A stretch of 64,000 nucleotides of DNA from a virus (lineage: Duplodnaviria; Heunggongvirae; Uroviricota; Caudoviricetes): IMG/VR virus record IMGVR_UViG_2880372215_000004; one strand, 5' to 3'. Positions 1 to 64,000 of the stretch are shown one piece after another. The notes under the pieces were generated by a model. That model was not told where the DNA came from. It searched no databases and saw only the letters and a program-made list of their open reading frames with translations. The position numbers were made by a program, and so were the translations under genes. Numbering within the stretch: position 1 is the stretch's first letter; each line of letters opens with the position of its first letter.

Positions 1-1236
1 CTATGATAACCGCGCATTCAACATGGCTACCTGTTCGTCGTTCATGTCATCAATCCACATACCGTAAATTTCATACACCATCTGCGCAGTTTCATGCCCC
101 ATTTGGCTGGCTATAAATGCCGGGTTCGCTCCTGCCGTCAACAGCCAGCAGGCAAAAGTATGCCGCGTATGGTACGGATTACGGCGGCGAATACCAGCAC
201 GTTTTACTGCTGCATTCCACCTTGCCCCCAAACTGCTTACCGAGTAATAAGGTTTTTGTTTTCCGTTACACACCCTGGGCATGAAAACAAAATGCAGTTT
301 TTGCTTTTCGGTTCTGCCGTACTCCCGATGATAAAAGGTGATTTCGCTTTTGCGATGATGCCCGGTCAGTTTGTATTGCTCCTTCAGTGCTTCAAGAGCA
401 GGCTGCAGTAGTGTTACCGTCCGGATCCCCGCATTTGTTTTTGGGGGACCGAACATATCCAGTATCGTCAGGTTTCTTCTGACATTCACAACTCCCTTCT
501 CGAAATCCACATCCTCCCACGCCAGAGCAGCCAGTTCCCCGTGACGAAGCCCGGAGTATACGGCAAATTTCCACAAGTTCTGGCTCTGTCCTTTTTCACT
601 TTCCATTAATGCATTGAATTCTGTTTTAGATAACGGGTCAGGCTTTATTCTGTTTCTCTGTAATTTCTTTACTCCTTCAAATGGTTTGGTTGATATAAAT
701 CCCGACTGATACGCAAAACGTAACAACGAACAGAGCAGGGCGATATAGTTATCAACTGTGCGCACGGTTCTTCCTTTTTTGTTGGATCTTGGATTATCCA
801 GGTAAAGCGTTTCTCCATGCAGCAGTTCATTCCGGTAGTTTAAGATATCGCTATAACGAATATGCGATATCGGAGTACTCTCACAAATTATTATCCTGAG
901 TGTTTTTAATTGTGATTTCGTTTTCTTCATTGTGTTTGTTGTTAACTCTGTTTCTTTAATTTTTGTCCAGATATCACAAAGCTCCCCGAACGTTTTTATG
1001 ACCCTCGTTGTCACCATTTTTGCCCCAGTGCTGGACTGGGGAAAACGTCTTAAATACTCAAACTCACCGGAATTGATTTCATGAACTATCAACGCTCTTA
1101 AATTCCCGGCTTTTTTAATGTTACTGTTAGTAACCTCCCAGCCTTTCAATGTTTCCCGACATCGTTTTCCTCGAAACATGAACCAGATGCGAATGTATTT
1201 ACCTCGAATCTCGACACCTGTTGGTAATTTAGACAT
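1..1236 (-). CDS. intR: Prophage integrase (tyrosine recombinase), Rac IntR-like, 411 aa, complete
   Basis: Full-length ORF. The N-terminus MSKLPTGVEIRGKYIRIWF and the 411-aa length match my memory of K-12 Rac IntR. C-terminal catalytic region HTRHTFACW...GHETAQMVYEIYGMW. The stop codon sits at window positions 1-3. Confidence 0.9.
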   Translation of the reverse strand: MSKLPTGVEIRGKYIRIWFMFRGKRCRETLKGWEVTNSNIKKAGNLRALIVHEINSGEFEYLRRFPQSSTGAKMVTTRVIKTFGELCDIWTKIKETELTTNTMKKTKSQLKTLRIIICESTPISHIRYSDILNYRNELLHGETLYLDNPRSNKKGRTVRTVDNYIALLCSLLRFAYQSGFISTKPFEGVKKLQRNRIKPDPLSKTEFNALMESEKGQSQNLWKFAVYSGLRHGELAALAWEDVDFEKGVVNVRRNLTILDMFGPPKTNAGIRTVTLLQPALEALKEQYKLTGHHRKSEITFYHREYGRTEKQKLHFVFMPRVCNGKQKPYYSVSSLGARWNAAVKRAGIRRRNPYHTRHTFACWLLTAGANPAFIASQMGHETAQMVYEIYGMWIDDMNDEQVAMLNARLS

Positions 1237-1237
1237 A

Positions 1238-1453
1238 TCATGAGTCTTTGATAAACTGATTTATCTTTGGATAGTTATACCAGATAATCCCTCGCTTACT
1301 GTCTGGCTTCCCTAAAGGAGATACTCGTTTGAAGTGGAAGCCTTCCACCCAACAGTTCTGGCGGTATGCTTCAATTTGTCTGGCCCCCAGACCAGTGCGA
1401 AGCATCAGGCCGTATTCAACCATCCACTCTTCATTAAAGATTACTTGTGCCAT
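1238..1453 (-). CDS. xis: Excisionase (YdaQ/XisR-like), 71 aa from internal ATG
   Basis: Lies immediately upstream of int. The sequence [46 protein letters not shown] is a typical lambdoid Xis/YdaQ sequence. Start chosen at Met9 of the tracked ORF. Confidence 0.75.
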
Positions 1454-1552
1454 CGCATCACCTCTGGCAGGCGCCAATGTTAGACTTAAATTGACGCCCG
1501 ATGTTGATTATTAATAATCAGCTATGAAGTTTTAATTTGAATACAATGCAAT

Positions 1553-1753
1553 TCACGAGGACTGAAGTTTCTCGCAATTAAAATTTATCAGTTTTACTTT
1601 CTGCTCTCTGGAAACGCCTGCTTCTTTTTTACCTGAGAGCATTTTTTCGCATTCTGATTTCGTTAGTTTAGATTTTGAATATCTTGTCCAGTTAGTAGGA
1701 GTGCCACCTTCCTTTTCAATAGTGGCGGTAATTTTATACATGAACACCTCCAT
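1553..1753 (-). CDS. ydaC: Rac prophage protein YdaC-like
   Basis: MEVFMYKITATIEKEGGTPTNWTRYSKSKLTKSECEKM... recalled as K-12 YdaC, in the syntenic position between xis and ralR. Start uncertain. Confidence 0.6.
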   Translation of the reverse strand: MEVFMYKITATIEKEGGTPTNWTRYSKSKLTKSECEKMLSGKKEAGVSREQKVKLINFNCEKLQSS

Positions 1754-1778
1754 TATTATTTCCAGTGGTTCGTTTATT

Positions 1779-1928
1779 TCATCGTTCGAGTGCTTCTTTT
1801 TCACTTCCACCATAACCGGTTCGGGATTCGCATCCGTTACACTTCGCTCGGTAATATCCTGAAATGGCTTTCACCGTTACTGATGGACAACCACAAAATG
1901 GACATGGTTTAACATTGTCATATCTCAT
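1779..1928 (-). CDS. ralR: Restriction-alleviation protein Lar/RalR (49 aa, shorter C-terminus than K-12 RalR)
   Basis: Hand translation of the minus strand gives MRYDNVKPCPFCGCPSVTVKAISGYYRAKCNGCESRTGYGGSEKEALER*. It has a zinc-ribbon CxxC...CxxC pattern. Too short for the ORF track. Syntenic with Rac ralR, directly upstream of recT in coordinate terms. Confidence 0.65.
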   Translation of the reverse strand: MRYDNVKPCPFCGCPSVTVKAISGYYRAKCNGCESRTGYGGSEKEALER

Positions 1929-1983
1929 AATTTTTCTCATAAAAATATTTCAAGTTGGCGGTGCATTACACCGCCAGGCTGAA

Positions 1984-2793
1984 TTATTCCTCTGAATTAT
2001 CGATTACACTGTATTCCCCGGTTAATACAGAGGAATCTGCAGGATCGATTGTCAGTGGTTCCTTTTCATCCATTGATACTGCACGCTGGATCTCAATTGA
2101 TACGGGCAGATATTTGAACAGGCGACGAATAGCCGTTTTCTTTGCCATTTCTTCCCAGTGAGTTACCCACGGCCCGTTATTACCAGCTTTACTCTGGCTG
2201 CGCACCAGCTCAATCTGTTTGCGCGTCATAACTTCAAACTGAGTACCTCCGTCTTTCAGTCTTGCGACAGCATAGACGTGGGTAACAGGGGCATCTTCGT
2301 TTTCTCCTGGGCGGTGTATTAACTTTTCATCAAGGCCAAATTCGAAATTAAACTCGTCACCTTCACGGACAACACGGGCTGACAAGCTGGCGATTTGACC
2401 TGAACGGCGAGCCAGATCAATCATGCCTCGATAGCCAATGATTAGCTGAACGTTTTTTTTACCGCTCTTTTCGTTTTTATTACCAAAAGGCAGTAAATAT
2501 GCATGACCGAGGGCGCTACCGGGCTCAAGTCCGAGCTGTGAACACTGTACGATTGCACTGACAAAACTCATAGTGTCACAGTTTCCTAACGCCGGAACTT
2601 TACGAATTTCTGTGGTGGCGATACGGATCATACGTTCAGCCGTCATATGGCGTGGAAGAGCTGCTGCCAGTTGCTCTTTCATTGATGGCTGGTTAATAAA
2701 ACTAATCACGTCGTTATTTTTAATTGCTGCTGGTGCACGGTTTCCCTGAGTTTTTTGCAGATCGGCTTTTGCGATTGGTGGTTGCTTAGTCAT
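1984..2793 (-). CDS. recT: Recombinase RecT (single-strand annealing protein), 269 aa
   Basis: [23 protein letters not shown]...SVIDNSEE is nearly identical to K-12 RecT as I recall it. Start set at the internal ATG (Met20 of the tracked ORF), which overlaps the recE stop by 8 nt as in Rac. Confidence 0.95.
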
Positions 2794-5386
2794 TTGCATA
2801 TTCCTTAGCCCAGCGGGGCAGTGATAACGTCTTAATAGCTGGCCATTCATCGGTATTGAGGCAGTCAGCCAGGGTTCGCAGATTGCGGTGATATTCCAGC
2901 TGACCTGCCAGTTTTGCTTCTTCGCCCATCATGAAAATTTCAACCGGATAACGTCCGCATTCAATAGTTGTGCTGGCAACCAGAAAAACGAAAGTTGGCT
3001 GCACTCCAAACTGTGCTTCATAACCGTCACTGTAGAATGCATCCTGAACGTGATAGCGGTAGTCGTAATAAGCGGTTTTGAATCGTTGAATATCCGCCGT
3101 AGTTTTCACGTCCATGATCCAGTGAAATTCAGGGATAATTTTGTCCGGACGGCACCGACACAAAATTGCTGTTTCAGGATCTTCCCAGTAAATTGATGAT
3201 TCAGCGTGTCCGGCGCTTTCAACAAGCCATTGCCCCAGCGGCAAAGCCATAACGCTCTGATACATGAGTTCAATTTTCCGGCCTTCTTCGGCAGTGATAA
3301 CCGTTTTTCCTGTGCTTGCGCATTCCCTCAGAAACGCTTTCTCTTCTTCTTTTCCGGAGTTTGTCCGGCGGTTAAATTCAGGTGCTACGATAAAGCGGTT
3401 ACTGAATTCTTCCGGCTCAAGTACCCGGCAGTGGAAAGCGGTTCCTAAATCGAGCGTTTTTGTCTTTGTGGTGTCCACGGGGGCATTTTTACGCCACAAA
3501 TACAGTGCCGGAGTATCAGCAATGTCATCGAGCTGAGACTTACTGACACCGGGACCCGCGTGGTAATTCTCATTCGAAATTCCGTAATAAATACCTGGCT
3601 CTATGTCTTCTACGATTACGGGATCTGCGACTTCGCCAGTTTCATCACTGCAATCGCGATGCGGATCGCTGCCAGCATTCTCATTGTGCGGATGTTCAGC
3701 GCCTTCCATTTCCTCCGGATCATTTTCCTTAGCTTCAACCTGACTCTCTTCATCGAATGTTTCCTGGTATGTTGCGTCGCCCATCACCGCACCACAGTCA
3801 GGGCAGTTATCCCCGCCAGTCTGGCCGCAGGCATTGCAGGCTATTTCCGGTTCCTGTTGCACTACTGGCTCAGGTTGATTCATATCCGGGCTGGTTTTTT
3901 CCGTTTCTGGCTGGTTCTGGTACACACAATCGCGAGTCTGGATCCCCTTTACCCATTTCGGATCGTTCGGGTCGCTAATTCCGTCAACAAATTCACCACG
4001 TGATGCAGCAAGCAATTTATCGGCATCGACAGGATTTTTTGATGGAATGTTTTTCCGGGCTTCATGGAGTTCTGCCCGCAGTTCCTGATATTTCGCATCA
4101 ACAGAATTTACCTGTGACTGAGCATCCAGCGGCTGCGTGTCCTGATGATGTTCAGTTGCGTCCGGTTCCATTGTTTCAGCCTCTCCCTGTTCAACTGCCG
4201 TTGTTCCAGATGGTTGCGGTTTTTCTTCATCATCCTGTTTTCCTTCTTCTGTTACTCGCTGCGGCATCGGGGCAGAGGAGCGACCGCAGGCAATATCCAC
4301 GATTTCCGGATCAGGGTTGGCATGATCGGTTTCAGTCAGTACTTTGTTCAGATATTCAGTGACGTGCGCGGGGATGACCTCGATCCCAATTGGTGCTTCT
4401 TTTACGGACGCAACCACGATGGCGCGGGAATAATCCAGCCCGCCAGGCATGGTGATGAATTTGTCGCGGAAAACAGAAAAGGGCGGTTTATTTTCAGCGA
4501 TAATTTCCTCAATGCGTTTAGCGTGTGCCGGATGAAGGTTATAGATGTCCAGATCCATTGAACGGGCCAGTACGCCAGTGGCTACGTCGCGCGCCAGTGA
4601 CGTCAGATCGTGTACGAAACCTTCGCCGCGATCGGTGAGGTTTCCGCCGCCAGCATTAGCACCGGAAGCCGTGCGAGTGATGTGTGAAACACGATTACCC
4701 TTCATCCACTCTTTTGTCAGCAGTCCTCGATCGGTGTAGTCAGCGTTCAGGTATGCTTCGAAAAAAGCAGTTATCAGTCCCAGGTTTGAATTACCAGGAT
4801 TAGGGAAAACTTTGTCAGTGTCACGAACCAGTTTGTGGAGTTCGCGAATTTCCAGCGGGTCGAGCAGGCTGGTTTTGTGGGAAACAGCCAGGGCAGTAAC
4901 AGCCGGTAGTTCTTCAGCCCGAGCAATGTGTAATGCCTGGAGTCCGTCGCGTGAAACGTGCGTTACCGGTTTTTCGCTGCCGTGTTGAGCAAGCCAACGA
5001 ATGGGCAGTTCCTGGCCAGAAATTGGGAGTAGCATATTCTCCTCAATCTCAGTCATGTCTTCGCCGTTGACGTTGGTATTGCCTTGATAGTGAGCGTTGT
5101 CTGGTGCTGCTCCCGGTTTTAGTTCCCATGTCATGGAGTCTTTGCTGAGTTGATAGCGTTCACTCCAGGTAAAATCGATCTCACCTTCAGCGGGCAGGTC
5201 ATTAACGACAGGAAAATTCGTGGCAACAGCTTTAAAATAGCTGCTCAGTTTTTTACCTGACTTAACGATCAGGTAGTCCAGAGTGGCACAGGTCGATTCA
5301 AAATCGTTGCTTGCCCACAGGACGACGTCAGGTTCACCGGATGATTTTTTCGCTTTCCGTAACAGGAAGAGTGGTTTTGTGCTCAT
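2786..5386 (-). CDS. recE: Exodeoxyribonuclease VIII RecE, 866 aa
   Basis: 866-aa ORF starting [32 protein letters not shown]. The C-terminal nuclease domain precedes recT. Length and sequence match Rac RecE from memory. Confidence 0.95.
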
Positions 5387-5487
5387 TGTTTTTTAACCTC
5401 AACTCAGATTAAAATTCGTTTTGTTCAGTGAATGATCTTGCCGGATACACACTGTTCATAGCCTGCGCCATACGCAGGCTATTTCTT

Positions 5488-5763
5488 TCAGATTTCACCT
5501 TTTAATTTCATTGCAATTAGAGTTGCCAGAAATTCGGCTTTTTTTTCTGTGGGCAGATTCTTTCCGATATGCACCAGGCACATTTTTTTGACACCTTCAT
5601 CAAGTGTTTTTACGTTGCCTGATGGACCATCGATATCAACCACAGTGAATGGGGTTTCTTTATTTTCTGTTTTAATTACGTAGCCAATGCGCTTTCCTTC
5701 CAGATTCACCTCGTGAACAATGTCATCGGTAGTTACAACAGTGGCTTCATAATTGGTAATCAT
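5488..5763 (-). CDS. racC: Rac prophage protein RacC, 91 aa
   Basis: MITNYEATVVTTDDIVHEVNLEGKRIGYVIKTENKETPFTV... recalled as RacC, in the syntenic position upstream of recE. Confidence 0.7.
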   Translation of the reverse strand: MITNYEATVVTTDDIVHEVNLEGKRIGYVIKTENKETPFTVVDIDGPSGNVKTLDEGVKKMCLVHIGKNLPTEKKAEFLATLIAMKLKGEI

Positions 5764-5837
5764 GTTTTTCTCCTTAATTAAGGTTGAGCGAATACCTGCC
5801 ATTTCTGGCATAAATTCAGTTTCGAATAGTCAATTAA

Positions 5838-6008
5838 TTAAAGTTCATGTGCCATCTGGTCTTTTTCGGCACAAGCTTCACTGCAATATTTTCTCGGTTC
5901 GTCTTTTGATAAAATCCCGTGCATGAAGTGAAGCATTCTTTCAATAGCTTTGCTTTCTTCAACGTCTTTTTTGCAAAGGTGGTAAGCACATTTTATTTTC
6001 TTAGTCAT
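5838..6008 (-). CDS. ydaE: Cys-rich small protein YdaE, 56 aa
   Basis: Hand translation gives [56 protein letters not shown]. Below the track size cut-off. Its start overlaps the kilR stop (TGATG). Confidence 0.65.
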   Translation of the reverse strand: MTKKIKCAYHLCKKDVEESKAIERMLHFMHGILSKDEPRKYCSEACAEKDQMAHEL

Positions 6009-6229
6009 CACCATGACTCCGCCTTTACAGGTAAACCATCACGACCGAGGAAGACTTTAATCATGCGGTCAGTAATGCATGTTTTTGTGGTCAGGTTACG
6101 AATATATAGTTTTCGCTTTTTAATATTGTTTGCCGAGGCAATATATGTCCGGCCTTCATGAAGAACATAATCGCCAGGAGTCACACACTGACGTGGTATT
6201 TCATCAGTTCCGAAGTGATGTGCAATCAT
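6008..6229 (-). CDS. kilR: FtsZ-inhibiting killing protein KilR, 73 aa
   Basis: [55 protein letters not shown] matches K-12 KilR from memory. Start at Met5 of the tracked ORF. Confidence 0.85.
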
Positions 6230-6404
6230 AATTATCTCCATTTTTACAAATGAACTTTGTTGATGCGGTGCCTGGTGCCTCCAGGTGACTGCAACCAGTT
6301 AACAATTACAGTCGGCTTTCCCACCCAAACCAATAAGGACTAACATGACTTTTAACTGTGCCACGTGCGCTTAGCCGCATTCACCGCATCACAAAATTCA
6401 CTTT

Positions 6405-6470
6405 AAAAAGGGCGGACATCAGCCGAACTTCAAGAAAAAAACTGATGCCGCCAGGACTACACACAGCAAT
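6405..6470 (-). ncRNA. DicF-like sRNA paralogue (diverged 5' part, conserved terminator hairpin)
   Basis: The minus-strand RNA reads ...GGCGGCAUCAGUUUUUUUCUUGAAGUUCGGCUGAUGUCCGCCCUUUUU, an 11-bp stem plus a U-run. The flanks 6265-6412 are homologous to the dicF-dicB spacer of prophage 2 (59590-59742). The element sits upstream of kilR exactly as dicF sits upstream of dicB. Confidence 0.4.
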
Positions 6471-6670
6471 GTCGTTATTTACAACCGGAGGCGCACTCCC
6501 ACCATTTAAATTTAACAGACAAGACCGACTCTTTATGGATATCGGAAATGCGCCTTCGTGTTGTGCCCGGTTTTATTTCACCACCTCCGGGCTTCGGTGG
6601 TCTCGGCTATACCCCTACAGCGAGAGCTTGTGTTAACATTTCAATACCCTTACAGTTGAGAGTTATTGAT

Positions 6671-7159
6671 ATGTTGGATGTATTTACTCCATTGTTGAAA
6701 CTTTTTGCTAACGAGCCACTCGAAAGACTTATGTATACGATTATCATTTTTGGTCTCACTCTCTGGCTGATACCGAAAGAGTTTACTGTCGCATTCAATG
6801 CTTATACTGAAATACCTTGGCTCTTTCAGATTATCGTTTTTGCCTTTTCTTTCGTGGTCGCCATTTCCTTCTCAAGATTGCGAGCACATATTCAAAAGCA
6901 TTATTCATTACTACCAGAGCAACGAGTATTGCTTCGTTTATCTGAGAAAGAAATCGCTGTATTTAAAGATTTCCTTAAAACAGGAAATCTTATTATCACT
7001 TCTCCTTGCCGTAACCCGGTTATGAAAAAATTAGAACGGAAGGGCATCATTCAACATCAGAGTGATAGCGCAAACTGTTCTTATTATCTCGTCACCGAAA
7101 AATACTCCCATTTTATGAAGTTATTCTGGAACAGCAGGAGTAGACGTTTTAATCGTTAG
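6671..7159 (+). CDS. sieB: Superinfection exclusion protein SieB, 162 aa
   Basis: MLDVFTPLLKLFANEPLERLMYTIIIFGLTLWLIPKEF... matches Rac SieB from memory. Start at the internal ATG of the tracked ORF. Confidence 0.85.
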   Translation: MLDVFTPLLKLFANEPLERLMYTIIIFGLTLWLIPKEFTVAFNAYTEIPWLFQIIVFAFSFVVAISFSRLRAHIQKHYSLLPEQRVLLRLSEKEIAVFKDFLKTGNLIITSPCRNPVMKKLERKGIIQHQSDSANCSYYLVTEKYSHFMKLFWNSRSRRFNR

Positions 7160-7311
7160 CTTACTGTGTGCTTCTCCAACCATCGGCGCGCACCAGTTTC
7201 GGTTTTAAATGTTTTGCTTTTGGTATACGTCATGGCAGTGAACGTTCCATCCTGGTTGGGGAACACGCCGCACACCAGGGATTCGTTGTTGCCGAGGTCG
7301 ATTTTTTGCAT
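7156..7311 (-). CDS. ydaF: DUF1391-type small protein YdaF, 51 aa
   Basis: Hand translation gives MQKIDLGNNESLVCGVFPNQDGTFTAMTYTKSKTFKTETGARRWLEKHTVS*. A paralogue is present at 60988-61140. The tracked + ORF 7166-7384 is its antisense shadow. Confidence 0.7.
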   Translation of the reverse strand: MQKIDLGNNESLVCGVFPNQDGTFTAMTYTKSKTFKTETGARRWLEKHTVS

Positions 7312-7321
7312 TTTGCGAATC

Positions 7322-7456
7322 TCACATCTTGTTGCTACGTATAGCGACTTCTGCCTGCCAGAGATCCCAGTCGTTGCTGCGTAAAGCCTGCACAGCCTGG
7401 TTGTAAGTGATACCGCAACAATCCATCAAATACTGAACTACTTCGTAATGCACCAT
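7322..7456 (-). CDS. ydaG: Small protein YdaG, 44 aa
   Basis: Hand translation gives MVHYEVVQYLMDCCGITYNQAVQALRSNDWDLWQAEVAIRSNKM*. Recalled as Rac YdaG. Confidence 0.65.
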   Translation of the reverse strand: MVHYEVVQYLMDCCGITYNQAVQALRSNDWDLWQAEVAIRSNKM

Positions 7457-7626
7457 CTTATCTATCCCCTTAACGCCGGGTGGCGGAACTAACTGCTGCA
7501 CTGCAAAATTTGAATCCCGCCGTCATGTTCATACGCCTCGGGCTGGCTACTTAACCCCTGACCACTGCCTGGTAACTCGAAGTATTGCCCGGCGTTCTGT
7601 GGGGCGGGGTGGGTTGGTAGGTATAT

Positions 7627-7669
7627 AATGTACTTTGTGTTCATCATTGTAAAGTACTTTAAGTACATT
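7627..7669. promoter_or_regulatory. Candidate OL-type operator cluster / leftward early promoter
   Basis: Inverted pair ATGTACT (7628-7634) and AGTACAT (7662-7668) flank a central AAGTACTT palindrome. The same ATGTACT half-site recurs in the repressor-cro intergenic region. Confidence 0.4.
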
Positions 7670-7743
7670 TTATGTATAAAAAAATGAGACGGGATAAAGT
7701 GAAGCACAAACCCGGAGGGGGACGCTACCGGATTTATGCTGGT

Positions 7744-8163
7744 TTAAGAGGCTTTTTGTTTTTTCTTTCGTGCTAACTCTTCGTAAATTGCATTGTACTT
7801 CTGTTTTTTCTCCTCAAGAGTTTTTAAAAGTTCATCTGTCTCACTGTCAGGGAGCTCGTCCAGAAGGTCAATGATGATTTTTTGTCTTGGATTTAACTCC
7901 TGATAGAAACGTATCTGTCCACTTTCTTCTGTATCCTCTCCCAAAAGATAGGTTGGTGTTGTTCCAATGAGTGTTGCTAATTCCCTTAATTTCTCTCGGC
8001 GAGGAATTGTTTCACCATTAAACCATTTGCTAACCGCTTTTGGTGTTAATTTCATTCGACGGGCAATTTCTGCCTGCCTTCCATGTTGTTCATAACCAGC
8101 GTTTTCACAGGCTAGCGCAAGCCTACTGGCGAACTCTTTACGCGCTTTATCTTCATGAACCAT
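7744..8163 (-). CDS. Prophage repressor, HTH XRE family (RacR/CI-like), 139 aa
   Basis: HTH segment GRQAEIARRMKLTPKAVSKWFNGETIP. Divergent from a cro-like gene. No S24 peptidase domain. Confidence 0.8.
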   Translation of the reverse strand: MVHEDKARKEFASRLALACENAGYEQHGRQAEIARRMKLTPKAVSKWFNGETIPRREKLRELATLIGTTPTYLLGEDTEESGQIRFYQELNPRQKIIIDLLDELPDSETDELLKTLEEKKQKYNAIYEELARKKKQKAS

Positions 8164-8187
8164 AAGTTCAATGATATTCGCTCTTGA

Positions 8188-8218
8188 ATGTACTGTCAGT
8201 TCTGTTATAGCATGTACT
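8188..8218. promoter_or_regulatory. Candidate OR-type operators in the divergent repressor/cro promoter region
   Basis: Two ATGTACT half-sites (8188-8194 and 8212-8218) lie in the 79-bp divergent intergenic region. Confidence 0.4.
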
Positions 8219-8242
8219 CAAAGTTCACATTGTGAGGGTGAT

Positions 8243-8497
8243 ATGAACCAGAAAACACTTGAAGATGTAATCAAAACTGTTCGCGTTTCTGTTGTGGCCG
8301 ACGTTTGTGGTGTCAGCCAAAGAGCAATCTACAAATGGATGGATAACGGTAAATTGCCTCGCACAGAATATACCGGCGAAACAAATTACGCTGAAAAAAT
8401 CGCTCATGCATCAAACGGATTATTTTCTGCCGATGCAATTTTAACTATTGGCAGAAATAAAACTACTACGAAAAAGCTGATGGGAGTTGATTCATGA
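8243..8497 (+). CDS. Cro/YdaS-like HTH regulator, 84 aa
   Basis: MNQKTLEDVIKTVRVSVVADVCGVSQRAIYKWMDNGKLP carries an HTH motif. Divergent from the repressor and overlaps the ydaT start (ATGA). Confidence 0.7.
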   Translation: MNQKTLEDVIKTVRVSVVADVCGVSQRAIYKWMDNGKLPRTEYTGETNYAEKIAHASNGLFSADAILTIGRNKTTTKKLMGVDS

Positions 8498-8916
8498 AAA
8501 TCAAGCATGAGCACATCGAATCAGTGTTGTTAGCCCTGGCAGCCGAAAAAGGGCAGGCGTGGGTCGCTAACGCAATTACTGAAGAATATCTGCGCCAGGG
8601 GGGCGGCGAATTGCCCCTGGTACCAGGCAAGGACTGGAACAATCAGCAGAATATCTATCATCGTTGGTTGAAAGGTGAAACGAATGCGCAAAGGGAAAAA
8701 ATTCAGAAACTGATCCCTGCGGTTCTGGCAATTCTTCCTCGCGAGCTGCGTCACCGACTCTGCATCTTCGATACCCTGGAACGCCGTGCATTACTGGCGG
8801 CACAGGATGCACTGAGTACGGCAATTGATGCGCATGATGATGCAGTCCAGGCCGTTTACCGTAAAGCACATTTCAGCGGCGGCGGTTCTCCTAGCGATTC
8901 TGTCGTAGTGCATTGA
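8494..8916 (+). CDS. ydaT: YdaT (CII-like regulator family), 140 aa
   Basis: MKIKHEHIESVLLALAAEKGQAWVANAITEEYLRQGGGELPLVPGKDW... is near-identical to K-12 YdaT from memory. Confidence 0.85.
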   Translation: MKIKHEHIESVLLALAAEKGQAWVANAITEEYLRQGGGELPLVPGKDWNNQQNIYHRWLKGETNAQREKIQKLIPAVLAILPRELRHRLCIFDTLERRALLAAQDALSTAIDAHDDAVQAVYRKAHFSGGGSPSDSVVVH

Positions 8917-8960
8917 TTGAAATTAATCGTACCGAACTGTTTTGTTCGGTATCAGTTAAA

Positions 8961-9379
8961 TGTAACGCTGCGAGCGTTACAAGGTGAAAACAAATGGCTT
9001 CAAACTGGATAAAGCTCGAAGTTATTACGCCGGATAAGCCGGAAATATTCAGGCTTGCTGAGATTCTGAATATTGATCCAGATGCCGCATTAGGGAAAGT
9101 CATTCGCTTCTGGGCATGGGCGGATCAACAAATGATAGACGGTAACGCAGAGTGTAACGCTCGCGGCGTTACAAAAAGTGCAATAGATCGCATCACTTTT
9201 ATGGCTGGTTTTGCTGATGCGTTAATTCAGGTTGGATGGCTGGTCGAAACTAATGGTGTGTTGTCGCTTCCTAACTTTGAGCGCCATAACGGGAAAAGCT
9301 CTAAAAAACGGGCGGTTACAAACGAGAGAGTAACAAAAATACGAGAACTGAAACGAAAAGGTAACGCTGCCAGCGTTAC
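8961..9379. repeat. Three copies of a GTAACGC-N3-5-GCGTTAC palindrome (candidate replication origin / initiator binding sites)
   Basis: TGTAACGCTGCGAGCGTTACA (8961-8981), TGTAACGCTCGCGGCGTTACA (9153-9173) and GTAACGCTGCCAGCGTTAC (9361-9379). Extra half-sites at 9142-9148 and about 9315-9335. The copies are spaced ~190-210 bp across the 5' half of ydaU. Confidence 0.5.
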
Positions 9380-9782
9380 AAAAACGGATCAAAAAGCGTT
9401 ACCAGAGGAAGAGAAAGAGGAAGATATAAATACTTATCTCCCCCTAAATCCCCCTCGCCAAAAACGAGCGTCTAAAAAATTCGAACCGGAGGCTATCGAG
9501 CTGCCTGACTGGTTGCCGGAAACACTCTGGCATGAGTGGGTTCAGTTCAGGCAGGCATTGCGAAAACCGATTCGAACGGAGCAGGGCGCTAACGGGGCGA
9601 TACGGGAGCTGGAAAAATTCCGCCAGCAGGGTTTTTCACCTGAGCAGGTGATTCGACACAGCATCGCCAATGAATACCAGGGCTTGTTCGCGCCGAAAGG
9701 TGTTCGGCCAGAGACGTTGCTCCGACAGATTAACACCGTCTCGTTTCCGGACAGTGCGATCCCGCCAGGCTTCAGGGGGTAA
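8994..9782 (+). CDS. ydaU: Replication initiator-like protein YdaU, 262 aa
   Basis: MASNWIKLEVITPDKPEIFRLAEILNIDPDAALGKVIRFWAWADQQ. Sits upstream of a DnaC-like loader and contains the palindromic repeats. Confidence 0.65.
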   Translation: MASNWIKLEVITPDKPEIFRLAEILNIDPDAALGKVIRFWAWADQQMIDGNAECNARGVTKSAIDRITFMAGFADALIQVGWLVETNGVLSLPNFERHNGKSSKKRAVTNERVTKIRELKRKGNAASVTKTDQKALPEEEKEEDINTYLPLNPPRQKRASKKFEPEAIELPDWLPETLWHEWVQFRQALRKPIRTEQGANGAIRELEKFRQQGFSPEQVIRHSIANEYQGLFAPKGVRPETLLRQINTVSFPDSAIPPGFRG

Positions 9783-9788
9783 CAGACC

Positions 9789-10535
9789 ATGAAAAATATT
9801 GCGACAGGCGGCGTTCTGGAACGTATCCGCAGACTGGCCCCGCCACATGTAACCGCGCCATTCAGGACGGTGGCGGAGTGGCGCGAGTGGCAACTTGCAG
9901 AAGGCCAGAAACGTTGTGAGGAGATCAACCGTCAGAATCGTCAGTTGCGGGTGGAAAAAATCCTGAATCGCTCCGGCATACAGCCGTTGCACCGCAAATG
10001 CTCGTTTGCGAATTACCAGGTGCAGAACGACGGCCAGCGATACGCGTTGAGTCAGGCGAAATCTATCGCTGACGAACTGGTTACCGGATGCACAAATTTC
10101 GCGTTCAGCGGAAAACCTGGTACCGGAAAAAACCATCTGGCGGCGGCTATCGGGAATCGCCTGCTGAAAGATGGCCAGACAGTGATTGTGGTTACCGTGG
10201 CTGATGTTATGAGCGCCCTGCACGCCAGCTATGACGACGGGCAGTCAGGCGAAAAATTTTTGCGGGAACTGTGCGAAGTTGATCTGCTGGTTCTTGATGA
10301 AATTGGTATTCAGCGCGAGACGAAAAACGAGCAGGTGGTACTGCACCAGATTGTTGATCGCCGGACAGCGTCAATGCGCAGCGTGGGGATGCTGACAAAC
10401 CTGAACTATGAGGCCATGAAAACATTGCTCGGCGAGCGGATTATGGATCGCATGACCATGAACGGCGGGCGCTGGGTGAATTTTAACTGGGAGAGCTGGC
10501 GCCCGAATGTTGGTCAGCCAGGTATTGAGAAGTAA
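9789..10535 (+). CDS. ydaV: DnaC/IstB-like AAA+ helicase loader YdaV, 248 aa
   Basis: Walker [16 protein letters not shown] and Walker B LLVLDEIG. The sequence matches Rac YdaV from memory. Confidence 0.9.
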
Positions 10536-10557
10536 TTTTTACCGGGAGGAAATTTTA

Positions 10558-11319
10558 ATGGAGACCGTTTTTGACGCACTGAAAGCGATGGGAAAAGCCA
10601 CGTCGGTAGAACTGGCTACGCGACTTGATATCAGTCGAGAAGAAGTGCTGAACGAGCTGTGGGAACTGAAAAAGGCTGGCTTCGTTGATAAAAGCGTATA
10701 CACCTGGCGCGTGGCTGATAACAACGTTCAGCAGGAACAGCCAGCGCCGGCAGAGCTGCCGGAAGAAACCACCATGGCAACAGTAGCGAAAATCTCAGAG
10801 TGCGATTTAACCGCGACGATTGAACAACGTGGCCCACAAACGGCGGATGAGTTGGCTACATTGTTCGGTACCACATCACGCAAAGTAGCTTCAACGCTGG
10901 CAATGGCTATCAGCAAAGGACGCCTGATTCGCGTAAACCAGAACGGTAAATTTCGTTACTGCATACCGGGCGATAATTTACCAGCAGAGCCGAAAGCAGC
11001 ATCGGTAGCGGAAACTGATGGTAAGGCCTTTCCTCAGCCCACAGGTGTTGCGTTACCAGTACAGGAGGCTGCAACACAGGAAGATATTAAAACAGAAACG
11101 GTGGCGGACATTGTGCAGTCGCTGCCATCGTTTACTGAAACGCGAGCGGATGACCTGGTTTTACCATCGCTGCATATGGCAAACCGCGAACTGCGTCGGG
11201 CGAAAAATCATGTCCAGAAGTGGGAGCGAGTCTGCGCCGCGCTGCGGGAGCTGAACAAGCACCGGGATATTGTTCGACAGATTTTCGATTCCTCCAGTCG
11301 TATTGTGTCGGAAAAGTGA
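10558..11319 (+). CDS. Hypothetical phage protein with two winged-helix-like segments (YdaW-like position), 253 aa
   Basis: RBS GGGAGGA lies before the ATG. Winged-helix-like segments are [33 protein letters not shown] and [34 protein letters not shown]. Confidence 0.55.
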
Positions 11320-11334
11320 TTGCCGGAGGCACCT

Positions 11335-11757
11335 ATGGCAAAAGTATTTACACCAGAAGAGCGGGAAAAAATTAAAGGGCAGGTTGTTGAACTTGTACGT
11401 CTGAGCGGTCGCGAGACGTTACGGGCTCTGGAGGCTAAAACCGGTGCATCAAGGTATTACATAAGCACTCTCGCCAGAGAACTGGTCGCCAGTGGTGATG
11501 TTTACAATTCAGGCTACGGATTATTCCCGTCTGAGCAGGCGCGTAAAGACTGGCAAAACGCCCGCAAAAAACTATCAAGGGCAAAGGTGAAGAAACCGGT
11601 TGTGGTTGATCCGGATCTTATCTGGTCATTACCAGACGGAGAAATACGCCGCTACGACAGGCGTCTGAACATAATCTGTAGCGAGTGCCGGAAGAGCGAA
11701 GCTATGCAGCGTGTACTGGCTTTCTATCAGGGTAATTTTCAGAAGGTGCTGTTGTGA
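11335..11757 (+). CDS. Hypothetical phage protein, 140 aa
   Basis: ORF from MAKVFTPEEREKIKGQVVELV, co-directional in the early-right operon. No motif recognised. Confidence 0.5.
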   Translation: MAKVFTPEEREKIKGQVVELVRLSGRETLRALEAKTGASRYYISTLARELVASGDVYNSGYGLFPSEQARKDWQNARKKLSRAKVKKPVVVDPDLIWSLPDGEIRRYDRRLNIICSECRKSEAMQRVLAFYQGNFQKVLL

Positions 11758-11862
11758 GCCAAATTAACAATCGGAACTTCGTGAAGAGAAAGCATAATCC
11801 AAATCTGAATAATTAAGTTCAGCACTGTAAATAAAATTTAATCCTTAACTGGAGGTATATTT

Positions 11863-12075
11863 ATGTTAAATACACAGAAAGCCATTAATGCGGAAAAATA
11901 TAACGAGTGGGCAAGAAAATTCTCTGAGCAGATTTTTAAAATTACTGGCGATGAGAATGCGGCAAAAAATGAATTAGAACCGTGGACGCCTGAAGGAGCC
12001 GACCCAAATTATTGCTGGAGGGAGGTTGATCCAGTTGATGCTGCAAATGAAGCTATGAGTTATCACAACGATTAA
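11863..12075 (+). CDS. Hypothetical small phage protein, 70 aa
   Basis: ORF preceded by GGAGGT. Acidic protein with no motif recognised. Confidence 0.45.
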   Translation: MLNTQKAINAEKYNEWARKFSEQIFKITGDENAAKNELEPWTPEGADPNYCWREVDPVDAANEAMSYHND

Positions 12076-12326
12076 TGTCAGGAGGCCGCCCGAAAGGGCG
12101 GTAATGAATGGTCACATTATTTAGAAAAAATATCCGCGAAAGAGTAGAACAACAGAATTTCTGTTTCTCATTCTGTTTATCGTGTTGATGATACCGATAT
12201 CCCCGTTAATCCTAGTCTGGATAATCGGAAAAATAATTGAGCCAGTTATTGAATTGTATAACGACGTGGTATGGGCGTCATTCAACACACTGCACAATAA
12301 AATTAATCCGTATAAGGAAAACTGAT

Positions 12327-12590
12327 ATGGCAACTTTGACAAAAAAAGAACGGGCATGGTTGAACGAATTACAGGAAGTTCTTGATCGCTGTCCATCACC
12401 GAAAAAAATTGGCTTTTACACCATTGGCGATAAAAGCATTTACCTGTATGACCTACGCCGCATGGATGAAATCATGGAGGCTCTTGATAATCGTTCGTCG
12501 ATGGATTGGTGTGTTGCTGTTCATGATATGAATGCAGGGTTTGATGAAAAGATTTTGTTCCCCTCATCAGTTGAAAGCACTGCGGGTTAA
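12327..12590 (+). CDS. Hypothetical phage protein, 87 aa
   Basis: MATLTKKERAWLNELQEVLDRCPSPKKIGFYT. Internal ATG of the tracked ORF, preceded by AAGGAAAA. Confidence 0.5.
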   Translation: MATLTKKERAWLNELQEVLDRCPSPKKIGFYTIGDKSIYLYDLRRMDEIMEALDNRSSMDWCVAVHDMNAGFDEKILFPSSVESTAG

Positions 12591-12600
12591 GGAGTAACAC

Positions 12601-13086
12601 ATGACCACTATTACCAAAGAACGTATTGAATTGTTCATTAAAAATCCGGTTGAAAACGGGCTTACCCGTGGTGAACAAATGGAACTGGCACGGATTGCGC
12701 TGGCATCGCTGGAAGCAGAGCCAGTTGGTGATTTTTATGAATACAAACCGGATGACTGGTAGCAGCGTTCGGCTGGAGATAAAGCGCCAAAATGGACGCC
12801 ACCCTATGCCGTTTTTCCAGCGCCCGTAGTGCCGGAAGAAATGGATTTGCTTACATGCCATCTCGATGGTGTAACTGAAACATATGCTGAGGGATGGAAC
12901 GCTTGCCGCGCTGCCCTGCTTCAGGGCAAAGGGGAGCCCGGGAAACAAGTTCGCGAATTGACAATGCTGGTTAAACAATTGGTTAGTCAACTGAAGAAAG
13001 CGAAACCGGGCTGCAAATTGCCGGATAAAGTGATGGACTACCTGGAGCGAAGCGGACTTATAAGCGTGGAGGATGTTTCACGATGA
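12601..13086 (+). pseudogene. Phage gene interrupted by an in-frame amber codon (53-aa N part, and a C part annotated from 12829)
   Basis: ATG 12601 and the tracked ORF 12829-13086 share one reading frame. They are separated only by TAG at 12760-12762, and no ATG start follows in that frame before 12829. Confidence 0.45.
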
Positions 13087-13476
13087 CCTGGCCTGAAGCA
13101 TTCACAACGGTAGGAATTGCGATGGCGGTGGCGCTGGTTGTGTATTCGATTTGCCGCTGGGGATAAAAACGATTTGCGGGAAAAGGATAGTTAAGTAGAA
13201 TTGCTGCGGGTGCTTGAGGCTATCTGCCTTGGGCATGAACACCAAAGGCAGATAGAGAAAAACCCACCCGACTATAAATCAAAGTGTATTACCCCCATTT
13301 GTTGGACGATGAAATGGGTTTAGTTAACTATGTCGGTATCGACATGACTAAAACAACCTTAAATTGCTCGATTAATAGACAAGTAGTTTTGAAAGATTAA
13401 ATTTATGCGATCCGGTATTTTCAAGGGATAGCCTTTATGAGGTTATCTTATGGGGTTAAAACATCAAGAACAGTTG

Positions 13477-13485
13477 TGTTATAAT
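13477..13485 (+). promoter_or_regulatory. Extended -10 promoter element (TGtTATAAT) upstream of the methyltransferase gene
   Basis: TGTTATAAT at 13477-13485, about 32 nt before the ATG at 13518, in AT-rich DNA. Confidence 0.45.
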
Positions 13486-13517
13486 ACATAGAAACTAATA
13501 AGAGACGTTGCAACTAT

Positions 13518-14669
13518 ATGAATGTAATAGATTTGTTTTCTGGCGTTGGAGGTCTAAGTCTTGGTGCTGCACGTGCTGGATTTGATGTTAAAATGGCAGT
13601 TGAAATTGATCAACATGCTATTAATACTCACGCAATTAATTTTCCAAGAAGTTTGCACGTCCAAGAAGATGTTTCTTTACTAAATGCAGAAATAATTAAG
13701 GGTTTTTTTAAAAACGATATGCCCATAGATGGTATTATTGGCGGTCCTCCGTGCCAAGGATTTAGTTCAATAGGCAAGGGGAATCCTGATGATAGCAGGA
13801 ATCAGCTTTACATGCATTTCTACCGTTTAGTATCAGAATTACAGCCATTATTCTTTTTGGCAGAAAATGTTCCAGGTATTATGCAAGAGAAATATTCTGG
13901 CATTAGAAATAAAGCATTTAATTTGGTTAGCGGTGATTATGATATTCTTGATCCCATCAAGGTAAAAGCATCTGATTATGGTGCTCCAACTATTCGAACT
14001 AGATATTTTTTTATCGGTGTAAAAAAATCATTGAAGCTTGATATTTCAGATGAAGTATTTATGCCTAAAATGATTGATCCGGTTACTGTAAAAGATGCTT
14101 TGTATGGATTACCAGATATTATCGATGCCAATTGGCAATCAGACTCTGAGAGTTGGCGAACAATTAAAAAAGATCGAAAAGGGGGATTTTATGAAAAATT
14201 ATGGGGGCAGATCCCTCGGAATGTTGGTGATACAGAATCGATCGCTAAGTTAAAAAATAATATCATATCTGGATGTACCGGAACATTACATAGCAAAATC
14301 GTCCAAGAGCGTTATGCTTCCTTATCTTTTGGGGAAACTGATAAAATTTCAAGATCTACAAGATTAGATCCAAATGGTTTTTGCCCGACTTTAAGGGCGG
14401 GAACCGCTAGAGATAAAGGAAGCTTTCAAGCCGTCAGGCCGATCCACCCTTATCATCCAAGAGTGATTACACCAAGAGAAGCTGCTAGATTACAAGGCTT
14501 CCCTGATTGGTTTCGCTTTCATGTAACTAAATGGCATAGTTTCAGACAAATAGGAAATAGCGTGTCACCAATAGTTGCTGAATATATATTAAAGGGGCTG
14601 TACAATTTATTAAATAAAAGAGTACAGCCCGAATATTTAAACCATAATTCTTTGGAAGTTAGGGTATAA
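13518..14669 (+). CDS. DNA (cytosine-5)-methyltransferase, 383 aa
   Basis: All diagnostic C5-MTase motifs are present: I DLFSGVGGLSLG, IV GGPPCQGFS, VI FLAENVPG, VIII TIRTRYFFIG, IX RVITPREAARLQGFPDWF and X QIGNSVSP. Confidence 0.95.
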   Translation: MNVIDLFSGVGGLSLGAARAGFDVKMAVEIDQHAINTHAINFPRSLHVQEDVSLLNAEIIKGFFKNDMPIDGIIGGPPCQGFSSIGKGNPDDSRNQLYMHFYRLVSELQPLFFLAENVPGIMQEKYSGIRNKAFNLVSGDYDILDPIKVKASDYGAPTIRTRYFFIGVKKSLKLDISDEVFMPKMIDPVTVKDALYGLPDIIDANWQSDSESWRTIKKDRKGGFYEKLWGQIPRNVGDTESIAKLKNNIISGCTGTLHSKIVQERYASLSFGETDKISRSTRLDPNGFCPTLRAGTARDKGSFQAVRPIHPYHPRVITPREAARLQGFPDWFRFHVTKWHSFRQIGNSVSPIVAEYILKGLYNLLNKRVQPEYLNHNSLEVRV

Positions 14670-15629
14670 CCTATAGTATTTATAATAGTTATCCCGTTCA
14701 TTTTCGTTTAAAGAGAACTCTTCAGCGGCTGCCTGATATGCTTCTTTATCAGGCAGTTTACTATCTAAATTTATCTTTTCTTTAATTGTTAGTGTTGGTA
14801 TTGCTATTTCTTGCACGTCTTCCCAATTTGTTGAATAAAATTGCCAGTTAGAAAGGTCGCATGCCTTAGATAACTCTATATATTCTTGTTCTGAGGAGAA
14901 AAAACCTGATATTGTCAACATGGTATGACTGCCATCATTATATTGATTTAAGGATAATGGGTAATACTGAATCTTATCCTTACGTCCTGAAAGACCACGT
15001 TCTATTGCTGATCTAAAAGCGTTTGTAATAATTCGTATTAAAAGAGCTTTAATCTTACGATCTGAAAGATCTGCATTTGATATCTGAAGATTAAAATCAA
15101 GATACTTTTTCCCAAGCAATGATTTTAATGAATTAATAAAAGCTTCTTTAAAAATATCTAAACTTTCTCCAACTCTACGTTGGTAATAAGAACTAGGATT
15201 TATGGGGAAGGTGACCTTCAAAATATCAAAAGAGCTTACTTTAGTACTTAGTAAGTGTATATCATCTAGATCCGTTTGTATTTTTTTCGGGGAGGCATAG
15301 TCTAACCATGTTATTGATGGTTTAGAAAAACTATAATCAAGAATAAAGTCATGAGCTGATATTAGCTTACAATCAATACAATTATAAGGCAAATTATATT
15401 TTTGTCTGATGTGAGTAGACTCTTGTTCTTCGAGAGAAATCATATCAGAAAGAGCGATACGATTATGCATGATTCTAAAATCTTCAAGCATCGGACCACC
15501 AAAACCTATATATGTATATTCTTGAATATTTAGTCTTTTGCTTAAGAGGTTTAGGCTTTCGAGAAAAATCTCTCTATCAATAGACTTATTATGCCTTAAG
15601 TGATAGGGAATGTATTGTCCAGACATCAC
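14637..15629 (-). CDS. Unknown 330-aa partner of the MORC-like ATPase. The N-terminal half has a Rossmann/SAM-MTase-like motif pattern
   Basis: The GTG/ATG start overlaps the upstream stop (GTGATG), indicating translational coupling. Motifs are YTYIGFGGPMLEDF, MISLEEQES and ITWLDYASP. The C-terminus ends YYKYYRLYPNFQRIMV. The 3' end overlaps the convergent MTase gene by 33 nt. Confidence 0.7.
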   Translation of the reverse strand: MMSGQYIPYHLRHNKSIDREIFLESLNLLSKRLNIQEYTYIGFGGPMLEDFRIMHNRIALSDMISLEEQESTHIRQKYNLPYNCIDCKLISAHDFILDYSFSKPSITWLDYASPKKIQTDLDDIHLLSTKVSSFDILKVTFPINPSSYYQRRVGESLDIFKEAFINSLKSLLGKKYLDFNLQISNADLSDRKIKALLIRIITNAFRSAIERGLSGRKDKIQYYPLSLNQYNDGSHTMLTISGFFSSEQEYIELSKACDLSNWQFYSTNWEDVQEIAIPTLTIKEKINLDSKLPDKEAYQAAAEEFSLNENERDNYYKYYRLYPNFQRIMV

Positions 15630-17017
15630 TTCACCTCTTCAATCACCGTATCAAAGCATTGCATCCCCACATCAGAAGCGCTAGCATCTTCATGTCCAAA
15701 GAAATATTTAGATAAAATTTTAACATCTTCTTTCTCTCTGGTGAAGATTATTCGTACAGTAGAGCTTTTTTTTACTGGGGTAGGCAGCTTAGGTGTATAT
15801 CGCCACTCATTTTTGTTTCTATTAGGGTTGGACCAGTTATTTTTTTTATCTTCTGGAGTTGATTGTGGGGTAATTTCAAATAAAGATTGAGCTTCATGTG
15901 ACTGAGCTGACTTAAGTAATTTTTTCCCTTCTTCAAGATGCTCACCTTTCCACTGATTGGTGAATCGAATAAAATGCATCATCCCTTCAATCATTTTATT
16001 TCGTACATCATTGTACAATGTAGAACTAAGATCGACACCTCGTTTCGTTGTTGTTATTGGTAATTTTTCTGGGTTTTTACTGGTAAAGCGAACAACCCCA
16101 GAAATTGCTATAAATTGGGTATGAAACCTTGGTACATTAGCAAAGCCCCAACCTGTGAGATGTGTCTTATCACAATATAGAACAACGCGGTCATTGCAAA
16201 TGACAGTCCATCCAGCATCATCAGAACTCCTTTTTTCTAAAACATCATCATTGTCATCTTCTAAATTTTTATAGAAGCCAACAACTAAATCGATATCAAC
16301 ATCGTCTATTTTAGCTTTATATATGTATGGTTCTATTTTAGAATGATCAGTTATGATGTTAATCGGATTATGTTCAACAACAACTCCATTTAATTCTATT
16401 TTAAATCCTTTTTGAATAATAAATGACAATGAGTGTTTTATCTGTAAAAAGAGATCAGTAAGATATGTGCTCTCATTAAATTTTTGTGCCACATTAGAAT
16501 GGAGTTTTTTTATCTCTATAGTTGTGCCTGTTGGATTTTTGTTATCATAGTCACTCTCGTGCATCGGTATTTTCCAACCATCACCATCGATCCAATCAGG
16601 TGTTATATCTACAGTGAATGCGCCATCGGGATTATTCGATTGTATTGAGCAATCTCTACCCATTTTAAAAATGGCTCTTTTCATACCAATACCATAGACG
16701 CCAACGGTGCCTTCATTTTCTTCTTCTTTTTGATGGGGTCGTCCCATTTTAAAAGCATATTCTCGGAAGCTTTTAGGGATACCTCCGCAATTGTCTTCTA
16801 TAATAAAGACATCTTTATTAATCGTAAGTTTCGCATAAAATCCTTCATATGGTTTTGAAGTTTTTTTTGTGTCTTTTATTGTACGTAAAGCCCCATCGAC
16901 GCAGTTATCAAGCAGATCAAGTATGGCATCGTTTAAGTCGATATCTCGAGTTAGCATACTTACAAAAAATCTTTTACTAGGACTAAAGTCTGCTGTTGGA
17001 GTCGTGTTCTCAGTCAT
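15626..17017 (-). CDS. MORC-like GHKL (Bergerat-fold) ATPase, 463 aa
   Basis: N-box DLLDNCVDGA, G1 box IIEDNCGGIP and G2 box GVYGIGMKRAIF. An S5-like transducer segment follows: GWTVICNDRVVLYCDKTHLTGWG...FIAISGVVRFTS...LPITTTKRGVDLSS. Confidence 0.85.
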   Translation of the reverse strand: MTENTTPTADFSPSKRFFVSMLTRDIDLNDAILDLLDNCVDGALRTIKDTKKTSKPYEGFYAKLTINKDVFIIEDNCGGIPKSFREYAFKMGRPHQKEEENEGTVGVYGIGMKRAIFKMGRDCSIQSNNPDGAFTVDITPDWIDGDGWKIPMHESDYDNKNPTGTTIEIKKLHSNVAQKFNESTYLTDLFLQIKHSLSFIIQKGFKIELNGVVVEHNPINIITDHSKIEPYIYKAKIDDVDIDLVVGFYKNLEDDNDDVLEKRSSDDAGWTVICNDRVVLYCDKTHLTGWGFANVPRFHTQFIAISGVVRFTSKNPEKLPITTTKRGVDLSSTLYNDVRNKMIEGMMHFIRFTNQWKGEHLEEGKKLLKSAQSHEAQSLFEITPQSTPEDKKNNWSNPNRNKNEWRYTPKLPTPVKKSSTVRIIFTREKEDVKILSKYFFGHEDASASDVGMQCFDTVIEEVK

Positions 17018-17079
17018 AATTTACTCTCTATGTGTTTGGGAAAATAAATACCTTAAGTGCAAATTGTTGATTTTAAACG

Positions 17080-17093
17080 CTTCGCATGCGAAG
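17080..17093. promoter_or_regulatory. Perfect 14-bp palindrome CTTCGCATGCGAAG in the promoter region of the MORC operon (operator candidate)
   Basis: Lies 63-76 nt upstream of the start codon at 17017. Flanked by GTTGA/TCAAC arms. A second palindrome, AATAACATATGTTATT, is at 17192-17207. Confidence 0.35.
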
Positions 17094-17516
17094 TCAACGA
17101 TGTTAAGAAAGAAAGTGCATGTGATCTAACAGTATGTTTTTAAAAAAAGATTAGCTTTATGAGAATTCAGGACTGAATCCCGTGAGAGGAAAATAACATA
17201 TGTTATTGTTGCATTGCTGTGTTGTTTGGGATTTGTTGCACCATTCTGGCGTTGGTATATCTAGTTCGTTGTTCATTTTGTTAATTGTACAACAGGCAGA
17301 CAACAGAGAGCTTTTAGCCTAGTTAGCTTACGAAATTAAACAACTAAGATTATCGGCGGGGAGTGGTCACCGCTACTCTTTGGCTAGGAGACTTCAACGC
17401 AACCGCACACAACCAGCTTCGGCGGGTTTTGTTTTTTCCTGGCATTCTGGTTTACAATTTGCGTGCTAGCTTGAACAACTGGCATCTGCTGCACTGCGCC
17501 ATCGAGAGATTGAGAA

Positions 17517-18116
17517 ATGGCGCATATACAACTGGTCAAACAAACTTCTTCTGGTTTACTTCTCCCGGCGACGCCGGAGAGTTGCGATTTTCTGCATCAA
17601 ATCAAAATAGGTGAGTGGATACACGCAGATTTTAAGCGTGTGCGTAACTACGCATTCCACAAGCGTTTTTTCAAACTCCTGCAACTGGGATTCGATTACT
17701 GGACTCCGGTCGGTGGGGCGATCACGCCTCGCGAACGAGAACTGCTGTCTGGTTTCGTTGATTACCTGTGCGAATCAGTTGGTCGGGAACACACGCCAGC
17801 CCTGAGTGATGCCGCAGAGCAATACCTTAACACCGTTGCGACTCGTAGAACCCGGGATACGGCGTTGCTAAAGTCGTTTGAGGCTTTCCGCGAGTGGGTA
17901 ACCATTCAGGCCGGATTTTACACCGAGCATATTTATCCGGACGGTAGCCGTGGGCGTCGGGCAAAATCCATCGCTTTTGCGAATATGGACGAAGTCGAGT
18001 TTCAGCAGGTTTATAAATCTGTACTGAATGTGCTGTGGAACTGGATTCTGTTCCGTAAATTCTCCTCTCAGGAGGAAGTTGAAAATGTGGCCGCACAACT
18101 ACTGGAGTTTGCGTAA
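17517..18116 (+). CDS. DUF1367-family nin-region protein, 199 aa
   Basis: MAHIQLVKQTSSGLLLPATPESCDFLHQIKIGEWIHADFKRVRNYAFHKRFF is recalled as the lambdoid DUF1367 family. It precedes a ybcO-like gene. Confidence 0.7.
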   Translation: MAHIQLVKQTSSGLLLPATPESCDFLHQIKIGEWIHADFKRVRNYAFHKRFFKLLQLGFDYWTPVGGAITPRERELLSGFVDYLCESVGREHTPALSDAAEQYLNTVATRRTRDTALLKSFEAFREWVTIQAGFYTEHIYPDGSRGRRAKSIAFANMDEVEFQQVYKSVLNVLWNWILFRKFSSQEEVENVAAQLLEFA

Positions 18117-18406
18117 TGGTGAATTTACGTAAAGCGGCTAAAGGCCAGATATGCCAGATCAGAATCCCTGGCTACTGCAATCACAATCCCGAAACCTCTG
18201 TGCTGGCGCATTACAGGCTGGCGGGAACGTGCGGAACAGCGATAAAGCCACACGATATGCAGGCAGCGATTGCCTGTAACTCATGCCACGATTTAATCGA
18301 CGGGAGAGTAAAAACCAGCGATTACACCAAAGAAGAATTGCGCCTGATGCATGCAGAAGGTGTTTTTCGCACACAAGAGATCTGGAGAAAGGACGGTTAT
18401 TTATGA
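18116..18406 (+). CDS. ybcO: YbcO-like putative nuclease (DUF1364), 96 aa
   Basis: MVNLRKAAKGQICQIRIPGYCNHNPETSVLAHYRLAGTCG...CNSCHDLIDG carries a Cys/His metal site. Same size as DLP12 YbcO. Confidence 0.75.
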   Translation: MVNLRKAAKGQICQIRIPGYCNHNPETSVLAHYRLAGTCGTAIKPHDMQAAIACNSCHDLIDGRVKTSDYTKEELRLMHAEGVFRTQEIWRKDGYL

Positions 18407-18957
18407 TTTACCCAACGAACACAGGAAAAAGCGGAGAGCACCTTCGTCTCACCACGCTGGAAAGTGTCTGGATTCAGGGGAAACTACGTATGTGGGGGCG
18501 CTGGTCGTATATTGGCGGCGGTAAGACGGGAAATATGTTCAACCAGTTGCTGACCTCTAAAAAGCTGACAAAAACGGCAATTAACGAGGCGCTCCGGAGG
18601 ATGAAAAAAGCAGGTCTGGACAAACCTAAACTTGAGGCTTTTTTGCGGGATATGATCAACGGCAAGCAAAAAAGCTGGCTGGTGCATTGTACCGATTCAG
18701 AGGCGTTAATAATCGACAGGGTTATTGGTGAAGTACTGGCAGGTTATCCCGGGCTGCTCAATGTTCTGAGTCAGCGTTATGTGGGGCGGGGGATGACTAA
18801 GCGCAAAATGGCTGAACTGCTGAATGATGCACATCCGGAATGGAGTTTAAGAACCTGTGAAAGACGCATTGAGCATTGGCTAAAGGTGGCAGAATTTATT
18901 TTGTACAAACCAATGGTTATGGCTTTTGGTATAGAGAAAAAAGTTATTGCTTTTTGA
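18403..18957 (+). CDS. Late-gene antiterminator Q-like protein, 184 aa
   Basis: Start ATG 18403 overlaps the ybcO stop (ATGA). Last gene before the tRNA and late region. Assigned to the EHEC-type Q family from memory. Confidence 0.7.
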   Translation: MIYPTNTGKSGEHLRLTTLESVWIQGKLRMWGRWSYIGGGKTGNMFNQLLTSKKLTKTAINEALRRMKKAGLDKPKLEAFLRDMINGKQKSWLVHCTDSEALIIDRVIGEVLAGYPGLLNVLSQRYVGRGMTKRKMAELLNDAHPEWSLRTCERRIEHWLKVAEFILYKPMVMAFGIEKKVIAF

Positions 18958-19033
18958 CGTAAAAACTGCTTCAATTCCGGTAAGCTTCGCAAAGCTGTAT
19001 CGCGAGGCGAACCAAACGCATGAACTTTACCAG

Positions 19034-19058
19034 AACCCGCCATTGAGCGGGTTTTTTA
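19034..19058 (+). terminator. Rho-independent terminator downstream of Q (tR'-like candidate)
   Basis: AACCCGC-CATTGA-GCGGGTT followed by TTTTTATT. Confidence 0.6.
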
Positions 19059-19096
19059 TTGCGGAATTAATTACGGACCGTTATTATTCTGCTCCC

Positions 19097-19172
19097 GGCC
19101 CTTTAGCTCAGTGGTGAGAGCGAGCGACTCATAATCGCCAGGTCGCTGGTTCAAATCCAGCAAGGGCCACCA
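19097..19172 (+). tRNA. ileZ: tRNA with CAU anticodon, ileX/ileZ-like (Ile2, or Met)
   Basis: 76-nt cloverleaf GGCCCTT...AAGGGCCACCA with anticodon loop CTCATAA. Closely resembles E. coli ileX and the Stx-phage ileZ from memory. Confidence 0.85.
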
Positions 19173-19272
19173 TCACAAACCGCCATTAGCTTATCAGGAA
19201 GAGCAGACGACACCATAACAGGGTTGTTGGTGCGGGGGCGGGTCCCCGATGGCGGTCCATTATCGGTATTCT

Positions 19273-19349
19273 GCGTTGTTAGCTCAGCCGGACAGAGCAA
19301 TTGCCTTCTAAGCAATCGGTCAGTGGTTCGACTCCACTACAACGCGCCA
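19273..19349 (+). tRNA. tRNA-Arg (UCU), reads rare AGA/AGG codons
   Basis: 77-nt cloverleaf: acceptor GCGTTGT/ACAACGC, anticodon arm ATTGC-CTTCTAA-GCAAT, T arm AGTGG-TTCGACT-CCACT, 3' GCCA. Confidence 0.85.
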
Positions 19350-19362
19350 CACTTATTTTCCA

Positions 19363-19387
19363 GGCTCGCTTCGGCGGGCCTTTTTTG
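19363..19387 (+). terminator. Rho-independent terminator after the tRNA pair
   Basis: GGCTCGC-TTCG-GCGGGCC followed by TTTTTTG. Confidence 0.6.
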
Positions 19388-19518
19388 TATCTGCGCCACG
19401 CCCGGCGCATATCAACCACAGAGCCTTTCGGGGGTGAGCTTACGGAGTGGTCAGTGTGACTTTCTCTGTGGGCAGATCGCTCCCGGGCGTTGGCTCACCC
19501 ACCCAAAGGAACGTCACG

Positions 19519-19950
19519 ATGTTTGGAATCTTCAAAAAGAAAACCCGCAGAGCGGCAGCGGAAATTAAAAAGTTTGAGAAACGCGATCTGGCACAGGCGG
19601 TGATTAACGCTGCATACCTGGTGGCCTATGCAGATGGTGAATGCGAGGCATCCGAGAAAGCGAAGATCGAACAGGTCTTACGTAATCAGCCTGCGTTGTC
19701 TGCGTTTACCTCGGAAATTAATGCGATTAGCGCAACTATTATCGGTCAGCTGGATACCAATTTTAAAATTGGTCGTCGTGCCGCGTTACGCGAGATTGAG
19801 GATGTGAAACACGATACGCGTGAAGCGGAAGATGTGCTGGATGTGGCGGTGGCCATTGCGGAGGCAGACGGCGAAATTGAGCCGGAAGAGCGCAAGGTGC
19901 TGGAAGAGATTGCCGGTGTTCTGGGTCTTCGTCTGGAGAATCACCTGTGA
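19519..19950 (+). CDS. TerB-like (tellurite-resistance TerB family) protein, 143 aa
   Basis: MFGIFKKKTRRAAAEIKKFEKRDLAQAVINAAYLVAYADGECEASEKAKIEQVL...AVAIAEADGEIEPEERKVLEEIAG. The paired ADGE motifs are typical of TerB. Confidence 0.65.
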   Translation: MFGIFKKKTRRAAAEIKKFEKRDLAQAVINAAYLVAYADGECEASEKAKIEQVLRNQPALSAFTSEINAISATIIGQLDTNFKIGRRAALREIEDVKHDTREAEDVLDVAVAIAEADGEIEPEERKVLEEIAGVLGLRLENHL

Positions 19951-20114
19951 CGGTAAAACTGCGCCTGGCTGTGGCTGCACTCCTGCTGTTTCTGGTGGTG
20001 ATGGTGGATTTCACCAGCAGAATCATGTCGGTGCTGGCGGATGGGGTGCTGGTCTGCGGCATTGTGGTATTGCTGTGGCCGGTGATAAAAAGAAACAGCC
20101 TGCATAATGCTTGA
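19947..20114 (+). CDS. Small hydrophobic protein (55 aa) translationally coupled to the TerB-like gene
   Basis: The GTG overlaps the terB-like stop (GTGA). Hand translation gives VTVKLRLAVAALLLFLVVMVDFTSRIMSVLADGVLVCGIVVLLWPVIKRNSLHNA*. Below the track cut-off. Confidence 0.35.
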   Translation: MTVKLRLAVAALLLFLVVMVDFTSRIMSVLADGVLVCGIVVLLWPVIKRNSLHNA

Positions 20115-20281
20115 TTTTTTTGTTTGCTGTTTATTAAAAACACTTCTGCATGGTGAATCCCCCTGTGCGGAGGGGCGATCAGCAACCAGGTATATGGGAT
20201 AATCGCGGATTCAGGTGCTGATACTGAATTCACCGGGAGGCACCCGGCACCATGCAAGAAAAAGAATGTGCATGCAAACAT

Positions 20282-20306
20282 GCCCCTCTCCGGAGGGGCT
20301 TTTTTA
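20282..20306 (+). terminator. Rho-independent terminator
   Basis: GCCCCTC-TCCG-GAGGGGC followed by TTTTTTAT. Confidence 0.6.
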
Positions 20307-20524
20307 TGGGTAAAAAATGCCCGAATGGGTTCGGGCAATAGCATGAGATACTGATATTGTTGTGTTGTTATCGTGTGGATTTTAACCAGGGTTTATCAGG
20401 CTGCGCAACTGCGTGGCCTTTTTTCATTTCTTGGGCTGTAGTCCCCGAGTGTCATTCAGGCTTCCGGACTACAGCCAGCCCACTCCATATCTGATTTAAT
20501 ACACTATCCCGGCCGGGAGGAATA

Positions 20525-22378
20525 ATGACATTTAAACATTATGATGTTGTCAGGGCGGCGTCGCCGTCAGACCTTGCGGAAAAGCTGACACACAAACTGA
20601 AAGAGGGCTGGCAGCCATACGGCGGACCGGTTGCCATTACGCCGTACACACTGATGCAGGCGGTGGCTATTGAAGGAGAGCCACAGGTCGGCCCTTCATC
20701 TGAGCCGGATTGGTACTACGTCATCGTACTGGCCGGGCAGTCCAATGCCATGGCTTACGGTGAAGGGCTTCCGCTGCCGGATTCATACGATGCTCCGGAT
20801 CCGCGCATTAAACAGCTGGCGCGCCGCAGTACAGTGACGCCGGGCGGGGCTGCCTGCAGATATAACGATATTATTCCGGCTGACCACTGTCTGCATGATG
20901 TGCAGGATATGAGTACGCTGAATCATCCGAGGGCTGACCTGAGCAAAGGGCAGTACGGCTGTGTCGGCCAGGGTTTACATATTGCCAAAAAACTGCTCCC
21001 GTATATCCCGAATAACGCGGGGATCCTGCTGGTACCATGCTGTCGTGGTGGTTCGGCATTTACCCAGGGCGCGGAGGGGACATTCAGCGAGTCCACGGGG
21101 GCCAGTCAGGATTCGGCACGCTGGGGGGTGGGCAAGCCGTTATATCAGGATCTGATTTCCCGCACAAAAGCGGCATTGCAGAAAAATCCCAAAAACGTTC
21201 TGCTGGCCGTCTGCTGGATGCAGGGTGAGTTTGACATGAGCGCCGCCACCCACGCACAGCAACCTGCGCTGTTTACAGCCATGCTGACACAGTTTCGTGC
21301 TGACCTCTCCGTGTTTAACGCGCAGTGCCATGGTGGCAGCGCTGCAGATGTGCCGTGGATTTGTGGTGACACGACGTATTACTGGAAAAATACATACGCT
21401 ACCCAATACGACACCGTGTACGGCGGGTATAAAAACAGGGAGAGTGAGGGCGTTTATTTTGTGCCCTTCATGACAGACGGTAACGGCGTCAATACCGCCA
21501 CTAACGCGCCGGCAGAAGATCCGGATATTCCGGCATCAGGATATTACGGTGCGGCATCGAGAACGAATGGAAACCAGGTATCATCAAACCGCCCGACACA
21601 TTTCAGTTCATGGGCGCGCAGGAGCATTATTCCGGATCGTCTGGCAACCGCTATTCTGAACGCAGCCGGGCGCACCTCCGCCTTCATCAGTGGTAAGGCA
21701 CCGGAAATCAAACCCTCGCCCGGCGGCAACACGCCATCGGGTCCGTCTGCAGATACGTCCGTTCGCACAATCTCCCTGCTGCCGGCAGCCGGAGAGGCTG
21801 CTGCGCAGGGCTGGAGCATTAAGGATGGCGGAATTCAGTTGTCAGATGGTGTATTTAAGATCACCAGGCAGAGCAATAAAACCTGGTCCCTGACGCATCC
21901 GGTGGATGACGCAATTACCCTGCTGACACAGGGCGGCAGACTGAACTGTAAGTTCCGCCTGTCAGGCGCACTGACCAACAATCAGTTCGGGCTGGGGATT
22001 TATCTGTATACGGATGCTCCCGTTCCTGATGGTGTGGCGATGACGGGTACCGGTAATCCGTTCCTGATGTCGTACTTCACTCAGACCACTGACGGCAGAG
22101 TGAATCTGATGCATCACAGGAAAGCCGGAAACACGAAGCTGGGGGAGTTCGGCGATTACGGTAACGACTGGCAGACGCTGGAGCTGGTGTTCACCGCCGG
22201 CAGTGCCACGGTTACTCCGAAACTGAATGGAGTGGCTGGCCCGGCATTCCAGGTTATAAAAGACAGTCTGACACTGGGACTGAATGCGCTGACGCTGACG
22301 GATGTTACAAAAAATGCAGCGTATGGCGTTGAGATAGAAAGTCTGGTGCTGGAGATAAATGCACCGGCATCATCATAA
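20525..22378 (+). CDS. nanS-p: Prophage sialate O-acetylesterase NanS-p, 617 aa
   Basis: N-terminal DUF1737-like [43 protein letters not shown] block [18 protein letters not shown]. Located between the Q-tRNA region and the holin, as in EHEC lambdoid phages. Confidence 0.8.
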
Positions 22379-22527
22379 AAAGTGAGCCAGTCAAATGGAA
22401 GGTATCGTTAAACTCACCGGTAGTGTCAGTGGGTCGTCTGAGACGCCTGCATGAGTTATCAGAGCCATCAGTAGTTAACTGGTGGCTTTTTTATTGTTGT
22501 CAGCTTCCGGATAACGGGAGACGGGGT

Positions 22528-22743
22528 ATGTACCAGATGGAAAAAATCACAACAGGTGTGTCATACACCACGTCAGCGGTAGGGACGGGATACTGGTTAC
22601 TGCAACTGCTGGACAAAGTCTCTCCGTCCCAGTGGGTGGCAATAGGTGTACTGGGGAGTCTGCTGTTTGGCCTGCTGACGTATCTGACTAACCTGTATTT
22701 CAAAATCAGGGAGGACCGCCGTAAGACGGCGCGGGGAGACTAA
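22528..22743 (+). CDS. Holin S, 71 aa
   Basis: [66 protein letters not shown]. Dual Met start and two TM segments. Matches the 933W-type holin from memory. Confidence 0.85.
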
Positions 22744-22747
22744 AGCG

Positions 22748-23092
22748 ATGAAGAAAAAATACGAACTGGTTGTTAAAGAGATAAATAATTACCCGGATAA
22801 GATTGCTGTTACTGTGGCACTTGAAATTGGCGGGCATCCGTCGTTGTTGTTGCCACATGTGGCGATTAGTCTTGACCGTACTGAAGGTGCCACGCTGGAG
22901 TTTTACGAAGCTGAGGCGAAAAAGCAGGCGAAGCAGTTTTTCATGGATGTTGCTGCCGGGTTATGTGAAGGGGATGGTCCGTTACCGGAAAAGCGTCCCG
23001 TAATTTTAGAGGCGCAGGATGTGTTGATAACCTACAGAGGAAAACTACCGGGAATAATTACGGGTTCTCTGAAGACTCCACCGCTGGCCTGA
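22748..23092 (+). CDS. DUF1327-type protein inserted between holin and endolysin, 114 aa
   Basis: MKKKYELVVKEINNYPDKIAVTVALEIGGHPSLLLPHVAISLDRTEG. Recalled as the conserved EHEC-phage DUF1327 family. Confidence 0.6.
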   Translation: MKKKYELVVKEINNYPDKIAVTVALEIGGHPSLLLPHVAISLDRTEGATLEFYEAEAKKQAKQFFMDVAAGLCEGDGPLPEKRPVILEAQDVLITYRGKLPGIITGSLKTPPLA

Positions 23093-23142
23093 AGACTTAA
23101 CATATCCAGGGATTTGAAATCGATAAACCCTGATAAATATCC

Positions 23143-23676
23143 ATGAACGCAAAAATCAGATACGGCCTGTCGGCTGCCGTTCTGGCGCTGATTGCCGCAG
23201 GTGCGCCTGCGCCTGAAATCCTCGACCAGTTTCTGGATGAAAAGGAAGGTAACCACACCACAGCATACCGTGATGGTGCGGGTATCTGGACCATCTGCCG
23301 TGGAGCCACCCGGGTGGATGGTAAGCCTGTTATTCCTGGCATGAAGCTGTCGAAGGAAAAATGCGACCGGGTTAACGCCATTGAGCGTGATAAGGCGCTG
23401 GCATGGGTGGAGAAAAACATCAGAGTGCCACTGACCGAACCCCAGAAAGCGGGGATTGCGTCATTCTGTCCGTACAACATTGGCCCCGGTAAGTGTTTCC
23501 CGTCGACGTTTTATAAACGAATTAATGCAGGAGATCGAAAAGGTGCCTGCGAAGCGATTCGCTGGTGGATTAAGGACGGTGGCAGAGACTGCCGTATTCG
23601 CTCAAATAACTGTTATGGTCAGGTATCCCGTCGTGACCAGGAGAGCGCGCTGGCGTGCTGGGGAATCGACAGATAA
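23143..23676 (+). CDS. Endolysin R (GH24 lysozyme with N-terminal signal-anchor), 177 aa
   Basis: Hydrophobic N-terminus LSAAVLALIAAGA, then EGNHTTAYRDGAGIWTICRGAT (the lysozyme catalytic E-x8-D-x5-T pattern). Confidence 0.85.
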   Translation: MNAKIRYGLSAAVLALIAAGAPAPEILDQFLDEKEGNHTTAYRDGAGIWTICRGATRVDGKPVIPGMKLSKEKCDRVNAIERDKALAWVEKNIRVPLTEPQKAGIASFCPYNIGPGKCFPSTFYKRINAGDRKGACEAIRWWIKDGGRDCRIRSNNCYGQVSRRDQESALACWGIDR

Positions 23677-23949
23677 GCAGAATATTTTGCTGAAAAATGA
23701 CGTTGGCCAGCGCGGGCGGATAACACGAAATCCTGCGAACTGGCAAAATGTAAGTGAATAAAGTTAGGCAGATTATTTCACGCAGAGGCACCGTAATGGT
23801 GCCTTTGTCATTTCTGCGCTTCGCACAAGCGTAAATAAACCAAAGAACCTTTCAGGATGAGCCCTGGTGGATAACCGGCAGTGGTCTGGTTAACCCTCTT
23901 TGGGCTGGTTATTCCTGTGCGCAGGGTTCATCACTAAAAGGAATCAACC

Positions 23950-24645
23950 ATGAAAGAGATGATTTCTGTCGATCATGAAATATCCATGAGTAGTCTGGAT
24001 TTTCTGAATAACATTATTAATCCAGCCCGGGCAGAAGCCGGAGAAGTCCCTCATGAACCGCGTAAGTTTCTTGCAAAAATTGAGGATGAGCTAGAGCTTG
24101 ATGGAACCGGAAAAAAATTCCGGTTAAACAATAACCAGACAAGAACGGCATACTATGATCTGGATTTTGACCAGATGATGCTCGTTGGCATGAGGGAGTC
24201 AAAGGCCGTTCGTCGTTCTGTGCTGGCAAGACTCAAAGCGATGCATGGTATTCAGATCCCCCGGACTTTACCTGAGGCGTTGCGATTTGCGGCAAAACTG
24301 GCTGAACAGAAAGCAGTGCTGGAAAATCAACTGGCAATAGCAGCGCCGAAGGCTGAATTTGTTGATAACTATGTTGAAGCATCTGGTCTGATGGGATTCC
24401 GGGAAGTTGCTAAGTTACTCGGTATCAAAGAAACCGATTTCCGGCTGTTTTTGTTGGAGAACGGAATAATGTATCGCCTCGCTGGAAAAATGACGCCTTA
24501 CTCGCATCACCTGGATGCGGGGCGGTTTAGCGTGAAAACGGGCGAGGCGGGCAATGGTCATGCTTTTACGCAGGTTAAATTCACCCCAAAAGGTGTTCAG
24601 TGGATTGCTGGTCTGCTTGCTGCATGGAGAGCTACCGCAGCATGA
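23950..24645 (+). CDS. Antirepressor-like protein (Rha-type N-terminus plus KilAC/Ant C-terminal domain), 231 aa
   Basis: C-terminal PKAEFVDNYVEASGLMGFREVAKLLGIKETDFRLFLLENGIMYR is typical of the KilA-C/ANT domain. Inserted inside the lysis cassette. Confidence 0.7.
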   Translation: MKEMISVDHEISMSSLDFLNNIINPARAEAGEVPHEPRKFLAKIEDELELDGTGKKFRLNNNQTRTAYYDLDFDQMMLVGMRESKAVRRSVLARLKAMHGIQIPRTLPEALRFAAKLAEQKAVLENQLAIAAPKAEFVDNYVEASGLMGFREVAKLLGIKETDFRLFLLENGIMYRLAGKMTPYSHHLDAGRFSVKTGEAGNGHAFTQVKFTPKGVQWIAGLLAAWRATAA

Positions 24646-24737
24646 AGATGATAAAAACGGACTGGAAATTTTTGCTGGTCTGGCTGATTCCGTTTTTATG
24701 GGTGGTTGCCCGGTTAATTACTGCTATTAAGGGGTAA
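24642..24737 (+). CDS. Tiny membrane ORF (31 aa) coupled to ant
   Basis: The ATG overlaps the ant stop (ATGA). Translation: MKMIKTDWKFLLVWLIPFLWVVARLITAIKG*. Confidence 0.35.
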   Translation: MKMIKTDWKFLLVWLIPFLWVVARLITAIKG

Positions 24738-24739
24738 AG

Positions 24740-24871
24740 ATGTCAGACAAACTCATAATGCTGGCGAAGGGCCTTTGTGTAATCGTCGGTATTTCATTTT
24801 CACTAATGCTGGTTGTTCTTTTTCTTTCCATAACCTGGATGGCGTTGACTTCGGCAGGGCTGGTGGGGTGA
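24740..24871 (+). CDS. Tiny membrane ORF (43 aa) coupled to Rz
   Basis: MSDKLIMLAKGLCVIVGISFSLMLVVLFLSITWMALTSAGLVG*. Its stop overlaps the GTG start of Rz (GTGA). Confidence 0.35.
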   Translation: MSDKLIMLAKGLCVIVGISFSLMLVVLFLSITWMALTSAGLVG

Positions 24872-25341
24872 GCATAAACCGAATGCTTTCCGCGTTTACC
24901 GTTATTCTGCTGGTGGTCTGTGGTGCGCTTAGTCTGGGGCTGAATCATTACCGCGATAACGTCATCACCTACAAAGCGCAGCGCGATAAAAAAGCCAGAG
25001 AGCTGGAGCTGGCAAACGCAACCATTACTGATATGCAGGTGCGCCAGCGCGATGTTGCTGCGCTCGATGCAAAATACTCGAGGGAATTAGCCGATGCGAG
25101 AGCTGAAAATGAAACTCTGCGTGCTGATGTTGCCGCTGGTCGTAAGCGCCTGCGGATCAACGCCACCTGCTCCGGTACCGTGCGTGAAGCCACCGGCACC
25201 TCCGGCGTGGATAATGCAACCGTCCCCCGACTGGCAGACACCGCTGAACGGGATTATTTCATCCTCAGAGAACGGTTGATGACAATGCAGAAGCAGCTGG
25301 AAGGGGCACAGGACTATATCCGCACTCAGTGCCTGAACTAA
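24868..25341 (+). CDS. Rz: i-spanin Rz, ~157 aa (GTG start inferred)
   Basis: NHYRDNVITYKAQRDKKARELELANATITDMQVRQRDVAALDAKYSRELADA...LADTAERDYFILRERLMTMQKQLEG is close to lambda Rz from memory. Confidence 0.8.
   Translation: MSINRMLSAFTVILLVVCGALSLGLNHYRDNVITYKAQRDKKARELELANATITDMQVRQRDVAALDAKYSRELADARAENETLRADVAAGRKRLRINATCSGTVREATGTSGVDNATVPRLADTAERDYFILRERLMTMQKQLEGAQDYIRTQCLN
25109..25279 (+). CDS. Rz1: o-spanin lipoprotein Rz1, embedded in Rz (+1 frame)
   Basis: MKLCVLMLPLVVSAC has a lipobox. It is followed by the proline-rich VKPPAPPAWIMQPSPDWQTPLNGIIS, as in lambda Rz1. Confidence 0.8.
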   Translation: MKLCVLMLPLVVSACGSTPPAPVPCVKPPAPPAWIMQPSPDWQTPLNGIISSSENG

Positions 25342-25673
25342 GTTTTGCTGATGCGCCGTATCGTCGCTGTATTCCCTCATTAACAGAGACCGCAGCCCGA
25401 CAGGGAGACTCCTCTGCGCGAGTGTGCGGGGAGAATCAAAAACGATACGCACCGGGGTTTACCGCGTTAACGGAGCGCGGCGTTGTCCCCTCATGGTCGC
25501 TGGTTCGGTGCGATGGTGGAAGAAACCGGACGATGTGTTACCTCGCAAGACCTGTTATGTCATGTGTCTGATTTGTGATTTAAGTCGGATAATTGTCGTT
25601 GCCATTAAGCAGAGGATTGATGGCCGACAGGGTGGCATTGTTAGAATAAGACTTATTCTTATCTGTGCCGGGA

Positions 25674-26006
25674 ATGAAAATGAAAAGAAATCTTCCGTTA
25701 ATTATTTTGTTGTCTTCTCTGGTTATGGGCTGTACGCAACATAAAACAGATATGCCCCGACAGTTGGTTAAGGCATTACCACAATATCCGGCCTATGCAG
25801 CGGCAAATTATATAAAGGGACGGGTTGATGTGAAGTTTGATATTGGTGCTGATGGTACTGTCACCCGAATTGAGTTTATCCGTTCAGAGCCGCACCATCT
25901 GTTTGATGAGCAGGTTGTAAAGGCGATGGCAAAATGGCGATTTGAGAAGGACAGGCCGCGTAAAGGCGTGAAGAAAACGTTTATCTTTAGTCCTTCTGCA
26001 CCCTGA
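25674..26006 (+). CDS. Lipoprotein with TonB C-terminal-like domain, 110 aa (moron)
   Basis: Signal and lipobox MKMKRNLPLIILLSSLVMGC. TonB_C-like PQYPAYAAANYIKGRVDVKFDIGADGTVTRIEFIRSEPHHLFDEQVVKAMAKWRF. Confidence 0.7.
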   Translation: MKMKRNLPLIILLSSLVMGCTQHKTDMPRQLVKALPQYPAYAAANYIKGRVDVKFDIGADGTVTRIEFIRSEPHHLFDEQVVKAMAKWRFEKDRPRKGVKKTFIFSPSAP

Positions 26007-26137
26007 TTATTTCATCAGAAATTAATTATCACTCTGTTGTTATTCTGTACATTCCGGCTGGGTAAGTCTTGTTCCGCCGGGTATGAAGATGAAATATTGT
26101 TGGAGGACAGTGGGTACCTGCTCCTGTAACCGAACGT

Positions 26138-26338
26138 TCATTTCTCGTTATTTGTCATGCTGGCCGGACGCAGATGCGTTGCATCTGTTGCCAGCCTTCT
26201 CCTGCAGGCTTCAATAACCCACGCTGAAAAGTTACCGGAACCTTTATGTTCAAGGGCGATATTGATCTGTTCAATCATGTGATTGGGGAAACGGATATTG
26301 CGGGTTGTGGTTCTGCGGGTCCGGTTTTTCGATGACAT
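26138..26338 (-). CDS. DUF3950/YlcI-like small DNA-binding protein, 66 aa
   Basis: MSSKNRTRRTTTRNIRFPNHMIEQINIALEHKGSGNFSAWVIEACRRRL has a ribbon-helix-helix-like pattern. Common just upstream of terminase modules in EHEC prophages (from memory). Confidence 0.6.
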   Translation of the reverse strand: MSSKNRTRRTTTRNIRFPNHMIEQINIALEHKGSGNFSAWVIEACRRRLATDATHLRPASMTNNEK

Positions 26339-26379
26339 ATTTATTTCCTTTACTGATTGCCATATGACGGGGATTTTAC

Positions 26380-26745
26380 ATGGCTGAGCTTCGTACACTC
26401 CAGAGCAGAATCAAAACACTGAATACCCGACGGGTGAATATTCTGAAGGGTGAACAGCGTCGTGTCAGTGGCAGTGCACGTGTTTCCCTCAAGCGTCATA
26501 TCTGGCTCAGGGATGCCGGGCAGTGCTGTCTCTGTGGTCGTGTGGTTGACCTCTGTGACAGTGAACTCGATCACCGAATTGCACTTCAGTTCGGTGGTGG
26601 TAATGAGGAGACGAATCTCTGGACGCTCTGTACCGAATGCCATCGACAAAAGTCTGCTCGTGAAGCGGCGGGTGGTATGCCGGACCCGACGCTGCCGGAG
26701 GTGTCCGGAGGTAGTGGCAGAGCGGACGACATCATCGGACTGTAA
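26380..26745 (+). CDS. HNH endonuclease (terminase-associated), 121 aa
   Basis: CCLCGRVVDLCDSELDHRIALQFGGGNEETNLWTLCTECH is an HNH motif. It precedes terS/terL as in HK97-like cos phages. Confidence 0.85.
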   Translation: MAELRTLQSRIKTLNTRRVNILKGEQRRVSGSARVSLKRHIWLRDAGQCCLCGRVVDLCDSELDHRIALQFGGGNEETNLWTLCTECHRQKSAREAAGGMPDPTLPEVSGGSGRADDIIGL

Positions 26746-26835
26746 CCCGAGCGGGGGGGTATCATCCGGCGTAAAAAACGATCGCTCCGGACACCGCGCC
26801 CCCTCTCACGCAGAGAAAAAATTCCCGTTTCAGGG

Positions 26836-26960
26836 CAGTTAACATGTTAACTGGCTGTCCGGGCATTTTTGCGGTTTTTATCTTTATTATTCAGTTTGTT
26901 GTGCGAAAAAAATGTTAACTGGCTTTTTCATCAAATGTTAACCAGGCAGCAGTTAACATT
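26836..26960. repeat. GTTAAC-containing palindromes/repeats between HNH and terS (candidate cos / terminase recognition region)
   Basis: Perfect 18-bp palindrome CAGTTAACATGTTAACTG (26836-26853). ATGTTAACTGG at 26912-26922. Inverted AATGTTAAC (26934-26942) and GTTAACATT (26952-26960). Confidence 0.45.
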
Positions 26961-27033
26961 TGCGGCATGAGACGCCGGGAAAAATGGGCTGAACCATACC
27001 CGGCTGAGTGCGTTCTGGACCCGGGAGGAGGCT

Positions 27034-27597
27034 GTGCTGACAACGCAAAAACGAAAATTTGCGCTGGCGCTCATGTCCGGGAAAAACAAAACAGCGTCAG
27101 CCATTGCCGCTGGTTATTCGGCGAAGACCGCCAGGGTTAAAGGCTCGCAGCTGGCAAAAGATCCGGAGGTGCTTGCGTTTATAGCCCGTAAACAATGCGA
27201 GACGGTGGAGGTGGATGAGGTTCCTGTTTACCGGCAGAAAAAATCAGAGCAGGAGGATAAACCCCGTCGCCGTGAGGCGGCTGCAATACCACAGCCGGAC
27301 GAAAACAATCCGGAGATGCCACCGTCCGCGGTGATGTCTCCTGGTATTGAATATATGGAGGATGGTCTTCCCGATCCGGTGAAAGCGATGGGGCGTCTTC
27401 TGGTGGAGAACATTAATACCGACCCCAGGCTGGCGCTGGATGCGGCTTATAAGCTGGCGCAGTTCACGCACCATAAAAAAGGGGATGCCGGTAAAAAATC
27501 GGCAAAAGGTGACGCGGCGAAAAAAGCGGCTAACCGTTTTGCGGTGCCACCACCACCCCGCCTGGTGGTGAATAATGATAATGAGGGCAACGGATGA
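27034..27597 (+). CDS. Terminase small subunit, 187 aa (GTG start)
   Basis: MLTTQKRKFALALMSGKNKTASAIAAGYSAKTARVKGSQLAKDPEV is an HTH of the Terminase_2-type small subunits. Overlaps the terL start (ATGA). Confidence 0.8.
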   Translation: MLTTQKRKFALALMSGKNKTASAIAAGYSAKTARVKGSQLAKDPEVLAFIARKQCETVEVDEVPVYRQKKSEQEDKPRRREAAAIPQPDENNPEMPPSAVMSPGIEYMEDGLPDPVKAMGRLLVENINTDPRLALDAAYKLAQFTHHKKGDAGKKSAKGDAAKKAANRFAVPPPPRLVVNNDNEGNG

Positions 27598-29236
27598 TAC
27601 CTGTGTGGAGCACGGCCTGCCCGGACTGGGCAGAGCGCCTGAAAAAGGGGCTGTCGATTATTCCGGCTCCGATTTATCCGGACAGGCTGCACATGCACTG
27701 GCGATTTTTAAACAACTGCGATTGTGGATGCACCGGGTAGCCCGACATTCGGGGAGTCCTGCGCACCGTGGGTGTTTGACCTGGTGGCGGCCCTGTTTGG
27801 CTCCTACGATGCGCAGACCGGTGTTCGCCATATCAAGGAAGTTTTATCCTTATCCCCAAGAAAAACTCGAAGTCCACGCTGGCTGCGGGATCATGATGAC
27901 GGCGCTGTTACTGAACTGGCGGCAGGCGGCGGGCTACACCATTCTGGCCCCGACCGTGGAGGTGGCGGCTAACGCCTTCAACCCTGCCAGGGATATGGTA
28001 CGACGGGACGATGATCTGGATGACCTCTGTCAGGTGCAGACACATATCCGGACCATCACCCATCGGGTGACGGACACCACCCTGAAGGTGGTGGCTGCCG
28101 ATCCGAATACGGTGTCCGGTATCAAGTCCGTGGGGACGCTGATTGATGAACTGTGGTGTTTGGCAAGCAGTACAAGCGGAGACATGTACGTGAAGCCATC
28201 GGCGGCTTGCCTCCCGCCGGAAGGGTTTGTGGTGTATACGACCACCCAGTCGAATGAACCGCCCGCCGGGGTGTTCAGACAGAAACTGCAGTATGCCCGG
28301 GATGTCGCGACGGCAAAATTCATGATCCGCACTTTCTGCCGGTGATTTTTGAGCATCCTCCTGAAATGGTGGAAAGCGGGGCTCACCTGCTGATGGAAAA
28401 CCTCGCCATGGTTAACCCGAATCTCGGTTATTCGGTGGATGAGGCTTTCTGTACCGGGAGTACCGTAAAGCCCGGGAGGCTGGTGAGGAAGCATTTCGTG
28501 GCTTCATGTCAAAACATGCCAATGTGGAAATTGGTCTTGCCCTGCGTTCTGACCGCTGGGCGGGCGCGGATTTCTGGGAGCAGCAGGGCAGGCGCGTCAG
28601 CCTGGACGATATCCTGCAGCGCGCTGATGTGGTGACGGTGGGGATTGACGGCGGGGGCCTGGATGATCTGCTGGGAATGTACGTGATTGGCCGTGACAGG
28701 GAAACCCGCGAATGGCTGGGCTGGGGCCATGCCTGGGCGCATGAAACCGCGGTGGTCGACGGAAGAGCGAGGCGTCCCGGTTTCAGGATTTGTGCCTGTG
28801 GAGATATGACGATTGTCCGTCGGTCGGGGATGACACGGCGGAAGTGGCGGAATATGTGCGTCGCATTCATGAGGCTGAGTTACTGGACATATCGGTATTG
28901 ACCCGTCAGGGTGGGGCAGATTCTGGATTCACTGGCGGAAGCCGGGATCCCCGACGGAATGTGGTGGGGATAAGCCAGGGCTGGAAACTGGGCGGGGCCA
29001 TTAAAACCACCGAGCGCAAACTGGCTGAAGGGGTGCTGATGCATGGTGACCAGCCCCTGATGGCCTGGTGTGTCGGCAATGCCCGGGTGGAGCCTAAAGG
29101 TAACGCCATTCTTATCACCAAACAGGCCAGTGGACGGGGAAAAATTGACCCGCTGATGGCGCTGTTCAATGCGGTCTCCCTGATGTCCCTTAACCCGGAA
29201 CCGAAAAAGAAAGAATATGCGGTTTTTTTCATATAA
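27594..29236 (+). pseudogene. Terminase large subunit, broken into many frames
   Basis: TerL-like peptides are scattered over all three frames. They include MIPVWSTACPDWAERLKKGLSIIPAPIYPD (frame of 27594), QAAHALAIFKQLR, DAPGSPTFGESCAPWVFDLVAALFGSYDAQTGVRHIKEV, FILIPKKNSKSTLAAG, IMMTALLLNWRQAAGYTILAPT..., IFEHPPEMVESGAHLLMENLAMVNPNLGYSVDEAF, MSKHANVEIGLALRSDRWAGADFW...GIDGGGLDDLLGMYVIG and ...GISQGWKLGGAIKTTERKLAEGVLMHGDQPLMAWCVGNARVEPKGNAILITKQ. Confidence 0.8.
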
Positions 29237-29299
29237 CCCTGTTCACACTGTAACCATCATGAACCGCTGCGGCGGTTTTTTTATTTTCAGGAGGCTGAT

Positions 29300-31237
29300 G
29301 TGACTCTTAAACGGGCCTGTTCCCTGCTGACGGTGAAATCCTTCAGTGAGGATGAACGGGTGATCACCGGGATTGCGTCAACGCCTTCTCCGGATCGGGA
29401 TGGTGACATCCTGGAGCCGGAGGGCGCGGAGTTTGGCAGTGCGATCCCGTTTCTCTGGCAGCATGACCATTCCCGCCCGGTGGGGCAGTGTACGGTGCGC
29501 CGGGTCAGCGAAGGGCTGGAAATCACGGCAACACTGGTGAAGCCCGTACCGGATATGCCGTCGCAACTGGCTGCCCGGCTGGATGAGGTCTGGGCGGCCA
29601 TTAAGACCGGGCTGGTCAGGGGGCTGTCCGTGGGCTTCCGTCCCCATGAATACACCTTTCTGGACGGAGGCGGACTGCATTTTCTGCGCTGGGAACTGAT
29701 GGAGGTGTCTGCCGTCACCGTGCCCGCGAATGCGGAATGCACCATCCGGACCATTAAATCTTACGACCGCCCGTTTTCTGCCGCGTCCGGCAACCGGAAA
29801 CCGGTGGTGAAAATCGCATCTTCTGCCGGCGCTGCGGCACAGTCAACAACCGTTTTTCATAAGGAAAAGACCATAATGAATATTGGCGAACAGATTAAAA
29901 GTTTTGAAAACAAGCGTGCAGCGCTGGCAGCCTCCCTTGAGGAGGTCATGACCAAAGCCGCAGAGGAAGGGCGCACGCTGGATGTGGAGGAGGAAGAGCA
30001 TTACGACAACACCGCAGCGGAAATCCGTCAGGTGGATGCGCACCTGAAGCGCCTGCGTGAACTGGAAGCCGGTAAGGCCGCCACGGCGCAGCCGGTGAAA
30101 CAGGCCGGTAACGGGAATGTGGCCGCGGTGGCTTCTGCGCCGGTGATCCGTGTGGAGCAGAAACTGGATAAGGGGATTGGCTTCGCCCGCTTTGCCAAAT
30201 CGCTGGCTGCGGCTAAAGGCGTCCGATCTGAAGCCCTGGAAGTGGCCCGTCGTCAGTATCCGGATGACAGTCGTCTGCATCATGTCCTGAAATCGGCAGT
30301 GGGCGCGGGGACCACCACGGATCCGCAGTGGGCAGGCAGCCTGTCTGAATATCAGGAATACGCACAGGACTTTATTGATTACCTGCGTCCGCAGACCATT
30401 ATCGGGCGATTTGGTCAGGGCGGGATCCCTGCACTTCGTCAGGTGCCATTCAATATCCGTGTGCACGCCCAGGTGTCCGGCGGTGCTGCCGGCTGGGTGG
30501 GTGAGGGTAAGGCAAAACCCCTGACGAAGTTTGATTTTGAATCCATCACCTTCAGTCATGCGAAGGTGTCGGCCATTGCGGTACTGACGGAAGAATTGAT
30601 CCGTTTTTCCAGTCCGGCTGCTGATGCACTGGTCCGTAATGCGCTGGCGGAAGCGGTGGTGGCGCGTCTGGATACAGACTTTGTGGACCCGAAAAAAGCC
30701 GCAGTGGCAGATGTCTCCCCGGCGTCCATCACCCATGATGTGAAGGGCACGGCATCAACCGGTAACCCGGATGCGGATGCCGAGGCTGCGTTTGGACAGT
30801 TTGTGGCAGCAAACCTGCAGCCCACCGGTGCGGTCTGGCTGATGTCCAGCACCAATGCCCTGGCACTGTCCATGCGTAAAAATGCGCTGGGTCAGAAGGA
30901 ATACCCGGACATGACCCTGCTGGGTGGCTCCTTCCAGGGGCTGCCGGTGATTGTCTCCCAGTACGTGGGTGACCAGCTGGTGCTGGTGAATGCCCCGGAT
31001 ATTTATCTGGCGGATGACGGCGGCGTGGCAGTGGATATGTCCCGCGAGGCATCACTGGAAATGCAGTCTGAGCCGGGCGGCGACAGTACCACGCCGTCCC
31101 CGGTGGAGCTGGTTTCCATGTTCCAGACAGGCAGCGTGGCCATCCGTGCGGAGCGCTGGATCAACTGGCGTCGTCGCCGTACTGCGGCGGTGGCGGTGAT
31201 CACCGGAGTGAACTACGGCAGTGCGTCCGGCGGCTGA
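29300..31237 (+). CDS. Prohead protease-major capsid protein fusion (HK97 family), 645 aa
   Basis: N-terminal S78/U35 protease pattern DGDILEPEGAEF...FLWQHD...GLSVGFRP...EVSAVTVPAN. The C-terminal ~440 aa form an HK97-type major capsid domain. Confidence 0.85.
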   Translation: MTLKRACSLLTVKSFSEDERVITGIASTPSPDRDGDILEPEGAEFGSAIPFLWQHDHSRPVGQCTVRRVSEGLEITATLVKPVPDMPSQLAARLDEVWAAIKTGLVRGLSVGFRPHEYTFLDGGGLHFLRWELMEVSAVTVPANAECTIRTIKSYDRPFSAASGNRKPVVKIASSAGAAAQSTTVFHKEKTIMNIGEQIKSFENKRAALAASLEEVMTKAAEEGRTLDVEEEEHYDNTAAEIRQVDAHLKRLRELEAGKAATAQPVKQAGNGNVAAVASAPVIRVEQKLDKGIGFARFAKSLAAAKGVRSEALEVARRQYPDDSRLHHVLKSAVGAGTTTDPQWAGSLSEYQEYAQDFIDYLRPQTIIGRFGQGGIPALRQVPFNIRVHAQVSGGAAGWVGEGKAKPLTKFDFESITFSHAKVSAIAVLTEELIRFSSPAADALVRNALAEAVVARLDTDFVDPKKAAVADVSPASITHDVKGTASTGNPDADAEAAFGQFVAANLQPTGAVWLMSSTNALALSMRKNALGQKEYPDMTLLGGSFQGLPVIVSQYVGDQLVLVNAPDIYLADDGGVAVDMSREASLEMQSEPGGDSTTPSPVELVSMFQTGSVAIRAERWINWRRRRTAAVAVITGVNYGSASGG

Positions 31238-31281
31238 GTCTGATAAGGAGGACGGGAGGCGTGCGCCTCCCGTAACAGGTT

Positions 31282-31503
31282 ATGGCAAAGATCCGATATC
31301 TGCAGGGCACGCATGATGCCCGGGCCGGGGATATCCGTGATGTGGCACAGCCGTGTGCGGAGGTGCTGGTTCGCCTGGGGAAGGCGGAGTACATCACAGC
31401 GCGACGTCCGGCAGGTCAGAAAAAGAAACGTGATGCGGAGCATGGCGAATGTGGAACCTTTTGCGGCGAACCCGAAAAAACCAGAAATCAGGACGTGACG
31501 TAA
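31282..31503 (+). CDS. Hypothetical small head-region ORF, 73 aa
   Basis: ORF between the capsid and portal genes. The N-terminal half looks protein-like. Overlaps the portal start, so it is uncertain. Confidence 0.3.
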   Translation: MAKIRYLQGTHDARAGDIRDVAQPCAEVLVRLGKAEYITARRPAGQKKKRDAEHGECGTFCGEPEKTRNQDVT

Positions 31504-32812
31504 GAGAAGTGGGCTGGCGGTCCCTGTTTCAGGCGGTGGCTGAGCCTTTTGCCGGTGCCTGGCAGCAGGGGGTGAAAGCCGATCCGGAAACCGTTTTGTC
31601 CTTTCACGCGGTGTTTTCATGCATTTCGCTGATATCCCAGGATATTGCCAAAATGCGGCTTCGCCTGATGCAGACTGATGTACAGGGAATACGCCGGGAA
31701 AAGCGGCAGGGAGATACTGCCCGTCTCTGTCGTCGTCCTAATGCGCAGCAGAATCGCATCCAGTTTTTTGAACTGTGGCTGAATTCCAAATTGCGTCACG
31801 GCAATACGGTGGTGCTGAAAATCCGCACCCCCCGGGGGCAGATCAAAGAACTGCGTATTCTGGACTGGAACCGGGTTGAACCTCTGGTGGCGGATGACGG
31901 CGAGGTGTTCTACCGCATCACGCCGGACCGGAACTGTGGGATCACAGAGTCGGTGACGGTGCCTGCCCGGGAGGTGATCCACGACCGTTTTAACTGTTTT
32001 TTTCATCCGCTTGTGGGGCTGCCGCCGGTGTATGCCGCAGGACTGGCCGCCATGCAGGGGCATCATATTCAGGCAAATTCGACGTATTTTTTCAGAAATG
32101 GCGGGCGACCATCAGGCGTGATTGAGGTCCCCGGCAGTATTACGGAAGAAAACGCGAAAAAACTGAAGGGGAACTGGGACAGCGGATATACGGGCGAAAA
32201 TGCCGGGAAGACGGCCATACTGAGCAACGGGGCAAAATACAGCCCCACGACGTTTTCACCGGTGGATGCGCAGACGGTGGAACAACTGAAAATGACGGCT
32301 GAAATTGTCTGTTCGGTGTTCCGTGTCCCGGCCTACAAGATTGGCGTTGGCCACCCGCCTTCCAGTGACAACGTGGAGGCGCTGGAGCAGCAGTATTATT
32401 CCCAGTGTCTGCAGACGCTGATTGAGTCCATTGAACTGTTACTGGATGAGGCGCTGGAAACGGGGGAAAACGAGAGTACAGAATTTGATGTCACCACGCT
32501 GCTGAGAATGGACAGTGAGCGGCGCATGAAAACGCTGGGGATGCGGTGAAAAATACGCTTCTCACGCCCAATGAGGCCCGTAAACGGGAGAACCTGCCGC
32601 CCCTGGCCGGCGGTGATGCACTGTATCTTCAGCAGCAGAACTACAGTCTGGAGGCGCTGTCCCGTCGTGATGCCCGTGAGGATCCGTTCGCGTCTGCCGG
32701 GAAAACAGTTTCATCACAGCTGCCTGACGGCGCATCTGACGGTAATAAGGCAATCAGTGAAACAGAGCATGATGCGGTGAAAGCGATGTTCAGGGGGATA
32801 CTGAGAAAATGA
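31449..32812 (+). pseudogene. Portal protein (HK97 family) with a frameshift near the 3' end
   Basis: The 366-aa ORF ends ...RMKTLGMR*. The next ORF (32546-32812), in another frame, continues the portal C-terminus KNTLLTPNEARKRENLPPLAGGD. One extra G in the G4 run at 32537-32540 would join them (TLGDAVKNT). Confidence 0.7.
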
Positions 32813-34026
32813 CGGAACGGGAACTGTCCATTATTCGTGCACTGGGAGAAGAATTTTCCACAGTGCTGGCGGATTTACAGCGCACATTTGAGGGGAAGAT
32901 GGCCTCGCAGGCACAAGCGTTTGAAGAGAAACTGACTTCCCTGTCGGCGGTATTACAGAAGCATGTGACGGTGGATGAGGTGCGTCCGGTTCTGCAGGCG
33001 ATGGTGGATGACGCTGTGGGGGCCATTCCGGTACCGCGTGATGGTCGTGATTATGATCCGGATGTACTGCAGCAGGCGGTGAATGATGCGGTCGCAAATA
33101 TTCCGCAGCCGGCGGACGGTAAAAGTCTCACCCCGGATGATGTGCGTCCGATGCTTGAACAGATGGTGAAGGAGGCTGTAAGCCATATCCCTGTTCCGCG
33201 TGATGGTCGTGACTACGATCCGGAAGTACTGCAGAAGGCGGTGAATGATGCGGTCGCAAATATTCCGCAGCCGGCGGACGGTAAAAGTCTCACCCCGGAT
33301 GATGTGCGTCCGATGCTTGAACAGATGGTGAAGGAGGCGGTAAGCCATATCCCTGTTCCGCGCGACGGTCGTGACTATGATCCGGAAGTACTGCAGAAGG
33401 CGGTGAATGATGCGGTCGCAAATATTCCGCAGCCGGCAGACGGTAAAAGTCTCACCCCGGATGATGTGCGTCCGATGCTTGAACAGATGGTGAAGGAGGC
33501 GGTAAGCCATATTCCTGTTCCGCGTGATGGTCGTGACTACGATCCGGATGTTCTGCAGAAGGCGGTTCTGGATGCGGTGAGTGCCCTGCCGGCTCCGCAG
33601 GACGGGCGTGATGCCACGGCACTGGAAATACTCCCCGCCATTGACGATCAAAAATCCTTTCCCCGGGGCACGTATGCCACACACCAGGGCGGACTCTGGC
33701 GGGCGTATGAAAAAACGCACGGGATGCGGGGATGGGAATGCCTGGTTGACGGGGTGGCGGATATTGACGTCAGCATGACGGGTGAGCGGTTGTTCTCTGT
33801 GGTGGTCCGGCAGAGCAGTGGCCAGCGTACGGAAAAAACATTTTCCCTGCCGGTGATGCTCTACCGCGGTGTGTTCAGAGCCGGTGAAACCTACCACCCC
33901 GGCGATACGGTGACGTGGGGGGGCTCGCTGTGGCACTGCAACAGTATGACCGAAGATAAACCCGGAGAAGCTCATTCATCAGCCTGGACCCTGGCTGCAA
34001 AACGTGGGCGGGATGCAGGAGGCTGA
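32809..34026 (+). CDS. Head-region repeat protein with CBM5/12-like C-terminus, 405 aa
   Basis: About 3.5 tandem 54-aa repeats (IPVPRDGRDYDPEVLQKAVNDAVANIPQPADGKSLTPDDVRPMLEQMVKEAVSH). The C-terminal GDTVTWGGSLWHCNSMTEDKPGEAHSSAW resembles a chitin/carbohydrate-binding motif. Confidence 0.7.
   Translation: MTERELSIIRALGEEFSTVLADLQRTFEGKMASQAQAFEEKLTSLSAVLQKHVTVDEVRPVLQAMVDDAVGAIPVPRDGRDYDPDVLQQAVNDAVANIPQPADGKSLTPDDVRPMLEQMVKEAVSHIPVPRDGRDYDPEVLQKAVNDAVANIPQPADGKSLTPDDVRPMLEQMVKEAVSHIPVPRDGRDYDPEVLQKAVNDAVANIPQPADGKSLTPDDVRPMLEQMVKEAVSHIPVPRDGRDYDPDVLQKAVLDAVSALPAPQDGRDATALEILPAIDDQKSFPRGTYATHQGGLWRAYEKTHGMRGWECLVDGVADIDVSMTGERLFSVVVRQSSGQRTEKTFSLPVMLYRGVFRAGETYHPGDTVTWGGSLWHCNSMTEDKPGEAHSSAWTLAAKRGRDAGG
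33025..33600 (+). repeat. Coding tandem repeat, 162-bp unit, 3 full copies plus a partial one
   Basis: Units start at 33025, 33187, 33349 and 33511. Copies 2 and 3 are nearly identical. Each unit contains two related 27-aa half-repeats. Confidence 0.9.
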
Positions 34027-34028
34027 AA

Positions 34029-34355
34029 ATGACGGCATTACTGACACTGGAAGAGATCAAGGCACATCTGCGTGTCGACCATGACGCGGATGATGACATG
34101 CTGATGGACAAGGTTCGTCAGGCTACCGCCGTGCTGCTGGCCTACATTCAGGGCAGCCGGGATAAGGTGATTCGTGAGGACGGTGAACTGATCCCGGGCG
34201 AGGCATTAACCCGGATGAAGGGGGCTGCCATGCGACTGACCGGGATGCTGTACCGGAATCCGGATCTTGCGGAGCGGGAAGAACTGATTCAGGGGGAGCT
34301 GCCGTTTTCTGTTTCCGTGCTGATTTACGATTTGCGTTGTCCGACGGTGTTATGA
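34029..34355 (+). CDS. Head-tail connector (gp6-like), 108 aa
   Basis: MTALLTLEEIKAHLRVDHDADDDMLMDKVRQATAVLLAYI is the typical Phage_connect_1 N-terminus. Confidence 0.75.
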   Translation: MTALLTLEEIKAHLRVDHDADDDMLMDKVRQATAVLLAYIQGSRDKVIREDGELIPGEALTRMKGAAMRLTGMLYRNPDLAEREELIQGELPFSVSVLIYDLRCPTVL

Positions 34356-34364
34356 GGAGGGGGA

Positions 34365-34715
34365 ATGGCAATATCTGCAGGTCGTCTGACACAGATGATA
34401 AGTGTTCTGAACCCGGTGTTAACCCGTAACGCTGCCGGAGAAATGACGGAAGAATGGGTGTCATGCGGGAAAATTCATGCGGATATCCGGGGCAGGAGCA
34501 GCCGGGAGCGGATGCAGTCCGGTGCGGAAATGGCGCAGGCGGAAATCCGCATCTGGGTGCGCGGTCAGTCCGGTCGGGAAATCACGGCAGCGTCACGACT
34601 TCATGTGCTGAGTGGTCCCTGGCGTGACCGGATCCTGAACGTTGTCGGGCTGCCCGTGCCGGATGCGACCGGCGGACGTCTGGAAATTCTCTGTCGGCTG
34701 GGAGGGGAAAAATGA
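34365..34715 (+). CDS. Head closure / head-tail adaptor protein, 116 aa
   Basis: GRLTQMISVLNPVLTRNAAGEMTEEWVSCGKIHADIRGRSSRERMQSGAEMAQAEIRIWVR follows the SPP1 gp16-like pattern. Confidence 0.7.
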   Translation: MAISAGRLTQMISVLNPVLTRNAAGEMTEEWVSCGKIHADIRGRSSRERMQSGAEMAQAEIRIWVRGQSGREITAASRLHVLSGPWRDRILNVVGLPVPDATGGRLEILCRLGGEK

Positions 34716-35158
34716 TCGAAACCCTGCTGGATTTTTCGGGGCTGGAGGACATCAGCCGCGATTTGCAGCTTCTGAGTGGTGCGGAAAATAACCGGGTGCT
34801 GCGTGAGGCAACCCGTGCGGGTGCGAATGTGCTGAAAGAAGAAGTGGTGTCACGGGCACCGGTACGCAGGGGAAAACTGCGCCGCAATGTGGTGGTCCTT
34901 TCCCGGCGCTCCCGCGATGGCGGGATGGAATCCGGTGTCCATATCCGTGGTGTTAATCCGGACACCGGTAACAGCGATAACACCATGAAGGCGGATAACC
35001 CGCGCAATGCTTTCTACTGGCGGTTTGTGGAAATGGGGACCGTGAATATGCCACCGCACCCGTTTGTGCGCCCGGCGTTTGATGTGCGCAGTGAACAGGC
35101 AGCTCAGGTGGCGATTGCGCGGATGAACCGGGCCATTGATGAGGTACTGAGACGATGA
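34712..35158 (+). CDS. HK97 gp10-family tail component, 148 aa
   Basis: VLREATRAGANVLKEEVVSRAPVRRGKLRRNVVV...FYWRFVEMGTVNMPPHPFVRPAFD is the gp10-family signature. Confidence 0.7.
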   Translation: MIETLLDFSGLEDISRDLQLLSGAENNRVLREATRAGANVLKEEVVSRAPVRRGKLRRNVVVLSRRSRDGGMESGVHIRGVNPDTGNSDNTMKADNPRNAFYWRFVEMGTVNMPPHPFVRPAFDVRSEQAAQVAIARMNRAIDEVLRR

Positions 35159-35499
35159 CGGAGGCGGATTTGTATCCTTATCTGGCGCATCTTGCCGGCG
35201 GGCAGGTGTACCCGTATGTGGTCCCCCTGCTGGATGGCAGGCCGTCGGTGGCGCTTCCGTGGGTGGTTTTCAGCCTGATTTCATCGGTGTCTGCGGACGT
35301 GATGGGCGGGCAGGCGGAGTCCTCAGTGTCGGTGCAGATAGACGTTTATGCCGGGACTGTGACGCAGGCGCGTCAGATACGTCAGGACGCCCGTGAAGCC
35401 ATAATGCTGCTGGCCCCGGGATCCGTCAGTGAAATGCAGGACTATATTCCGGAAAACCGCTGTTACCGTGCAACCCTGGAGTTTCAGGTCACGGTGTGA
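35155..35499 (+). CDS. Tail completion protein (DUF3168-like), 114 aa
   Basis: Position and size fit. MTEADLYPYLAHLAGGQVYPYVVP...VQIDVYAG pattern. Confidence 0.6.
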   Translation: MTEADLYPYLAHLAGGQVYPYVVPLLDGRPSVALPWVVFSLISSVSADVMGGQAESSVSVQIDVYAGTVTQARQIRQDAREAIMLLAPGSVSEMQDYIPENRCYRATLEFQVTV

Positions 35500-35529
35500 C
35501 TTTTTCTTTTTTTTCTACAAAACCCATAC

Positions 35530-35551
35530 CCCGCCGCGTGCGGGTTTTTTT
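35530..35551 (+). terminator. Short GC hairpin plus T7 run before the major tail gene (attenuator/terminator candidate)
   Basis: CCCGC-CGCGT-GCGGG followed by TTTTTTT. Confidence 0.45.
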
Positions 35552-35567
35552 ATTATCAGGAGGCAGA

Positions 35568-36206
35568 ATGTCTGCTTTGTATGAACGCTCACAGCTGACG
35601 CAGGTGATGATTTCATCTGCCCCGGCGACTGCTGAAACTATGGATAAGGCGGAATATCTGCGCCTGGACTGCACCATCAAGGAAGTCCAGTTCACCGCCG
35701 GTCAGAAACAGGATATTGATGTGACCACGCTCTGCTCCACAGAGCAGGAGAACATCAACGGTCTGGGGGCGTCGTCCGAGATTTCCATGTCGGGTAATTT
35801 TTATCTGAATCAGGCCCAGAACGCCCTGCGTGATGCCTATGACAATGACGCGTGTATGCGTTTAAGGTGCAGTTTCCGTCCGGTAAGGGCTTTAAGTTCC
35901 TGGCGGAAGTGCGTCAGCACACCTGGTCATCCGGTACCAACGGCGTGGTGGCTGCAACGTTTCACTTCGCTGAAGGGTAAACCGGTGTCCTATGTGGTAC
36001 CGCTGGCGTTTGTGAAAAATCCGGAGAAGACACTTACCGTGAATACCGGTGCGCTGCTGACAATGTCAGTCAGTGTCAACGGGGGAACGCCGCCTTATAA
36101 ACACGCCTGGAAGAAGGATGGTCAGCCGGTCGAGGGACAGACTACTGACACTTTCAGTAAAGCCAATGCGCAGTCAGGTGATAAGGGGGCTTATACCTGC
36201 AGGTAA
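35568..36206 (+). CDS. Major tail protein with C-terminal Ig-like domain. Appears frame-damaged (see findings)
   Basis: RBS AGGAGG lies before ATG 35568. The Ig-like end is TLTVNTGALLTMSVSVNGGTPPYKHAWKKDGQPVEGQTTDTFSKANAQSGDKGAYTCR*. The remaining Ig strands (VTDSAEQPQSITSDACTVTVNGAGG*) continue in the +1 frame to 36280. Confidence 0.7.
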   Translation: MSALYERSQLTQVMISSAPATAETMDKAEYLRLDCTIKEVQFTAGQKQDIDVTTLCSTEQENINGLGASSEISMSGNFYLNQAQNALRDAYDNDACMRLRCSFRPVRALSSWRKCVSTPGHPVPTAWWLQRFTSLKGKPVSYVVPLAFVKNPEKTLTVNTGALLTMSVSVNGGTPPYKHAWKKDGQPVEGQTTDTFSKANAQSGDKGAYTCR

Positions 36207-36285
36207 CGGATTCTGCAGAACAGCCGCAGAGCATTACCTCTGATGCGTGTACGGTAACGGTTAATGGTGCGGGCGGATAAGGCTT

Positions 36286-36660
36286 ATGGCAAAAGATCTG
36301 AAAACACTGGCGCTGGCCAGACTGTCGGGGTTCCGTCATAAAACGGTGAAGGTGCCGGAATGGAGAAATGTCAGCGTGGTGCTGCGGGAGCCTTCGGCAG
36401 AGGCCTGGTATCTGTGGCAGGAAGTGCTCAATGGTGATGGAGAGGATGACGATACCCTGTCGGTGGTGGCGAAAACCCGCCGTAACCTGGAAGCGGATGT
36501 GACGCTGTTCTGCGATGTCCTGTGTGATACGGATCTGCAGCGGGTGTTCGCTCCGGACGACCGTGAGCAGGTGCTGGCCGTCTATGGTCCGGTACATGCC
36601 CGGTTGCTGCGTCAGGCACTGGAACTGATCGCTGATGCAGAGTCGGCCAGAAAAAAGTAG
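36286..36660 (+). CDS. Tail assembly chaperone G-like, 124 aa
   Basis: Lies between the major tail and tape-measure genes. Ends in the slippery sequence A AAA AAG followed by TAG. Confidence 0.75.
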   Translation: MAKDLKTLALARLSGFRHKTVKVPEWRNVSVVLREPSAEAWYLWQEVLNGDGEDDDTLSVVAKTRRNLEADVTLFCDVLCDTDLQRVFAPDDREQVLAVYGPVHARLLRQALELIADAESARKK

Positions 36661-36965
36661 CCCGCCCGGAAATTCGCTTTCTGATGCGACTTGCGCTCCG
36701 TCTGGGGCGCACCTTATCCGAACTGCGCCACAGCCTGAGTGCGAGCGAGGCGATGATGTGGATGGAGTTCGACAGGGTATCCCCGCTGGGTGATGAGCGC
36801 GGGGATATCCGTAATGCACAGATCGTGAAAGCGGTTTTCGGGGCACAGGGGATGAATGTTGCACTGAAGGACGCCATGCTCTGCTGGGGCGAGGATGAGG
36901 ATAAGCCGGAGGTGGATCCGTTTGCGGCGCTGGAAGACGCGCTGAGCCTTGCAGCAATGTCATAA
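36286..36965 (+). CDS. Tail assembly chaperone GT-like fusion, produced by a programmed -1 frameshift
   Basis: The heptamer A_AAA_AAG at 36651-36657 lies immediately before the stop. The -1 frame reads ...KKVARPEIRFLMRLALRLGRTLSELRH and is open to 36965. Confidence 0.7.
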
Positions 36966-37016
36966 ATAATGATGAAAACCTGCTGTGGCAGGTTTTTTTT
37001 GCCCGGAGAAAGGTGA

Positions 37017-40000
37017 ATGGCGACGTTACGTGAACTGATTATCAAAATTTCGGCAAATTCGCAGTCATTCCAGTCGGAGATCCAGCGGGCGTCCCGTATG
37101 GGCAGTGAATATTACCGGACCCTGCAGAATGGCGGGCGTCAGGCCGCTGCGGCAGCCCGGGATCAGCGACGTGCCCTGGCAGAACTGAACAGCCAGTTGA
37201 CGGAAATTCGCGGTTCTGCTGTCGGAATGGCTGGCGCATTTGCCGGTGCCTTTGCCACCGGACACCTGATTTCACTGGCTGATGAGTGGAGTTCCGTGAA
37301 TGCCCGTCTGAAACAGGCGTCGCAGTCATCTGATGAATTTTCGTCATCACAGAAAGTGCTGATGGATATCAGTCAGCGGACAGGTACCGCTTTTTCGGAT
37401 AATGCGGCCCTGTTTGCCCGCTCGGCAGCCTCAATGCGTGAATATGGTTACAGTGCTGATGATGTGCTGAAGGTGACGGAGGCCATTTCCACGGGGCTGA
37501 AAATCTCCGGTGCCAGTACGGCTGAGGCGGGTTCGGTGATCACCCAGTTCAGCCAGGCGCTGGCACAGGGTGTGTTGCGCGGTGAGGAATTTAATTCGGT
37601 CAATGAAAGTGGTGACCGGATCGTACGTGCACTGGCTGCGGGTATGGGCGTGGCCCGTAAAGATCTGAAGGCGATGGCGGACGATGGTCAACTGACGGCG
37701 GATAAAGTCGTTCCTGCGTTAATCAGCCAGCTGGAGGTATTGCGTGATGAATACGCGGCCATGCCGGAAACGGTCTCTGACGGGATCACAAAGGTGGAAA
37801 ACGCCTTTATGGCCTGGGTGGGTGGTGCGAATGAGGCCAGCGGGGTGACGAAAACGCTCTCCGGCGTGCTGAACGGTGTTGCCGGACAGATTGATAATGT
37901 GGCAACAGCCGTGGGGGCACTGGTTGCCGTCGGGGTTGCCCGGTACTTTGGCAATATGGCCTCCGGAGCGATGTCTGCCACGGCAGGACTTGTGACGGCT
38001 GCACGTAATGAAGTTGCACTGGCGGAAGCACAGTTCAGGGGAACGCAGATTGCCACGGCGCGGGCAAGAGCAGCCGTGTACCGTGCTCAGCAGGCCGTGG
38101 CGGCAGCCCGCGGGACGGAGATGCAGATTGCTGCAGAAGCCCGTCTGGCGGCCACACAGGAACGCCTGAACAGAAATATTGCTGCCAGAAGCGCCGCCCA
38201 GAATGCGCTGAACAGTACAACGGCGGTGGGCTCACGTCTGATGAGCGGTGCGCTGGGGCTGGTTGGTGGCGTACCCGGACTGGTGATGCTGGGGGCTGCA
38301 GCATGGTACACGCTGTACCAGAATCAGGAGCAGGCCAGGGAGTCTGCGCGCCAGTATGCACTGACGATAGATGAAATCGCGCATAAAACGCCGTCAATGT
38401 CTTTGCCTGAAGCCTCAGATAATGAAGGACGAACACGGGCGGCGCTGACAGAGCAGAACCGGCTGATTGATGAACAGGCCAGTCGGGTGAAATCCCTGCA
38501 GGAAAAAGCGCAGTCCATTCAGGATGTGCTTGCCGGGCTGGAAGACCGTCGTGTGGCGTTAATTCGTCAGCAGGCGGCAGAGCAGAATAAGGTGTACCAG
38601 TCCATGCTGGTTATGAACGGTCAGCATACGGAATTCAACCGTCTGCTGGGGCTGGGTAATGAACTGCTTCAGCAGCGGCAGGGACTGGTGAATGTGCCGT
38701 TACGGCTGCCACAGGCCACTCTGGATGATAAACAGCAGAGTGCCCTGACAAAAACAGAGCGTGAGCTGGCCCTGTCCAGACTGAAAGGGGAAGAAAAAGA
38801 GCGTGCCCGGCTGGGGTATGCGGCGGATGACCTTGGTTTTGTGGGGGATTCGTATCAGGAGGCGAGACAGCGTTATATCAGTAATGCTCTGGAAGCCTGG
38901 CGTAATAACGAGGCGAACAAACCTAAATCCCGGGGTGGAAAATCAGAGACGGAAAAAGCGGAAGACAGTTTTTCCCGGCTGCTGAAGCAGCAGAAGGCGC
39001 AACTGGCACTGGCCGGTCAGAATACAGAGCTGGCGAAGCTGAAGTACCAGACTGCGCAGGGCGAACTGAAAACCCTGACGGAGATACAGAAGCAGGAGCT
39101 GCTGCGCAATGCGGCCCTGATTGACCAGCAAAAAATCCGGGAACAGTTGCGATCCCGGGAAGAGACACTGAAGAATGAGAATGCGGCTGCGCGTGCGTCG
39201 AATGATGCTGAACTGCTGGGGTACGGGCAGGGGGAGCGAGCCAGAGAACGCATGCGGGAGTTGCAGCAGATCCGCGACAGCTTCCGCCAGAAGGATGCGG
39301 ACCTTCAGTCTCAGTATCAGACCGGGGATATCAGTGAGGATTTTTACAGACAGGCTCTGGCACAGAACGCGCAGTATCTGAGTGAACGCCTTAAAGACCA
39401 GGAAACTTTTTATGCCGAATCGGATGCGCAGCGTGCGGACTGGCAGAAAGGGCTGCAGGAGGGATTCAGTAACTGGGTGGATAATGCGTCCGATTACGCC
39501 TCACAGGCAGCACAGCTTGCGACGGAGGGTATCTCAGGGATGGTGAATAACATCACGGAGATGCTGAACGGAAATAAAGTGGAATGGCGCAGCTGGGCCT
39601 CATCAGTGCTGCAGGAAATATCAAAAGTTCTTATGAATGCCGCGATTGTCAACGGAATTAAGACGGCGGCAAACGGTATGTCCGGTGCGGGAGGATTTCT
39701 CGGCAGCATTGGTGACTGGCTGGGCGGAGCGGTGGCCAATGCAAAAGGCGGCGTGTATACCTCGGCAAACCTGAGCGCGTACAGCAACAGCATTGTGGAC
39801 ACGCCCACGTACTTTGCGTTTGCAAAAGGGGCCGGGCTGATGGGGGAAGCCGGACCTGAAGCTATTATGCCCCTGACCCGGGCGGCGGATGGCTCGCTGG
39901 GCGTACGCGCCGTGGGCAGTATGAACGGCAGTGCGGGTCTGGTGTATTCCCCGGTCTACCACATCGCCATTCAGAATGACGGGGCTAACGGACAGATAGG

Positions 40001-40097
40001 GCCGGAGGCGGCAGGCAGTCTTGTGCAGCTGATTGACCAGCGGGTGCAGGCGGTGATGCTGTCCATGCGACGTGACGGAGGAATGCTGAGTGGCTGA
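37017..40097 (+). CDS. Tail tape measure protein, 1026 aa
   Basis: Size, position and a coiled-coil-rich, Ala/Gln-rich sequence with a TMP N-terminal domain (VITQFSQALAQGVLRGEEFNSVNESGDRIVRALA). Confidence 0.9.
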   Translation: MATLRELIIKISANSQSFQSEIQRASRMGSEYYRTLQNGGRQAAAAARDQRRALAELNSQLTEIRGSAVGMAGAFAGAFATGHLISLADEWSSVNARLKQASQSSDEFSSSQKVLMDISQRTGTAFSDNAALFARSAASMREYGYSADDVLKVTEAISTGLKISGASTAEAGSVITQFSQALAQGVLRGEEFNSVNESGDRIVRALAAGMGVARKDLKAMADDGQLTADKVVPALISQLEVLRDEYAAMPETVSDGITKVENAFMAWVGGANEASGVTKTLSGVLNGVAGQIDNVATAVGALVAVGVARYFGNMASGAMSATAGLVTAARNEVALAEAQFRGTQIATARARAAVYRAQQAVAAARGTEMQIAAEARLAATQERLNRNIAARSAAQNALNSTTAVGSRLMSGALGLVGGVPGLVMLGAAAWYTLYQNQEQARESARQYALTIDEIAHKTPSMSLPEASDNEGRTRAALTEQNRLIDEQASRVKSLQEKAQSIQDVLAGLEDRRVALIRQQAAEQNKVYQSMLVMNGQHTEFNRLLGLGNELLQQRQGLVNVPLRLPQATLDDKQQSALTKTERELALSRLKGEEKERARLGYAADDLGFVGDSYQEARQRYISNALEAWRNNEANKPKSRGGKSETEKAEDSFSRLLKQQKAQLALAGQNTELAKLKYQTAQGELKTLTEIQKQELLRNAALIDQQKIREQLRSREETLKNENAAARASNDAELLGYGQGERARERMRELQQIRDSFRQKDADLQSQYQTGDISEDFYRQALAQNAQYLSERLKDQETFYAESDAQRADWQKGLQEGFSNWVDNASDYASQAAQLATEGISGMVNNITEMLNGNKVEWRSWASSVLQEISKVLMNAAIVNGIKTAANGMSGAGGFLGSIGDWLGGAVANAKGGVYTSANLSAYSNSIVDTPTYFAFAKGAGLMGEAGPEAIMPLTRAADGSLGVRAVGSMNGSAGLVYSPVYHIAIQNDGANGQIGPEAAGSLVQLIDQRVQAVMLSMRRDGGMLSG

Positions 40098-40431
40098 GAT
40101 AAAAACGCTGCATCTGGTCCCGCGTGAAGGGATGCAGGTGAGTGAGAAGCCGTCGGTGGTGAGGGTGCGGTTTGGTGACGGTTATGAACAGCGCCGCCCC
40201 ACAGGGCTGAATCCTCAACTGAAGACGTTTCAGGCGGTGTTCCGGGTGACGGATGAGTCAACCCGGCGCTGGCTGGATGAATTTTTATCCTGGCATGGTG
40301 GTTACCGTGCCTTTTTGTGGCGACCGCCGAAACATAACCGGACGGTGAGGGTTGTGTGCCGGGAGTGGAGCGTCACGGATAACGCCCGGTACAGTGATTT
40401 CAGTTGCACGATTGAGCAGGTGGTGAACTGA
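40090..40431 (+). CDS. Minor tail protein M (lambda gpM-like), 113 aa
   Basis: Position after the TMP. Size identical to the gpM class. VRFGDGYEQRRPTGLNPQLKTFQAVF. Confidence 0.8.
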   Translation: MAEIKTLHLVPREGMQVSEKPSVVRVRFGDGYEQRRPTGLNPQLKTFQAVFRVTDESTRRWLDEFLSWHGGYRAFLWRPPKHNRTVRVVCREWSVTDNARYSDFSCTIEQVVN

Positions 40432-40868
40432 TGCAGGACATTCATGAAGAAAGTCTGAACGAGTCGGTTAAATCAGAGCAGTCACCGCGGGTGGTGCTCT
40501 GGGAAATTGACCTGACGGTGCAGGGCGGTGAGCGGTATTTTTTCTGTAATGAGCTGAATGAAAAAGGGGAGGCGGTCACCTGGCAGGGGCGGGAATATCA
40601 GGCATACCCGATTGACGGCAGCGGTTTTGAGATGAACGGGAAGGGCAGCAGTGCCCGCCCGTCACTGACGGTGTCCAATCTGTTCGGTCTGGTCACCGGA
40701 ATGGCGGAGGACCTGCAGAGCCTGGTGGGGGCCACGGTGGTCCGCCGCCGGGTGTATGCCCGTTTTCTGGATGCGGTGAATTTTGTGGCGGGCGGTCGTG
40801 GTTATCGGGCGGCAGAGGTAAAAAGAATAAAAAAATCCCGCAGAGTTGCGGGGACAGACAAAGATTAA
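40431..40868 (+). pseudogene. Minor tail protein L (lambda gpL-like), 3'-truncated
   Basis: The first ~119 aa are collinear with lambda gpL from memory (MQDI..ESLNE...VVLWEIDLT..GGERYFFCNE.NEKGE.VTWQGR.YQ.YPI.GSGFE.NGKG...RP.LTVSNL.G.VTGMAED.QSLVG.TVVRR.VYARFLDAVNFV). They are then replaced by an unrelated tail, AGGRGYRAAEVKRIKKSRRVAGTDKD*. Lambda gpL is 232 aa. Confidence 0.8.
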
Positions 40869-40990
40869 CGTTAAGGAGTTATTTTTGTTTCTGGTGCTCG
40901 GGCAAAAAAACATTAACGCAGAGAAATTATTAGCACCACAGTCAGTTTGTGAAAATGTGAAGATATTCAGAAGTTTTATTCAGTCATGAT

Positions 40991-41021
40991 ACAGGCATCC
41001 TCCGGGATGCCTGTTGTTTTT
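40991..41021 (+). terminator. Strong rho-independent terminator-like hairpin immediately upstream of J
   Basis: ACAGGCATCC-TCCG-GGATGCCTGT followed by TGTTTTT. Confidence 0.6.
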
Positions 41022-41055
41022 GTGCGTAACAGTTATCACAGTAAAGGGTGAGACA

Positions 41056-44000
41056 ATGGGCAAAGGTGGCGGCAAGGCGCACACGCCGGTAGAGGCAAAG
41101 GACAATCTTAAGTCCACGCAGATGATGAGCGTGATTGATGCCATTGGTGAAGGGCCGATTGAAGGTCCGGTGAAGGGGCTGCAGAGTATCCTGGTGAACA
41201 AAACCCCGCTGACGGACACGGACGGTAATCCTGTGATACATGGTGTGACAGCGGTCTGGCGCGCCGGGGAGCAGGAGCAGACACCACCTGAAGGCTTTGA
41301 GTCCTCCGGGGCGGAAACCGCACTGGGCGTGGAAGTGACGAAGGCAAAGCCGGTGACGCGCACCATTACGTCCGCGAACATTGACCGCCTGCGGGTCACC
41401 TTCGGGGTGCAGTCACTGTTGGAGACCACCTCAAAGGGCGACCGTAATCACTCTTCTGTCCGACTGCTGATTCAGTTGCAGCGTAACGGTAACTGGGTGA
41501 CGGAAAAGGATGTCACCATTAACGGCAAGACCACCTCGCAGTTCCTGGCGTCGGTGATTCTGGATAATCTGCCGCCCCGGCCCTTTAACATCCGGATGGT
41601 CAGGGAGACGGCGGACAGCACCACGGACCAGCTGCAGAACAGAACGCTGTGGTCGTCATACACCGAAATCATCGATGTGAAACAGTGCTACCCGAACACG
41701 GCCATTGTGGGGCTGCAGGTGGATGCGGAGCAGTTTGGCGGTCAGCAGATGACGGTGAACTACCATATCCGCGGTCGCATCATCCAGGTGCCGTCAAACT
41801 ATGACCCGGAAAAACGCACGTACAGCGGCATCTGGGACGGCAGCCTGAAACCGGCATACAGCAACAACCCGGCCTGGTGCCTGTGGGACATGCTGACTCA
41901 CCCGCGCTACGGCATGGGAAAACGCCTGGGGGCGGCGGATGTGGACAAGTGGGCGCTGTATGCCATTGCGCAGTACTGCGACCAGACGGTCCCGGATGGT
42001 TTCGGGGGCACAGAGCCGCGGATGACTTTCAATGCGTACCTGTCACAACAGCGTAAGGCGTGGGACGTTCTCAGTGATTTCTGCTCGGCGATGCGCTGTA
42101 TGCCGGTATGGAACGGGCAGACGCTGACGTTTGTGCAGGACCGTCCGTCAGATGTGGTGTGGCCCTACACCAGCAGTGATGTGGTGGTGGATGATAACGG
42201 CGTGGGGTTTCGCTACAGCTTCAGCGCCCTGAAGGACCGCCACACGGCGGTGGAGGTGAATTACACCGACCCGCAGAACGGCTGGCAGACCTCCACGGAA
42301 CTGGTGGAAGACCCGGAAGCCATACTGCGCTACGGACGCAACCTGCTGAAGATGGATGCGTTCGGCTGCACCAGTCGCGGTCAGGCCCACCGTGCCGGGC
42401 TGTGGGTGATAAAGACCGGACTGCTGGAAACGCAGACGGTGGATTTCACGCTCGGGTCACAGGGGCTGCGTCACACACCCGGTGACATTATTGAAATCTG
42501 TGATAACGACTATGCCGGGACCATGACCGGCGGACGTATCCTGTCCATCGATGCCGCCAGCCGCACCCTGACACTGGACCGTGAGGTGACCCTGCCGGAG
42601 ACCGGTGCCGCCACGGTGAACCTGATTAACGGCAGCGGTAAGCCGGTGAGCGTGGCCATCACTGCACACCCCGCGCCGGACCGGATACAGGTCAGCACCC
42701 TGCCGGATGGCGTGGAGACATACGGTGTGTGGGGGCTCTCCCTGCCGTCACTGCGCCGTCGCCTGTTCCGCTGTGTCTCCGTCCGGGAAAACACGGACGG
42801 CACCTTTGCCATCACGGCGGTGCAGCACGTACCGGAAAAAGAAGCCATCGTGGATAACGGTGCCCGCTTTGAGCCGCAGTCAGGCACCCTGAACAGCGTC
42901 ATCCCTCCGGCAGTGCAGCACCTGACGGTGGAGGTGAGCGCAGCTGACGGTCAGTATCTGGCGCAGGCGAAATGGGACACGCCGAAGGTGGTGAAGGGCG
43001 TGAGCTTTATGCTTCGCCTGACCGTGGCCGCGGATGACGGCAGTGAGCGGCTGGTCAGCACGGCCCGGACGACGGAAACCACATACCGCTTCACGCAACT
43101 GGCGCCGGGGAACTACAGGCTGACAGTCCGGGCGGTAAATGCGTGGGGGCAGCAGGGCGATCCGGCGTCGGTATCGTTCCGGATTGCCGCACCGGCAGCG
43201 CCGTCACAGATTGAGCTGACACCGGGCTATTTTCAGATAACAGCGGTCCCGCGTCTTGCGGTGTATGACCCGACGGTACAGTTTGAGTTCTGGTTTTCGG
43301 AAACGCGGATTACCGATATCAGGCAGGTTGAAACCACAGCCCGCTACCTTGGCACGGGGCTGTACTGGATAGCCGCCAGTATCAATATCAAACCGGGCCA
43401 TGATTATTACTTTTATATCCGCAGTGTGAACACCGTTGGCAAATCGGCATTTGTGGAGGCTGTTGGCCAGCCGAGTGATGATGCATCCGGCTATCTGGAT
43501 TTTTTCAAAGGAGAGATAGGGAAAACCCATCTGGCTCAGGAGTTGTGGACTCAGATTGATAACGGTCAGCTTGCGCCTGACCTGGCGGAAATCAGAACGT
43601 CCATCACGGATGTCAGTAATGAAATCACGCAGACCGTCAATAAGAAACTGGAAGACCAGAGTGCAGCGATCCAGCAGATACAGAAGGTTCAGGTTGATAC
43701 AAATAATAACCTGAACAGCATGTGGGCAGTGAAGCTGCAGCAGATGCAGGACGGACGCCTTTATATTGCGGGTATCGGTGCCGGTATTGAGAACACCTCT
43801 GACGGCATGCAGAGTCAGGTGCTGCTGGCGGCAGACAGGATTGCGATGATTAATCCTGCGAATGGCAACACAAAGCCGATGTTTGTTGGTCAGGGCGATC
43901 AGATATTCATGAATGAAGTGTTCCTGAAATATCTGACGGCTCCCACCATTACCAGCGGCGGTAATCCTCCGGCATTTTCCCTGACACCGGACGGGCGGCT

Positions 44001-44532
44001 GACGGCGAAAAATGCCGATATCAGCGGTAACGTGAATGCGAACTCCGGGACGCTCAACAACGTCACGATTAACGAGAACTGTCGGGTTCTGGGAAAATTG
44101 TCCGCGAACCAGATTGAAGGCGATCTCGTTAAAACAGTGGGCAAAGCTTTCCCCCGGGACTCCCGTGCACCGGAGCGGTGGCCATCAGGAACCATTACCG
44201 TCAGGGTTTATGACGATCAGCCGTTTGACCGGCAGATTGTTATTCCGGCGGTGGCATTCAGCGGCGCTAAACATGAGAAAGAGCATACTGATATTTACTC
44301 CTCATGCCGTCTGATAGTGCGGAAAAACGGTGCTGAAATTTATAACCGTACCGCGCTGGATAATACGCTGATTTACAGTGGTGTTATTGATATGCCTGCC
44401 GGTCACGGTCACATGACACTGGAGTTTTCGGTGTCAGCATGGCTGGTAAATAACTGGTATCCCACAGCAAGTATCAGCGATTTGCTGGTTGTGGTGATGA
44501 AGAAAGCCACTGCAGGCATCACGATTAGCTGA
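41056..44532 (+). CDS. J: Host-specificity / central tail fibre protein J, 1158 aa
   Basis: [39 protein letters not shown]... is collinear with lambda J from memory along its length, including [24 protein letters not shown] and [31 protein letters not shown]. Confidence 0.95.
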
Positions 44533-44599
44533 ATTTTATAACCCAGATACGGGCGCCAGAAATGGCGCCTTTTTTATTGCAGAAAAGCGAGAGGTAATT

Positions 44600-45199
44600 A
44601 TGCGTAAATTATGTGCTGTTATTTTGTCCGCAGTAGTCTGGCAGGTCGCCGCTGCTACGCCAGCGAGTGCAGCAGAACATCAGTCCACGCTGAGCGCGGG
44701 GTATCTCCATGCCTCGACGAACGTTCCCGGTAGTGATGATCTGAACGGGATTAACGTGAAATACCGTTATGAGTTTATGGACGCGCTGGGGCTGATTACG
44801 TCCTTCAGTTATGCCAATGCTGAGGATGAGCAAAAAACGCGCTACAGCGATACCCGCTGGCATGAAGATTCCGTGCGTAACCGCTGGTTCAGCGTGATGG
44901 CGGGGCCGTCTGTACGCGTGAATGAATGGTTCAGCGCGTATGCGATGGCGGGTGTGGCTTACAGCCGTGTGTCGACTTTCTACGGGGATTATCTCCGCGT
45001 AACTGACAACAAGGGGAAAACGCACGATGTGCTGACCGGAAGTGATGACGGTCGCCACAGCAACACGTCTCTGGCGTGGGGGGCTGGCGTGCAGTTTAAC
45101 CCGACCGAATCCGTGACCATTGACCTTGCTTATGAAGGTTCCGGTAGTGGCGACTGGCGATCGGATGCATTTATTGTTGGTATCGGATACCGTTTCTGA
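44600..45199 (+). CDS. lom: Outer-membrane protein Lom (Ail/Lom family), 199 aa
   Basis: Signal peptide, then the beta-barrel pattern STLSAGYLHASTNVPGSDDLNGINVKYRYEF...FIVGIGYRF. Position after J as in lambda. Confidence 0.9.
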   Translation: MRKLCAVILSAVVWQVAAATPASAAEHQSTLSAGYLHASTNVPGSDDLNGINVKYRYEFMDALGLITSFSYANAEDEQKTRYSDTRWHEDSVRNRWFSVMAGPSVRVNEWFSAYAMAGVAYSRVSTFYGDYLRVTDNKGKTHDVLTGSDDGRHSNTSLAWGAGVQFNPTESVTIDLAYEGSGSGDWRSDAFIVGIGYRF

Positions 45200-45350
45200 C
45201 AACAGACGCCGATTTATCTTCTGTAAATATTGTTATGATACGCAGGTTCATCCACCTTATGGGGTGAACTGCGTTTGAGGAAACGTAAAGTTACACTGTC
45301 CTGAAGCCCGTGGCGTCACTGCTGCGGGCTTTTTTTATTGGTGGAAAAGT

Positions 45351-55212: not shown

Positions 55213-55560
55213 TTACAGCATGGTCAGGGAGGTCAGCAGCCGCTTAGGCTGTCGCCAGTCGATACCTTCCAGCAGCATCGCCAGCTGCGCCTGCGTAAGG
55301 AACACTTTGCCATCACGGGCTGACGGCCAGGCGAAGCGCCCACGCTCCAGCCGTTTGGTCAGGAGGCACAGTCCGTCACCGGTGGACCACAGCAGTTTAA
55401 CCTGACTGCCGCTGCGGCCCCGGAAAATGAAAACATGGCCGGACATGGGATCGTCTTTCAGCGCCGTTTGTACTTTCGCAGCCAGGCCGTTGAAGCCATT
55501 TCTCATATCGGTGATACCGGCAACCAGCCAAATTTTGGTCCCGGAAGGTAACGGGATCAT
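55213..55560 (-). CDS. tnpB: IS66 accessory protein TnpB, 115 aa
   Basis: [34 protein letters not shown] is the canonical IS66 Orf2. Overlaps tnpA (ATGA). Confidence 0.9.
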
Positions 55561-55937
55561 CGCTTCAGTTCCTGTATCAGCAGAGTCAGGAGCTTTTCGC
55601 TGACATTGCCATTGAAGCGGAGCGTCCCGTGCCGGAACGTTACCTCACAGCTGATACTGAGGGTTTCCGGGTCCTCTGCGAGCGATTCTGGCTGTTCGGC
55701 AGCTGCATCGAGAGTCACAGGAAGTAGCTGGGGGCTCTCTGAAGAAGGTAATAGCAGCTTTCCCTCGCGCCATTGTTGTCGCCATTTGAACAACAGATTT
55801 GCGTTAATGCCATTTTCAAGAGCAAGTTTTGAGATGGATATCCCGGGTTCACAGGAGGCAGCAACGAGCTGCTGTTTAAATTCGGGAGGATAATTAGGGC
55901 AGCCTTTTCGCCTGCCGGGAGTCACATTTTTCTGCAT
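55557..55937 (-). CDS. tnpA: IS66 accessory protein TnpA (HTH)
   Basis: MQKNVTPGRRKGCPNYPPEFKQQLVAASCEPGISISKLALENGINANLLFKWRQQW. Start at the internal Met of the tracked ORF. Confidence 0.85.
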   Translation of the reverse strand: MQKNVTPGRRKGCPNYPPEFKQQLVAASCEPGISISKLALENGINANLLFKWRQQWREGKLLLPSSESPQLLPVTLDAAAEQPESLAEDPETLSISCEVTFRHGTLRFNGNVSEKLLTLLIQELKR

Positions 55938-56029
55938 ATCTGATACTTTGGTTCCCACTACTTATTTGGTGGACACCACTTTGTCTAATTCGTCAGATTC
56001 TGACCAGACGGTTCAGGCTGTACGCTTAC

Positions 56030-56884
56030 CTGATGTCTCACCGGCGCTGGTATCGAAGGTCACCGATGCCGTTATGGAGCAGGTAGTCGAATGGCAAAAC
56101 CGGCCACTGGATGCGGTCTATCCCATTGTTTATCTTGACTGTATTGTCCTGAAGGTTCGGCAGGACAGTCGCGTAATCAATAAATCCGTATTCCTCGCAC
56201 TGGGTATCAATATCGAAGGCCAGAAAGAGTTACTGGGTATGTGGCTGGCCGAAAACGAGGGAGCGAAGTTCTGGCTCAATGTGCTGACTGAACTAAAAAA
56301 CCGCGGCCTGAACGATATTCTCATAGCCTGTGTCGACGGGCTGAAAGGCTTCCCGGACGCTATCAACACGGTGTATCCGGAAGCCCGCATCCAGCTGTGC
56401 ATCGTGCATATGGTGCGCAACAGCCTGCGGTTCGTTTCCTGGAAGGACTACAAAGCCGTCACCCGCGACCTGAAAGCCATCTACCAGGCCCCCACAGAAG
56501 AAGCAGGCCAGCAGGCGCTGGAAGCGTTCGCCAGCGCCTGGGACAGTCGCTACCCGCAGATAAGCCGGAGCTGGCAGGCAAACTGGACCAACCTGGCGAT
56601 GTTCTTCGCTTACCCGGCAGATATCCGCAAAGTCATCTACACAACCAACGCCATCGAGTCGCTGAACAGCGTAATCCGGCATGCCATCAAAAAACGCAAG
56701 GTGTTCCCGACGGATGACTCAGTGAAAAAGGTCGTGTGGCTGGCAATCCAGGCGGCTTCACAGAAATGGACGATGCCACTGCGGGACTGGCGTATGGCAA
56801 TGAGCCGCTTTATTATCGAGTTCGGTGACCGCCTGGACGGTCACTTCTGAGAAAAGGCATTTACACAGAATCGTGTACAGGGTC
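56030..56884 (+). mobile_element. IS256-family remnant B: 3' ~855 bp of the element (transposase lacking its N-terminal part), cut by the IS66 element
   Basis: The transposase sequence starts abruptly at ..DVSPALVSKVTDAVMEQVVEWQNRPLDAVYPIVYLDCIVLKVRQD and runs to ...FIIEFGDRLDGHF*. The first 27 codons of the tracked ORF (55948-56029) lie inside the IS66 end and are fortuitous. Confidence 0.8.
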
Positions 56885-56899
56885 GATTTTACTCGTTAA

Positions 56900-57142
56900 T
56901 TAGCGAACAAACCACTCGTCAGCAGACTCCCAGGTATCTTTCAGCGTCTCCTGAACAAAAGTTTTTGCAGAATCTTTATCGGCGGTGCGAGTAACTGAAA
57001 GGCCATCGTTGCTGGTGGATTTGATGATCACTTCTACATCGTCATAACGTTTACTGACACGTCGCAGCATTTCTTGTTGCAGGGCAGGAACAGAACCTTT
57101 TGGCATTTTGTTGATTTTGGCTGCGGGGTATCTGTGGGGCAT
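56900..57142 (-). CDS. DinI-family protein (phage DinI-like), ~80 aa
   Basis: C-terminus [21 protein letters not shown], compared with E. coli DinI ...ILQETWESADDWFVSE. The tracked ORF is longer. Start set at ATG 57142. Confidence 0.7.
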
Positions 57143-57319
57143 ATATGGGACATAAAAAGGCCTCAAATAAACAGCAAAATCGAGATTAGGGATTTTTAGA
57201 AAAAATACAACCATCTGAAAAAACTTAGAAAACACCCAAAAACCCACAGAATAGTAAAAAACATCTATGAATTATGGATTTCAAGAGTCATTCAATCTAA
57301 CTAATTGATAAATAAAAAA

Positions 57320-57871
57320 TTAACTTTTCATCGCTTCGTTATGGGGCATGGTTGGGGCAAACTCGCTTAACTGTGTATTTAACAGCGTTACCTGCGCATT
57401 ATTATTTTCTGACATCCATTTCCCGTACACCTGAAACACCATTTGCGCATCTGCATGGCCCATCTGGTTTGCAATGAATGCCGGGTTAGCTCCTGCTGTT
57501 AACGACCAGCAGGCATAAGTGTGTCTCGACTGATACGATTTGCGATGGCGGATTCCGGCACGCTTTACCGCTGCGTCCCACATCTGCCTTATTGAGTCAA
57601 CGGTAAAATGGTCGCCATAATTTTTTACTTTCGCTGACACTTCAGGTTGAAAAACAAAGGTACATTTTTGTTTCTCTGTTCTGCCGAATTCTCTGAGGTG
57701 AACATCGATGATATGCTCTTTGCTCAGTCTCGTTAGTGCCATCTGACTCCGGAGAGCGTCGATTGCGGGCTTAATAAGGTGAATCACACGATTGGTTCCC
57801 GCCTGTGTTTTTGGTACTGTAAAACGGTCTTTTGCCAGATTTCTTCTGATTATCATTCTGCCATTGCGCAA
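57320..57871 (-). pseudogene. Integrase C-terminal fragment (5'-truncated)
   Basis: Collinear with the C-terminal 175 aa of the integrase at 1-1236 (IRRNL...TQAGTNRVIHL...HTYACWSLTAGANPAFIANQMGHADAQMVFQVYGKW). The N-terminal ~230 aa are missing. Confidence 0.85.
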
Positions 57872-59097
57872 GATGGTTGCGGTTTTTCTTCATCATTTTC
57901 TTCTTCTGTTTCCTGCTTAGCAGACAGTTCGCGGTTAACTTCTTCCAGGATATCTTTTTCCGGTGTATGTCGTGCAGCAGTGAGAGTTTCCTTGCTGGGG
58001 TTCTCGTGATCAGTCTCCGTTAAGTAGGCGTTGATATACCCCTGAAGGCGTCCCGGGTAGTGATAAAACTCAGGGTGAGCGCTCCGGATAAGTGCAAAAA
58101 TAGCGGCGCGGGAATAGTCCAGAATACCCGGGGTTGCGCGAAGTGCTGCGGACCATTCTTTGAACGGACTTTCTCTTTTCAGGACGATTTCTTTTGCGCG
58201 ACGATAAACGCTGCCCGGAATTTCATAAATATTAAAATCCATCGGAAGTGTGGCTGCTGCAATCTCCACATCCAGCGTATCGAAGGTGTGTACTAAATTC
58301 GGATTGCGATCGGTTTTGTTCCCGCCACCGGCATTTGCACCGGAAGCCGTACGGGTGATACGCGAAACACGATTTCCTTTCATCCACTCTTTTGTCAGCA
58401 GACCCCGATCAGTGTAGTCAGCGTCCAGGTATGCCTCGAAAAAAGCAGTTATCAGTCCCAGGTCTGAATTACCGGGATTAGGGAAAACTTTGTCAGTGTC
58501 GCGTACCAGTTTGTGAAGGTCGCGAATCTCCAGCGGGTCGAGCAGCTTTGTTTTGTGAGAAATGGCCAAGGCAGTAACAGCCGGCAGTTCTTCCGCCCGT
58601 GCTATATGTAATGCCTGAAGTTCTTCCCGTGCAACGTGCGTTACTGGTTTTTCGCTGCCGTGTTGCGCAAGCCAGCGAATGGGCAGCTCCTGACCAGAAA
58701 CCGGCAGGAGCATATTCTCCTCAATCTCCGTCATGTCTTCGCCGTTGACGTTGGTATTGTCAGTACTGGCTGGTTTCTCCTGCACGGAGGGAGAGGGCGC
58801 GATAAATACCATTGTAATGCCATCTTCCCCGCCTTTTTCGTATCGGTTGCAGAATTCGGTATCAAACACGCCTTCAGGTGGAAGGTCATTCACAACGGGT
58901 AAATGGACGCGAACGGGTTTTTTAAAGTCGTCTTCATCATAATCGTTGTCATCCATTGCGGTAATGCAGCGGGAGATGGCAACAGATAATTTTTTTGCTG
59001 TAGTCCAGTAAAAACCACCTTTAATTCCCAGACGTTTTCTGACTTTGTCATTTTTTGCTTCGCAATATAGCGCAAATTCTTCTTTATCAGTGCTCAT
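57853..59097 (-). CDS. RecE N-terminal-region protein (YdfE-like truncated exonuclease VIII), 414 aa
   Basis: Residues ~110-260 are near-identical to RecE of prophage 1 ([39 protein letters not shown]...). Homology ends at DEEKPQPS and the nuclease domain is absent. The 3' end abuts the int fragment. Confidence 0.8.
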   Translation of the reverse strand: MSTDKEEFALYCEAKNDKVRKRLGIKGGFYWTTAKKLSVAISRCITAMDDNDYDEDDFKKPVRVHLPVVNDLPPEGVFDTEFCNRYEKGGEDGITMVFIAPSPSVQEKPASTDNTNVNGEDMTEIEENMLLPVSGQELPIRWLAQHGSEKPVTHVAREELQALHIARAEELPAVTALAISHKTKLLDPLEIRDLHKLVRDTDKVFPNPGNSDLGLITAFFEAYLDADYTDRGLLTKEWMKGNRVSRITRTASGANAGGGNKTDRNPNLVHTFDTLDVEIAAATLPMDFNIYEIPGSVYRRAKEIVLKRESPFKEWSAALRATPGILDYSRAAIFALIRSAHPEFYHYPGRLQGYINAYLTETDHENPSKETLTAARHTPEKDILEEVNRELSAKQETEEENDEEKPQPSCAMAE

Positions 59098-59189
59098 TGA
59101 TAAACCTCATTACAGATTTAAGGGTGAACAAATCCCTGCCATTGCTGGCATTTTTAATCCGTTGGTATGGTGTTAATATGGCTGGAGGG

Positions 59190-59378
59190 TTATCCAGCCG
59201 GTGTTTCGTTATTCAGGTACAGCGATACTTTTTTTACCGGGAGGCATTCACCAGAAATTTTTTGCTCGTCTCTTGCCTGGAGGCAGGATTCTTTACTGGC
59301 ATAAATTCCGGTAATCACATTCTGTGATTCACCCGTTATAAGAAAAACCGTCATCATCAGTGCAAATGCTGAAGTCAT
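59190..59378 (-). CDS. ydfD: YdfD-like small lysis/membrane protein, 62 aa
   Basis: MTSAFALMMTVFLITGE...EQKISGECLPVKKV...PAG resembles Qin YdfD from memory. Lies immediately downstream of dicB, as in Qin. Confidence 0.55.
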   Translation of the reverse strand: MTSAFALMMTVFLITGESQNVITGIYASKESCLQARDEQKISGECLPVKKVSLYLNNETPAG

Positions 59379-59563
59379 TGACGTTCTCCGAAAATACCAA
59401 GTTCAAGAAGAGCAATTCGGGAAAGTATGGAATTATCATTGAGCAGATAAGGCTCATATTTCCTCATGTTAATGGCATCTTCAGTAAACTCCCGGTTACT
59501 GAGCAGAACACCAATATCAAAACAACCTTCAGACGTATTAACGTTTGGTAATAACGTTTCCAT
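59375..59563 (-). CDS. dicB: Cell-division inhibitor DicB, 62 aa
   Basis: METLLPNVNTSEGCFDIGVLLSNREFTEDAINMRK. The N-terminal 30 aa closely match K-12 DicB from memory. Start at the internal Met of the tracked ORF. Confidence 0.8.
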   Translation of the reverse strand: METLLPNVNTSEGCFDIGVLLSNREFTEDAINMRKYEPYLLNDNSILSRIALLELGIFGERQ

Positions 59564-59731
59564 TATCGCGTCCTCAACAATGAATTTTGTGATGCAGTGC
59601 CTGGTGCCTCCAGGTGACGTTAACCAGTTAACAATTAACGCCGGATACAGAGAATCCACCCATAACACTGTTTTTGGTTTTAACTGTTCCGCGTGCGCTT
59701 AGCCGCATTCACCGCATCACAAAATTCACTT

Positions 59732-59789
59732 TAAAAAGGGCGGCAGAGCAGCCACGGAGTAAAACTGATACCGCCAAACGTCACCAGAA
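59732..59789 (-). ncRNA. dicF: DicF sRNA
   Basis: The minus strand reads TTTCTGGTGACGTTTGGCGGTATCAGTTTTACTCCGTGGCTGCTCTGCCGCCCTTTTT. This is nearly identical to K-12 DicF from memory, and it is followed by the conserved spacer and dicB. Confidence 0.85.
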
Positions 59790-60337
59790 AATTGATAACA
59801 GAGGGCGTTGCAGCGGGGTTGTCACTTAAGCGTATGGTCAACCTGACAACCCGGTGTCCTCAATGGGGAAGGAATAACCCCGCCATACTTACCGCCGCGC
59901 CATTTCGCGGAGTGCCACAACCGGAAGCGCACGTTCGAAGAAATCTAACGACAAGCCTTCTAAGGGAAAGAGCTTCGCCGTACGCTTTCGCGTTATGCAC
60001 TGACTTTTCAGGGAAATATCCTTTCAGTAAACTGTCAGTACCGGATTCTTATCCGTGTCCGGCGCACGACCACACGTGACAGCGTGTTGGTCTCCATTTT
60101 TAACCCAGAACCTCAATGGAGGATAAAATGCCAAACAAAAAAAGAAATCCGCTTATTGAAAAACAGATTGAATGCCTGGTAAATCAACTCAGGCAATCAG
60201 GGTTATTAAAAACTCATTCAGAGTTGAGGCTCACAGAATCAGCATTCGACGATAAATTAAATAATGTCCTTTATAATGGCATTATTGATTTTAATCGTTC
60301 TGTTGGTCGCCGCGGCCCTGCTGGTGTTTCCTTATAA

Positions 60338-60988
60338 TTACCAGTCAATCCAGAGTGGACCGTGTTCAGCGTAAATATAACTGTACACATCCAGATTATA
60401 TTTGTGGTCTGTTAAGAACAGGCCGCAAATACATGCCGAAGCTTCCAGTGCAGCGGCTCTGTTACTGAATAACCATGTAGCAACATTCCAGCGTTTTTCT
60501 GCATCCCAGTCTTTCTCAAGGCCTGATACCATGAAGAAACCGTTAGTGTTGCCATCAAATAATTCTGTTTCCAAATTTTTAAGCAATGCCTGATGGACTC
60601 TTGCCAGGTATTCCGCCGGAATTTCGCCACGAATTCTGATGAGATTGTCATAAACAAACATGTTCCCCGCATATGGCGATTTTTCTTTCTTGTTTTTTAA
60701 ACCAGCATCATGAGCAAACTGATCAATTTCTTCTTCCGTTGGTTTCGTATTGATGTTTTGCGCTGTCGTTTCTGCAATTTTATTTGCCACACTCTCTGAG
60801 TCGTGTTTATTTATAGACGCACAGAAATACAATCCGGTAAACGCATCGCGCACATTACGAGCCATATTATCAGTGTCTTTTTTCGTTACCGATTCCAATT
60901 CAAGTTCGTTCAGACGATGACGAAGTGTGTGTGCTGCAATCTCCTGGATTGAAGGAGGTAAATCTTTAAATTCCATCGTCAACCTCAT
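60338..60988 (-). CDS. Unknown 216-aa (or 212-aa) protein in the leftward early operon
   Basis: The start overlaps the stop of the ydaF-like gene (TGATG). No motif recognised. Occupies the slot where prophage 1 has sieB. Confidence 0.6.
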   Translation of the reverse strand: MRLTMEFKDLPPSIQEIAAHTLRHRLNELELESVTKKDTDNMARNVRDAFTGLYFCASINKHDSESVANKIAETTAQNINTKPTEEEIDQFAHDAGLKNKKEKSPYAGNMFVYDNLIRIRGEIPAEYLARVHQALLKNLETELFDGNTNGFFMVSGLEKDWDAEKRWNVATWLFSNRAAALEASACICGLFLTDHKYNLDVYSYIYAEHGPLWIDW

Positions 60989-61140
60989 CAGTCAGTGTTT
61001 CTGGCTAACCAGCGACGCGCGCCAGCTTCAGTTTTAAACGTTTTGCTTTTGGTATACGTCATCGCGGTGAACGTACCGTCCTGGTTGGGGAACACGCCAC
61101 ATACCAGAGATTCGTTGTTGCCAAGATTGAGCGTATCCAT
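60988..61140 (-). CDS. YdaF-like DUF1391 protein, 50 aa
   Basis: MDTLNLGNNESLVCGVFPNQDGTFTAMTYTKSKTFKTEAGARRWLARNTD*, a paralogue of 7156-7311. Confidence 0.65.
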   Translation of the reverse strand: MDTLNLGNNESLVCGVFPNQDGTFTAMTYTKSKTFKTEAGARRWLARNTD

Positions 61141-61432
61141 GTTGACCTCATTTCCCCTTAACGCCGGGGTAGCGGAACAAAAACCTGCTGCATAGTTATT
61201 AAAGTTGAACCCTGCCGTCATGTTCTTACGCCTCGGGCTGGCTACTTAACCCCTGACCACTGCCTGGTAACTCGAAGTATTGCCCTGCATTCTGTGGGGC
61301 GGGGTGAGGGAATGAATGAAGTTTAGAAAAACGAACATTTAAGGTCAATGTTTTTTTATCAAAACATTTTAAGCAGGCAGCTGTTACGCCATCACTACGA
61401 TGGCATACAGTTAATCAAATAGATGAGGTTGG

Positions 61433-62071
61433 TTAAATATCTTGTTGAATTTTAAAGCATACTCCCAATATGCAAGATAGATCATCCAGCATAATTGAAG
61501 GGTAGCGAGGATTCGTGGGGACTAAAAGAATATCCGGCCCTTCTATCTCCAGTTTGCGAATGACAGGCGTTGTGGTCCCTTTGGGTAAGGCAAGGACAAT
61601 ATTTCCTGGTTGTACGATTCGATCGGGATCAACAAAAACTGTTGAACCATTTGGGATGGAAACTCCACCACCAGATGTCGACATACTGTCACTCTCTAGA
61701 ACAACAGCAAAGGTATTGGCCGGGATTTCTCCGACAAGCTGCACACAAGAGGTTATTGAGGAATTTTTCATATAATCACTCCAGCTTGCTGCCTGCTGAA
61801 GTGATAGTAGCGGAACCGTTTTTATCGGCGGTAAAGATAGATCAAGCGAATCACCTGTATTTAACTCTCCTCCATTAAGAAGCCAATTTTCGTTTACTTT
61901 CAATATCTTTGCCAGTGAACTTATGTAACGCGAGGACGGCGCTCCTCCACCGTTCATCCATTGACTTACGGAGCCTTTTGATGCGCCAGTGGCATTGACA
62001 AGGTCTTTGCCTTTCAAGTTTAGCGCATGCATACGTTGGGTTATGCGTTCAGATATTGTTTGCTTGTTCAT
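61433..62071 (-). CDS. cI: CI-type repressor (HTH XRE plus S24 LexA-like peptidase), 212 aa
   Basis: N-terminal HTH LKGKDLVNATGASKGSVSQWMNG. The C-terminal S24 fold carries a Ser...Lys pattern (VLESDSMS...VIRKLEI). Divergent from a cro-like gene. Confidence 0.85.
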   Translation of the reverse strand: MNKQTISERITQRMHALNLKGKDLVNATGASKGSVSQWMNGGGAPSSRYISSLAKILKVNENWLLNGGELNTGDSLDLSLPPIKTVPLLSLQQAASWSDYMKNSSITSCVQLVGEIPANTFAVVLESDSMSTSGGGVSIPNGSTVFVDPDRIVQPGNIVLALPKGTTTPVIRKLEIEGPDILLVPTNPRYPSIMLDDLSCILGVCFKIQQDI

Positions 62072-62162
62072 GTTTTGATTTTAAAACACAGATGGTTTTG
62101 TTTCTTGACTTTCTTTGGTTTTGATTATTAAACTTTTGGCGTTCAGTTTTATGGAGCGACTC

Positions 62163-62405
62163 ATGAAAAAATCAGAAGTATTAGGCTATTTTGGCGGAGT
62201 TGTTAAAACAGCCGCCGCTCTAGGAACGTCAAAAACCACAGTCAGCATGTGGGGGGAAGACGTTCCGTGGAAATGGGCGTTGCTAATTCAGGCAGTCACT
62301 GCCGGGGCGCTCAAATATGAGTTACACATACCGACGGTTGTCATTCCCGATTCTGATCATAATCCGCCTTCTAACCAAGGGGGGATTCATGAAAATCAAG
62401 CATGA
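62163..62405 (+). CDS. cro: Cro-like regulator, 80 aa
   Basis: GGAG lies 7 nt before ATG 62163. MKKSEVLGYFGGVVKTAAALGTSKTTVSMWGEDVPWKWALLIQ (Cro/YdaS type). Confidence 0.7.
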   Translation: MKKSEVLGYFGGVVKTAAALGTSKTTVSMWGEDVPWKWALLIQAVTAGALKYELHIPTVVIPDSDHNPPSNQGGIHENQA

Positions 62406-62814
62406 ACACATCCGCATGGCGATGAATGCCTGGGCGCGTCCTGATGGCGAAAAAGTTCCGGCAGCTGGAATAACCCAGGCTTATTTTGAGTTGGGTATGA
62501 CGTTTCCTGAACTGTACGACGACAGCCATCCGGAAGCCCTGGCTCGCAATACCCAGAAAATTTTCCGCTGGATAGAGAAAGACACCCCTGATGCAGTTGA
62601 AAAAATGCAGGCTCTGTTACCGGCGATCGAAAAGGCAATGCCGCCTCTGCTGGTGGCCCGTATGCGCAGTCACAGCTCTGAATATTACCGTGAGATCGTC
62701 GAACGGAGGGATCGGCTGGTGAAAGATGTGGATGATTTTGTCGCAGCGGCGATCGCCTGGGGCACCCTGACTAACAGTGGGGGTCAGCCTGGTAATGCTG
62801 TTGTCGTGCATTGA
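62389..62814 (+). CDS. YdaT/CII-like protein, 141 aa
   Basis: MKIKHEHIRMAMNAWARPDG... ending NAVVVH. Both termini parallel YdaT at 8494-8916. Confidence 0.7.
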   Translation: MKIKHEHIRMAMNAWARPDGEKVPAAGITQAYFELGMTFPELYDDSHPEALARNTQKIFRWIEKDTPDAVEKMQALLPAIEKAMPPLLVARMRSHSSEYYREIVERRDRLVKDVDDFVAAAIAWGTLTNSGGQPGNAVVVH

Positions 62815-62882
62815 CCAACAATATTCATGCCGGATTTCTTCCGGATGTTCGAGGGTAAAGTTCGGTATCAGAAGAGGTGAGT

Positions 62883-64000
62883 ATGGCTAATGCCTGGCTC
62901 AGATTGTGGCATGACATGCCAAATGACCCCAAGTGGCGAACGATTGCCAGGGTATCAGGACAGCCAATCGCAACAGTGATGGCAGTGTATATCCATCTTC
63001 TGGTGAGCGCGTCACGAAATGTCACGACATGTCACGGCGTGTCACTACGTGGTCACATTGATGTCACGACGGAAGATTTAGCAAGTGCGCTTGATGTGAC
63101 GGAAGACGTAATTGATTCAATTTTGCATGCAATGCAGGGGCGGGTTCTGGATGGTGACCTTATTTCCGGATGGGAAAAACGTCAGGTGCTGAAAGAGGAC
63201 AATGGTAACGTTTCGCAAACGGCAAAATCCCCGGCAGAGCGCAAGAGAGCGCAGCGGGAGCGGGAAAAGCTGCGGAAACATAATGCTGATTGTCACGATG
63301 AGTCACGACGTGTCACGCATCTGTCACGACAAGTCACGACAGATAAAGATACAGATAAAGATACAGATACAGAATTAAACCCCACACATAACGCGCGCGA
63401 GAGTATTCCGACCAGTGAGTCGAATGGTGCGCCGTTGCAGACAGCCGAACCTGAATACCTGGACGGCCTGAGCGAACCGATCGGGAAATTTTCGATGACT
63501 ACTGTCTGGCAGCCGTCGCCGGATTTTCGACAACGGGCAGCAGTGTGGGGTATGGCTCTGCCTGAGCCGGAATTTACACCTGCTGAGCTTGCCGCATTCC
63601 GGGATTACTGGATGGCGGAGGGGAAGGTTTTCACGCAGGTTCAGTGGGAGCAGAAATTTGCCCGCCACGTGCAGCACGTCAGGGCACAGGTAAAACCAGT
63701 CAGCAAGGGGGAAGCCATGCAGCATCAGGTGGCACGGCATCACGGGCAGTTCAGGAAATCCGGGCTGCACGCGAACAGTGGGAACGTGACAACGGATTTA
63801 TCAGCAACGGAAACGGCCTGGAAGCTGTGGGAGCTCATGGGGGAGGTGTATTCGAACCGCTGGACTCAGAAGAACGGGGCCGCACCTTCGAAGCTCTGGA
63901 TTGCCCAGATTGGTGCGATGACTGAACAGCAAATCCGTCTGGTGTGCCGTCAGTGCATGGACCGCTGCCGGGCGGGTGAAACGTGGCCCCCGGACCTGGC
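62883..64000 (+). CDS. Replication initiator-like protein containing in-gene iterons. Partial, runs off the window
   Basis: I checked the frame codon by codon and it is open from ATG 62883 to 64000. N-terminus MANAWLRLWHDMPNDPKWRTIARVSGQP. The C-terminal part ...QIRLVCRQCMDRCRAGETWPPDL resembles the lambda P-type helicase-loader motif. Confidence 0.7.
   Translation, partial: MANAWLRLWHDMPNDPKWRTIARVSGQPIATVMAVYIHLLVSASRNVTTCHGVSLRGHIDVTTEDLASALDVTEDVIDSILHAMQGRVLDGDLISGWEKRQVLKEDNGNVSQTAKSPAERKRAQREREKLRKHNADCHDESRRVTHLSRQVTTDKDTDKDTDTELNPTHNARESIPTSESNGAPLQTAEPEYLDGLSEPIGKFSMTTVWQPSPDFRQRAAVWGMALPEPEFTPAELAAFRDYWMAEGKVFTQVQWEQKFARHVQHVRAQVKPVSKGEAMQHQVARHHGQFRKSGLHANSGNVTTDLSATETAWKLWELMGEVYSNRWTQKNGAAPSKLWIAQIGAMTEQQIRLVCRQCMDRCRAGETWPPDL
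63011..63067. repeat. Iteron cluster 1: six GTCAC(G) repeats at 10-11 bp phasing
   Basis: GTCAC starts at 63011, 63021, 63031, 63041, 63052 and 63063. Confidence 0.8.
63292..63375. repeat. Iteron cluster 2: five GTCACG repeats at 10-11 bp phasing, followed by a GATAAAGATACA tandem repeat
   Basis: GTCAC starts at 63292, 63302, 63312, 63323 and 63333. They are followed by GATAAAGATACAGATAAAGATACAGATACAG. Confidence 0.8.

Follow-up and report, generated by a model that had tools for sequence, protein, structure and literature searches.

The kilR–sieB locus

The DNA analyzed is a stretch of 64,000 nucleotides from a virus of the Caudoviricetes (IMG/VR record IMGVR_UViG_2880372215_000004), which is called the window in the following. 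On the minus strand, positions 6000–6900 are the kilR–sieB region of a Rac prophage. The kilR–sieB stretch is 99.8–100% identical to E. coli K-12, and 6405–6640 features 100% identity to MG1655-type strains, the window coordinate being the K-12 coordinate minus 1412000 (Table 1). The element between the two genes is KilS, a published Hfq-dependent small RNA (sRNA) of the Rac prophage, and, hence, is already known: b4833 and the element share the same locus and the same sequence without any difference. Downstream of KilS lie kilR and then ydaE, racC, and recE, and sieB starts on the other strand at 6671; these flanks match the K-12 locus between kilR and sieB. By its annotation, KilS ends with the last U of its DicF-like terminator. 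The range 6245–6470, in which the original prediction had placed a second, diverged DicF-like element with a new seed, omits the 5′ 32 nt of the annotated transcript.

KilS was predicted from Hfq RIL-seq as 'sieB.kilR.IGR' and confirmed by northern blot (Bar, Argaman, Altuvia, and Margalit 2021, PMC8175672). In K-12, the RNA is seen in the wild type, is gone in delta-hfq, and builds up in stationary phase; RNA-seq backs its size, and the authors considered it to have a promoter of its own (PMC8175672). The transcription start site (TSS) is located at 1418502 (window 6502; Supplementary Table 6), inside the kilR leader, and KilS was classed as a kilR 5′ UTR (PMC8175672). The RNA is scarce—with low sRNA scores and a few hundred chimeras—and features yncL as one reproducible RIL-seq partner, with three interactions recorded in all (PMC8175672). 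DicF and RprA are not mentioned in Bar et al. 2021, and no mechanism beyond the RIL-seq link to yncL is assigned there (PMC8175672). The sRNA with a DicF-type 3′ scaffold ahead of kilR that had been proposed from the sequence, hence, exists as annotated KilS—as judged by northern blot, TSS, and RIL-seq—and the stable transcript on which the proposal depended is the northern-detected, Hfq-dependent RNA of K-12 (PMC8175672).

RefSeq records of the same sequence other than MG1655 carry no ncRNA feature at KilS, and Rfam contains no KilS family, which is why the element looked unannotated; at gathering thresholds, only the true DicF is found among the dicF-type elements. In addition, the kilR/sieB region has no entry in the supplements of Tree 2014 or Adams 2021.

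The window carries further RNA elements above the Rfam thresholds (Table 1). The presence of AgvB and of a second prophage with dicF points to an EHEC-like strain and not to K-12. EHEC reportedly carries several dicF copies. That part of the original prediction agrees with Balasubramanian et al. 2016 (PMC5069750), and AgvB is known from prophages of E. coli O157 (Tree et al. 2014). The ORF in the position of the repressor (7744–8163, minus strand) comprises 139 aa (MVHEDKARKEF...) compared with the 158-aa racR of K-12; because it is shorter, the Rac immunity region may differ here from K-12 although the kilR–KilS–sieB segment is identical.

Table 1. Coordinates of the KilS locus and of further RNA elements in the window
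Feature	Position in window	Strand	Basis and remarks
kilR (FtsZ inhibitor)	6008–6229	−	ORF list and RefSeq annotation; downstream gene of KilS
kilR Shine–Dalgarno GGAG	6236–6239	−	
Structured spacer/kilR leader	6248–6404	−	Fold and consensus structure
DicF-type intrinsic terminator	6405–6452 (hairpin 6411–6452, CUUUUU 6405–6410)	−	Alignment, DicF model match, fold
KilS sRNA, 98 nt, b4833	6405–6502 (K-12 1418405–1418502)	−	RefSeq NC_000913.3 ncRNA kilS
RprA-homologous segment AAAUAACGACAUUGCUGUGUGUAGUC (KilS nt 23–48)	6455–6480	−	Local alignment to K-12 rprA nt 51–75
RNase E cleavage site in KilS	6471 (K-12 1418471)	−	Bar et al. 2021, Supplementary Table 6 (PMC8175672), data of Clarke et al. 2014
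KilS 5′ hairpin GGGAG-UGCGC-CUCC	6487–6500	−	Read from the sequence; GGGAG/CUCC arms complementary
Putative extended −10 TGtTAAATT	6509–6517	−	Read from the sequence, inferred; ends 6 nt upstream of the TSS (G, 6502)
RalA antitoxin	1557–1735	+	Above Rfam threshold, 225 bits
Two tRNAs	19097–19346	+	Above Rfam threshold
AgvB (anti-GcvB sRNA), convergent with STnc100	20312–20373	−	Above Rfam threshold, 96.5 bits

The DicF-type terminator

The 3′ part of KilS is a hairpin plus U-run in the minus sense that parallels the DicF terminator, as had been noted originally, and the two can be aligned base for base. The hairpin arms are GGCGGCAUCAG...CUGAUGUCCGCC. Together with the U-tail, the KilS hairpin folds at −19.5 kcal/mol compared with −15.9 kcal/mol for the DicF hairpin, and the hairpins of KilS variants with their U-tails all fold at −10 to −24 kcal/mol. 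A terminator scan gave no call at the KilS hairpin, the loop of which is longer than the 8-nt limit of the scan.

The true DicF of the window belongs to the second prophage (59738–59789, minus strand) and reaches 75 bits with the Rfam DicF model (RF00039). The same model matches KilS at 6410–6465 (minus strand) with 39.1 bits (E = 5e-7 in a 601-nt search) at a cut-off of 48. The signal at KilS comes wholly from the hairpin, and the 14 seed positions remain unmatched: the DicF seed UUUCUGGUGAC(G/A)UUU is not present, and KilS carries UGUGUGUAGUCC at those positions. This result is intermediate—above the noise level and under the gathering score. The designation as a second DicF-like element, hence, is appropriate for the terminator/spacer module, of which KilS has a relative, and is not appropriate for the DicF family, below whose threshold the element stays. 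KilS is not a DicF family member but shares the DicF 3′ module.

The alignment of the KilS and dicF regions spans 297 columns with a mean column identity of 81%. Within it, 6245–6404 aligns with the dicF–dicB spacer of prophage 2 in long identical blocks, which bears out the proposed spacer homology, and the 5′ parts are indeed unlike each other (GCUGUGUGUAGUCCU in KilS versus UUUCUGGUGACGUUU in DicF). Common to both RNAs are the homologous Rho-independent terminator (GGCGG...CCGCCCUUUUU), the same structured spacer downstream, the same place in a lambdoid early-left operon, immediately ahead of a small gene for a division inhibitor, and an RNase E site where the seed begins or close to it. 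KilS thus features the DicF-type arrangement of a GGCGG...CCGCC terminator hairpin, a U-run, a conserved spacer, and a small inhibitor gene. The two RNAs differ in their seeds, which are entirely different, in the hairpin, which is longer and more stable in KilS, and in the score of KilS under the Rfam DicF cut-off. In addition, transcription of KilS starts at a TSS of its own, whereas DicF arises by processing of the ydfABC–dicF–dicB transcript. According to the title of Faubladier et al. 1990, as cited in PMC5069750, DicF is made by termination and RNase III/E processing.

The structured spacer

The spacer between KilS and kilR is predicted to form a 20-bp outer helix, in which 6382–6404 pairs with 6248–6270. 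This helix encloses the hairpins 6364–6378, 6289–6311, and 6271–6285 and a hypervariable middle. The fold of 6230–6480 has a z of −4.6. In 75 unique spacers, the consensus structure features nearly all standard pairs and almost no unpaired cells; seven pairs change on both sides. The outer helix accounts for three of these, with U-A to C-G and A-U to G-C among them. The 3′ arm ends approximately 9 nt before the kilR Shine–Dalgarno sequence. Exactly two copies of AAAGTGAATTTTGTGATGCGGTG, the first 23 nt of the spacer, are present in the window (6382–6404 and 59710–59732, both minus strand), and none in shuffled sequence. A helix this long is consistent with RNase III cleavage, which is reported as part of DicF maturation and may be inferred for KilS.

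On the STnc100 model (RF02076, cut-off 47), the region after KilS (6222–6408, minus strand) scores 35.5 bits, the region after DicF (59531–59740, minus strand) 34.7 bits, and the region after a third seed (L072:5217–5440, minus strand) 34.0 bits; the true STnc100 of the window (20119–20311, plus strand) scores 145.8 bits. Because approximately 34–35 bits are reached after all three seeds, the spacer appears to be a distant relative of STnc100/PasD, which points to a larger family of structured leader RNAs in phages. The spacer and the true STnc100 at 20119–20311 have the outer helix and a CACCNGGAGGCACCNGGCACC hairpin in common.

Without KilS, the spacer occurs at 74–82% identity in the P1-like phages D6 and P7 (H87/H88) and in Klebsiella phage Kp4865-4 (H89); a sequence labeled Actinobacillus phage vB_Apl-pPE4 (H71) also falls into this range. 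Given these matches in other phages, the structured leader is more widespread than is apparent from the exact pattern in Escherichia and Shigella. A put-type antiterminator as in HK022 was considered for the spacer and rejected: the spacer lies downstream of the terminator that needs suppression, and no put sequence was found for comparison.

The RprA-like core

The seed region of KilS resembles the host sRNA RprA. Of the 26 positions at 6455–6480, 24 are identical to RprA nt 51–75. The local alignment scores 40, compared with a mean of 12 (sd 2.1, maximum 24) in 2000 shuffles, and, hence, lies approximately 13 sd above. The 16-nt block at 6455–6470 (AUUGCUGUGUGUAGUC) is identical to RprA nt 60–75—the exact 16-mer being unique in the window—and corresponds to anti-site Ib. 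It is preceded by AAAYAACGA, so that KilS features the RprA-type core, which coincides with the part of the Rfam RprA consensus that is most conserved (written in upper case). Sequence comparison thus identifies the single-stranded middle of KilS as homologous to RprA nt 51–75, including anti-site Ib. Of the originally proposed new seed, the difference from DicF holds; the seed itself is not new, being the conserved RprA core.

By the Rfam RprA model (RF00034), which matches 6431–6542 (minus strand) with 28.1 bits (E = 0.41, cut-off 70), KilS is not an RprA family member but shares the RprA core. The alignment features no similarity 5′ of RprA nt 50; the RprA 5′ stem-loop and the central nt 28–45 (anti-site II) are not found in KilS. 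KilS also lacks anti-site Ia and, 5′ of the shared core, most of RprA's central segment, and the terminators are unrelated. In K-12, rprA is located at 1770372–1770477 between ydiK and ydiL, whereas KilS lies in the Rac prophage. The two RNAs have in common the whole anti-site Ib, the dependence on Hfq, and the accumulation in stationary phase.

The likeness extends to processing. The RNase E site at 6471 is the C just before AUUGCUG, and RprA nt 60 is the A of AUUGCUG; as the site precedes the same motif, KilS and RprA are cut at homologous positions. The KilS cut is no more than 1 nt away from where, by homology, RprA(60–105) begins, and would give a short form of 66–67 nt starting with (C)AUUGCUGUGUGUAGUC. 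The short forms of both RNAs, hence, begin at or within 1 nt of AUUGCUGUGUGUAGUC and continue into a terminator. By sequence and text searches, no prior mention of the RprA–KilS similarity was found in searchable papers, and none of these papers describes the RprA core, the matching RNase E site, or a multi-seed chassis; an earlier report of a dicF-like Rac sequence is possible.

The published KilS northern probe 2 (30-mer, AGGACTACACACAGCAATGTCGTTATTTAC) covers 6453–6482 (minus strand), that is, the stretch with 24 of 26 positions identical to RprA (L002:273–378). RprA is 105–106 nt long, Hfq-dependent, and abundant in stationary phase, so that cross-hybridization with the 98-nt KilS band is possible. 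The other of the two published probes (probe 1, terminator loop), RNA-seq coverage, TSS, and RIL-seq reads argue that KilS is real despite this overlap. In general, KilS and RprA could be mistaken for each other wherever oligonucleotide probes or mapped reads fall in the shared core.

The 5′ region and the control of kilR

A consensus promoter scan reported no promoter for KilS, and no good −35 was seen. The motifs GTTAAAT/GTTAGAT and TTGTC are kept in diverged KilS variants. Positions 6487–6500, which could form the 5′ hairpin of Table 1, are paired differently in the minimum free energy fold of full-length KilS, namely within a longer 5′ structure, and diverged variants carry an alternative stem, CGACCG/CGGUUG, at the place of this hairpin.

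Further upstream, ACAACACGAARGCGC is located at 6550–6564 (minus strand), 48–62 nt upstream of the KilS TSS. It is nearly invariant in diverged Rac-like prophages: leaving aside the R position, 11 columns in a row do not vary. A regulator could bind here and act on either the KilS promoter or the divergent promoter of sieB.

Between the KilS terminator and kilR, the consensus scan found no promoter-like site. Expression of kilR by read-through was reported when NusG is lowered (Barshishat et al. 2018). The KilS terminator may, hence, function as a cis attenuator, such that only read-through transcripts would reach kilR. The 20-bp helix of the spacer is a likely RNase III site that would split the sRNA from the kilR mRNA, as reported for DicF/dicB.

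Distribution and seed classes

Of 5426 complete E. coli genomes, 1844 carry KilS-type sequence, and KilS occurs at 100% identity in the induced Escherichia phages vB_EcoS-666R9 and vB_EcoS-613R10. In an exact scan with one genome per species, the chassis—that is, terminator plus spacer—was found only in Escherichia and Shigella and in a few evidently mis-binned MAG contigs. Across 31 KilS variants, the core is the most conserved part, with 13 of 18 columns invariant and an identity of 0.92, values that are inflated and partly circular, as a 10-nt core motif was used to class the variants and was also part of the pattern with which half of them were collected. None of the 24 columns far upstream and none of the 19 in the terminator loop is invariant, the mean pairwise identity being 0.60 and 0.53, respectively. 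The stem is kept by paired substitutions, for example, GGCGGCAUCAG/CUGAUGUCCGCC versus GGCGGAUAUCAG/CUGAUAUCCGCC.

Loci gathered by the terminator-plus-spacer pattern alone fall into three discrete seed classes without intermediates: DicF (UUUCUGGUGA), KilS/RprA-like, and a third class (CCAUGUUGAUUACC or CCAUGUUGAUUGGUACC). DicF seeds lie mostly before dicB and also before kilR. KilS seeds lie mostly before kilR and also before dicB, a 94-aa ORF, and a 135–141-aa ORF. The third seed is found before dicB, kilR, or the 135–141-aa ORF type (133 aa in that locus). As seeds and downstream genes combine variously, terminator and spacer can be regarded as a chassis with exchangeable seeds, and the comparison of these sequences points to at least three seed types carried by the DicF-type chassis.

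The third seed class is located at L072:5438–5488 (minus strand) and also in the IMG/VR loci L052, L088, L115, and L045. It reads CAACAACCCAUGUUGAUUACCUUUU-GGCGG, with CCAUGUUGAUUGGUACC as a variant, and the seed sequence is CCAUGUUGAUUACCUUUU. Apart from sub-threshold DicF (34.1 bits) and STnc100, no Rfam family matches this class. The third seed shares UUGAUUGGU with the 5′ end of OmrA/B, which may be chance.

The closest published parallel is the group of AgvB, AsxR, and EcOnc03. These lambdoid-prophage sRNAs feature a conserved 3′ scaffold of approximately 42 nt, variable 5′ seeds of 14–18 nt, and a fixed moron position (Tree et al. 2014). The DicF-type chassis has the same architecture but belongs to the early-left operon, whereas AgvB, AsxR, and EcOnc03 sit downstream of PR′ in the late region. 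In addition, the seeds of these sRNAs imitate mRNA targets and thereby sponge core sRNAs, whereas the seed of KilS apparently copies the seed of a core sRNA itself. KilS may be a chimera, in which a lambdoid phage mounted the host RprA core with its RNase E site onto the DicF chassis—a seed-swappable cassette of Escherichia lambdoid prophages with at least three seed types, which would recombine freely with dicB, kilR, and two other ORF types. Rac-type prophages would thereby gain an RprA-like handle on csgD/dgcM, and with it on curli and biofilm, in the short transcription unit that also gates KilR. This proposal is tentative, its odds being put slightly below even. As far as checked, neither the chimeric reading nor the seed-swapping chassis has been described.

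Predicted pairing with csgD, dgcM, and yncL

KilS is an orphan sRNA, for which the RprA match and the RNase E site give a specific and quickly checkable target hypothesis. Anti-site Ib of RprA pairs with site Ib of csgD, as judged by compensatory mutations at csgD CAGC(−90 to −87) (Mika et al. 2012, PMC3465796). The RprA mutation used there relieves the control of ydaM (dgcM), which a compensatory change in ydaM restores (PMC3465796). The processed RprA(60–105) alone lowers csgD mRNA, and anti-sites Ia and II contribute redundantly to csgD repression (PMC3465796).

In duplex predictions, KilS forms 16 contiguous pairs with csgD −98 to −83 (ACUACACACAGCAGUG) at −27.2 kcal/mol, compared with 15 contiguous pairs at −24.6 kcal/mol for RprA and csgD site Ib. 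The common KilS variant CACUGCUGUGUGUAGU (CACUGCUG...) forms 16 pairs with site Ib, all Watson–Crick, at −29.5 kcal/mol. Predictions with full-length molecules gave whole-molecule duplexes and, hence, are meaningless. Against the whole csgD 5′ UTR, the KilS seed has a z of −3.9, and 0 of 300 shuffles are as good. For the core of KilS and yncL, a 10-bp match was found, the energy of which is no better than that of shuffled seeds. Under the growth conditions of the KilS RIL-seq experiments, csgD is expected to be poorly expressed. It is not among the RIL-seq partners of KilS, of which the three interactions mentioned above are the only ones recorded (PMC8175672).

KilS is predicted to be an RprA-like repressor of csgD and, at the same time, a terminating leader of kilR. 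Full-length KilS, and especially the 66–67-nt form with AUUGCUGUGUGUAGUC at its 5′ end, would pair with the csgD mRNA at −98 to −83. Pairing with dgcM is probable too. KilS would thus repress the curli/biofilm regulator csgD in the manner of RprA, and yncL is a possible further trans target of the core. The explanation that joins both sides—an sRNA with RprA-type csgD/dgcM pairing in trans that also is a cis attenuator of kilR—is given a probability of roughly 70%.

Rival readings

KilS could instead be purely a cis leader, in which the hairpin silences the toxic kilR and the 98-nt RNA is a by-product without trans targets. The RprA-like stretch would then have a role in cis, for example, as an entry site for RNase E or Hfq, and indeed coincides with the RNase E site in both RNAs. 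The class of kilR 5′ UTR, the absence of a promoter-like site between terminator and kilR, the dependence of kilR expression on read-through and NusG, and the very few RIL-seq interactions of KilS all fit such a leader. However, KilS is stabilized by Hfq and forms chimeras with yncL on Hfq, and drift has affected its flanks and terminator loop, but its core is conserved. In addition, the seed position of the same chassis holds elsewhere the seed of DicF, which is proven to act in trans, and it is improbable that 16 nt complementary to a validated RprA target site arose by coincidence. Cis and trans roles are not mutually exclusive, and the exclusively cis-acting reading is considered unlikely.

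If KilS does act on csgD in trans, it could still do so as an antagonist of RprA—by occupying site Ib or competing for Hfq and thereby shielding csgD from RprA, or by titrating a csgD 'trap'. KilS bears only anti-site Ib without anti-site II, which binds the ribosome site; single-site lesions do not relieve repression, and csgD mRNA may trap RprA (Mika et al., PMC3465796); and prophage sRNAs that interfere with core sRNAs are known (AgvB and AsxR; Tree et al. 2014). Yet RprA(60–105), which also lacks anti-site II, still lowers csgD mRNA (PMC3465796), and KilS has the same sense as RprA and, hence, cannot pair with RprA itself, so that antagonism appears distinctly improbable. Finally, the homologous terminator, the same operon position ahead of a division inhibitor, and the local E of 5e-7 on the DicF model would suit a genuine DicF paralogue that represses ftsZ and other DicF targets and adds division inhibition at the RNA level to that of KilR. 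The odds of this reading are very small: the model score of 39.1 bits stays under the gathering threshold of 48 with 14 mismatched seed positions, and the KilS seed against ftsZ −80 to +60 (z = −0.2) is no better than shuffles in a crude test that also missed the known DicF–ftsZ pairing.

Implications

Phage sRNAs may diversify via a fixed terminator–leader chassis with exchangeable seeds—one of which apparently derives from a core-genome sRNA. If this is true, Rac-like prophages, which are carried by approximately one-third of the complete E. coli genomes, would couple the control of biofilm formation and division arrest in one leader.

Follow-up and report, generated by a model that had tools for sequence, protein, structure and literature searches.

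A methyltransferase-fold partner of a MORC ATPase in a prophage-borne cassette resembling a restriction-modification system without its nuclease

What can a methyltransferase-like protein be doing between a DNA methylase and an ATPase when no nuclease domain is found in any of the three genes? The question is raised by a low-GC island in the Escherichia coli O157:H7 prophage CP-933R, contained in the window analysed here (the whole stretch of 64,000 nucleotides). An initial annotation had proposed that the middle gene encodes a protein of methyltransferase fold in an unusual cassette, an interpretation that our results support in part. The island is organised as follows.

13300..17300, no strand assigned: low-GC island holding exactly dcm, MT35 and MORC (28-42% GC against 45-52% in the flanks)
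13518..14669, plus strand: CDS of a 383-aa Dcm-type C5 DNA cytosine methyltransferase, convergent with MT35 (Pfam, PADLOC and PDB matches)
14637..14669, no strand assigned: convergent 3'-end overlap of dcm and MT35, 33 nt (from ORF coordinates)
14637..15626, minus strand: CDS of MT35, a 329-aa PF20553 (Methyltransf_35) protein with a predicted class I methyltransferase fold (the subject of this report)
15624..15628, minus strand: stop/start overlap TGATG, in which the last letter of the MORC stop TGA (15628-15626) is also the first of the MT35 ATG (15626-15624)
15626..17017, minus strand: CDS of the ATPase MORC, a 463-aa GHKL+S5 protein of the MORC family and the obligate partner found upstream of MT35
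17070..17097, minus strand: sigma-70-like site TTGACT-16-TAAAAT, a weak candidate for an operon promoter, lying some 50 nt ahead of the MORC start

The open reading frame at 14637..15629 can be taken as a genuine gene, far above chance expectation, because its product matches PF20553 at E 2e-89 (300.4 bits against a gathering cut-off of 27, residues 2-329 covering positions 1-308 of the 309 in the model) and because a profile search at a cut-off of E <= 1e-3 returned representatives of 2,126 clusters. It is read from the minus strand, stop codons being frequent throughout the opposite strand there. Counted from a GTG, the frame has 330 codons, and the RefSeq protein (WP_000016656.1) starts one codon further 3', at the ATG at 15626, which gives 329 residues and the numbering used here. 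The TGATG junction implies that translation of MORC and MT35 is coupled, and a 4-nt overlap of the two frames is found in most other loci, as are, in some, convergent overlaps with dcm comparable to ours (5-49 nt). Sigma-70-like sites are no more numerous in the region than in shuffled sequence, so that the one upstream of MORC is a candidate only.

MT35 is a member of PF20553 with no sequence difference to set it apart, and all 29 aligned homologues match the same model. This family of more than 2,000 clusters from many phyla is named 'Putative O-methyltransferase', an annotation that leaves its genomic partnership with MORC and Dcm unmentioned; our literature search brought up neither a paper nor an experiment dealing with it. 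The best 150 of the 2,126 representatives were all stand-alone proteins and offered no domain fusion as a clue to function; two were shorter fragments, and nearly all measured 300-380 aa. Searching PDB sequences with the MT35 profile gave spurious matches only (HMG-CoA synthase and a serpin, E > 0.05), and no sequence-level kinship to any active methyltransferase family was detectable in PDB sequences, family profiles or hhalign comparisons. The hhalign alignment of the MT35 and Dcm profiles puts the glycine loop, strand-2 Glu and an N-x-P motif in register, but it was not significant (probability 0.2%) and is given no weight here.

The fold is nevertheless clear from the AlphaFold2 model (pLDDT 89.4, pTM 0.88), which predicts a class I (Rossmann-like) SAM-methyltransferase: a seven-strand sheet (38-42, 61-66, 84-88, 104-109, 135-141, 220-230 and 235-244) with alternating helices and a terminal hairpin of strands 6 and 7. 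The beta-alpha pattern that the initial annotation had seen in the N-terminal half is borne out by these strands. The C-terminal half, which it had called unfamiliar while quoting strings that are indeed present as given, is not a separate domain; it contributes strands 6 and 7 to the same core before ending in a helical sub-domain. Besides that sub-domain, features of MT35's own are a 70-residue helical insert and an N-terminal YHLRxNK motif, residues 1-8 being modelled with low confidence. Four segments are set out below.

15573..15611, minus strand: N-terminal motif IPYHLRxNKxxxR, aa 6-18 (homologue alignment, AlphaFold2)
15477..15512, minus strand: motif I region YIGFGGPMLEDF, aa 39-50, with the glycine loop right after strand 1 (alignment, AlphaFold2)
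15429..15443, minus strand: strand 2 ending in E66, aa 62-66, MISLE (alignment, AlphaFold2)
15288..15308, minus strand: motif IV position WLDYASP, aa 107-113 (alignment, AlphaFold2)

Across 75 homologues, Y8, H9, L10, R11, K14 and R18 of the first segment and G43 and D49 of the second are invariant. The glycine loop had been noticed as YTYIGFGGPML (aa 37-47), followed about 25 residues later by an acidic strand end, MISLEEQES (aa 62-70); in the model, G41-F-G43-G44 does follow strand 38-42, and strand 61-66 does end in E66, 23 residues beyond G43. Residue 66 is E in 74 of the 75 sequences and D in the other, and in the model it sits where class I methyltransferases have their motif II acidic residue, the one that binds the ribose of SAM. 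WLDYASP likewise falls where it had been placed, at the motif IV position that carries (D/N)PP(Y/F) in N-methyltransferases. The site reads W-(L/F)-D109-(Y/F)-x-x-P, with W107 and D109 invariant and either Y or F at residue 110. None of the 75 sequences has the Pro-Pro of the (D/N/S)-P-P-(Y/F/W) motif by which amino-methyltransferases (N6-A, N4-C, N2-G) are recognised, and MT35 cannot be placed in that class. The earlier statement that there is no catalytic signature is therefore right about the canonical (D/N/S)PP(Y/F), but it overlooks an Asp followed by Y/F that is invariant or nearly so. With G43, E66 and D109 at the canonical ends of strands 1, 2 and 4, conserved in sequences down to 25% identity, and some 16 more polar or aromatic residues invariant, the pattern looks like that of an enzyme, and MT35 is a putative SAM-binding protein.

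Structural comparison points towards nucleic acids. The nearest structures to the model are base methyltransferases of the RsmD, Trm1 and RlmI-like types (PDB 3P9N, 2IFT, 3AXT and 1WXW). These RNA enzymes share just 8-14% identity with MT35, show no sequence-level match to it, and have DPPF or DPFG in place of its D-(Y/F)-x-x-P. RlmJ, suggested beforehand in an RlmJ/TcmP-like comparison, was neither a specific sequence match nor the closest structure. A library of viral structures yielded generic methyltransferases only (TM 0.3-0.4), and no nuclease fold or catalytic motif, PD-(D/E)xK or other, was found in MT35. The family name invites the explanation that MT35 is a true O-methyltransferase whose substrate is a protein or small molecule and not DNA, for instance one that switches MORC by carboxyl-methylation (as CheR- or LCMT-like enzymes would) or modifies a metabolite. 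We consider this very unlikely: the name is putative, no O-methyltransferase family matches MT35 by sequence, its top structural neighbours act on RNA bases, and the strict linkage to DNA-acting MORC, Dcm, Vsr and HNH proteins described below points to nucleic acid.

The identity of the partner ATPase is given by its GHKL motifs, its S5 domain and the MORC motif GhXhhpXXRhl, defined in PMC2292703.

16181..16213, minus strand: MORC signature in the S5 domain, G269-WTVICND-R277-VV (fits GhXhhpXXRhl)
16892..16930, minus strand: GHKL N-box DAILDLLDNCVDG, aa 30-42 (alignment)

Within the S5 motif, G269, W270, T271, C274, N275, D276 and R277 are invariant. The N-box has an invariant Asp34 four residues ahead of Asn38, at what we take to be the position where GHKL ATPases usually have their catalytic Glu, and this substitution suggests that ATP turnover may be slow. 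In about 79 of 80 genome loci MORC lies directly upstream of MT35 in the same orientation, and the one exception is cut by a contig end; MORC is the obligate partner of MT35. Identities of MT35 and MORC rise and fall together (slope 1.07, Spearman 0.47). Some loci have a second, distant GHKL gene in addition to the pair.

The third gene is equally recognisable. Dcm matches Pfam DNA_methylase (E 2.6e-61), PADLOC MTase_II and PDB 3G7U (E 1.3e-254); in 66 loci a homologue adjoins the MORC-MT35 pair, the genes being arranged in four different ways, and its target-recognition region is highly conserved in 46 loci. Among additional neighbours Vsr occurs most often (22 loci), so the cassette's methylase is probably active. 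HNH nucleases adjoin the pair in about 10 loci, and type I and type ISP restriction-modification genes and relaxases are further neighbours. One pair sits within a DISARM-like operon (SNF2, the pair, DrmA-like, DUF1998/MZB, PLD) that also has its own MmeI-like (N6-type) methylase fragment. In six cyanobacterial loci the pair stands alone between housekeeping genes with no methylase within 8 kb, so it is not lethal without a linked Dcm. An apparent loss of Dcm in a Yersinia locus proved to be an uncalled gene.

The island itself is a moron of a lambdoid prophage, flanked by replication genes on one side and the DUF1367/antiterminator genes on the other. Lambdoid prophages of E. coli, Yersinia and Enterobacter carry the cassette as a moron, as does a Pseudomonas Pf phage, and the pair's wider setting comprises prophages, ICEs and defence islands. 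As had been anticipated, two methyltransferase-like proteins and an ATPase are present, with no nuclease domain in the three core genes. Having a methylase and no recognisable endonuclease, the cassette cannot be filed under type II restriction-modification. No PADLOC v2.0 model (DISARM, BREX, MZA and Druantia included) matches MT35 or the ATPase; Dcm alone is matched, by the generic MTase_II, DruM and DrmMII models. The NCBIfam MzaB match was negligible, and WonAB and VcSduA of Vibrio cholerae, also checked, are unrelated. Literature searches by family name, accessions, MORC/GHKL-methylase terms and prophage found no study of the cassette. Judged by its genes, it is a widespread, mobile set of three that resembles a restriction-modification system minus the nuclease.

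The explanation of the cassette that we prefer, tentatively and at somewhat less than an even chance, is a methylation-gated, restriction-like module that lacks a canonical nuclease. Dcm would mark resident DNA with 5-methylcytosine, and a MORC-MT35 complex would target DNA without the mark. MT35 would provide SAM-dependent engagement of the nucleic acid, by base-flipping recognition or real methyl transfer, and MORC would act as an ATP-driven dimerising clamp. Incoming DNA might then be excluded or silenced, or the host become addicted to the cassette; the effector step would involve no canonical nuclease, or else a cryptic or recruited one, such as HNH in some loci. In its favour we count the enzyme-like conservation of MT35, its constant pairing with MORC, the adjacent Dcm with its conserved target-recognition region, the Vsr and HNH neighbours, the DISARM-like operon and other defence genes nearby, the moron position and the 2008 prediction for prokaryotic MORCs discussed at the end. 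The missing nuclease, the missing PADLOC match, the pI of about 6, the Dcm-less loci and the N-box Asp with its possibly slow ATP turnover count against this module.

Rates of divergence bear on it as well. Mean identity is 34% for MT35, 45% for MORC and 46% for Dcm, so that MT35 evolves faster, as is usual for restriction or specificity components, and we count this in favour of restriction-like logic. Fast evolution would also suit a pseudo-enzyme, a SAM sensor or even a non-binder that serves as an adaptor and gives MORC its target or regulation; the missing canonical motif IV and the lack of detectable kinship to active methyltransferases fit this too. We give it little credence, since a scaffold would not usually keep nineteen residues invariant, among them the glycine loop and the acidic residues that close strands 2 and 4, across sequences of just 25% identity. 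Once MORC divergence was accounted for, MT35 divergence did not depend on Dcm type, and closely related pairs adjoin Dcm genes just 35% identical; both results argue against MT35 reading Dcm's site. Co-variation of MT35 with Dcm type, which would hint at shared sequence specificity, was sought and not found.

Alternatively, the MORC clamp might load or activate MT35 as a second DNA-modifying enzyme, in a two-mark modification module with no restriction function. Its extra methyl group, on another base or atom or at 5-methylcytosine sites, would shield the element's DNA from restriction or act epigenetically. Its SAM-site residues are intact and many more are invariant, as in an active enzyme; its nearest structures are base methyltransferases, the cassette has no nuclease, and the Nostocales keep the pair without a linked Dcm. 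Lambdoid phages, moreover, often carry orphan methylases in this region. We still regard such an enzyme as unlikely. The motif IV position is unlike that of known amino-methyltransferases, MT35 is mildly acidic (pI about 6, as for MORC, against 9.1 for Dcm), a plain methylase has no obvious need of a dedicated MORC ATPase, and the DISARM-like operon with its own methylase fragment, together with the HNH neighbours, fits an effector better.

The frequency of Vsr suggests a further role, in managing the side effects of C5 methylation. The pair would be a MutL-like (MORC) module working with or parallel to Vsr in very-short-patch repair of the T:G mismatches left by 5-methylcytosine deamination, or would control Dcm. 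MutL, the protein that assists Vsr in E. coli, is a relative of MORC (discussed in PMC2292703), and the linked C5 methylases span more than one subfamily, not a single specificity. Such a role is nonetheless highly doubtful: Vsr accompanies the pair and is not replaced by it, the pair also occurs without a linked C5 methylase and beside an N6-type methylase fragment, a methyltransferase fold has no obvious part in mismatch repair, and a setting of prophages, ICEs and defence islands suggests conflict.

In a bolder reading, MORC-MT35 would be a nuclease-free immune module and a prokaryotic forerunner of eukaryotic MORC/DNA-methylation silencing: MT35 would detect or tag C5-unmarked DNA by SAM-dependent base flipping or methyl transfer and load MORC clamps, and the foreign DNA would be entrapped and compacted, its replication or expression blocked without cutting. 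We think this distinctly unlikely. Whatever the answer, working out the role of MT35 would tell how a bacterial MORC ATPase couples to DNA methylation, whether a nuclease-free restriction-like system can work, and what the PF20553 family does. Our literature search found no experimental study of any prokaryotic MORC ATPase, and the cassette offers a minimal version, in which MORC is joined by a single invariant partner and a Dcm of solved structure; it is widespread, and its E. coli O157:H7 prophage location provides a tractable host. A smaller practical point is that the RefSeq name 'O-methyltransferase' is unsupported and obscures the link to the ATPase and Dcm.

In conclusion, the cassette can be set beside several known systems. 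With type III restriction-modification, BREX and DISARM it shares a location in mobile elements or defence islands, a methyltransferase-fold subunit linked to an ATPase (in one case inside a DISARM-like operon) and, as proposed here, a methylase that would mark self while ATP-using partners act on unmarked DNA. It differs from them in having a GHKL ATPase as its motor in place of a helicase or AAA+ protein, and in that the marking methylase, Dcm, is separate from the methyltransferase-fold partner. A GHKL ATPase in a defence context is common to the cassette and the MZA system, whose MzaB is MutL-like. The closest precedent is the work of Iyer, Abhiman and Aravind (2008; PMC2292703), who predicted from gene neighbourhoods that prokaryotic MORCs act in restriction-modification systems. 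The GHKL+S5 architecture, the MORC motif and the linkage to cytosine methylases and Vsr are the same, and paraMORC1 of that study has a second, distant GHKL gene, as do some MT35 loci. As far as the available sections of the paper extend, they stress helicases and nucleases as MORC partners, treat helicase-less MORC-plus-methylase neighbourhoods as a minority and do not describe a methyltransferase-fold partner, which here is invariant in a core without helicase or nuclease. Relative to those sections of the 2008 prediction, the cassette represents a new variety of the predicted MORC-linked restriction-modification systems, one with a methyltransferase-fold partner.

The window is a lambdoid prophage at the Rac site of E. 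coli O157:H7 and related STEC. From the left it carries xisR, recET, kilR and sieB, followed by replication, lysis, head and tail genes, then by NleG-like effectors and the chromosomal genes uspF, ompN and nifJ. An island of low GC content (~13.3-17.3 kb; 28-42% versus 45-52% in the flanks) contains exactly three genes:

13518-14669, plus strand: Dcm, a Dcm-type C5 DNA methylase, first gene of the island
14637-15626, minus strand: MT35, the methyltransferase-fold protein studied here, second gene
15626-17017, minus strand: the 463-aa MORC-family ATPase, third gene, directly upstream of MT35

The stop codon of the ATPase overlaps the MT35 start in the sequence TGATG, and the 3' ends of dcm and MT35 overlap by 33 nt. 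The cassette Dcm is nearly identical to the protein in PDB 3G7U (phmmer E 1.3e-254, residues 1-367); therefore, one of the three proteins already has an experimental structure. At an identity of at least 99%, the 4-kb cassette occurs in 172 of 5,426 complete E. coli genomes, and it is chromosomal in all of them.

The matching RefSeq record marks the portal gene (~31468-34052, plus) and the chromosomal ompN (~52422-53535, minus) as frameshifted pseudogenes, and the prophage may thus be defective according to that annotation. The same record places sodC among the tail genes (~42676-43203, minus) and, with coordinates converted to the window, putative effector genes at ~49266-51266 (minus), which we take from DUF1076 to be the NleG-like effectors. 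Downstream of the antiterminator region lie two plus-strand tRNA genes, one at 19097-19172 (tRNA-Met, anticodon CAT, by ARAGORN, versus tRNA-Ile in RefSeq) and a tRNA-Arg (TCT) at 19273-19349.

MT35 is a real gene. The region 14637-15629 is open on the minus strand only, in a frame of 330 codons when counted from a GTG; RefSeq starts one codon downstream at an ATG (15626), giving 329 aa. The product is identical to WP_000016656.1, annotated 'O-methyltransferase', and a PF20553 match (Methyltransf_35, 'Putative O-methyltransferase'; E 2e-89) covers it end to end. That this name is literally correct, with MT35 a genuine protein or small-molecule O-methyltransferase, is improbable in our judgment; PF20553 is a catalogue entry under a putative name. 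All motifs singled out in the initial annotation are where it read them (YTYIGFGGPML at residues 37-47, MISLEEQES at 62-70, WLDYASP at 107-113), and the C-terminal strings it quoted are present as given. Its interpretation is supported in part.

The AlphaFold2 model of MT35, built with 29 homologues as input, is confident (pLDDT 89.4, pTM 0.88). It comprises five strand-helix units followed by a strand 6-7 hairpin, a modelled topology that is that of a class I SAM-methyltransferase, with a helical insert (~145-215) and a helical C-terminal part (~246-317). The model contains no nuclease fold. By sequence the PF20553 family is isolated: 29 members matched no other Pfam family at E <= 10, and MT35 had no meaningful match among PDB sequences and none in NCBIfam or PADLOC. 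The family is large: of 1.84 billion cluster representatives, 2,126 match it at E <= 1e-3. Its proteins are always stand-alone, about 330 aa long, and show no domain fusions.

Across 75 MT35 homologues, with identity down to 25%, 19 positions never vary (Y8, H9, L10, R11, K14, R18, Y39, G43, D49, R74, Q75, N78, W107, D109, T139, D231, W261, P277 and E283), while position 66 is occupied by Glu in 74 sequences and by Asp in one. On the model, G43 falls just after strand 1 (motif I), E66 at the end of strand 2 (motif II) and D109 at the end of strand 4 (the motif IV position). Because these conserved residues map to the motif positions, the cofactor site looks intact, as in a working methyltransferase; that MT35 should be a pseudo-enzyme adaptor, with this site conserved, seems to us quite unlikely. 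At the motif IV position the family has W-(L/F)-D-(Y/F)-x-x-P in place of (D/N/S)PP(Y/F), which excludes assigning the family to known amino-methyltransferase chemistry, while the motif does not fix the substrate. MT35 could be a second DNA-modification enzyme; the apparently intact cofactor site speaks for this and the motif IV sequence, which differs from that of the known amino-methyltransferases, against it, and we consider it unlikely.

The partner ATPase matches only HATPase_c_3 in Pfam. An invariant Asp (residue 34) lies four positions before the Mg-binding Asn38 and occupies what is presumably the position of the usual GHKL catalytic Glu; this substitution hints that MORC may hydrolyse ATP slowly. 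The last ~100 residues are helical and show no similarity to nucleases. Four cysteines are invariant: two within the ATP-binding motifs (C39 and C77), one in the MORC signature (C274) and one close to the C-terminus (C454). That signature, GhXhhpXXRhl, by which Iyer et al. defined MORCs (PMC2292703), is present as G269-WTVICND-R277-VV and is invariant in 30 homologues. Between phyla the ATPase is better conserved than MT35 (43-47% versus 25-36% identity).

When one genome per species was scanned by pattern, 80 loci were obtained, spread over Proteobacteria, Cyanobacteria, Firmicutes, Chloroflexota, Verrucomicrobia, Latescibacterota and other phyla. Wherever the contig allows, the gene directly preceding the PF20553 gene on the same strand is MORC, usually with a 4-nt overlap; the pairing is obligate and translationally coupled. 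A Dcm homologue, an apparently active C5 methylase, adjoins the pair in 66 loci: upstream on the same strand in 32, downstream and convergent in 26, downstream on the same strand in seven and upstream and divergent in one. Where Dcm reaches at least 48% identity to that of E. coli (46 loci), its target-recognition region is among the best-conserved parts, which suggests that one Dcm specificity travels with the pair there.

Dcm is absent from 13 loci. Six are cyanobacterial (Nostocales and others), with the pair alone between ndh genes, synteny in three genomes and no C5 methylase within 8 kb; most of the remainder are cut by contig ends. The cyanobacterial loci (L002, L004 and L008 from Scytonema and Nostoc, and L005-L007) have ndh-type housekeeping neighbours, and the glycine loop of their MT35 reads GFGGH, not GFGGP.

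Among additional neighbours, a Vsr-like gene is the most frequent (22 loci). The pair might accordingly help in handling 5mC damage, a role that would suit Vsr and Dcm as neighbours and less so the methylase-free cyanobacterial pairs; we give it only a small chance. About 10 loci contain genes for HNH_5 or HNH_2 endonucleases, and type I and type ISP R-M genes and relaxases are further neighbours. The pair is carried on prophages and in defence islands. Yersinia and Enterobacter prophages hold the same cassette in the same slot, and the Pseudomonas filamentous phage PfAC20 holds it at its accessory end. In PfAC20 (L082; PP058144.1) positions 280-3711 encode an ATP-binding protein, an MT35 homologue annotated 'hypothetical' and a C5 methylase; an additional short ORF, at 5438-6082, is labelled 'DNA cytosine methyltransferase'. 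Seven loci (L013, L014, L017, L018, L022, L024 and L034) are of a four-gene variant, in which Dcm adjoins another, distant GHKL gene whose product is 22-26% identical to the cassette MORC. In a Rhodoferax MAG (L010, ~6600-13700) two diverged pairs converge on a single Dcm and an HNH_5-cluster gene, the second pair being 23% and 33% identical to the E. coli proteins. In a single case, a Myxococcota MAG (L053; JBDNFB010000067.1, 239-12323), the pair sits within a DISARM class-1-like operon, in the order MmeI-type (MmeI_TRD) methylase fragment, SNF2 helicase, MORC, MT35, 1,198-aa helicase, MZB/DUF1998 and PLD nuclease, suggesting that it can also be built into other defence systems that rely on methylation.

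In the 65 loci with all three genes, MT35 identity tracked MORC identity (Spearman 0.47, regression slope 1.07) and did not track Dcm identity (Spearman 0.12; coefficient for shared Dcm group -0.008). Some close pairs (MORC 72%, MT35 69%) adjoin Dcm genes only 35% identical, and the identity comparisons gave no sign of Dcm-matched specificity in MT35. Since MT35 follows MORC and not Dcm, the pair is one evolutionary unit combinable with different C5 methylases.

We tentatively propose a reading that we hold to be possible, if somewhat short of an even chance: Dcm would mark self DNA, and a MORC-MT35 complex would act on DNA without the mark, MT35 providing SAM-dependent engagement of nucleic acid and MORC an ATP-driven dimerising clamp like those of eukaryotic MORCs. 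As the effector step, non-nucleolytic entrapment, a cryptic nuclease activity and the recruitment of nucleases (in some loci, for instance, the HNH proteins) are all conceivable. This methylation-gated reading is weakened by the missing nuclease, by the cyanobacterial pairs that lack a methylase and by the lack of MT35-Dcm co-variation.

Among known systems, type II R-M was rejected because the cassette has no endonuclease, and DISARM, BREX and MZA because no PADLOC model matches MT35 or the ATPase. Iyer, Abhiman and Aravind (2008) predicted in general terms that the MORCs of prokaryotes are components of R-M systems; the cassette fits this prediction and may represent their 'minority' of helicase-less MORC-plus-methylase neighbourhoods, and the second GHKL protein of the seven loci may be their paraMORC1. 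The accessible part of that paper (PMC2292703) does not describe a methyltransferase-fold partner, and our literature search found no study of the PF20553 family or the cassette. MT35 itself is already known as a catalogued protein, and what is new is its invariant pairing with MORC and the three-gene, nuclease-less layout.

Follow-up and report, generated by a model that had tools for sequence, protein, structure and literature searches.

Within the window, which is the whole 64,000-nucleotide stretch of viral DNA analysed here, positions 13400-17200 are 100% identical to the locus ECs1953-1955 of prophage Sp10 in E. coli O157:H7 Sakai. The locus is a low-GC insertion in this lambdoid prophage, lying between replication/DUF genes on one flank and a run of genes from ninB-like (DUF1367) to the antiterminator on the other, and it holds a three-gene, 3.5-kb cassette that encodes a cytosine methylase, a MORC ATPase and a second methyltransferase. 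The features to which we refer are these:

13100..17500, no strand assigned: low-GC (about 34-38%) insertion with three genes, from composition and annotation
13456..13485, plus strand: sigma-70-like match with extended -10, TTAAAA-18-TG-TATAAT (10/12, consensus only), 33 nt upstream of the Dcm start
13518..14669, plus strand: ECs_1953, C5-cytosine DNA methyltransferase (Dcm), 383 aa (Pfam DNA_methylase, E=2.6e-61; PADLOC MTase_II, E=2e-98)
14637..15626, minus strand: ECs_1954, PF20553 (Methyltransf_35) class-I SAM-dependent methyltransferase
15626..17017, minus strand: ECs_1955 (WP_000138556), MORC-type GHKL+S5 ATPase, 463 aa
15629..16021, minus strand: family-specific C-terminal region of the ATPase, aa 333-463 (per-segment conservation; pLDDT 85-93)
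16022..16408, minus strand: S5-fold transducer of the ATPase, aa 204-332
16409..17017, minus strand: Bergerat/GHKL ATP-binding domain, aa 1-203 (invariant columns and secondary structure)
17070..17097, minus strand: sigma-70-like promoter match TTGACT-16-TAAAAT (10/12, consensus only), 53 nt upstream of the ATPase start

Dcm lies on the early-right transcription strand of the phage, and the ATPase/PF20553 pair is antisense to it with a promoter-like site of its own. These promoter-like sites are well placed, yet the counts obtained in a promoter/terminator scan do not exceed those of shuffled controls.

ECs1955 belongs to the true prokaryotic MORC ATPases. The four nucleotide-binding motifs of the Bergerat/GHKL fold are present, and the columns of motif I (D34-x2-D37-N38-x2-D41-G42), the G1 box (D75-N-C-G-G79) and the G2 lid (G106-x-Y-G-I-G-M-K-R114), which an earlier note on this DNA had picked out as N-box, G1 and G2, are invariant among relatives. 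Directly C-terminal to the GHKL domain lies an S5-fold domain that supplies a conserved basic residue; its loops contain the invariant TGWG...H299-x-Q301 and TTTK325RG, the latter bearing at K325 (nt 16043-16045) the conserved Lys that the note had expected of the transducer. The same domain includes GWTVICNDRVV (aa 269-279, nt 16181-16213), and the corresponding regular expression has a single match, identically placed, in each of the relatives (83/83), against 0.18% of 20,000 shuffles. For Iyer, Abhiman and Aravind (PMC2292703), the S5-domain signature GhXhhpXXRhl distinguishes MORCs from paraMORCs and from the remaining GHKLs, and ECs1955 fits the MORC, not the paraMORC, version. Motifs, S5 domain and signature thus bear out the MORC assignment that the note had made. 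The protein has neither the DHp domain with phospho-acceptor His nor the kinase-CA-like GHKL domain of a sensor histidine kinase, and no nuclease domain that would make it a standard restriction enzyme was found, so that the two outcomes named beforehand as fatal to the assignment both fell away.

At the position four residues ahead of the Mg-binding Asn in motif I, the canonical residue is a Glu, described in PMC13614785 as the highly conserved GHKL general base; here it is Asp (D34), in all of the relatives (83/83) and equally in the sister clade considered below. Glu to Asp at this position is a conservative change that may make ATP hydrolysis slow, and Glu is absent from the published definition of the MORC family. 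Conserved residues of the N-terminal strap (P13, K15, F17 and F18) hint at strap exchange in a putative ATP-dependent dimerisation.

The gene for the second methyltransferase, ECs_1954, encodes 329 aa when read from its ATG and 330 aa from a GTG at 15629. This ATG overlaps the TGA stop of the ATPase gene by one base, with GAGG 8 nt upstream of the start, and the overlap shows the two genes to be translationally coupled. The product matches PF20553 over its full length (residues 2-329; score 300 bits, cut-off 27). Its SAM-binding residues G42/G44, E67 and D110 are invariant, and structural comparison confirmed a class-I fold. PF20553 lies immediately 3′ of the ATPase gene in 78/80 species loci and is missing from the other two; it is also found on 68 of the 73 viral contigs that carry the ATPase, and pairwise identities of the two proteins co-vary (r=0.93). 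The claim that the ATPase has no effector therefore stands in cis and fails for the locus as a whole, since a methyltransferase gene follows it, coupled, in 78/80 genomes.

Among solved structures, those closest in fold to PF20553 are tRNA/rRNA base methyltransferases (Trm1, RlmI/RlmO, RsmD, RlmJ and TYW2), and these structurally closest RNA enzymes methylate N and C. Compared with enzymes of the Trm1/RsmD/RlmI type, PF20553 is 8-12% identical, lacks the PP motif and differs in its N-terminal Y-R-K-R helix and its helical C-terminal region. The structural likeness, being that of the generic class-I core, cannot tell one substrate from another. In sequence space, the family stands apart: its 2436 cluster representatives show no spill-over into other methyltransferase families, and just 2/89 members weakly touch Methyltransf_24. 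A predicted activity as "O-methyltransferase" finds no support in the fold neighbours or in secondary Pfam matches, and the family name is no evidence of chemistry. Our literature search returned nothing on PF20553/Methyltransf_35.

The remaining gene, ECs_1953, is essentially identical to PDB 3G7U (E=1e-254) and converges on ECs_1954 with a 33-nt overlap of their 3′ ends. An orthologous Dcm adjoins the ATPase/PF20553 pair in 67/80 loci and is only loosely coupled to it; some cyanobacterial genomes have the pair with no Dcm next to it. The target-recognition domain (TRD) of Dcm is 44-53% identical across phyla, gap-free and as conserved as the catalytic core; co-variation of TRD type with PF20553 subtype, which would have argued for a common DNA target, was not evident. 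As in classical restriction-modification (R-M) systems (Types I-III), a cognate DNA methyltransferase is present. A restriction endonuclease domain or subunit (PD-(D/E)xK, HNH, GIY-YIG or PLD) or SF-II motor was not found in the cassette, and ORF clustering in 80 loci revealed no conserved nuclease or helicase gene, so that the absence of nuclease patterns from the ATPase, already remarked upon in the note, extends to DNA-cutting enzymes anywhere in the cassette.

Among less constant neighbours, Vsr is adjacent in 29/80 loci (36%; the E. coli cassette has none of its own), HhH-GPD in 6/80 and, by ORF clustering, an HsdR-like gene in 5/80; a UvrD-like helicase occurs, convergently, in just two of the 80, both cyanobacterial. 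No further recurrent partner emerged from 122 sampled flank ORFs searched with Pfam and PADLOC. Scattered flanking genes of Type I R-M, OLD/AriA-like, MADS and MmeI kinds suggest frequent placement in defence islands. When the search was made from the PF20553 side, the triad was recovered as well, from a prophage of Yersinia and from one island each in Pseudomonas and Leptospira.

The tail of the ATPase had been described as rich in Lys, Glu and Asn and free of any domain. The C-terminal region indeed has no Pfam match (for its last module, at E<=10) and no PDB-profile match; a variable K/E/N-rich linker (about 358-405) accompanies conserved helices at 333-369 and a conserved beta-alpha-alpha module at 406-463 (P-x-LP-x-P ... 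RIxF ... VGxxCF). By its topology alone, the module is a candidate ribbon-helix-helix, which we offer as a lead. A sister clade retains Dcm, MORC and Vsr and has, in place of the tail and PF20553, a fused all-alpha domain of 165 aa with conserved His motifs; PF20553 is absent from the five contigs of this clade. Such an exchange of tail plus PF20553 for a fused domain is the kind of pattern that exchangeable output modules leave. Identification of the fused domain as HEPN was rejected, as the Rx4-6H motif is missing and neither Pfam nor the PDB gave a match.

Several known systems share parts of this architecture. The ATPase modules of eukaryotic MORC2, MORC3, MORC4 and SMCHD1 are about 15% identical in sequence to the bacterial protein, which lacks their CW, coiled-coil, chromo-like and SMC-hinge domains, has its own 130-aa C-terminal region and Asp in place of the Glu general base, and has a methyltransferase subunit dedicated to it. 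For prokaryotic MORC/paraMORC operons, a role as R-M systems was predicted in 2008 (PMC2292703); they resemble the cassette in being laterally mobile and in linking a bacterial GHKL+S5 ATPase to a cytosine methylase and Vsr. About 70% of those operons encode nucleases (RE-fold, HNH or HKD) together with SF-II helicases, neither of which the triad has, whereas a minority of the neighbourhoods contain methylases and no helicase; the fixed partner of the triad, the PF20553 methyltransferase, is not named in the text consulted. Very-short-patch repair in E. coli (MutL-Vsr-Dcm) likewise combines a GHKL+S5 ATPase, a C5 methylase and the Vsr endonuclease. The cassette also recalls BREX and Pgl in its proposed methylation-keyed distinction of self from non-self, in its pairing of ATPase and methyltransferase and in the absence of a dedicated nuclease; it is not homologous to them (PglX, PglZ, BrxC and BrxL are absent by PADLOC), and its three genes and C5-cytosine mark contrast with their six or more genes and N6-adenine mark. 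In Shedu type I-D (paraMORC3-DUF4263, VcSduA) and MZA (MzaB), the effector of phage defence is believed to be gated by a GHKL ATPase (PMC12137116). No family of PADLOC-DB v2 (2023; BREX, DISARM, Druantia, MZA, Shedu and PDC) matches the ATPase or PF20553 at E<=0.1; Dcm alone matches, to the generic MTase_II, DruM and DrmMII models.

We favour, tentatively and with a probability of roughly 45%, the reading that ECs1955 is one subunit of a mobile three-gene cassette (ECs1953, ECs1955, ECs1954) that is restriction-modification-like, keyed to methylation and free of nuclease. Dcm would place 5-methylcytosine on resident DNA as a "self" mark, and Vsr, where present, as in many copies, would mend the T:G mismatches arising from that mark. 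Upon binding ATP, MORC would dimerise through its N-terminal strap and lid, and K325 of the S5 domain would complete the active site, yielding a clamp on DNA, with the PF20553 enzyme held by the conserved C-terminal module. On DNA without the Dcm mark, the clamp might entrap or silence the molecule, or license PF20553 to methylate a nucleic-acid base, so that the output would be ATP-gated binding and methyl transfer, not cleavage. The cassette could possibly recruit host nucleases, and it may serve prophage and host as an immunity or addiction module. The more specific proposal of nuclease-free immunity executed by a methyltransferase, in which the ATP-gated clamp senses DNA lacking the C5-cytosine mark and silences it by entrapment or directs disabling methylation by PF20553, we consider doubtful.

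Eukaryotic MORC ATPases act in transposon silencing, with a tie to DNA methylation and a mechanism that is debated, and they have been proposed to descend from bacterial MORCs. The literature searched contained no experimental work on the bacterial proteins. If nuclease-free immunity holds, the cassette would be the bacterial equivalent of MORC-dependent, methylation-linked transposon silencing in plants and animals, and possibly ancestral to it; restriction of phage or plasmids without a nuclease would constitute a new route from methylation mark to immunity and a minimal system in which to study the reading of DNA methylation by a MORC clamp. The cassette is compact, resides in a tractable organism and has a crystal structure for one component (3G7U).

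An abortive-infection guard similar to PrrC/RloC would use the same parts differently: MORC would monitor the methylase or the DNA, and phage interference would free PF20553 to act as an RNA methyltransferase that modifies tRNA or rRNA and blocks translation. No toxin of this kind among methyltransferases is known to us, no RNA-binding domain came to light, and the tRNA/rRNA base methyltransferases nearest to PF20553 in fold, which would suit such a guard, resemble it in a generic class-I core that is silent on substrate. PF20553 does evolve faster than its cassette partners, as effectors often do, and a published proposal likens fusions of GHKL paraMORC ATPases with HEPN RNase domains, located near R-M genes, to PrrC/RloC (PMC3710099). 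The helical domain with conserved His motifs that stands in for PF20553 in the sister clade would fit an effector as well, although it is no recognisable HEPN. On balance, the guard seems unlikely.

Quite unlikely, in our estimate, is a pure modification or epigenetic module in which both methyltransferases act on DNA and the MORC clamp is a loader or processivity factor, the double modification either shielding the mobile element against restriction by the host or regulating prophage genes. This reading accommodates a cassette without nuclease, its carriage by prophages and islands, and the placement of Dcm on the early-right strand with the antisense pair under its own promoter-like site; it would reduce the cassette to an ordinary insertion in a prophage, albeit one whose accessory ATPase is unusual. 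To our knowledge, DNA methyltransferases need no ATPase, whereas the ATPase here is strictly conserved, translationally coupled and invariant in all its catalytic motifs, which argues for an energy-requiring discrimination step, and the frequent defence-gene neighbours are better suited to immunity. In its favour, eukaryotic MORCs are functionally linked to DNA methylation (PMC8277788).

A role in repair, with MORC as a MutL analogue that boosts Vsr, in some cases together with a UvrD-like helicase, where deamination of 5-methylcytosine has left T:G mismatches, draws on the adjacent Vsr, HhH-GPD glycosylase and helicase genes and on a parallel with MutL, Vsr and UvrD discussed by Iyer et al. 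(PMC2292703). The strictly conserved partner is PF20553 rather than Vsr, however; Vsr accompanies C5 methylases generally, whether or not MORC is present, the E. coli cassette does without it, and the second methyltransferase is left without explanation, all of which renders this role improbable. Least credible is the lone, effector-free clamp of the earlier note, antiviral through ATP-driven DNA clamping only, for which the lack of an effector domain in cis and the loci without PF20553 (2/80 and five sister-clade contigs) speak, and against which stand the coupling and co-evolution of PF20553 with the ATPase and the different C-terminal domain fused to it where PF20553 is missing.

Whichever function applies, the cassette is widespread, and it has spread via prophages and integrative islands: the ATPase occurs in >500 species and 73 viral contigs (IMG/VR), and the insertion in 172/5426 complete E. 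coli genomes; the INPHARED phage collection gave no megablast match. It is missing from PADLOC 2023, and searches for the WP accessions, for a MORC-methyltransferase defence system and for the triad found no dedicated paper and mentions only in strain-comparison and microarray tables, the link between prokaryotic MORCs and R-M having been predicted in 2008. One such table has ECs1954 and ECs1955 shifting together (-2.6 and -3.2 fold) at entry into stationary phase in Sakai (PMC2241611); we verified the gene mapping of both entries, and these data show the pair to be co-expressed in growing Sakai lysogens. The cassette is also a marker of E. coli O157:H7 lineage I (PMC1890555), and so may affect the phages and plasmids that this lineage accepts.

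The gene at 15626-17017 encodes the protein ECs_1955 (WP_000138556), which carries the RefSeq label 'ATP-binding protein'. Its sole Pfam match is to HATPase_c_3 (residues 28-132, E=2.9e-9), and comparison with NCBIfam and PADLOC gave no meaningful match. The ATPase matches over 5,430 clusters formed at 90% identity, and among the best 120 of these nearly all members are 459-495 aa in length, with a query coverage of 95-100%. In the alignment of 83 relatives (43-87% identical) used to assess conservation, the Bergerat motif residues are all invariant (D37, N38, D41, G42; D75, N76, C77, G78, G79; G106, Y108, G109, G111, K113, R114), as are a stretch of the second domain (G269, W270, T271, C274, N275, D276, R277; T288, G289, W290, G291; H299; Q301) and K325, which lies within a TTTKRG loop.

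The ATPase and its neighbors in the window
15626-17017, minus strand: predicted MORC-type ATPase (ECs_1955), single intact open reading frame with an ATG start, 463 aa
16916-16918: codon for D34 of the ATPase, at the GHKL motif I general-base position
14637-15626, minus strand: PF20553 'Methyltransf_35' protein (ECs_1954), 329 aa, full-length Pfam match with E=2e-89
13518-14669, plus strand: C5-cytosine DNA methyltransferase (Dcm; ECs_1953), convergent with the PF20553 gene, the 3' ends overlapping by 33 nt

According to Iyer, Abhiman and Aravind (2008; PMC2292703), the S5-domain motif GhXhhpXXRhl sets MORCs apart from paraMORCs and other GHKL proteins. This motif is present exactly once, at aa 269-279 (GWTVICNDRVV), in 83 of 83 relatives, as against 0.18% of sequences after shuffling. 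The structural call of the earlier note, which took the protein for a prokaryotic MORC-type ATPase, was therefore right, and we assign the protein from its motifs to the MORC-type GHKL+S5 ATPases; a sensor histidine kinase identity was rejected. The peptide strings quoted in that note were all located (at aa 34, 72, 106, 268, 302, 357 and 457), and none of the HNH, PD-(D/E)xK and TOPRIM domains whose absence it reported was found. Glu is described in PMC13614785 as the highly conserved general base of GHKL ATPases, whereas here the corresponding residue, four positions ahead of the Mg-binding Asn, is an Asp (D34) in 83/83 relatives and likewise in the sister clade described below. This departure from the canon, which the earlier note does not mention, may make ATP turnover slow or regulated. 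The published defining features of MORCs are present in the ATPase, the Asp-for-Glu change being an exception that falls outside that definition.

The last ~110 aa, previously described as Lys/Glu/Asn-rich with no recognizable domain, are indeed enriched in these residues (30% versus 20%) and match no Pfam or PDB profile, but they are not featureless. They comprise a linker that varies (aa 358-405, with a conservation of 0.33) and, after it, a module of 58 aa that is conserved (aa 406-463, with a conservation of 0.55), among whose most conserved residues are G451, C454 and F455. The predicted fold of this module is beta-alpha-alpha (pLDDT 85-93); the topology resembles a ribbon-helix-helix, an identity for which Pfam and a PDB profile search gave no support.

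The TGA of the ATPase gene and the ATG of the next gene have one A in common (...GAGGTGAAGTGATGTCT...). The PF20553 protein encoded there is, by its predicted structure (pLDDT 92.8), a class-I SAM-dependent methyltransferase. Its family stands isolated and has 2,436 representatives after clustering at 50% identity, of which the best-scoring 150 are almost all single-domain proteins of ~310-340 aa. The ECs_1953 methyltransferase has an essentially identical counterpart in the PDB, entry 3G7U (E=1e-254). Both the ATPase and PF20553 families are already catalogued in Pfam, NCBI names and PHROGs, where the PHROGs entry for each reads 'unknown function'.

Among 185,579 species, each represented by one genome, 508 loci contain an ATPase relative; these occur in Proteobacteria, Cyanobacteria, Chloroflexi, Latescibacterota, Acidobacteriota, Firmicutes, Planctomycetota and one methanogen. 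Eighty loci were fetched for neighborhood counts. In 78/80, PF20553 follows immediately downstream of the ATPase, in most cases with its start codon overlapping the ATPase stop. A Dcm homologue adjoins in 67/80, most commonly as the next gene upstream and in the same orientation. Genes for a Vsr endonuclease (PF03852) adjoin in 29/80 loci and for an HhH-GPD glycosylase in 6/80. The ATPase-PF20553 pair occurs without an adjacent Dcm in 12 loci, almost all of them cyanobacterial (L007, L008, L014, L017, L021, L024, L030, L039, L048, L055, L059 and L073), and ATPase plus Dcm without PF20553 in two of the 80. Starting instead from distant PF20553 proteins, we recovered the same triad, carried by a lambdoid prophage in Yersinia, an integrative island in Pseudomonas and an island in Leptospira. 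Across 150 random locus pairs, ATPase and PF20553 identities co-vary with r=0.93, as against only ~0.39 for either protein with Dcm; thus, the pair is the co-inherited core of the cassette and the methylase a looser companion. PF20553 evolves fastest, with a median identity of 38% in the same comparisons versus 52% for the ATPase and for Dcm. The target-recognition region of Dcm is ungapped and as conserved as the catalytic core (44-53% identity across ~50 loci from bacteria and one archaeon), which suggests one retained, fixed specificity across phyla. A single retained methylase specificity is unusual among restriction-modification (R-M) systems. No further recurrent partner emerged from 122 sampled flanking genes. 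Genes of Type I R-M systems, OLD/AriA-like ATPases, MADS and MmeI type are scattered among them, which means that the cassette often has defense genes as neighbors. In IMG/VR, 73 viral contigs carry an ATPase relative and 67 of these the whole triad. One viral contig (L114, 7389-8382) has PF20553 divided over two open reading frames by an apparent frameshift, with ATPase and Dcm intact.

A sister clade of five IMG/VR contigs encodes a MORC-like protein of 573-586 aa and has no PF20553 gene.

MORC-like genes of the sister clade, by contig
L157, 5977-7722
L158, 5965-7686
L160, 5989-7749
L161, 4704-6464
L162, 5974-7719

All five have the same Dcm orthologue as their immediate upstream neighbor, and Vsr lies downstream in L158. 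Homology to the window's ATPase stops after the S5 domain. What follows is an all-helical domain of 165 aa, in which DH, VHE, N...HN and R..LP.LR motifs are invariant and which has no Pfam or PDB match. A HEPN identity for this domain was rejected, as it has no canonical HEPN motif. The pattern reads as a methylase and ATPase core that stays constant while the C-terminal output can be exchanged, a swap that is expected if the system uses PF20553 as its output module.

We tentatively interpret the locus (probability about 0.45) as a mobile cassette that resembles an R-M system, is keyed to methylation and lacks a nuclease. Its architecture, coupling, co-evolution and distribution are observed, and the mechanism that follows is inferred. 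Dcm would put a mark on resident DNA and Vsr would repair deamination damage, while the MORC protein with ATP would dimerize to form a DNA clamp, its conserved C-terminal module holding PF20553. On unmarked DNA, the clamp would entrap the DNA and/or license PF20553 to methylate a nucleic-acid base, and host nucleases could possibly complete the job. In an unlikely alternative, the cassette is an abortive-infection guard, with tRNA or rRNA as the substrate that PF20553 methylates; GHKL paraMORCs fused to HEPN RNases in R-M neighborhoods have been proposed as PrrC/RloC analogues (PMC3710099). We consider it rather unlikely that the locus is a modification-only module. A classical R-M system is defined by its endonuclease, and the cassette, having none, does not qualify as one; nor does it match any system in PADLOC v2. 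An R-M role for prokaryotic MORCs was predicted by Iyer et al. (2008; PMC2292703), who also mention a minority of neighborhoods with methylases and without a helicase, and the general idea is therefore not new; a literature search found no publication on the Dcm-MORC-PF20553 triad or on PF20553. That the MORC protein is a MutL-like helper of Vsr repair seems quite improbable. A UvrD-like helicase and Vsr near the cassette are reminiscent of the MutL-Vsr-UvrD repair set, but the helicase, convergent to the cassette, occurs in only 2/80 loci, both cyanobacterial (L013, 11802-14186, minus strand; L047, 10972-13329, minus strand). The stand-alone clamp of the earlier note is very improbable. The main interest of the cassette is that the fixed partner of its MORC clamp is a methyltransferase, not a nuclease, and the cassette is small and directly testable in E. 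coli.

Over 13400-17200 the window matches E. coli O157:H7 Sakai at 100% identity; there, the cassette genes are ECs_1953, ECs_1954 and ECs_1955 of the lambda-like prophage Sp10. They form a three-gene island of 34-38% GC inside a prophage of 46-50% GC, with replication genes on one side and the ninB-like to antiterminator genes on the other. Among 5,426 complete E. coli genomes, 172 carry the cassette, each as one chromosomal copy with an identity of 99% or more; it has been reported to be specific to O157:H7 lineage I (PMC1890555). The ATPase-PF20553 operon runs against the direction of early phage transcription, with a promoter-like site at a suitable position; Dcm is oriented with phage transcription and also has such a site, each being a consensus match only. 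In a Sakai microarray, ECs1954 and ECs1955 fell together at stationary-phase entry (-2.6 fold and -3.2 fold; PMC2241611), so both are expressed in growing lysogens. Judged from its coordinate offset relative to Sakai, the window opens with ECs_1929, the integrase gene of Sp10 (1-1236, minus strand), and ends ~13 kb beyond the prophage, in uspF-ompN-pfo-ldhA-ydbH.

Other prophage genes in the window
19097-19172, plus strand: tRNA gene, called tRNA-Met (CAT) by ARAGORN and tRNA-Ile (ileZ, CAT) by RefSeq
19273-19349, plus strand: tRNA-Arg (TCT)
19447-19950, plus strand: TerB-family protein, between the tRNAs and the lysis genes
20525-22378, plus strand: SASA-family carbohydrate esterase, 617 aa, also between the tRNAs and the lysis genes
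about 42066-42593, minus strand: Cu/Zn superoxide dismutase, from identity with Sakai Sp10
48656-50656, plus strand: three nleG type III effector genes, from identity with Sakai Sp10

Both tRNA genes lie downstream of the antiterminator, and the nleG genes occupy a second low-GC stretch (~38-40% GC) near the prophage end.

Follow-up and report, generated by a model that had tools for sequence, protein, structure and literature searches.

What does a prophage carry in the place where Stx-converting phages carry their toxin genes, and what could such a cargo do for the phage? The window analysed here, a stretch of 64,000 nucleotides given as IMG/VR record IMGVR_UViG_2880372215_000004, is prophage Sp10 of E. 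coli O157:H7 Sakai. The original prediction was that its gene order is that of the Stx phages, and ARAGORN, Pfam and the Sakai/RefSeq annotation confirm it: a Q-like gene, tRNA(CAU), tRNA-Arg(UCU), the cargo, a nanS-p-type esterase and a holin. That the cargo lies in the stx slot itself is borne out by the Stx2 prophage Sp5, whose homology to the window ends at about 19397 (87% identity by blastn up to there) and restarts at 20130 (74% from there). By this comparison 19398-20129 replaces stx2AB of Sp5 between shared flanks, and the position 3′ of pR′ has already been described as a moron insertion site, Sp10 included (Tree et al. 2014, PMC4104026). The features are:

18403-18957, plus strand: Q-like late antiterminator of the DUF1133 family (Pfam DUF1133, E=8.8e-106; Phage_antitermQ, E=4e-8; 'phage antiterminator' in Sakai).
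19034-19057, plus strand: hairpin AACCCGC/GCGGGTT with a U run just 3′ of Q, read from the sequence and unlisted by a simple terminator scan.
19097-19172, plus strand: tRNA(CAU), annotated ileZ, tRNA-Ile2 (ARAGORN; Rfam tRNA, 72.5 bits; Sakai annotation).
19273-19349, plus strand: tRNA-Arg (UCU), annotated argO (ARAGORN; Rfam; Sakai annotation).
19362-19387, plus strand: intrinsic-terminator-like hairpin with a U run, directly 5′ of the leader (terminator scan).
19388-19518, plus strand: conserved structured 5′ leader of tciA, about 131 nt (conservation, covariation, folding z-score).
19519-19950, plus strand: tciA, ATG to TGA, predicted cytoplasmic TerB-fold protein of 143 aa with two A-D-G-x5-E motifs.
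19947-20114, plus strand: tciB, GTG start, DUF3927 protein of 55 aa with two hydrophobic helices, coupled to tciA via a GTGA overlap.
20119-20311, plus strand: STnc100-family sRNA, a relative of PasD/EcOnc27 (Rfam RF02076, 145.8 bits).
20312-20373, minus strand: AgvB anti-GcvB sRNA, EcOnc01a/AgvB1 of Sp10, convergent with STnc100 (Rfam RF02702, 96.5 bits).
20525-22378, plus strand: nanS-p-type sialate O-acetylesterase, DUF1737 + SASA + DUF6645 (Pfam; 'SASA family carbohydrate esterase' in RefSeq).
22528-22743, plus strand: class II holin of the phage 21 S type, with which the lysis cassette begins (Pfam Phage_holin_2_1, E=1.7e-32).
23811-23952, plus strand: second, diverged leader copy (covariance-model match, 72.4 bits, E about 1e-18).

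On its left side the late-operon accessory region is bounded by the Q-like gene, and the hairpin just beyond it is, by analogy with lambdoid pR′-tR′, probably a tR′-like terminator. The hairpin at 19362-19387 is phage backbone, being common to Sp5. STnc100 begins 5 nt past the tciB stop and forms the right border of the slot; its family is also found 3′ of stx2B in Sp5 (PMC12711010), and the convergent EcOnc01a has been placed in Sp10 (Tree et al. 2014, PMC4104026). At 20282-20306 there is indeed the hairpin with U run that had been assigned to the cargo as its 'strong terminator', yet it closes the backbone sRNA STnc100 at the 3′ side and is not the pair's own; it is here re-attributed to that sRNA.

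Are the two ORFs of the slot real genes or chance ORFs? On comparative grounds they are real genes, and both are under purifying selection as judged by dN/dS, which is 0.02-0.08 for tciA, where synonymous sites are saturated, and 0.23-0.47 for tciB. The tciA start is preceded, 10 nt 5′ of the ATG, by AAAGG. In 18 of 23 species-level loci the TerB gene has behind it a coupled hydrophobic ORF of about 50 aa with a VDFTS...SVLADG motif, the overlaps being -1, -4 or -8; translational coupling is kept from Escherichia to Desulfovibrio, and the pair is retained in every one of 80 IMG/VR loci. By alignment the two are homologues of tciA and tciB of phage P1, and the pair is already catalogued in RefSeq ('TerB family' and 'DUF3927 family'), Pfam and PHROGs (632 and 1470), with ECs_1959 given as 'TciA/TerB-like' in Sakai; the gene pair itself is not new. 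What had been called unexplained cargo thus has a known and annotated identity.

Other gene models were set aside. A longer GTG start for tciA at 19447 adds no domain, lies inside the conserved leader and is unused in RefSeq. The antisense ORF ECs_1960 (19763-20344, minus strand) is treated as spurious: it has no Pfam family, it is absent from the PGAP annotation of the EDL933 RefSeq record, and homologues often show long, variable, stop-free antisense stretches. 'DUF3927 domain-containing' matches of the H154 type are pseudogene remnants among IS elements.

What kind of protein is TciA? Its predicted place in the TerB family was upheld by profile, sequence and fold searches alike. The profile search proposed as a check gave 60.2 bits for Pfam TerB (PF05099) against a cut-off of 24.4, residues 26-138 aligning with model positions 2-109 of 118; phrog_632 matched at E=1.7e-69, and Klebsiella TerB (2JXU) was matched by phmmer at E=4.4e-8 over residues 14-137. 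The AlphaFold2 model has eight helices (pLDDT 89, pTM 0.83), and Foldseek ranks 2h5n at the top (probability 1.00, TM 0.55-0.62), followed by 2ou3, a COG3793 tellurite-resistance protein. A duplicated acidic motif, A-D-G-x5-E (D39/G40/E46 and D117/G118/E124), whose residues are invariant or nearly so in 22 homologues, may mark ligand or metal sites. Weak matches to NCBIfam DjlA (E=1e-6) and Pfam DUF533 (E=3e-5) both fall on the TerB-like region, and for DjlA the score is 28.6 bits where membership takes 162, the alignment being confined to the TerB-like part. The gene is not in a ter operon either, there being no Ter genes among neighbours that comprise tRNAs, DUF3927, STnc100 and nanS-p. As to the phage-defence context that had been suggested for TerB, the pair matches no known defence system in PADLOC, and assignment to one was rejected: in PADLOC-DB 2.0 TciA gives only a chance-level hit to PDC-S48 (E=0.0035, no stretch passing) and TciB gives nothing.

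For the second ORF the prediction of a small, coupled, two-helix membrane protein agrees with Pfam DUF3927, with the coupled homologues and with hydropathy. TciB scores 62.3 bits against DUF3927 (PF13064, cut-off 25) and E=4e-30 against phrog_1470, 'TciB-like'; in the hydropathy profile hydrophobic helices span about residues 5-21 and 29-47 with basic residues at both ends, and its paired hydrophobic segments, its D-F-T-S / S-V-L-A-D-G core and its length (about 50-60 aa in this family) are those of the DUF3927 type. The family is small, with 111 representative clusters at E<=1e-3, and its members are nearly all standalone. Loci that are devoid of DUF3927, such as those in Pseudomonas, Paracoccus and Halomonas, have the TerB gene followed by a different coupled small TM protein, and in phage 434 DUF3927 stands beside an unrelated 247-aa membrane protein, without TerB. 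Six long proteins considered as natural TerB-DUF3927 fusions, and so as evidence for a complex (P0004, P0066, P0248, P0289, P0299 and P0002), are frameshifts, chimeras or N-terminal over-extensions.

What is new lies ahead of tciA: on comparative evidence the RNA there is a conserved leader with a knotted fold in which the Shine-Dalgarno (SD) sequence of the pair is base-paired; no earlier description of it was found in the literature. Its identity is about 80% across genera between which tciA synonymous sites are saturated, i.e., it is far better conserved than neighbouring synonymous sites, and in E. coli it is always joined to tciA (1,235 of 5,426 genomes). The proposed helices are P0 (19393-97 / 19404-08), P5 (19399-403 / 19485-89), P1 (19416-23 / 19464-71), P2 (19432-40 / 19492-500) and P3 (19444-52 / 19475-83), together with an anti-SD at 19424-28 facing the SD at 19505-09. 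Both sides have changed in 22 of the 32 pairs, against 8.5 ± 2.0 when shuffled, with none of 500 shuffles reaching 22; the covariation score is 0.297, against at most 0.082 with partners slid, and 91.4% of cells are paired in the model. By comparison, the single-sequence minimum-free-energy fold, with 88% paired and one helix at 83%, is more poorly conserved and was rejected. The folding z-score is -2.35 on the plus strand and -0.88 on the minus strand. The anti-SD CCUUU pairs with AAAGG, and diverged copies have CUUAG/CUAAG or CUUUG/CAAAG in its stead. Among 62 distinct copies, 61 end on ATG, all have an SD-like motif, and 48 have a terminator-like hairpin directly 5′. By its modelled structure the leader is of the SD-sequestering cis-regulatory type, from which we infer an effect on translation, be it repression, activation or stability.

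Is it an RNA already known under another name? Rfam 15 gives no gathering-level match, and at E<=10 the matches inside the leader are at chance level (for instance MIR156, at 14 bits where the gathering score is 62), so a riboswitch or other known-RNA identity was rejected; the best match nearby, STnc100 at E=0.02 (19.5 bits against 47), falls on the upstream terminator hairpin, 19351-19392. Identity with a Pas or EcOnc sRNA was likewise rejected: PasA/C sit between the esterase and holin genes, PasD is a relative of STnc100, and the only Sp10 sRNAs in Tree et al. (PMC4104026) are EcOnc01a and EcOnc11.

The leader is not confined to tciA. The second copy in the window lies 3′ of a terminator hairpin (23787-23803), ends on the ATG of a KilAC-domain antirepressor gene (23950-24645; Pfam ANT, E=2.7e-28) and keeps helices P0, P1, P2, P3 and P5 through compensatory changes. 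Relatives precede HNH endonuclease, glycosyltransferase and further accessory genes, the family being linked in all to TerB, antirepressors, HNH endonucleases, a glycosyltransferase, tail-fibre-like proteins and others. With a confidence only just short of an even chance, we take this element of about 115-142 nt to be an undescribed family of doubly pseudoknotted leaders, a 'terminator-leader-ATG' module gating the translation of moron genes in enterobacterial phages; the loop-target pairs of helices P1 and P5 may be variant-specific switches resembling c4/immI of phage P1, and tciAB, as a minimal system of TerB and anchor, would be made only under a specific signal. Could it be kept, instead, only as a DNA-level recombination linker or boundary between phage modules and not as a functional RNA? 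Lambdoid mosaic joints do use short conserved linkers, and a single leader variant is joined to TerB alleles just 43% identical to one another, which shows that recombination has occurred at the leader/CDS joint. However, five helices are kept by compensatory changes in copies whose sequence has diverged almost fully, G-U pairs as well as the folding z-score favour the plus strand, and the 61 copies ending exactly on the ATG do so with the SD at a fixed distance; a linker devoid of RNA function is decidedly improbable.

When would the pair be expressed? No sigma-70-like promoter was found on the plus strand between Q and nanS-p, nor, by manual inspection, a conserved -10 element, and for want of such a promoter upstream late, Q-dependent transcription is plausible. 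As the terminator at 19362-19387 and the SD-pairing leader come before the pair, high late transcription need not mean high protein. Expression records for ECs1959 were found neither in the literature nor in EDL933 RNA-seq/Ribo-seq supplements.

By its borders and content 19398-20129 is a self-contained accessory cassette (moron) in the Q-to-lysis stretch, comprising leader, tciA and tciB, and the lambdoid counterpart of P1 tciA-tciB. The overall explanation that we put first, tentatively and with appreciably less than even confidence, is that it encodes a membrane-tethered TerB module, throttled by its leader, that serves lytic growth. The promoterless cassette would be transcribed within the pR′/Q-antiterminated late transcript reading through the flanking terminators; its leader would form a long hairpin (anti-SD:SD with P2 and P3) clamped by two pseudoknots (P1, P5) and, by masking the ribosome-binding site, would keep output of TciA and TciB low or conditional. 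TciB would hold TciA to the inner membrane on the cytoplasmic side, and the two would be a split form of the TM plus TerB-like build seen in DjlA/YebE and in the TerB-TerC complex. So tethered, the TerB module may sense or buffer a ligand or metal, and may protect the infected cell by keeping its inner membrane and proton-motive force stable in the face of superinfecting phage and of insults that form pores or depolarise, a protection that would be the Phi/PacB-type activity of Ter systems. It would serve the phage in lytic growth, and would be neither a toxin nor a tellurite-resistance gene of the lysogen.

For membrane association there are the hydropathy of TciB, its positive-inside charges, the alternative coupled TM proteins and the DjlA/DUF533 matches. 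A TerC-TerB complex of the inner membrane has been reported (PMC12054061), and a role in competition with superinfecting phages has been proposed for standalone phage TerB (PMC7824862). The distribution of the pair suggests that its role is in lytic growth and not in lysogeny: it is present in the virulent N4-like phage Pollock and in the lytic Erwinia jumbo phage ChrisDB, and that of P1 belongs to the ban operon, which C1 represses, and is transcribed when P1vir infects. There are counterpoints to the explanation as a whole. Late expression is poor timing for superinfection exclusion; PADLOC was negative, the DUF3927 of phage 434 is without TerB and the apparent fusions are not genuine; the P1 genes are non-essential and owe the name 'tci' to homology only, and the STnc100_7 copy adjoining the pair has the lowest expression of the 11 copies in EDL933.

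Might TciAB be made in the lysogen instead, as a lysogenic-conversion stress gene giving resistance to tellurite, metal or oxidative stress? The TerB homology is full length, ter operons give tellurite and Zn/Mn-related phenotypes (PMC12054061), and 15-23% of complete E. coli genomes have the cassette, which is common among EHEC. It is an unlikely reading all the same, as beyond its TerB the cassette has nothing of the ter operon, TerC and TerD included, and TerC-TerD is the reported minimal tellurite-resistance unit (PMC12054061); there is no upstream promoter and the SD is predicted to be sequestered; virulent phages, which form no lysogens, have retained the pair; and O157 has a separate ter island (PMC2241611). 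Also unlikely is a lysis-timing module, in which TciB, with TciA as its helper, would act on the proton-motive force or on the triggering of the holin in the manner of an antiholin or lysis delay. The lambdoid pair is located between Q and the lysis cassette, that of phage Fostie is immediately 5′ of two holin genes, and TciB is, as holins and antiholins are, a small two-helix membrane protein. However, the pair does not lie near lysis genes in P1, Pollock and ChrisDB, in the window two sRNAs and the 1.9-kb nanS-p separate it from the holin, and TciB has no holin-family match in Pfam. Host take-over by inhibition of cell division or remodelling of the envelope, a third meaning of 'tci', draws on the P1 annotation, on the P1vir transcriptome paper placing tciA/B/C with icd and kilA, and on the linking of ter operons to Yersinia filamentation (PMC4633105), in work that concerns the whole terZABCDE operon. 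Its basis is the names alone, and it is very unlikely, no division-inhibitor similarity having been found for the pair in Pfam, NCBIfam or PHROGs. That TciAB is an accessory of the phage tRNA cluster, e.g., sensing or protecting translation capacity, is scarcely credible: tciAB does lie in or beside a tRNA cluster in each of four phage lineages that are unrelated, with tRNA-Ile2 and tRNA-Arg in Sp10, with tRNAs for Asn, Thr and Gly in JLK-2012, with trnA and trnT on the 5′ side and trnI on the 3′ side in P1, and with tRNAs for Trp and Cys on the 5′ side and five tRNAs on the 3′ side in ChrisDB, but permissive regions collect tRNAs and morons alike, the Pollock and Fostie pairs are without a nearby tRNA, and we know of no RNA-related activity of the TerB fold.

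Returning to the tethered TerB module, why does it matter? With two genes against the seven of ter operons, tciAB is the smallest natural TerB system, kept alike by temperate, virulent and jumbo phages, and a pair so small, common and widely retained is therefore a tractable handle on TerB-domain function. In EHEC the stx slot alternates between toxin and a phage accessory module that is presumably membrane-directed. The leader, if confirmed, would be of greater consequence: it would be a widespread unannotated riboregulator of many phage accessory genes, and would explain low or conditional expression of morons in a very strongly transcribed late operon.

How does the cassette compare with known systems? 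The closest is tciA-tciB(-tciC) of P1, with a TerB protein 42% identical over the full length, a coupled DUF3927 protein 53-58% identical, adjacent tRNA genes and an accessory nature, CRISPRi knock-down in P1 having found tciAB non-essential. P1 differs in having tciC, of which Sp10 has no homologue (tblastn of P1 TciC against the window gave only chance matches of 3-9 residues, best E = 0.015, with no plausible ORF 3′ of tciB), in having the pair in an early repressor-controlled operon where that of Sp10 is probably in a Q-dependent late one, and in being without the structured leader (no covariance-model match). With TerB of the terZABCDE(F) operon, which confers tellurite, phage and colicin resistance, family and fold are shared over the whole protein, and in the TerB-TerC complex, too, the partner of the cytoplasmic TerB is an integral membrane protein (PMC12054061). 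However, the Sp10 partner is a 55-aa DUF3927 hairpin and not the multi-pass TerC, TerD, TerZ, TerA and TerE are missing, and the setting is a phage and not an island or plasmid. DjlA and YebE/DUF533 likewise have a TerB-like domain held at the inner membrane, there by their own TM segment, whereas TciA has no J domain, its predicted anchor is a separate polypeptide, and its scores, far under the family cut-offs, make it a member of neither family. The stx slot of Sp5/933W has the same flanks as that of Sp10 and the same order, from Q through the tRNAs and a terminator to the cargo and on to STnc100 and its convergent anti-sRNA, nanS-p and the holin, the anti-sRNA being AsxR there and AgvB in Sp10, and the cargo stx2AB there and tciAB with a predicted SD-masking leader in Sp10. 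For that leader the nearest parallels are immI of P1/P7, where the c4 antisense RNA masks the icd/ant ribosome-binding site, and the RBS-sequestering hairpins that precede T4 homing-endonuclease genes. In these, as in the leader, an RNA segment pairs with a site 3′ of it, close to the ribosome-binding site of an accessory gene, the segments that pair change together from one phage variant to another, and the gene kinds are the same (antirepressors, HNH endonucleases); the leader differs in giving no Rfam C4 match and in its predicted build of five helices and two pseudoknots.

Within the data examined, the new part is a family of pseudoknotted leader RNAs, one member of which, 131 nt long, lies between a terminator and the ATG of a two-gene cassette. 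The cassette itself is already known and annotated. The window over 19350-20524 is 100% identical to prophage Sp10 of E. coli O157:H7 Sakai and to EDL933, and the genes, named after phage P1 homologues, are these:

19519-19950, + strand: tciA, ATG to TGA, 143 aa
19947-20114, + strand: tciB, from GTG, 55 aa, GTGA common to the end of tciA

The original prediction had both ORFs and their overlap correctly placed; what it called unexplained cargo is already annotated, tciA being Sakai ECs_1959 ('TciA/TerB-like protein'), while EDL933 RefSeq names the first ORF 'tellurite resistance TerB family protein' and the second 'DUF3927 family protein'. The TerB assignment that it proposed finds agreement from Pfam (60.2 bits; cut-off 24.4), PHROGs (phrog_632, 'tellurite resistance'), phmmer, where TciA residues 14-137 align with solved Klebsiella TerB 2JXU (E=4.4e-8), and an all-helical AlphaFold2 model (pLDDT 89) for which Foldseek ranks 2h5n and 2ou3, both TerB-like structures, highest. 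The second ORF is, as had been supposed, a small protein with two hydrophobic peaks (approximately residues 5-21 and 29-47 in the hydropathy profile); it matches DUF3927 (62.3 bits; cut-off 25) and phrog_1470 ('TciB-like'), and with basic residues at either end it would fit an N-in/C-in hairpin. Against homologues in other genera, dN/dS is 0.02-0.08 for tciA, with dS above 1.5 and synonymous sites saturated, and 0.23-0.47 for tciB; judged on sequence, both ORFs are genes. ECs_1960 of the original Sakai record (19763-20344, - strand, 173-193 aa), antisense to tciA, tciB and the adjoining STnc100 sRNA, is probably spurious, being without a Pfam family and not in the EDL933 PGAP annotation.

The predicted gene order also survives comparison: a Q-like gene, tRNA(CAU), tRNA-Arg(UCU), cargo, a SASA/nanS-p-type esterase and a holin. 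In the Stx2 prophage Sp5 the order is Q, ileZ, argN, argO, stx2A, stx2B, ~490 nt, a nanS-p homologue and holin. By blastn, Sp10 and Sp5 are 87% identical over 19057-19397 and 74% from 20130 onward, and since the flanks are common on both sides, 19398-20129 (leader, tciA and tciB) stands in for stx2AB, as the claim about the stx slot had it. In Sp3, 4, 5, 9, 10, 11, 15 and 17 this site downstream of pR' has been described as one where morons insert and convergent sRNAs lie, AgvB1 being located in Sp10 (Tree et al. 2014, PMC4104026). Phage 434 (L007 2112-3344) has in the same slot a 247-aa multi-pass membrane protein of no Pfam family, DUF3927/TciB and a 62-aa TM protein, and as it has no TerB, DUF3927 can partner other proteins; another occupant is remnants with iraM. 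The flanking elements are:

19034-19057, + strand: hairpin and U run after Q, read from the sequence
19362-19387, + strand: intrinsic terminator (terminator scan)
20119-20311, + strand: STnc100 sRNA (Rfam), beginning 5 nt past the tciB stop
20282-20299, + strand: intrinsic terminator (terminator scan)
20312-20373, - strand: AgvB (anti-GcvB; Rfam), convergent with STnc100
20398-20419: intrinsic terminator (terminator scan)

What, then, transcribes the pair? From Q to nanS-p, a scan of the + strand found no sigma-70-like site, and with this result and the terminators at the flanks, Q-modified polymerase from pR' would be the simplest source of tciAB mRNA; no expression reports for the Sp10 copy were found in the literature. 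The strong terminator at 20282-20306 that had been noted after the pair does exist as a hairpin and U run, but since STnc100 spans it and is also present in Sp5, where the equivalent site has STnc100 and AsxR, it is STnc100's own and belongs to the phage backbone. As Sp5 homology resumes only at 20130, any STnc100 promoter would sit in non-homologous cargo, and STnc100 may arise by processing or termination at the 3' end of whichever cargo lies 5' of it. By position and strand this copy is most probably the 'STnc100_7' of the EDL933 study, the lowest in abundance of 11 copies there. Nearby, the esterase-holin spacer (22379-22527), where a Pas sRNA preprint places PasA/PasC, has a strong terminator-like hairpin and U run at 22461-22489. 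Farther off, Rfam matches the RalA antitoxin sRNA at 1557-1735 (225 bits, + strand) and, at 59738-59789 (75 bits, - strand), a copy of the DicF sRNA. The stretch from the replication/nin region to Q has genes on its opposite strand (14600-17017, - strand), coding for an ATP-binding protein of 463 aa (15626-17017), an O-methyltransferase-like protein and, upstream, a DNA methylase (Sakai ECs_1953-1955); together they may form an island for restriction/defence or for anti-defence, and the ATPase had no match among PADLOC defence-system models.

Comparative analysis of the leader (19388-19518, + strand) gave these helices, all on the + strand:

19393-97 with 19404-08: P0
19399-403 with 19485-89: P5, the P0 loop with a downstream site
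19416-23 with 19464-71: P1
19424-28 with 19505-09: anti-SD with the Shine-Dalgarno sequence (SD)
19432-40 with 19492-500: P2
19444-52 with 19475-83: P3

The comparisons support a fold in which anti-SD:SD, P2 and P3 stack as one long hairpin burying the SD, with P1 and P5 crossing it as pseudoknots. In a 26-match alignment, with P3 left out of the count, 91.4% of cells are paired and both-sided changes occur in 22 of 32 pairs, against 8.5 ± 2.0 in shuffles (0/500 as high), the covariation score being 0.297 against 0.131 shuffled and <=0.082 with slid partners. P1 and P5 belonged to the search model, so that their support is biased to it; P0 and P2 were outside it, yet have compensatory changes in 4/5 and 7/9 pairs. 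Read by eye, diverged copies, including a second one in the window, keep every helix with altered sequence, the window copy by compensatory changes; P5 variants include CGCCC/GGGCG, CGCACA/UGUGCG, UCUCAC/GUGAGA and UUCGCG/CGCGAA, and those of anti-SD/SD include CCUUU/AAAGG, CUUAG/CUAAG and CUUUG/CAAAG. Folding is better than in shuffles on the + strand (z = -2.35) and not on the - strand (z = -0.88). The leader may damp translation constitutively, work as a switch, stabilise the mRNA once the tRNAs have been processed, or act in trans as c4 does.

The leader accompanies tciA regardless of upstream sequence. It is ~77-83% identical in Pantoea, Franconibacter, Enterobacter, Pseudescherichia and Buttiauxella, where tciA synonymous sites are saturated, and a single variant was found joined to TerB alleles sharing just 40-45% identity. 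A covariance model trained on 35 leaders, and for the last group an IMG/VR pattern scan preceding it, located further copies:

23811-23952, + strand: second, diverged window copy, 72.4 bits, its own terminator hairpin 5' (from 23787)
L126 1790-1928 and L155 2005-2134, - strand: copies in two further loci
L135 3697-3815 and L138 12124-12238: copies in two others
L233 1453-1593: copy in jumbo phage ChrisDB, between tRNA-Cys and TerB
L234-L333: 61 additional matches

The second window copy ends at the start codon (ATG) of an antirepressor gene with a KilAC domain (23950-24645), located between endolysin and the Rz region. Among the 61, 57 lead into an ORF of 40 aa or more, and the proteins 3' of them form 12 clusters; downstream genes encode Rha-like and Ant antirepressors, a glycosyltransferase, HNH/AP2 endonucleases, a tail-fibre-like protein and small unknown proteins, and weaker model matches precede HNH endonuclease genes and unknown genes. 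All 62 distinct copies have a CUAAAAGGAAA-type SD, 61 end at an ATG and 48 have a terminator-like hairpin and U run 5'. No Rfam family matched, and no prior description was found in the literature. The leader is a family whose members head many phage accessory genes besides tciAB. In ChrisDB it begins 9 nt past tRNA-Cys, where other phages have the terminator hairpin. E. coli YJ1 (L006 1810-1930, 3853-4099) has, amid IS66, IS100, IS4 and ISEcp1-blaCMY-2, two decayed leaders and the 5' end of a truncated tciA, for which the annotation reads 'DUF3927 domain-containing' pseudogene; these remnants are dispersed through IS activity.

At least 80% of tciAB is carried by 802 of 5,426 complete E. coli genomes (at blastn sensitivity), and leader plus tciA 5' end by 1,235. 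The P1 homologues are 42% (tciA) and ~53-58% (tciB) identical; the pair is also in lambdoid phages JLK-2012 and Evi, in Fostie directly 5' of holin genes, in the virulent N4-like phage Pollock and in the Erwinia jumbo phage ChrisDB. tRNA clusters contain or adjoin it in four unrelated lineages:

window 19097-19349: Sp10
L003 2116-3776: P1
L004 3599-3832: JLK-2012
L233 976-3610: ChrisDB

A DUF3927 gene is immediately 3' of the TerB gene in 80/80 IMG/VR loci (L009-L088), where TciA is 97-100% identical and the adjoining TciB 53-100%; the joint, at or close to the overlap, is mosaic, TciB alleles being exchanged or evolving much faster than their TerB partner. Of 23 species-level loci, 18 have a 49-58-aa hydrophobic ORF after TerB with the core VDF(T/S)S...S(V/I)(L/V)(A/S)D, and start/stop overlaps are -1, -4 or -8; the loci with this ORF are from Franconibacter, Pantoea, Enterobacter, Pseudescherichia, Buttiauxella, Serratia, Pectobacterium, an Aeromonadaceae MAG, and MAGs of Bilophila and Desulfovibrio. 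Pseudomonas, Paracoccus and Halomonas have another small coupled TM protein instead of a DUF3927-type ORF. In Pseudomonas juntendi (L102 3441-3644) and a Paracoccus MAG (L109 3398-3604) it is an unlike 67-68-aa protein with one TM helix, then a conserved tail, C..YGY...(K/Q)..P.VGC.VKT..G.V.R.ELR, and such proteins form a second family of small partners for TerB.

Papers naming phage TerB genes do so as annotation only, and a search for functional tests of TciA or TciB, from any source, found none. P1 tciA, tciB and tciC are dispensable for plaque formation (CRISPRi) and are transcribed in lytic infection (P1vir transcriptome). Since virulent and jumbo phages retain the pair and it is located in lytic-cycle operons, a benefit in phage development is suggested. 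Rival readings are stress resistance of the lysogen, the timing of lysis, inhibition of division and a role linked to tRNAs. The most economical guess is that tciAB would shield the inner membrane and the proton-motive force of the infected cell, or exclude competitors. A role of phage Ter components in competition with superinfecting phages has been proposed (Iyer et al. 2021, PMC7824862). TciB would serve TciA as its anchor or partner in the membrane, because TerB-like domains recur at the membrane and other lineages swap in other small TM partners. Confidence in the functional reading as a whole is modest. DjlA and YebE/DUF533 have TerB-like domains on the cytoplasmic side of the inner membrane, and profile searches give TciA weak matches to DjlA and DUF533. 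In the TerC-TerB complex too, TerB is at the inner membrane (PMC12054061). With tciAB the anchor would be a separate, co-translated 55-aa protein.

Follow-up and report, generated by a model that had tools for sequence, protein, structure and literature searches.

A predicted lipoprotein with a lone TonB_C domain, carried in a moron-like insert behind a phage lysis cassette, and its possible action as a competitor of TonB

The locus downstream of the lysis cassette

The DNA analysed is a stretch of 64,000 nucleotides from a virus of the Caudoviricetes (IMG/VR record IMGVR_UViG_2880372215_000004), a lambdoid prophage of E. coli, and is referred to here as the window. Behind its lysis cassette lies a small gene for a predicted lipoprotein with a TonB C-terminal (TonB_C) domain. 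The features of this locus are as follows:

24883..25341, plus strand: Rz i-spanin gene (Pfam PF03245, 1.9e-49), the upstream neighbour of the insert
25094-25279: Rz1 o-spanin gene, embedded in Rz (Pfam PF06085, 7.7e-21)
25352..25524, no strand assigned: non-coding block that separates Rz from the insert and is widely conserved in a scan of E. coli genomes; context, outside the moron
25525..26129, plus strand: moron-like insert of ~605 bp, comprising the gene with ~150 nt upstream and ~120 nt downstream, delimited by comparison with prophages that lack the gene
25639..25647, plus strand: candidate extended -10 element, TGtTAGAAT, read from the sequence and overlapping the left arm of the palindrome
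25643..25659, no strand assigned: 17-bp inverted repeat, AGAATAAG-A-CTTATTCT, with 8-bp arms
25645..25663, no strand assigned: best match to the Fur consensus in a consensus scan, 13/19, AATAAGACTTATTCTTATC, ending 16 nt before the ATG at 25680
25674..26006, plus strand: coding sequence of the TonB_C lipoprotein, an intact reading frame of 110 aa from the ATG at 25674 or 108 aa from the ATG at 25680
25674..25733, plus strand: predicted lipoprotein signal peptide and lipobox (LVMG before C20, Thr at +2), from the sequence and the family-invariant Cys
25755..25991, plus strand: TonB_C domain, residues 28-106, equivalent to E. coli TonB 153-231 (Pfam, phmmer, AlphaFold2, Foldseek)
26138..26338, minus strand: ylcI/ynfO-family (DUF3950) gene, the convergent downstream neighbour
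26380-26745: HNH gene, downstream of the ylcI/ynfO-family gene
27034-27597: small terminase subunit gene, downstream of the HNH gene

The limits of the insert follow from an alignment with a prophage that lacks the gene (L013), in which the two flanks are joined directly. The same slot holds a different small gene in E. coli Xuzhou21 (L012) and unrelated small membrane peptides in other prophages. The junctions are near-repeats, AACCGGACG and AACCGAACG, and the insert is bounded by the conserved non-coding block on one side and the 3′ end of ylcI on the other. Its GC content is 0.42-0.46, against 0.55-0.58 upstream. The gene is thus present or absent at a fixed slot and atypical in composition, as a moron is.

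Of 5,426 E. coli genomes, 1,846 contain the conserved non-coding block, at 4,231 places in all. Alleles of the block differ by indels of 1 and 17 nt, arguing against a coding function, and its predicted fold is no better than that of shuffled sequences (z -0.25). An Rfam search over 25200-26450 returned zero matches at E values up to 1, and the hairpin that the palindrome could form in RNA is weak (-4.1 kcal/mol, z -0.9), so that a structured RNA or riboswitch in the leader can be ruled out. A consensus scan of the same interval, 25200-26450, found no promoter or canonical -35/-10 pair on the plus strand, and no terminator. Within the proximal upstream region, conservation between window-type alleles and those of the phage 21 type is confined to the core ATTGTyAGAATAAGAC.

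The initial annotation placed the gene where lambda carries bor. This is correct as to position: lambda Bor/Iss likewise belongs to the outer-membrane lipoprotein morons that lambdoid phages carry in their Rz-to-cos region. It does not hold as a replacement, because phage 21 carries both genes, with bor on the minus strand immediately upstream of the TonB_C gene on the plus strand. The Bor/Iss protein is moreover unrelated to the TonB_C lipoprotein and is encoded on the opposite strand.

The lipoprotein and its TonB_C domain

The open reading frame extends over 25665-26006, with its stop codon at 26004-26006 and ATG codons at 25674 and 25680. The second ATG is preceded by GGGAA at 25670-25674, and the resulting 108-aa protein is the RefSeq/PGAP choice (WP_000828070.1, “TonB family protein”); the DNA of the WP_000828070.1 loci is 100% identical to the window gene. 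From the first ATG, the protein begins with the signal peptide MKMKRNLPLIILLSSLVMG, directly followed by Cys20 (codon 25731-25733) and a Thr at +2. The n-region, h-region and lipobox, [LVI][ASTVIM][GAS]C, of SPase II substrates are all present, predicting lipidation. The lipobox Cys is kept in 13 of 13 aligned family members, and a lipobox was also seen in nine more short relatives, which bears out the earlier description of a 110-aa lipoprotein with the lipobox LVMGC. Lipoproteins without Asp at +2 are sorted to the outer membrane by the Lol system. In the aligned relatives the +2 residue is Ser, Ala, Thr or Val and never Asp, and the Thr of the window protein predicts an outer-membrane location.

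The remainder of the protein is a single TonB_C domain. Pfam PF03544 matches with an E value of 5.5e-15 (56 bits, the gathering score being 24.6) and TIGR01352 with a score of 56.5 against a cut-off of 27.1, while the best PDB matches by phmmer are the C-terminal domains of Salmonella and E. coli TonB (8rd6, 1u07, 1xx3, 2gsk_B and 2grx_C; ~1e-16). An AlphaFold2 model built from an alignment of 13 family sequences has pLDDT values above 93 over residues 30-105 and consists of a helix (40-44), two strands (49-57 and 62-72), a second helix (78-85) and a complete β3 strand (96-105). The top Foldseek matches of this model are 1u07_A, 2gsk_B and 2grx_C, with an rmsd of 1.1-1.4 Å and target TM scores of 0.88-0.91. 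The initial annotation had read the mature part as a TonB_C domain and had named structure prediction as the check on that reading; the profile and sequence matches agree with it, and the check, run with AlphaFold2 and Foldseek, gave the TonB_C fold.

The order of elements, helix, two strands, helix, β3, is that of TonB's own C-terminal domain (PF03544; E. coli TonB 153-233; PDB 1U07, 2GSK, 2GRX), with which the mature domain of the lipoprotein is 40-42% identical (E. coli and Salmonella TonB). The aligned segment, TonB 153-231, is the segment present in the BtuB-TonB (2gsk) and FhuA-TonB (2grx) complexes. In TonB complexes the Ton box pairs with β3 of TonB (Braun review, PMC11658791), and the elements that contact it are kept in the lipoprotein: the P-x-Y-P motif, the WR(F/Y)E segment and β3. 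In TonB numbering, taken from the alignment of the window protein with the TonB PDB chains, the family-invariant equivalents are P161, Y163, P164, A167, V176, D181, G186, V188, P198, F202, V206, A209, W213, R214, E216 and P220, and the equivalent of Q162 is retained in the window allele. Two positions depart from TonB. The equivalent of R166 is an invariant Tyr across the family (Y41), and the equivalent of Q160 is variable (L/Y/Q/P), being L35 in the window protein; given these differences, the specificity for Ton boxes may not be that of TonB. The TonB mutation Q160L restores TonB-box mutants (PMC11658791), and we mention the Leu at the equivalent position as a curiosity and not as evidence.

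The lipoprotein also differs from TonB at both ends. In place of the N-terminal transmembrane anchor and the Pro-rich rod it has a lipoprotein signal, with predicted anchoring in the outer membrane, and the short C-terminal tail that follows β3 in TonB is missing. Models for full-length TonB equivalogs (NCBIfam, PRK10819) score ~73 bits, far below their cut-offs of 265-448. With its 110 residues and lipoprotein N-terminus, the protein is therefore not the TonB energy transducer proper.

Distribution and selection

Among 5,426 complete E. coli genomes, the 411-bp region of the gene occurs at 483 places in 416, all of them chromosomal. The gene is present in Stx1a-converting phages, in phage JLK-2012 and in Lys8385Vzw. 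An allele of 71% identity is carried by classical phage 21 (CPT_21_73, “TonB C-terminal domain protein”), ev017 and Perceval, and it is also present in records that bear the name [quoted passage not shown]. A 40% allele follows the lysis cassette in Klebsiella prophages. Three diverged lineages, the window/Stx1a type, the phage 21 type and the Klebsiella prophages, thus have the gene in the same slot after the lysis genes. In IMG/VR the window gene as query returned near-identical copies only, and the diversity was reached by querying with the diverged alleles; a scan of genome contigs found four loci. A search of the BFVD viral structures gave no match at E values up to 0.001, a result of little weight since prophage proteins may be filed as bacterial.

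Comparison of the window allele, the 89% allele, the phage 21 allele and a fourth allele gave dN/dS values of 0.10-0.19 at dS values of up to 1.1-2.2 (Nei-Gojobori), indicating that the gene is under purifying selection. Some alleles of the phage 21 type are frameshifted in β3, which suggests that the gene is dispensable.

Homologues of the same architecture are also found outside prophages, in Klebsiella, in Raoultella and in one assembly of Salmonella Choleraesuis. These chromosomal proteins (P0029, P0036, P0039; RefSeq “TonB family protein”) have a lipobox and one TonB_C domain in 104-111 aa and share the motifs YPxYAxxN, SEPxHLFD and KWRFE with the phage protein. The mature domain of the phage protein is 50-53% identical to the Klebsiella and Raoultella lipoproteins and 49% identical to that of Salmonella. 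The conserved neighbours of the Klebsiella and Raoultella genes are lacI, an ORF of 138 aa and a gene for a glycine-zipper lipoprotein, with no transporter gene adjacent. A profile search of 1.84 billion representatives led to short single-domain relatives of 97-133 aa, and all of those fetched have a lipobox. From these comparisons, the phage genes are members of an established TonB_C lipoprotein lineage, with proteins of ~110-130 aa. The greater likeness to these paralogues than to TonB rules out a recent capture of the 3′ end of a host tonB gene, and together with the dN/dS values it rules out a degenerate tonB fragment.

The identity of the protein is already given in the databases by the names “TonB family protein”, “TonB C-terminal domain protein” and “partial tonB-like membrane protein”. 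A search of the full-text literature found no functional study of the phage gene or of its chromosomal relatives, and the genome announcement of phage 21 does not discuss its TonB_C gene. Its architecture, a lone TonB_C domain that is lipid-anchored, phage-borne and part of a family carrying Fur boxes, is a variation on kinds already known.

The upstream palindrome and the question of Fur control

A perfect 17-bp palindrome was reported upstream of the gene in the initial annotation, and the sequence confirms it: the plus strand at 25643-25659 reads AGAATAAGACTTATTCT, with 8-bp arms that are perfectly complementary around a single central A. About 1.0 perfect 8+1+8 repeat is expected in a window of 64 kb and two are seen. 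No second copy of the palindrome occurs within the window at up to three mismatches, leaving a repeated operator of a phage regulator unsupported.

The palindrome had also been described, accurately, as loosely Fur-like. We compared the region with the 19-bp Fur consensus GATAATGATAATCATTATC and with its 7-1-7 form TGATAATnATTATCA. The best match, of 13/19, does overlap the palindrome; it is not centred on it, and a match centred on the dyad reaches 11/19. On the 7-1-7 motif the window scores 9/14. The 64 kb contain 26 matches of 13/19, and for an upstream stretch of 80 nt at the same GC the simulated null probability is ~0.02. The relatives differ considerably in this respect. The chromosomal genes of Klebsiella and Raoultella have matches of 15/19 (TGATAATTATTATCA or GAGAATTATTATC arrays; null ~0.001). 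The Klebsiella-prophage genes have TGATAAT-GTTG-ATTATCA upstream, a match of 14/19 (null ~0.006), while the phage 21 type, the L015 type and the Salmonella copy have matches of 10 or less. The Fur boxes of the relatives lie 4-18 nt from the ATG, a distance comparable to that in the window copy. These boxes, as read from the sequences, argue for a genuine Fur connection of the TonB_C lipoprotein family and tie it to the iron/TonB regulon. For the window copy the idea is weak, since the match is 13/19, the palindrome is off-centre and the phage 21 allele has no such match; the window copy would at most have a decayed or weak Fur site. The stx1 gene of related phages is a classic Fur-repressed phage gene and sets a precedent for Fur-controlled morons.

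As for the palindrome itself, we lean slightly towards a chance AT-rich inverted repeat without operator function that happens to overlap the -10 region. The window should contain about one such repeat in any case, and natural single-base variants break it (L044 and L080). In the phage 21 allele the right arm is gone through a 14-nt deletion, yet the gene is under the same purifying selection. The L015 allele retains six of the eight pairs and has two symmetric double changes, both consisting of transitions only; since about one double change is expected at 36% divergence, these are not evidence of compensation, and the RNA hairpin is insignificant. Two observations speak for a function instead. 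The palindrome is kept throughout the window-type clade, including the variant of 89% amino acid identity (L014) in which the adjacent 15 nt have diverged, and it sits where the relatives carry their Fur boxes.

A possible competitor of TonB at Ton boxes

On the strength of the TonB_C fold, the retained Ton-box-contacting residues, the lipobox, the purifying selection, the shared slot in three phage lineages, the Fur boxes of relatives and the precedents described below, we tentatively propose, with somewhat less than even confidence, that the lipoprotein acts as a dominant-negative competitor of TonB at Ton boxes. The initial annotation had already suggested that it could compete with TonB at such receptors. 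After sorting by the Lol system, as predicted by the Thr at +2, the domain would hang on a tether of ~9 residues from the inner leaflet of the outer membrane, and it would thus be placed beside the periplasmic face of the TonB-dependent transporters. There its β3 strand could pair with the exposed Ton boxes of receptors, and possibly with those of incoming colicins. With neither the N-terminal membrane anchor nor the Pro-rich rod, the domain could not be energised by ExbB-ExbD and would for this reason compete with TonB in a dominant-negative manner. The expected outcome would be a reduction in TonB-dependent irreversible phage adsorption (T1/phi80 type), in the import of colicins and microcins, and in the uptake of siderophores and B12. 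Expression would come at least from the late operon, as the gene is on the late-gene strand and no terminator was detected upstream, and possibly also from a promoter of its own overlapping the palindrome. Such a promoter would be controlled by Fur and iron in the relatives and at best weakly so in the window copy.

The proposal is plausible and has precedents. Overproducing a TonB domain in the periplasm reportedly inhibits iron import that depends on TonB (Howard et al., 2001, as cited in PMC9841981), and infection by phi80 and killing by colicins are inhibited by a Ton-box pentapeptide (PMC9841981). The engineered fragments of Howard, Herrmann, Stratilo and Braun (2001), as far as that citation describes them, likewise present a detached TonB C-terminal region in the periplasm, but they are artificial, soluble and overexpressed, whereas the window protein is natural, lipid-anchored, phage-carried and a diverged paralogue. 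The Llp lipoprotein of T5 jams a TonB-dependent transporter from the periplasmic side, an established exclusion strategy, and Cor of phi80, N15 and HK022 is also a small phage outer-membrane lipoprotein acting on such a transporter from that side (PMC9586334). No relationship in sequence or fold to Llp or Cor was detected, and Pfam gives only TonB_C for the window protein. The mode of action would differ as well: Llp acts specifically on FhuA, through reverse allostery on the plug, while a decoy built from TonB_C would address Ton boxes in general and spare reversible adsorption.

Exclusion of the phage's own kind through its own receptor is not indicated. The C-terminus of the tail tip protein J is 44% identical to lambda J, a sample of 40 of the 243 records matching J comprised STEC-prophage and lambda-type J proteins with no recognised FhuA-using phage, and there is thus no sign of a TonB-dependent receptor. 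The defence models of PADLOC-DB gave no family match at E values up to 0.1. The Fur boxes of the chromosomal relatives also count against a competitor of TonB, as these genes appear to be induced under iron starvation, when an inhibitor of TonB would be costliest to the cell.

An alternative, which we consider improbable overall, is an accessory or regulatory partner of TonB-dependent transport. Such a partner would bind particular transporters or signalling domains under low iron, where it might hold Ton boxes, modulate the turnover or signalling of receptors, or bias scarce TonB among them, and the phage copy would alter the nutrient-uptake profile of the host as a fitness or virulence moron. 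The canonical Fur boxes of the chromosomal Klebsiella and Raoultella homologues and the good ones of the Klebsiella prophages agree with such a role, as do the age of the family, an old lineage distinct from TonB itself, and its own invariants, Y41 in place of TonB R166, N45 and SEPxHLFD. A protein with no link to ExbBD could not energise transport, however, the chromosomal loci have lacI, the 138-aa ORF and the glycine-zipper lipoprotein where a transporter gene might be looked for, and the sole experimental precedent for a detached TonB C-terminal domain, as it is cited in PMC9841981, is inhibition. Slightly less probable still is a moron that acts on the envelope or surface and has nothing to do with Ton boxes. 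Here the TonB_C fold would serve as a generic periplasmic binding module that contacts, for example, peptidoglycan or another outer-membrane protein and changes envelope properties such as serum resistance or outer-membrane stability in the manner of Bor or Lom. The variable slot is shared with other lysogenic-conversion lipoproteins, bor adjoins the gene in phage 21, the window phage also has lom, and small membrane peptides of unrelated kinds occupy the slot elsewhere; against this, the conserved residues are those of the Ton-box-binding core of TonB, the Fur boxes of the relatives point to iron/TonB biology, and nothing in the analysis pointed to another ligand.

The database label that would make the protein a lysis factor carries little weight. 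The protein matches PHROG 1267 at 1.9e-42, a family labelled lysis/“Rz-like spanin”, and in three phage lineages its gene stands immediately behind the lysis cassette, on the late strand, as might be expected of a late outer-membrane lipoprotein that aids outer-membrane disruption or the timing of lysis. But Rz and Rz1 already form a complete spanin pair of the phage's own, and Pfam matches the protein to TonB_C and to neither spanin family, so we reject a spanin identity. The C-terminus, FIFSPSAP, has no membrane segment, unlike that of a unimolecular spanin, related prophages lyse with the slot empty (L013), and homologues occur at chromosomal loci that are not phage. The PHROG label is most simply explained as a mis-annotation by position, and we think it highly improbable that the protein is a lysis accessory of any kind.

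Competition with TonB at Ton boxes can also be set in a wider picture, in which a phage-borne, outer-membrane-tethered, dominant-negative TonB would sequester Ton boxes of receptors and incoming colicins and so give the lysogen or infected cell, by one generic mechanism, broad exclusion of TonB-dependent phages and bacteriocins, tied to Fur and iron in at least part of the family, and the chromosomal relatives in Klebsiella and Raoultella would be a Fur-controlled brake or defence. We regard this fuller account as rather unlikely.

Standard TonB phenotypes are well established and the gene is only ~330 bp long, making its function easy to test. The gene is carried by classical phage 21 and by many of the Stx1a phages found in pathogenic E. 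coli. Should the lipoprotein prove to be a decoy for Ton boxes, these prophages would hold a receptor-independent shield against an entire class of phages, colicins and microcins, and its price, paid in iron and B12 uptake, would be tunable. This would bear on host range in phage therapy and on colicin and microcin competition in the gut, and it would provide a natural inhibitor of the TonB-Ton box interaction, relevant to TonB as an antibacterial target. The chromosomal relatives with Fur boxes raise a question of their own: for what reason would an iron-starved cell switch on a detached TonB domain?

The conserved block and the insertion slot

Between Rz and the moron-like insert that carries the TonB_C lipoprotein gene lies a stretch that is strongly conserved:

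25352-25524, non-coding block from Rz to the insert, without annotation

Of 5,426 E. coli genomes, 1,846 contain this block, at 4,231 places in all and with ∼88–100% conservation. It is far more widely distributed in E. coli than the TonB_C gene, and its conservation exceeds that of the gene's synonymous positions. The presence of 1- and 17-nt indels speaks against a coding function. The block matched nothing in Rfam, and it folds with a z-score of −0.25. It may serve as a cis element of the late operon or mark a recombination junction. The slot adjoining it (window 25525-26129) is empty in one prophage that lacks the gene (L013), while in a prophage of E. coli Xuzhou21 (L012, 2680-3110) the equivalent position holds other cargo, a 46-aa hypothetical protein. 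The slot is a hot spot for small morons.

Fur-like sites, palindromes and an antisense promoter match

Two further features lie within the insert:

26017-26036, second Fur-like site, AGAAATTAATTATCA, just 3′ of the TonB_C stop codon
25834-25807, minus strand, predicted sigma-70-like promoter match, antisense within the TonB_C coding region

The second Fur-like site scores 11/14 on the 7-1-7 motif, a score reached at only four sites across the window, this one included; its 19-mer scores 13/19 against the consensus. A third 13/19 match lies at 25973. Three matches of this score fall within ∼400 bp here, compared to 26 in the full 64 kb. In alleles from Klebsiella prophages (L176-L207; e.g., L193, about 1455-1485), the Fur half-sites TGATAAT and ATTATCA are both perfect and lie 4 nt apart (GTTG) rather than 1 nt, an arrangement that is kept across alleles that otherwise differ. 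Such a geometry is atypical of Fur sites. The antisense promoter match is strong (TTCACA, 16 nt, TATAAT; 11/12). It may be spurious, an intragenic promoter of the kind carried by AT-rich acquired DNA, or may drive an antisense transcript.

Across the window, perfect inverted repeats with 8-bp arms and spacers of 0–3 nt number 13, where ∼4.4 are expected, and could represent operators or terminators. In the early region, a 19-bp palindrome, GTAACGCTGC(G/C)AGCGTTAC, occurs in two copies spaced 400 bp apart (8962-8980 and 9361-9379).

Integrity of the prophage and of the TonB_C alleles

The large terminase gene is split into several ORFs (27575-29255). Alignment of the window with the reference prophage (L001) contains ∼19 gap columns within a 2.4-kb stretch, and 31 when 12.4 kb are compared; the TonB_C gene region is 100% identical to the reference. 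The broken terminase reflects either a decaying prophage or assembly indel errors.

Within the TonB_C protein, Leu35 (25776-25778) aligns with TonB Q160, a position occupied by L, Y, Q or P across the family. In TonB itself, exchange of this Gln for Leu (Q160L) is the classical way in which Ton-box mutations of FhuA, BtuB and colicin M are suppressed (PMC11658791).

The E. coli phage-21-type (71%-identical) allele and its upstream region also occur on a 418-bp contig (L008, NZ_SJEX01000172.1) in an assembly of the actinobacterium Modestobacter excelsi, most likely as assembly contamination. Many database members of this allele, including one cluster of n = 130, are frameshifted at β3; in P0010, P0012, P0013, P0018, P0019 and P0021, a frameshifted C-terminus (reading ...TIYLYAVTSLMLPGREG...) takes the place of the β3 strand. 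This pattern suggests that the phage-21-type allele has been recurrently inactivated in some lineages.
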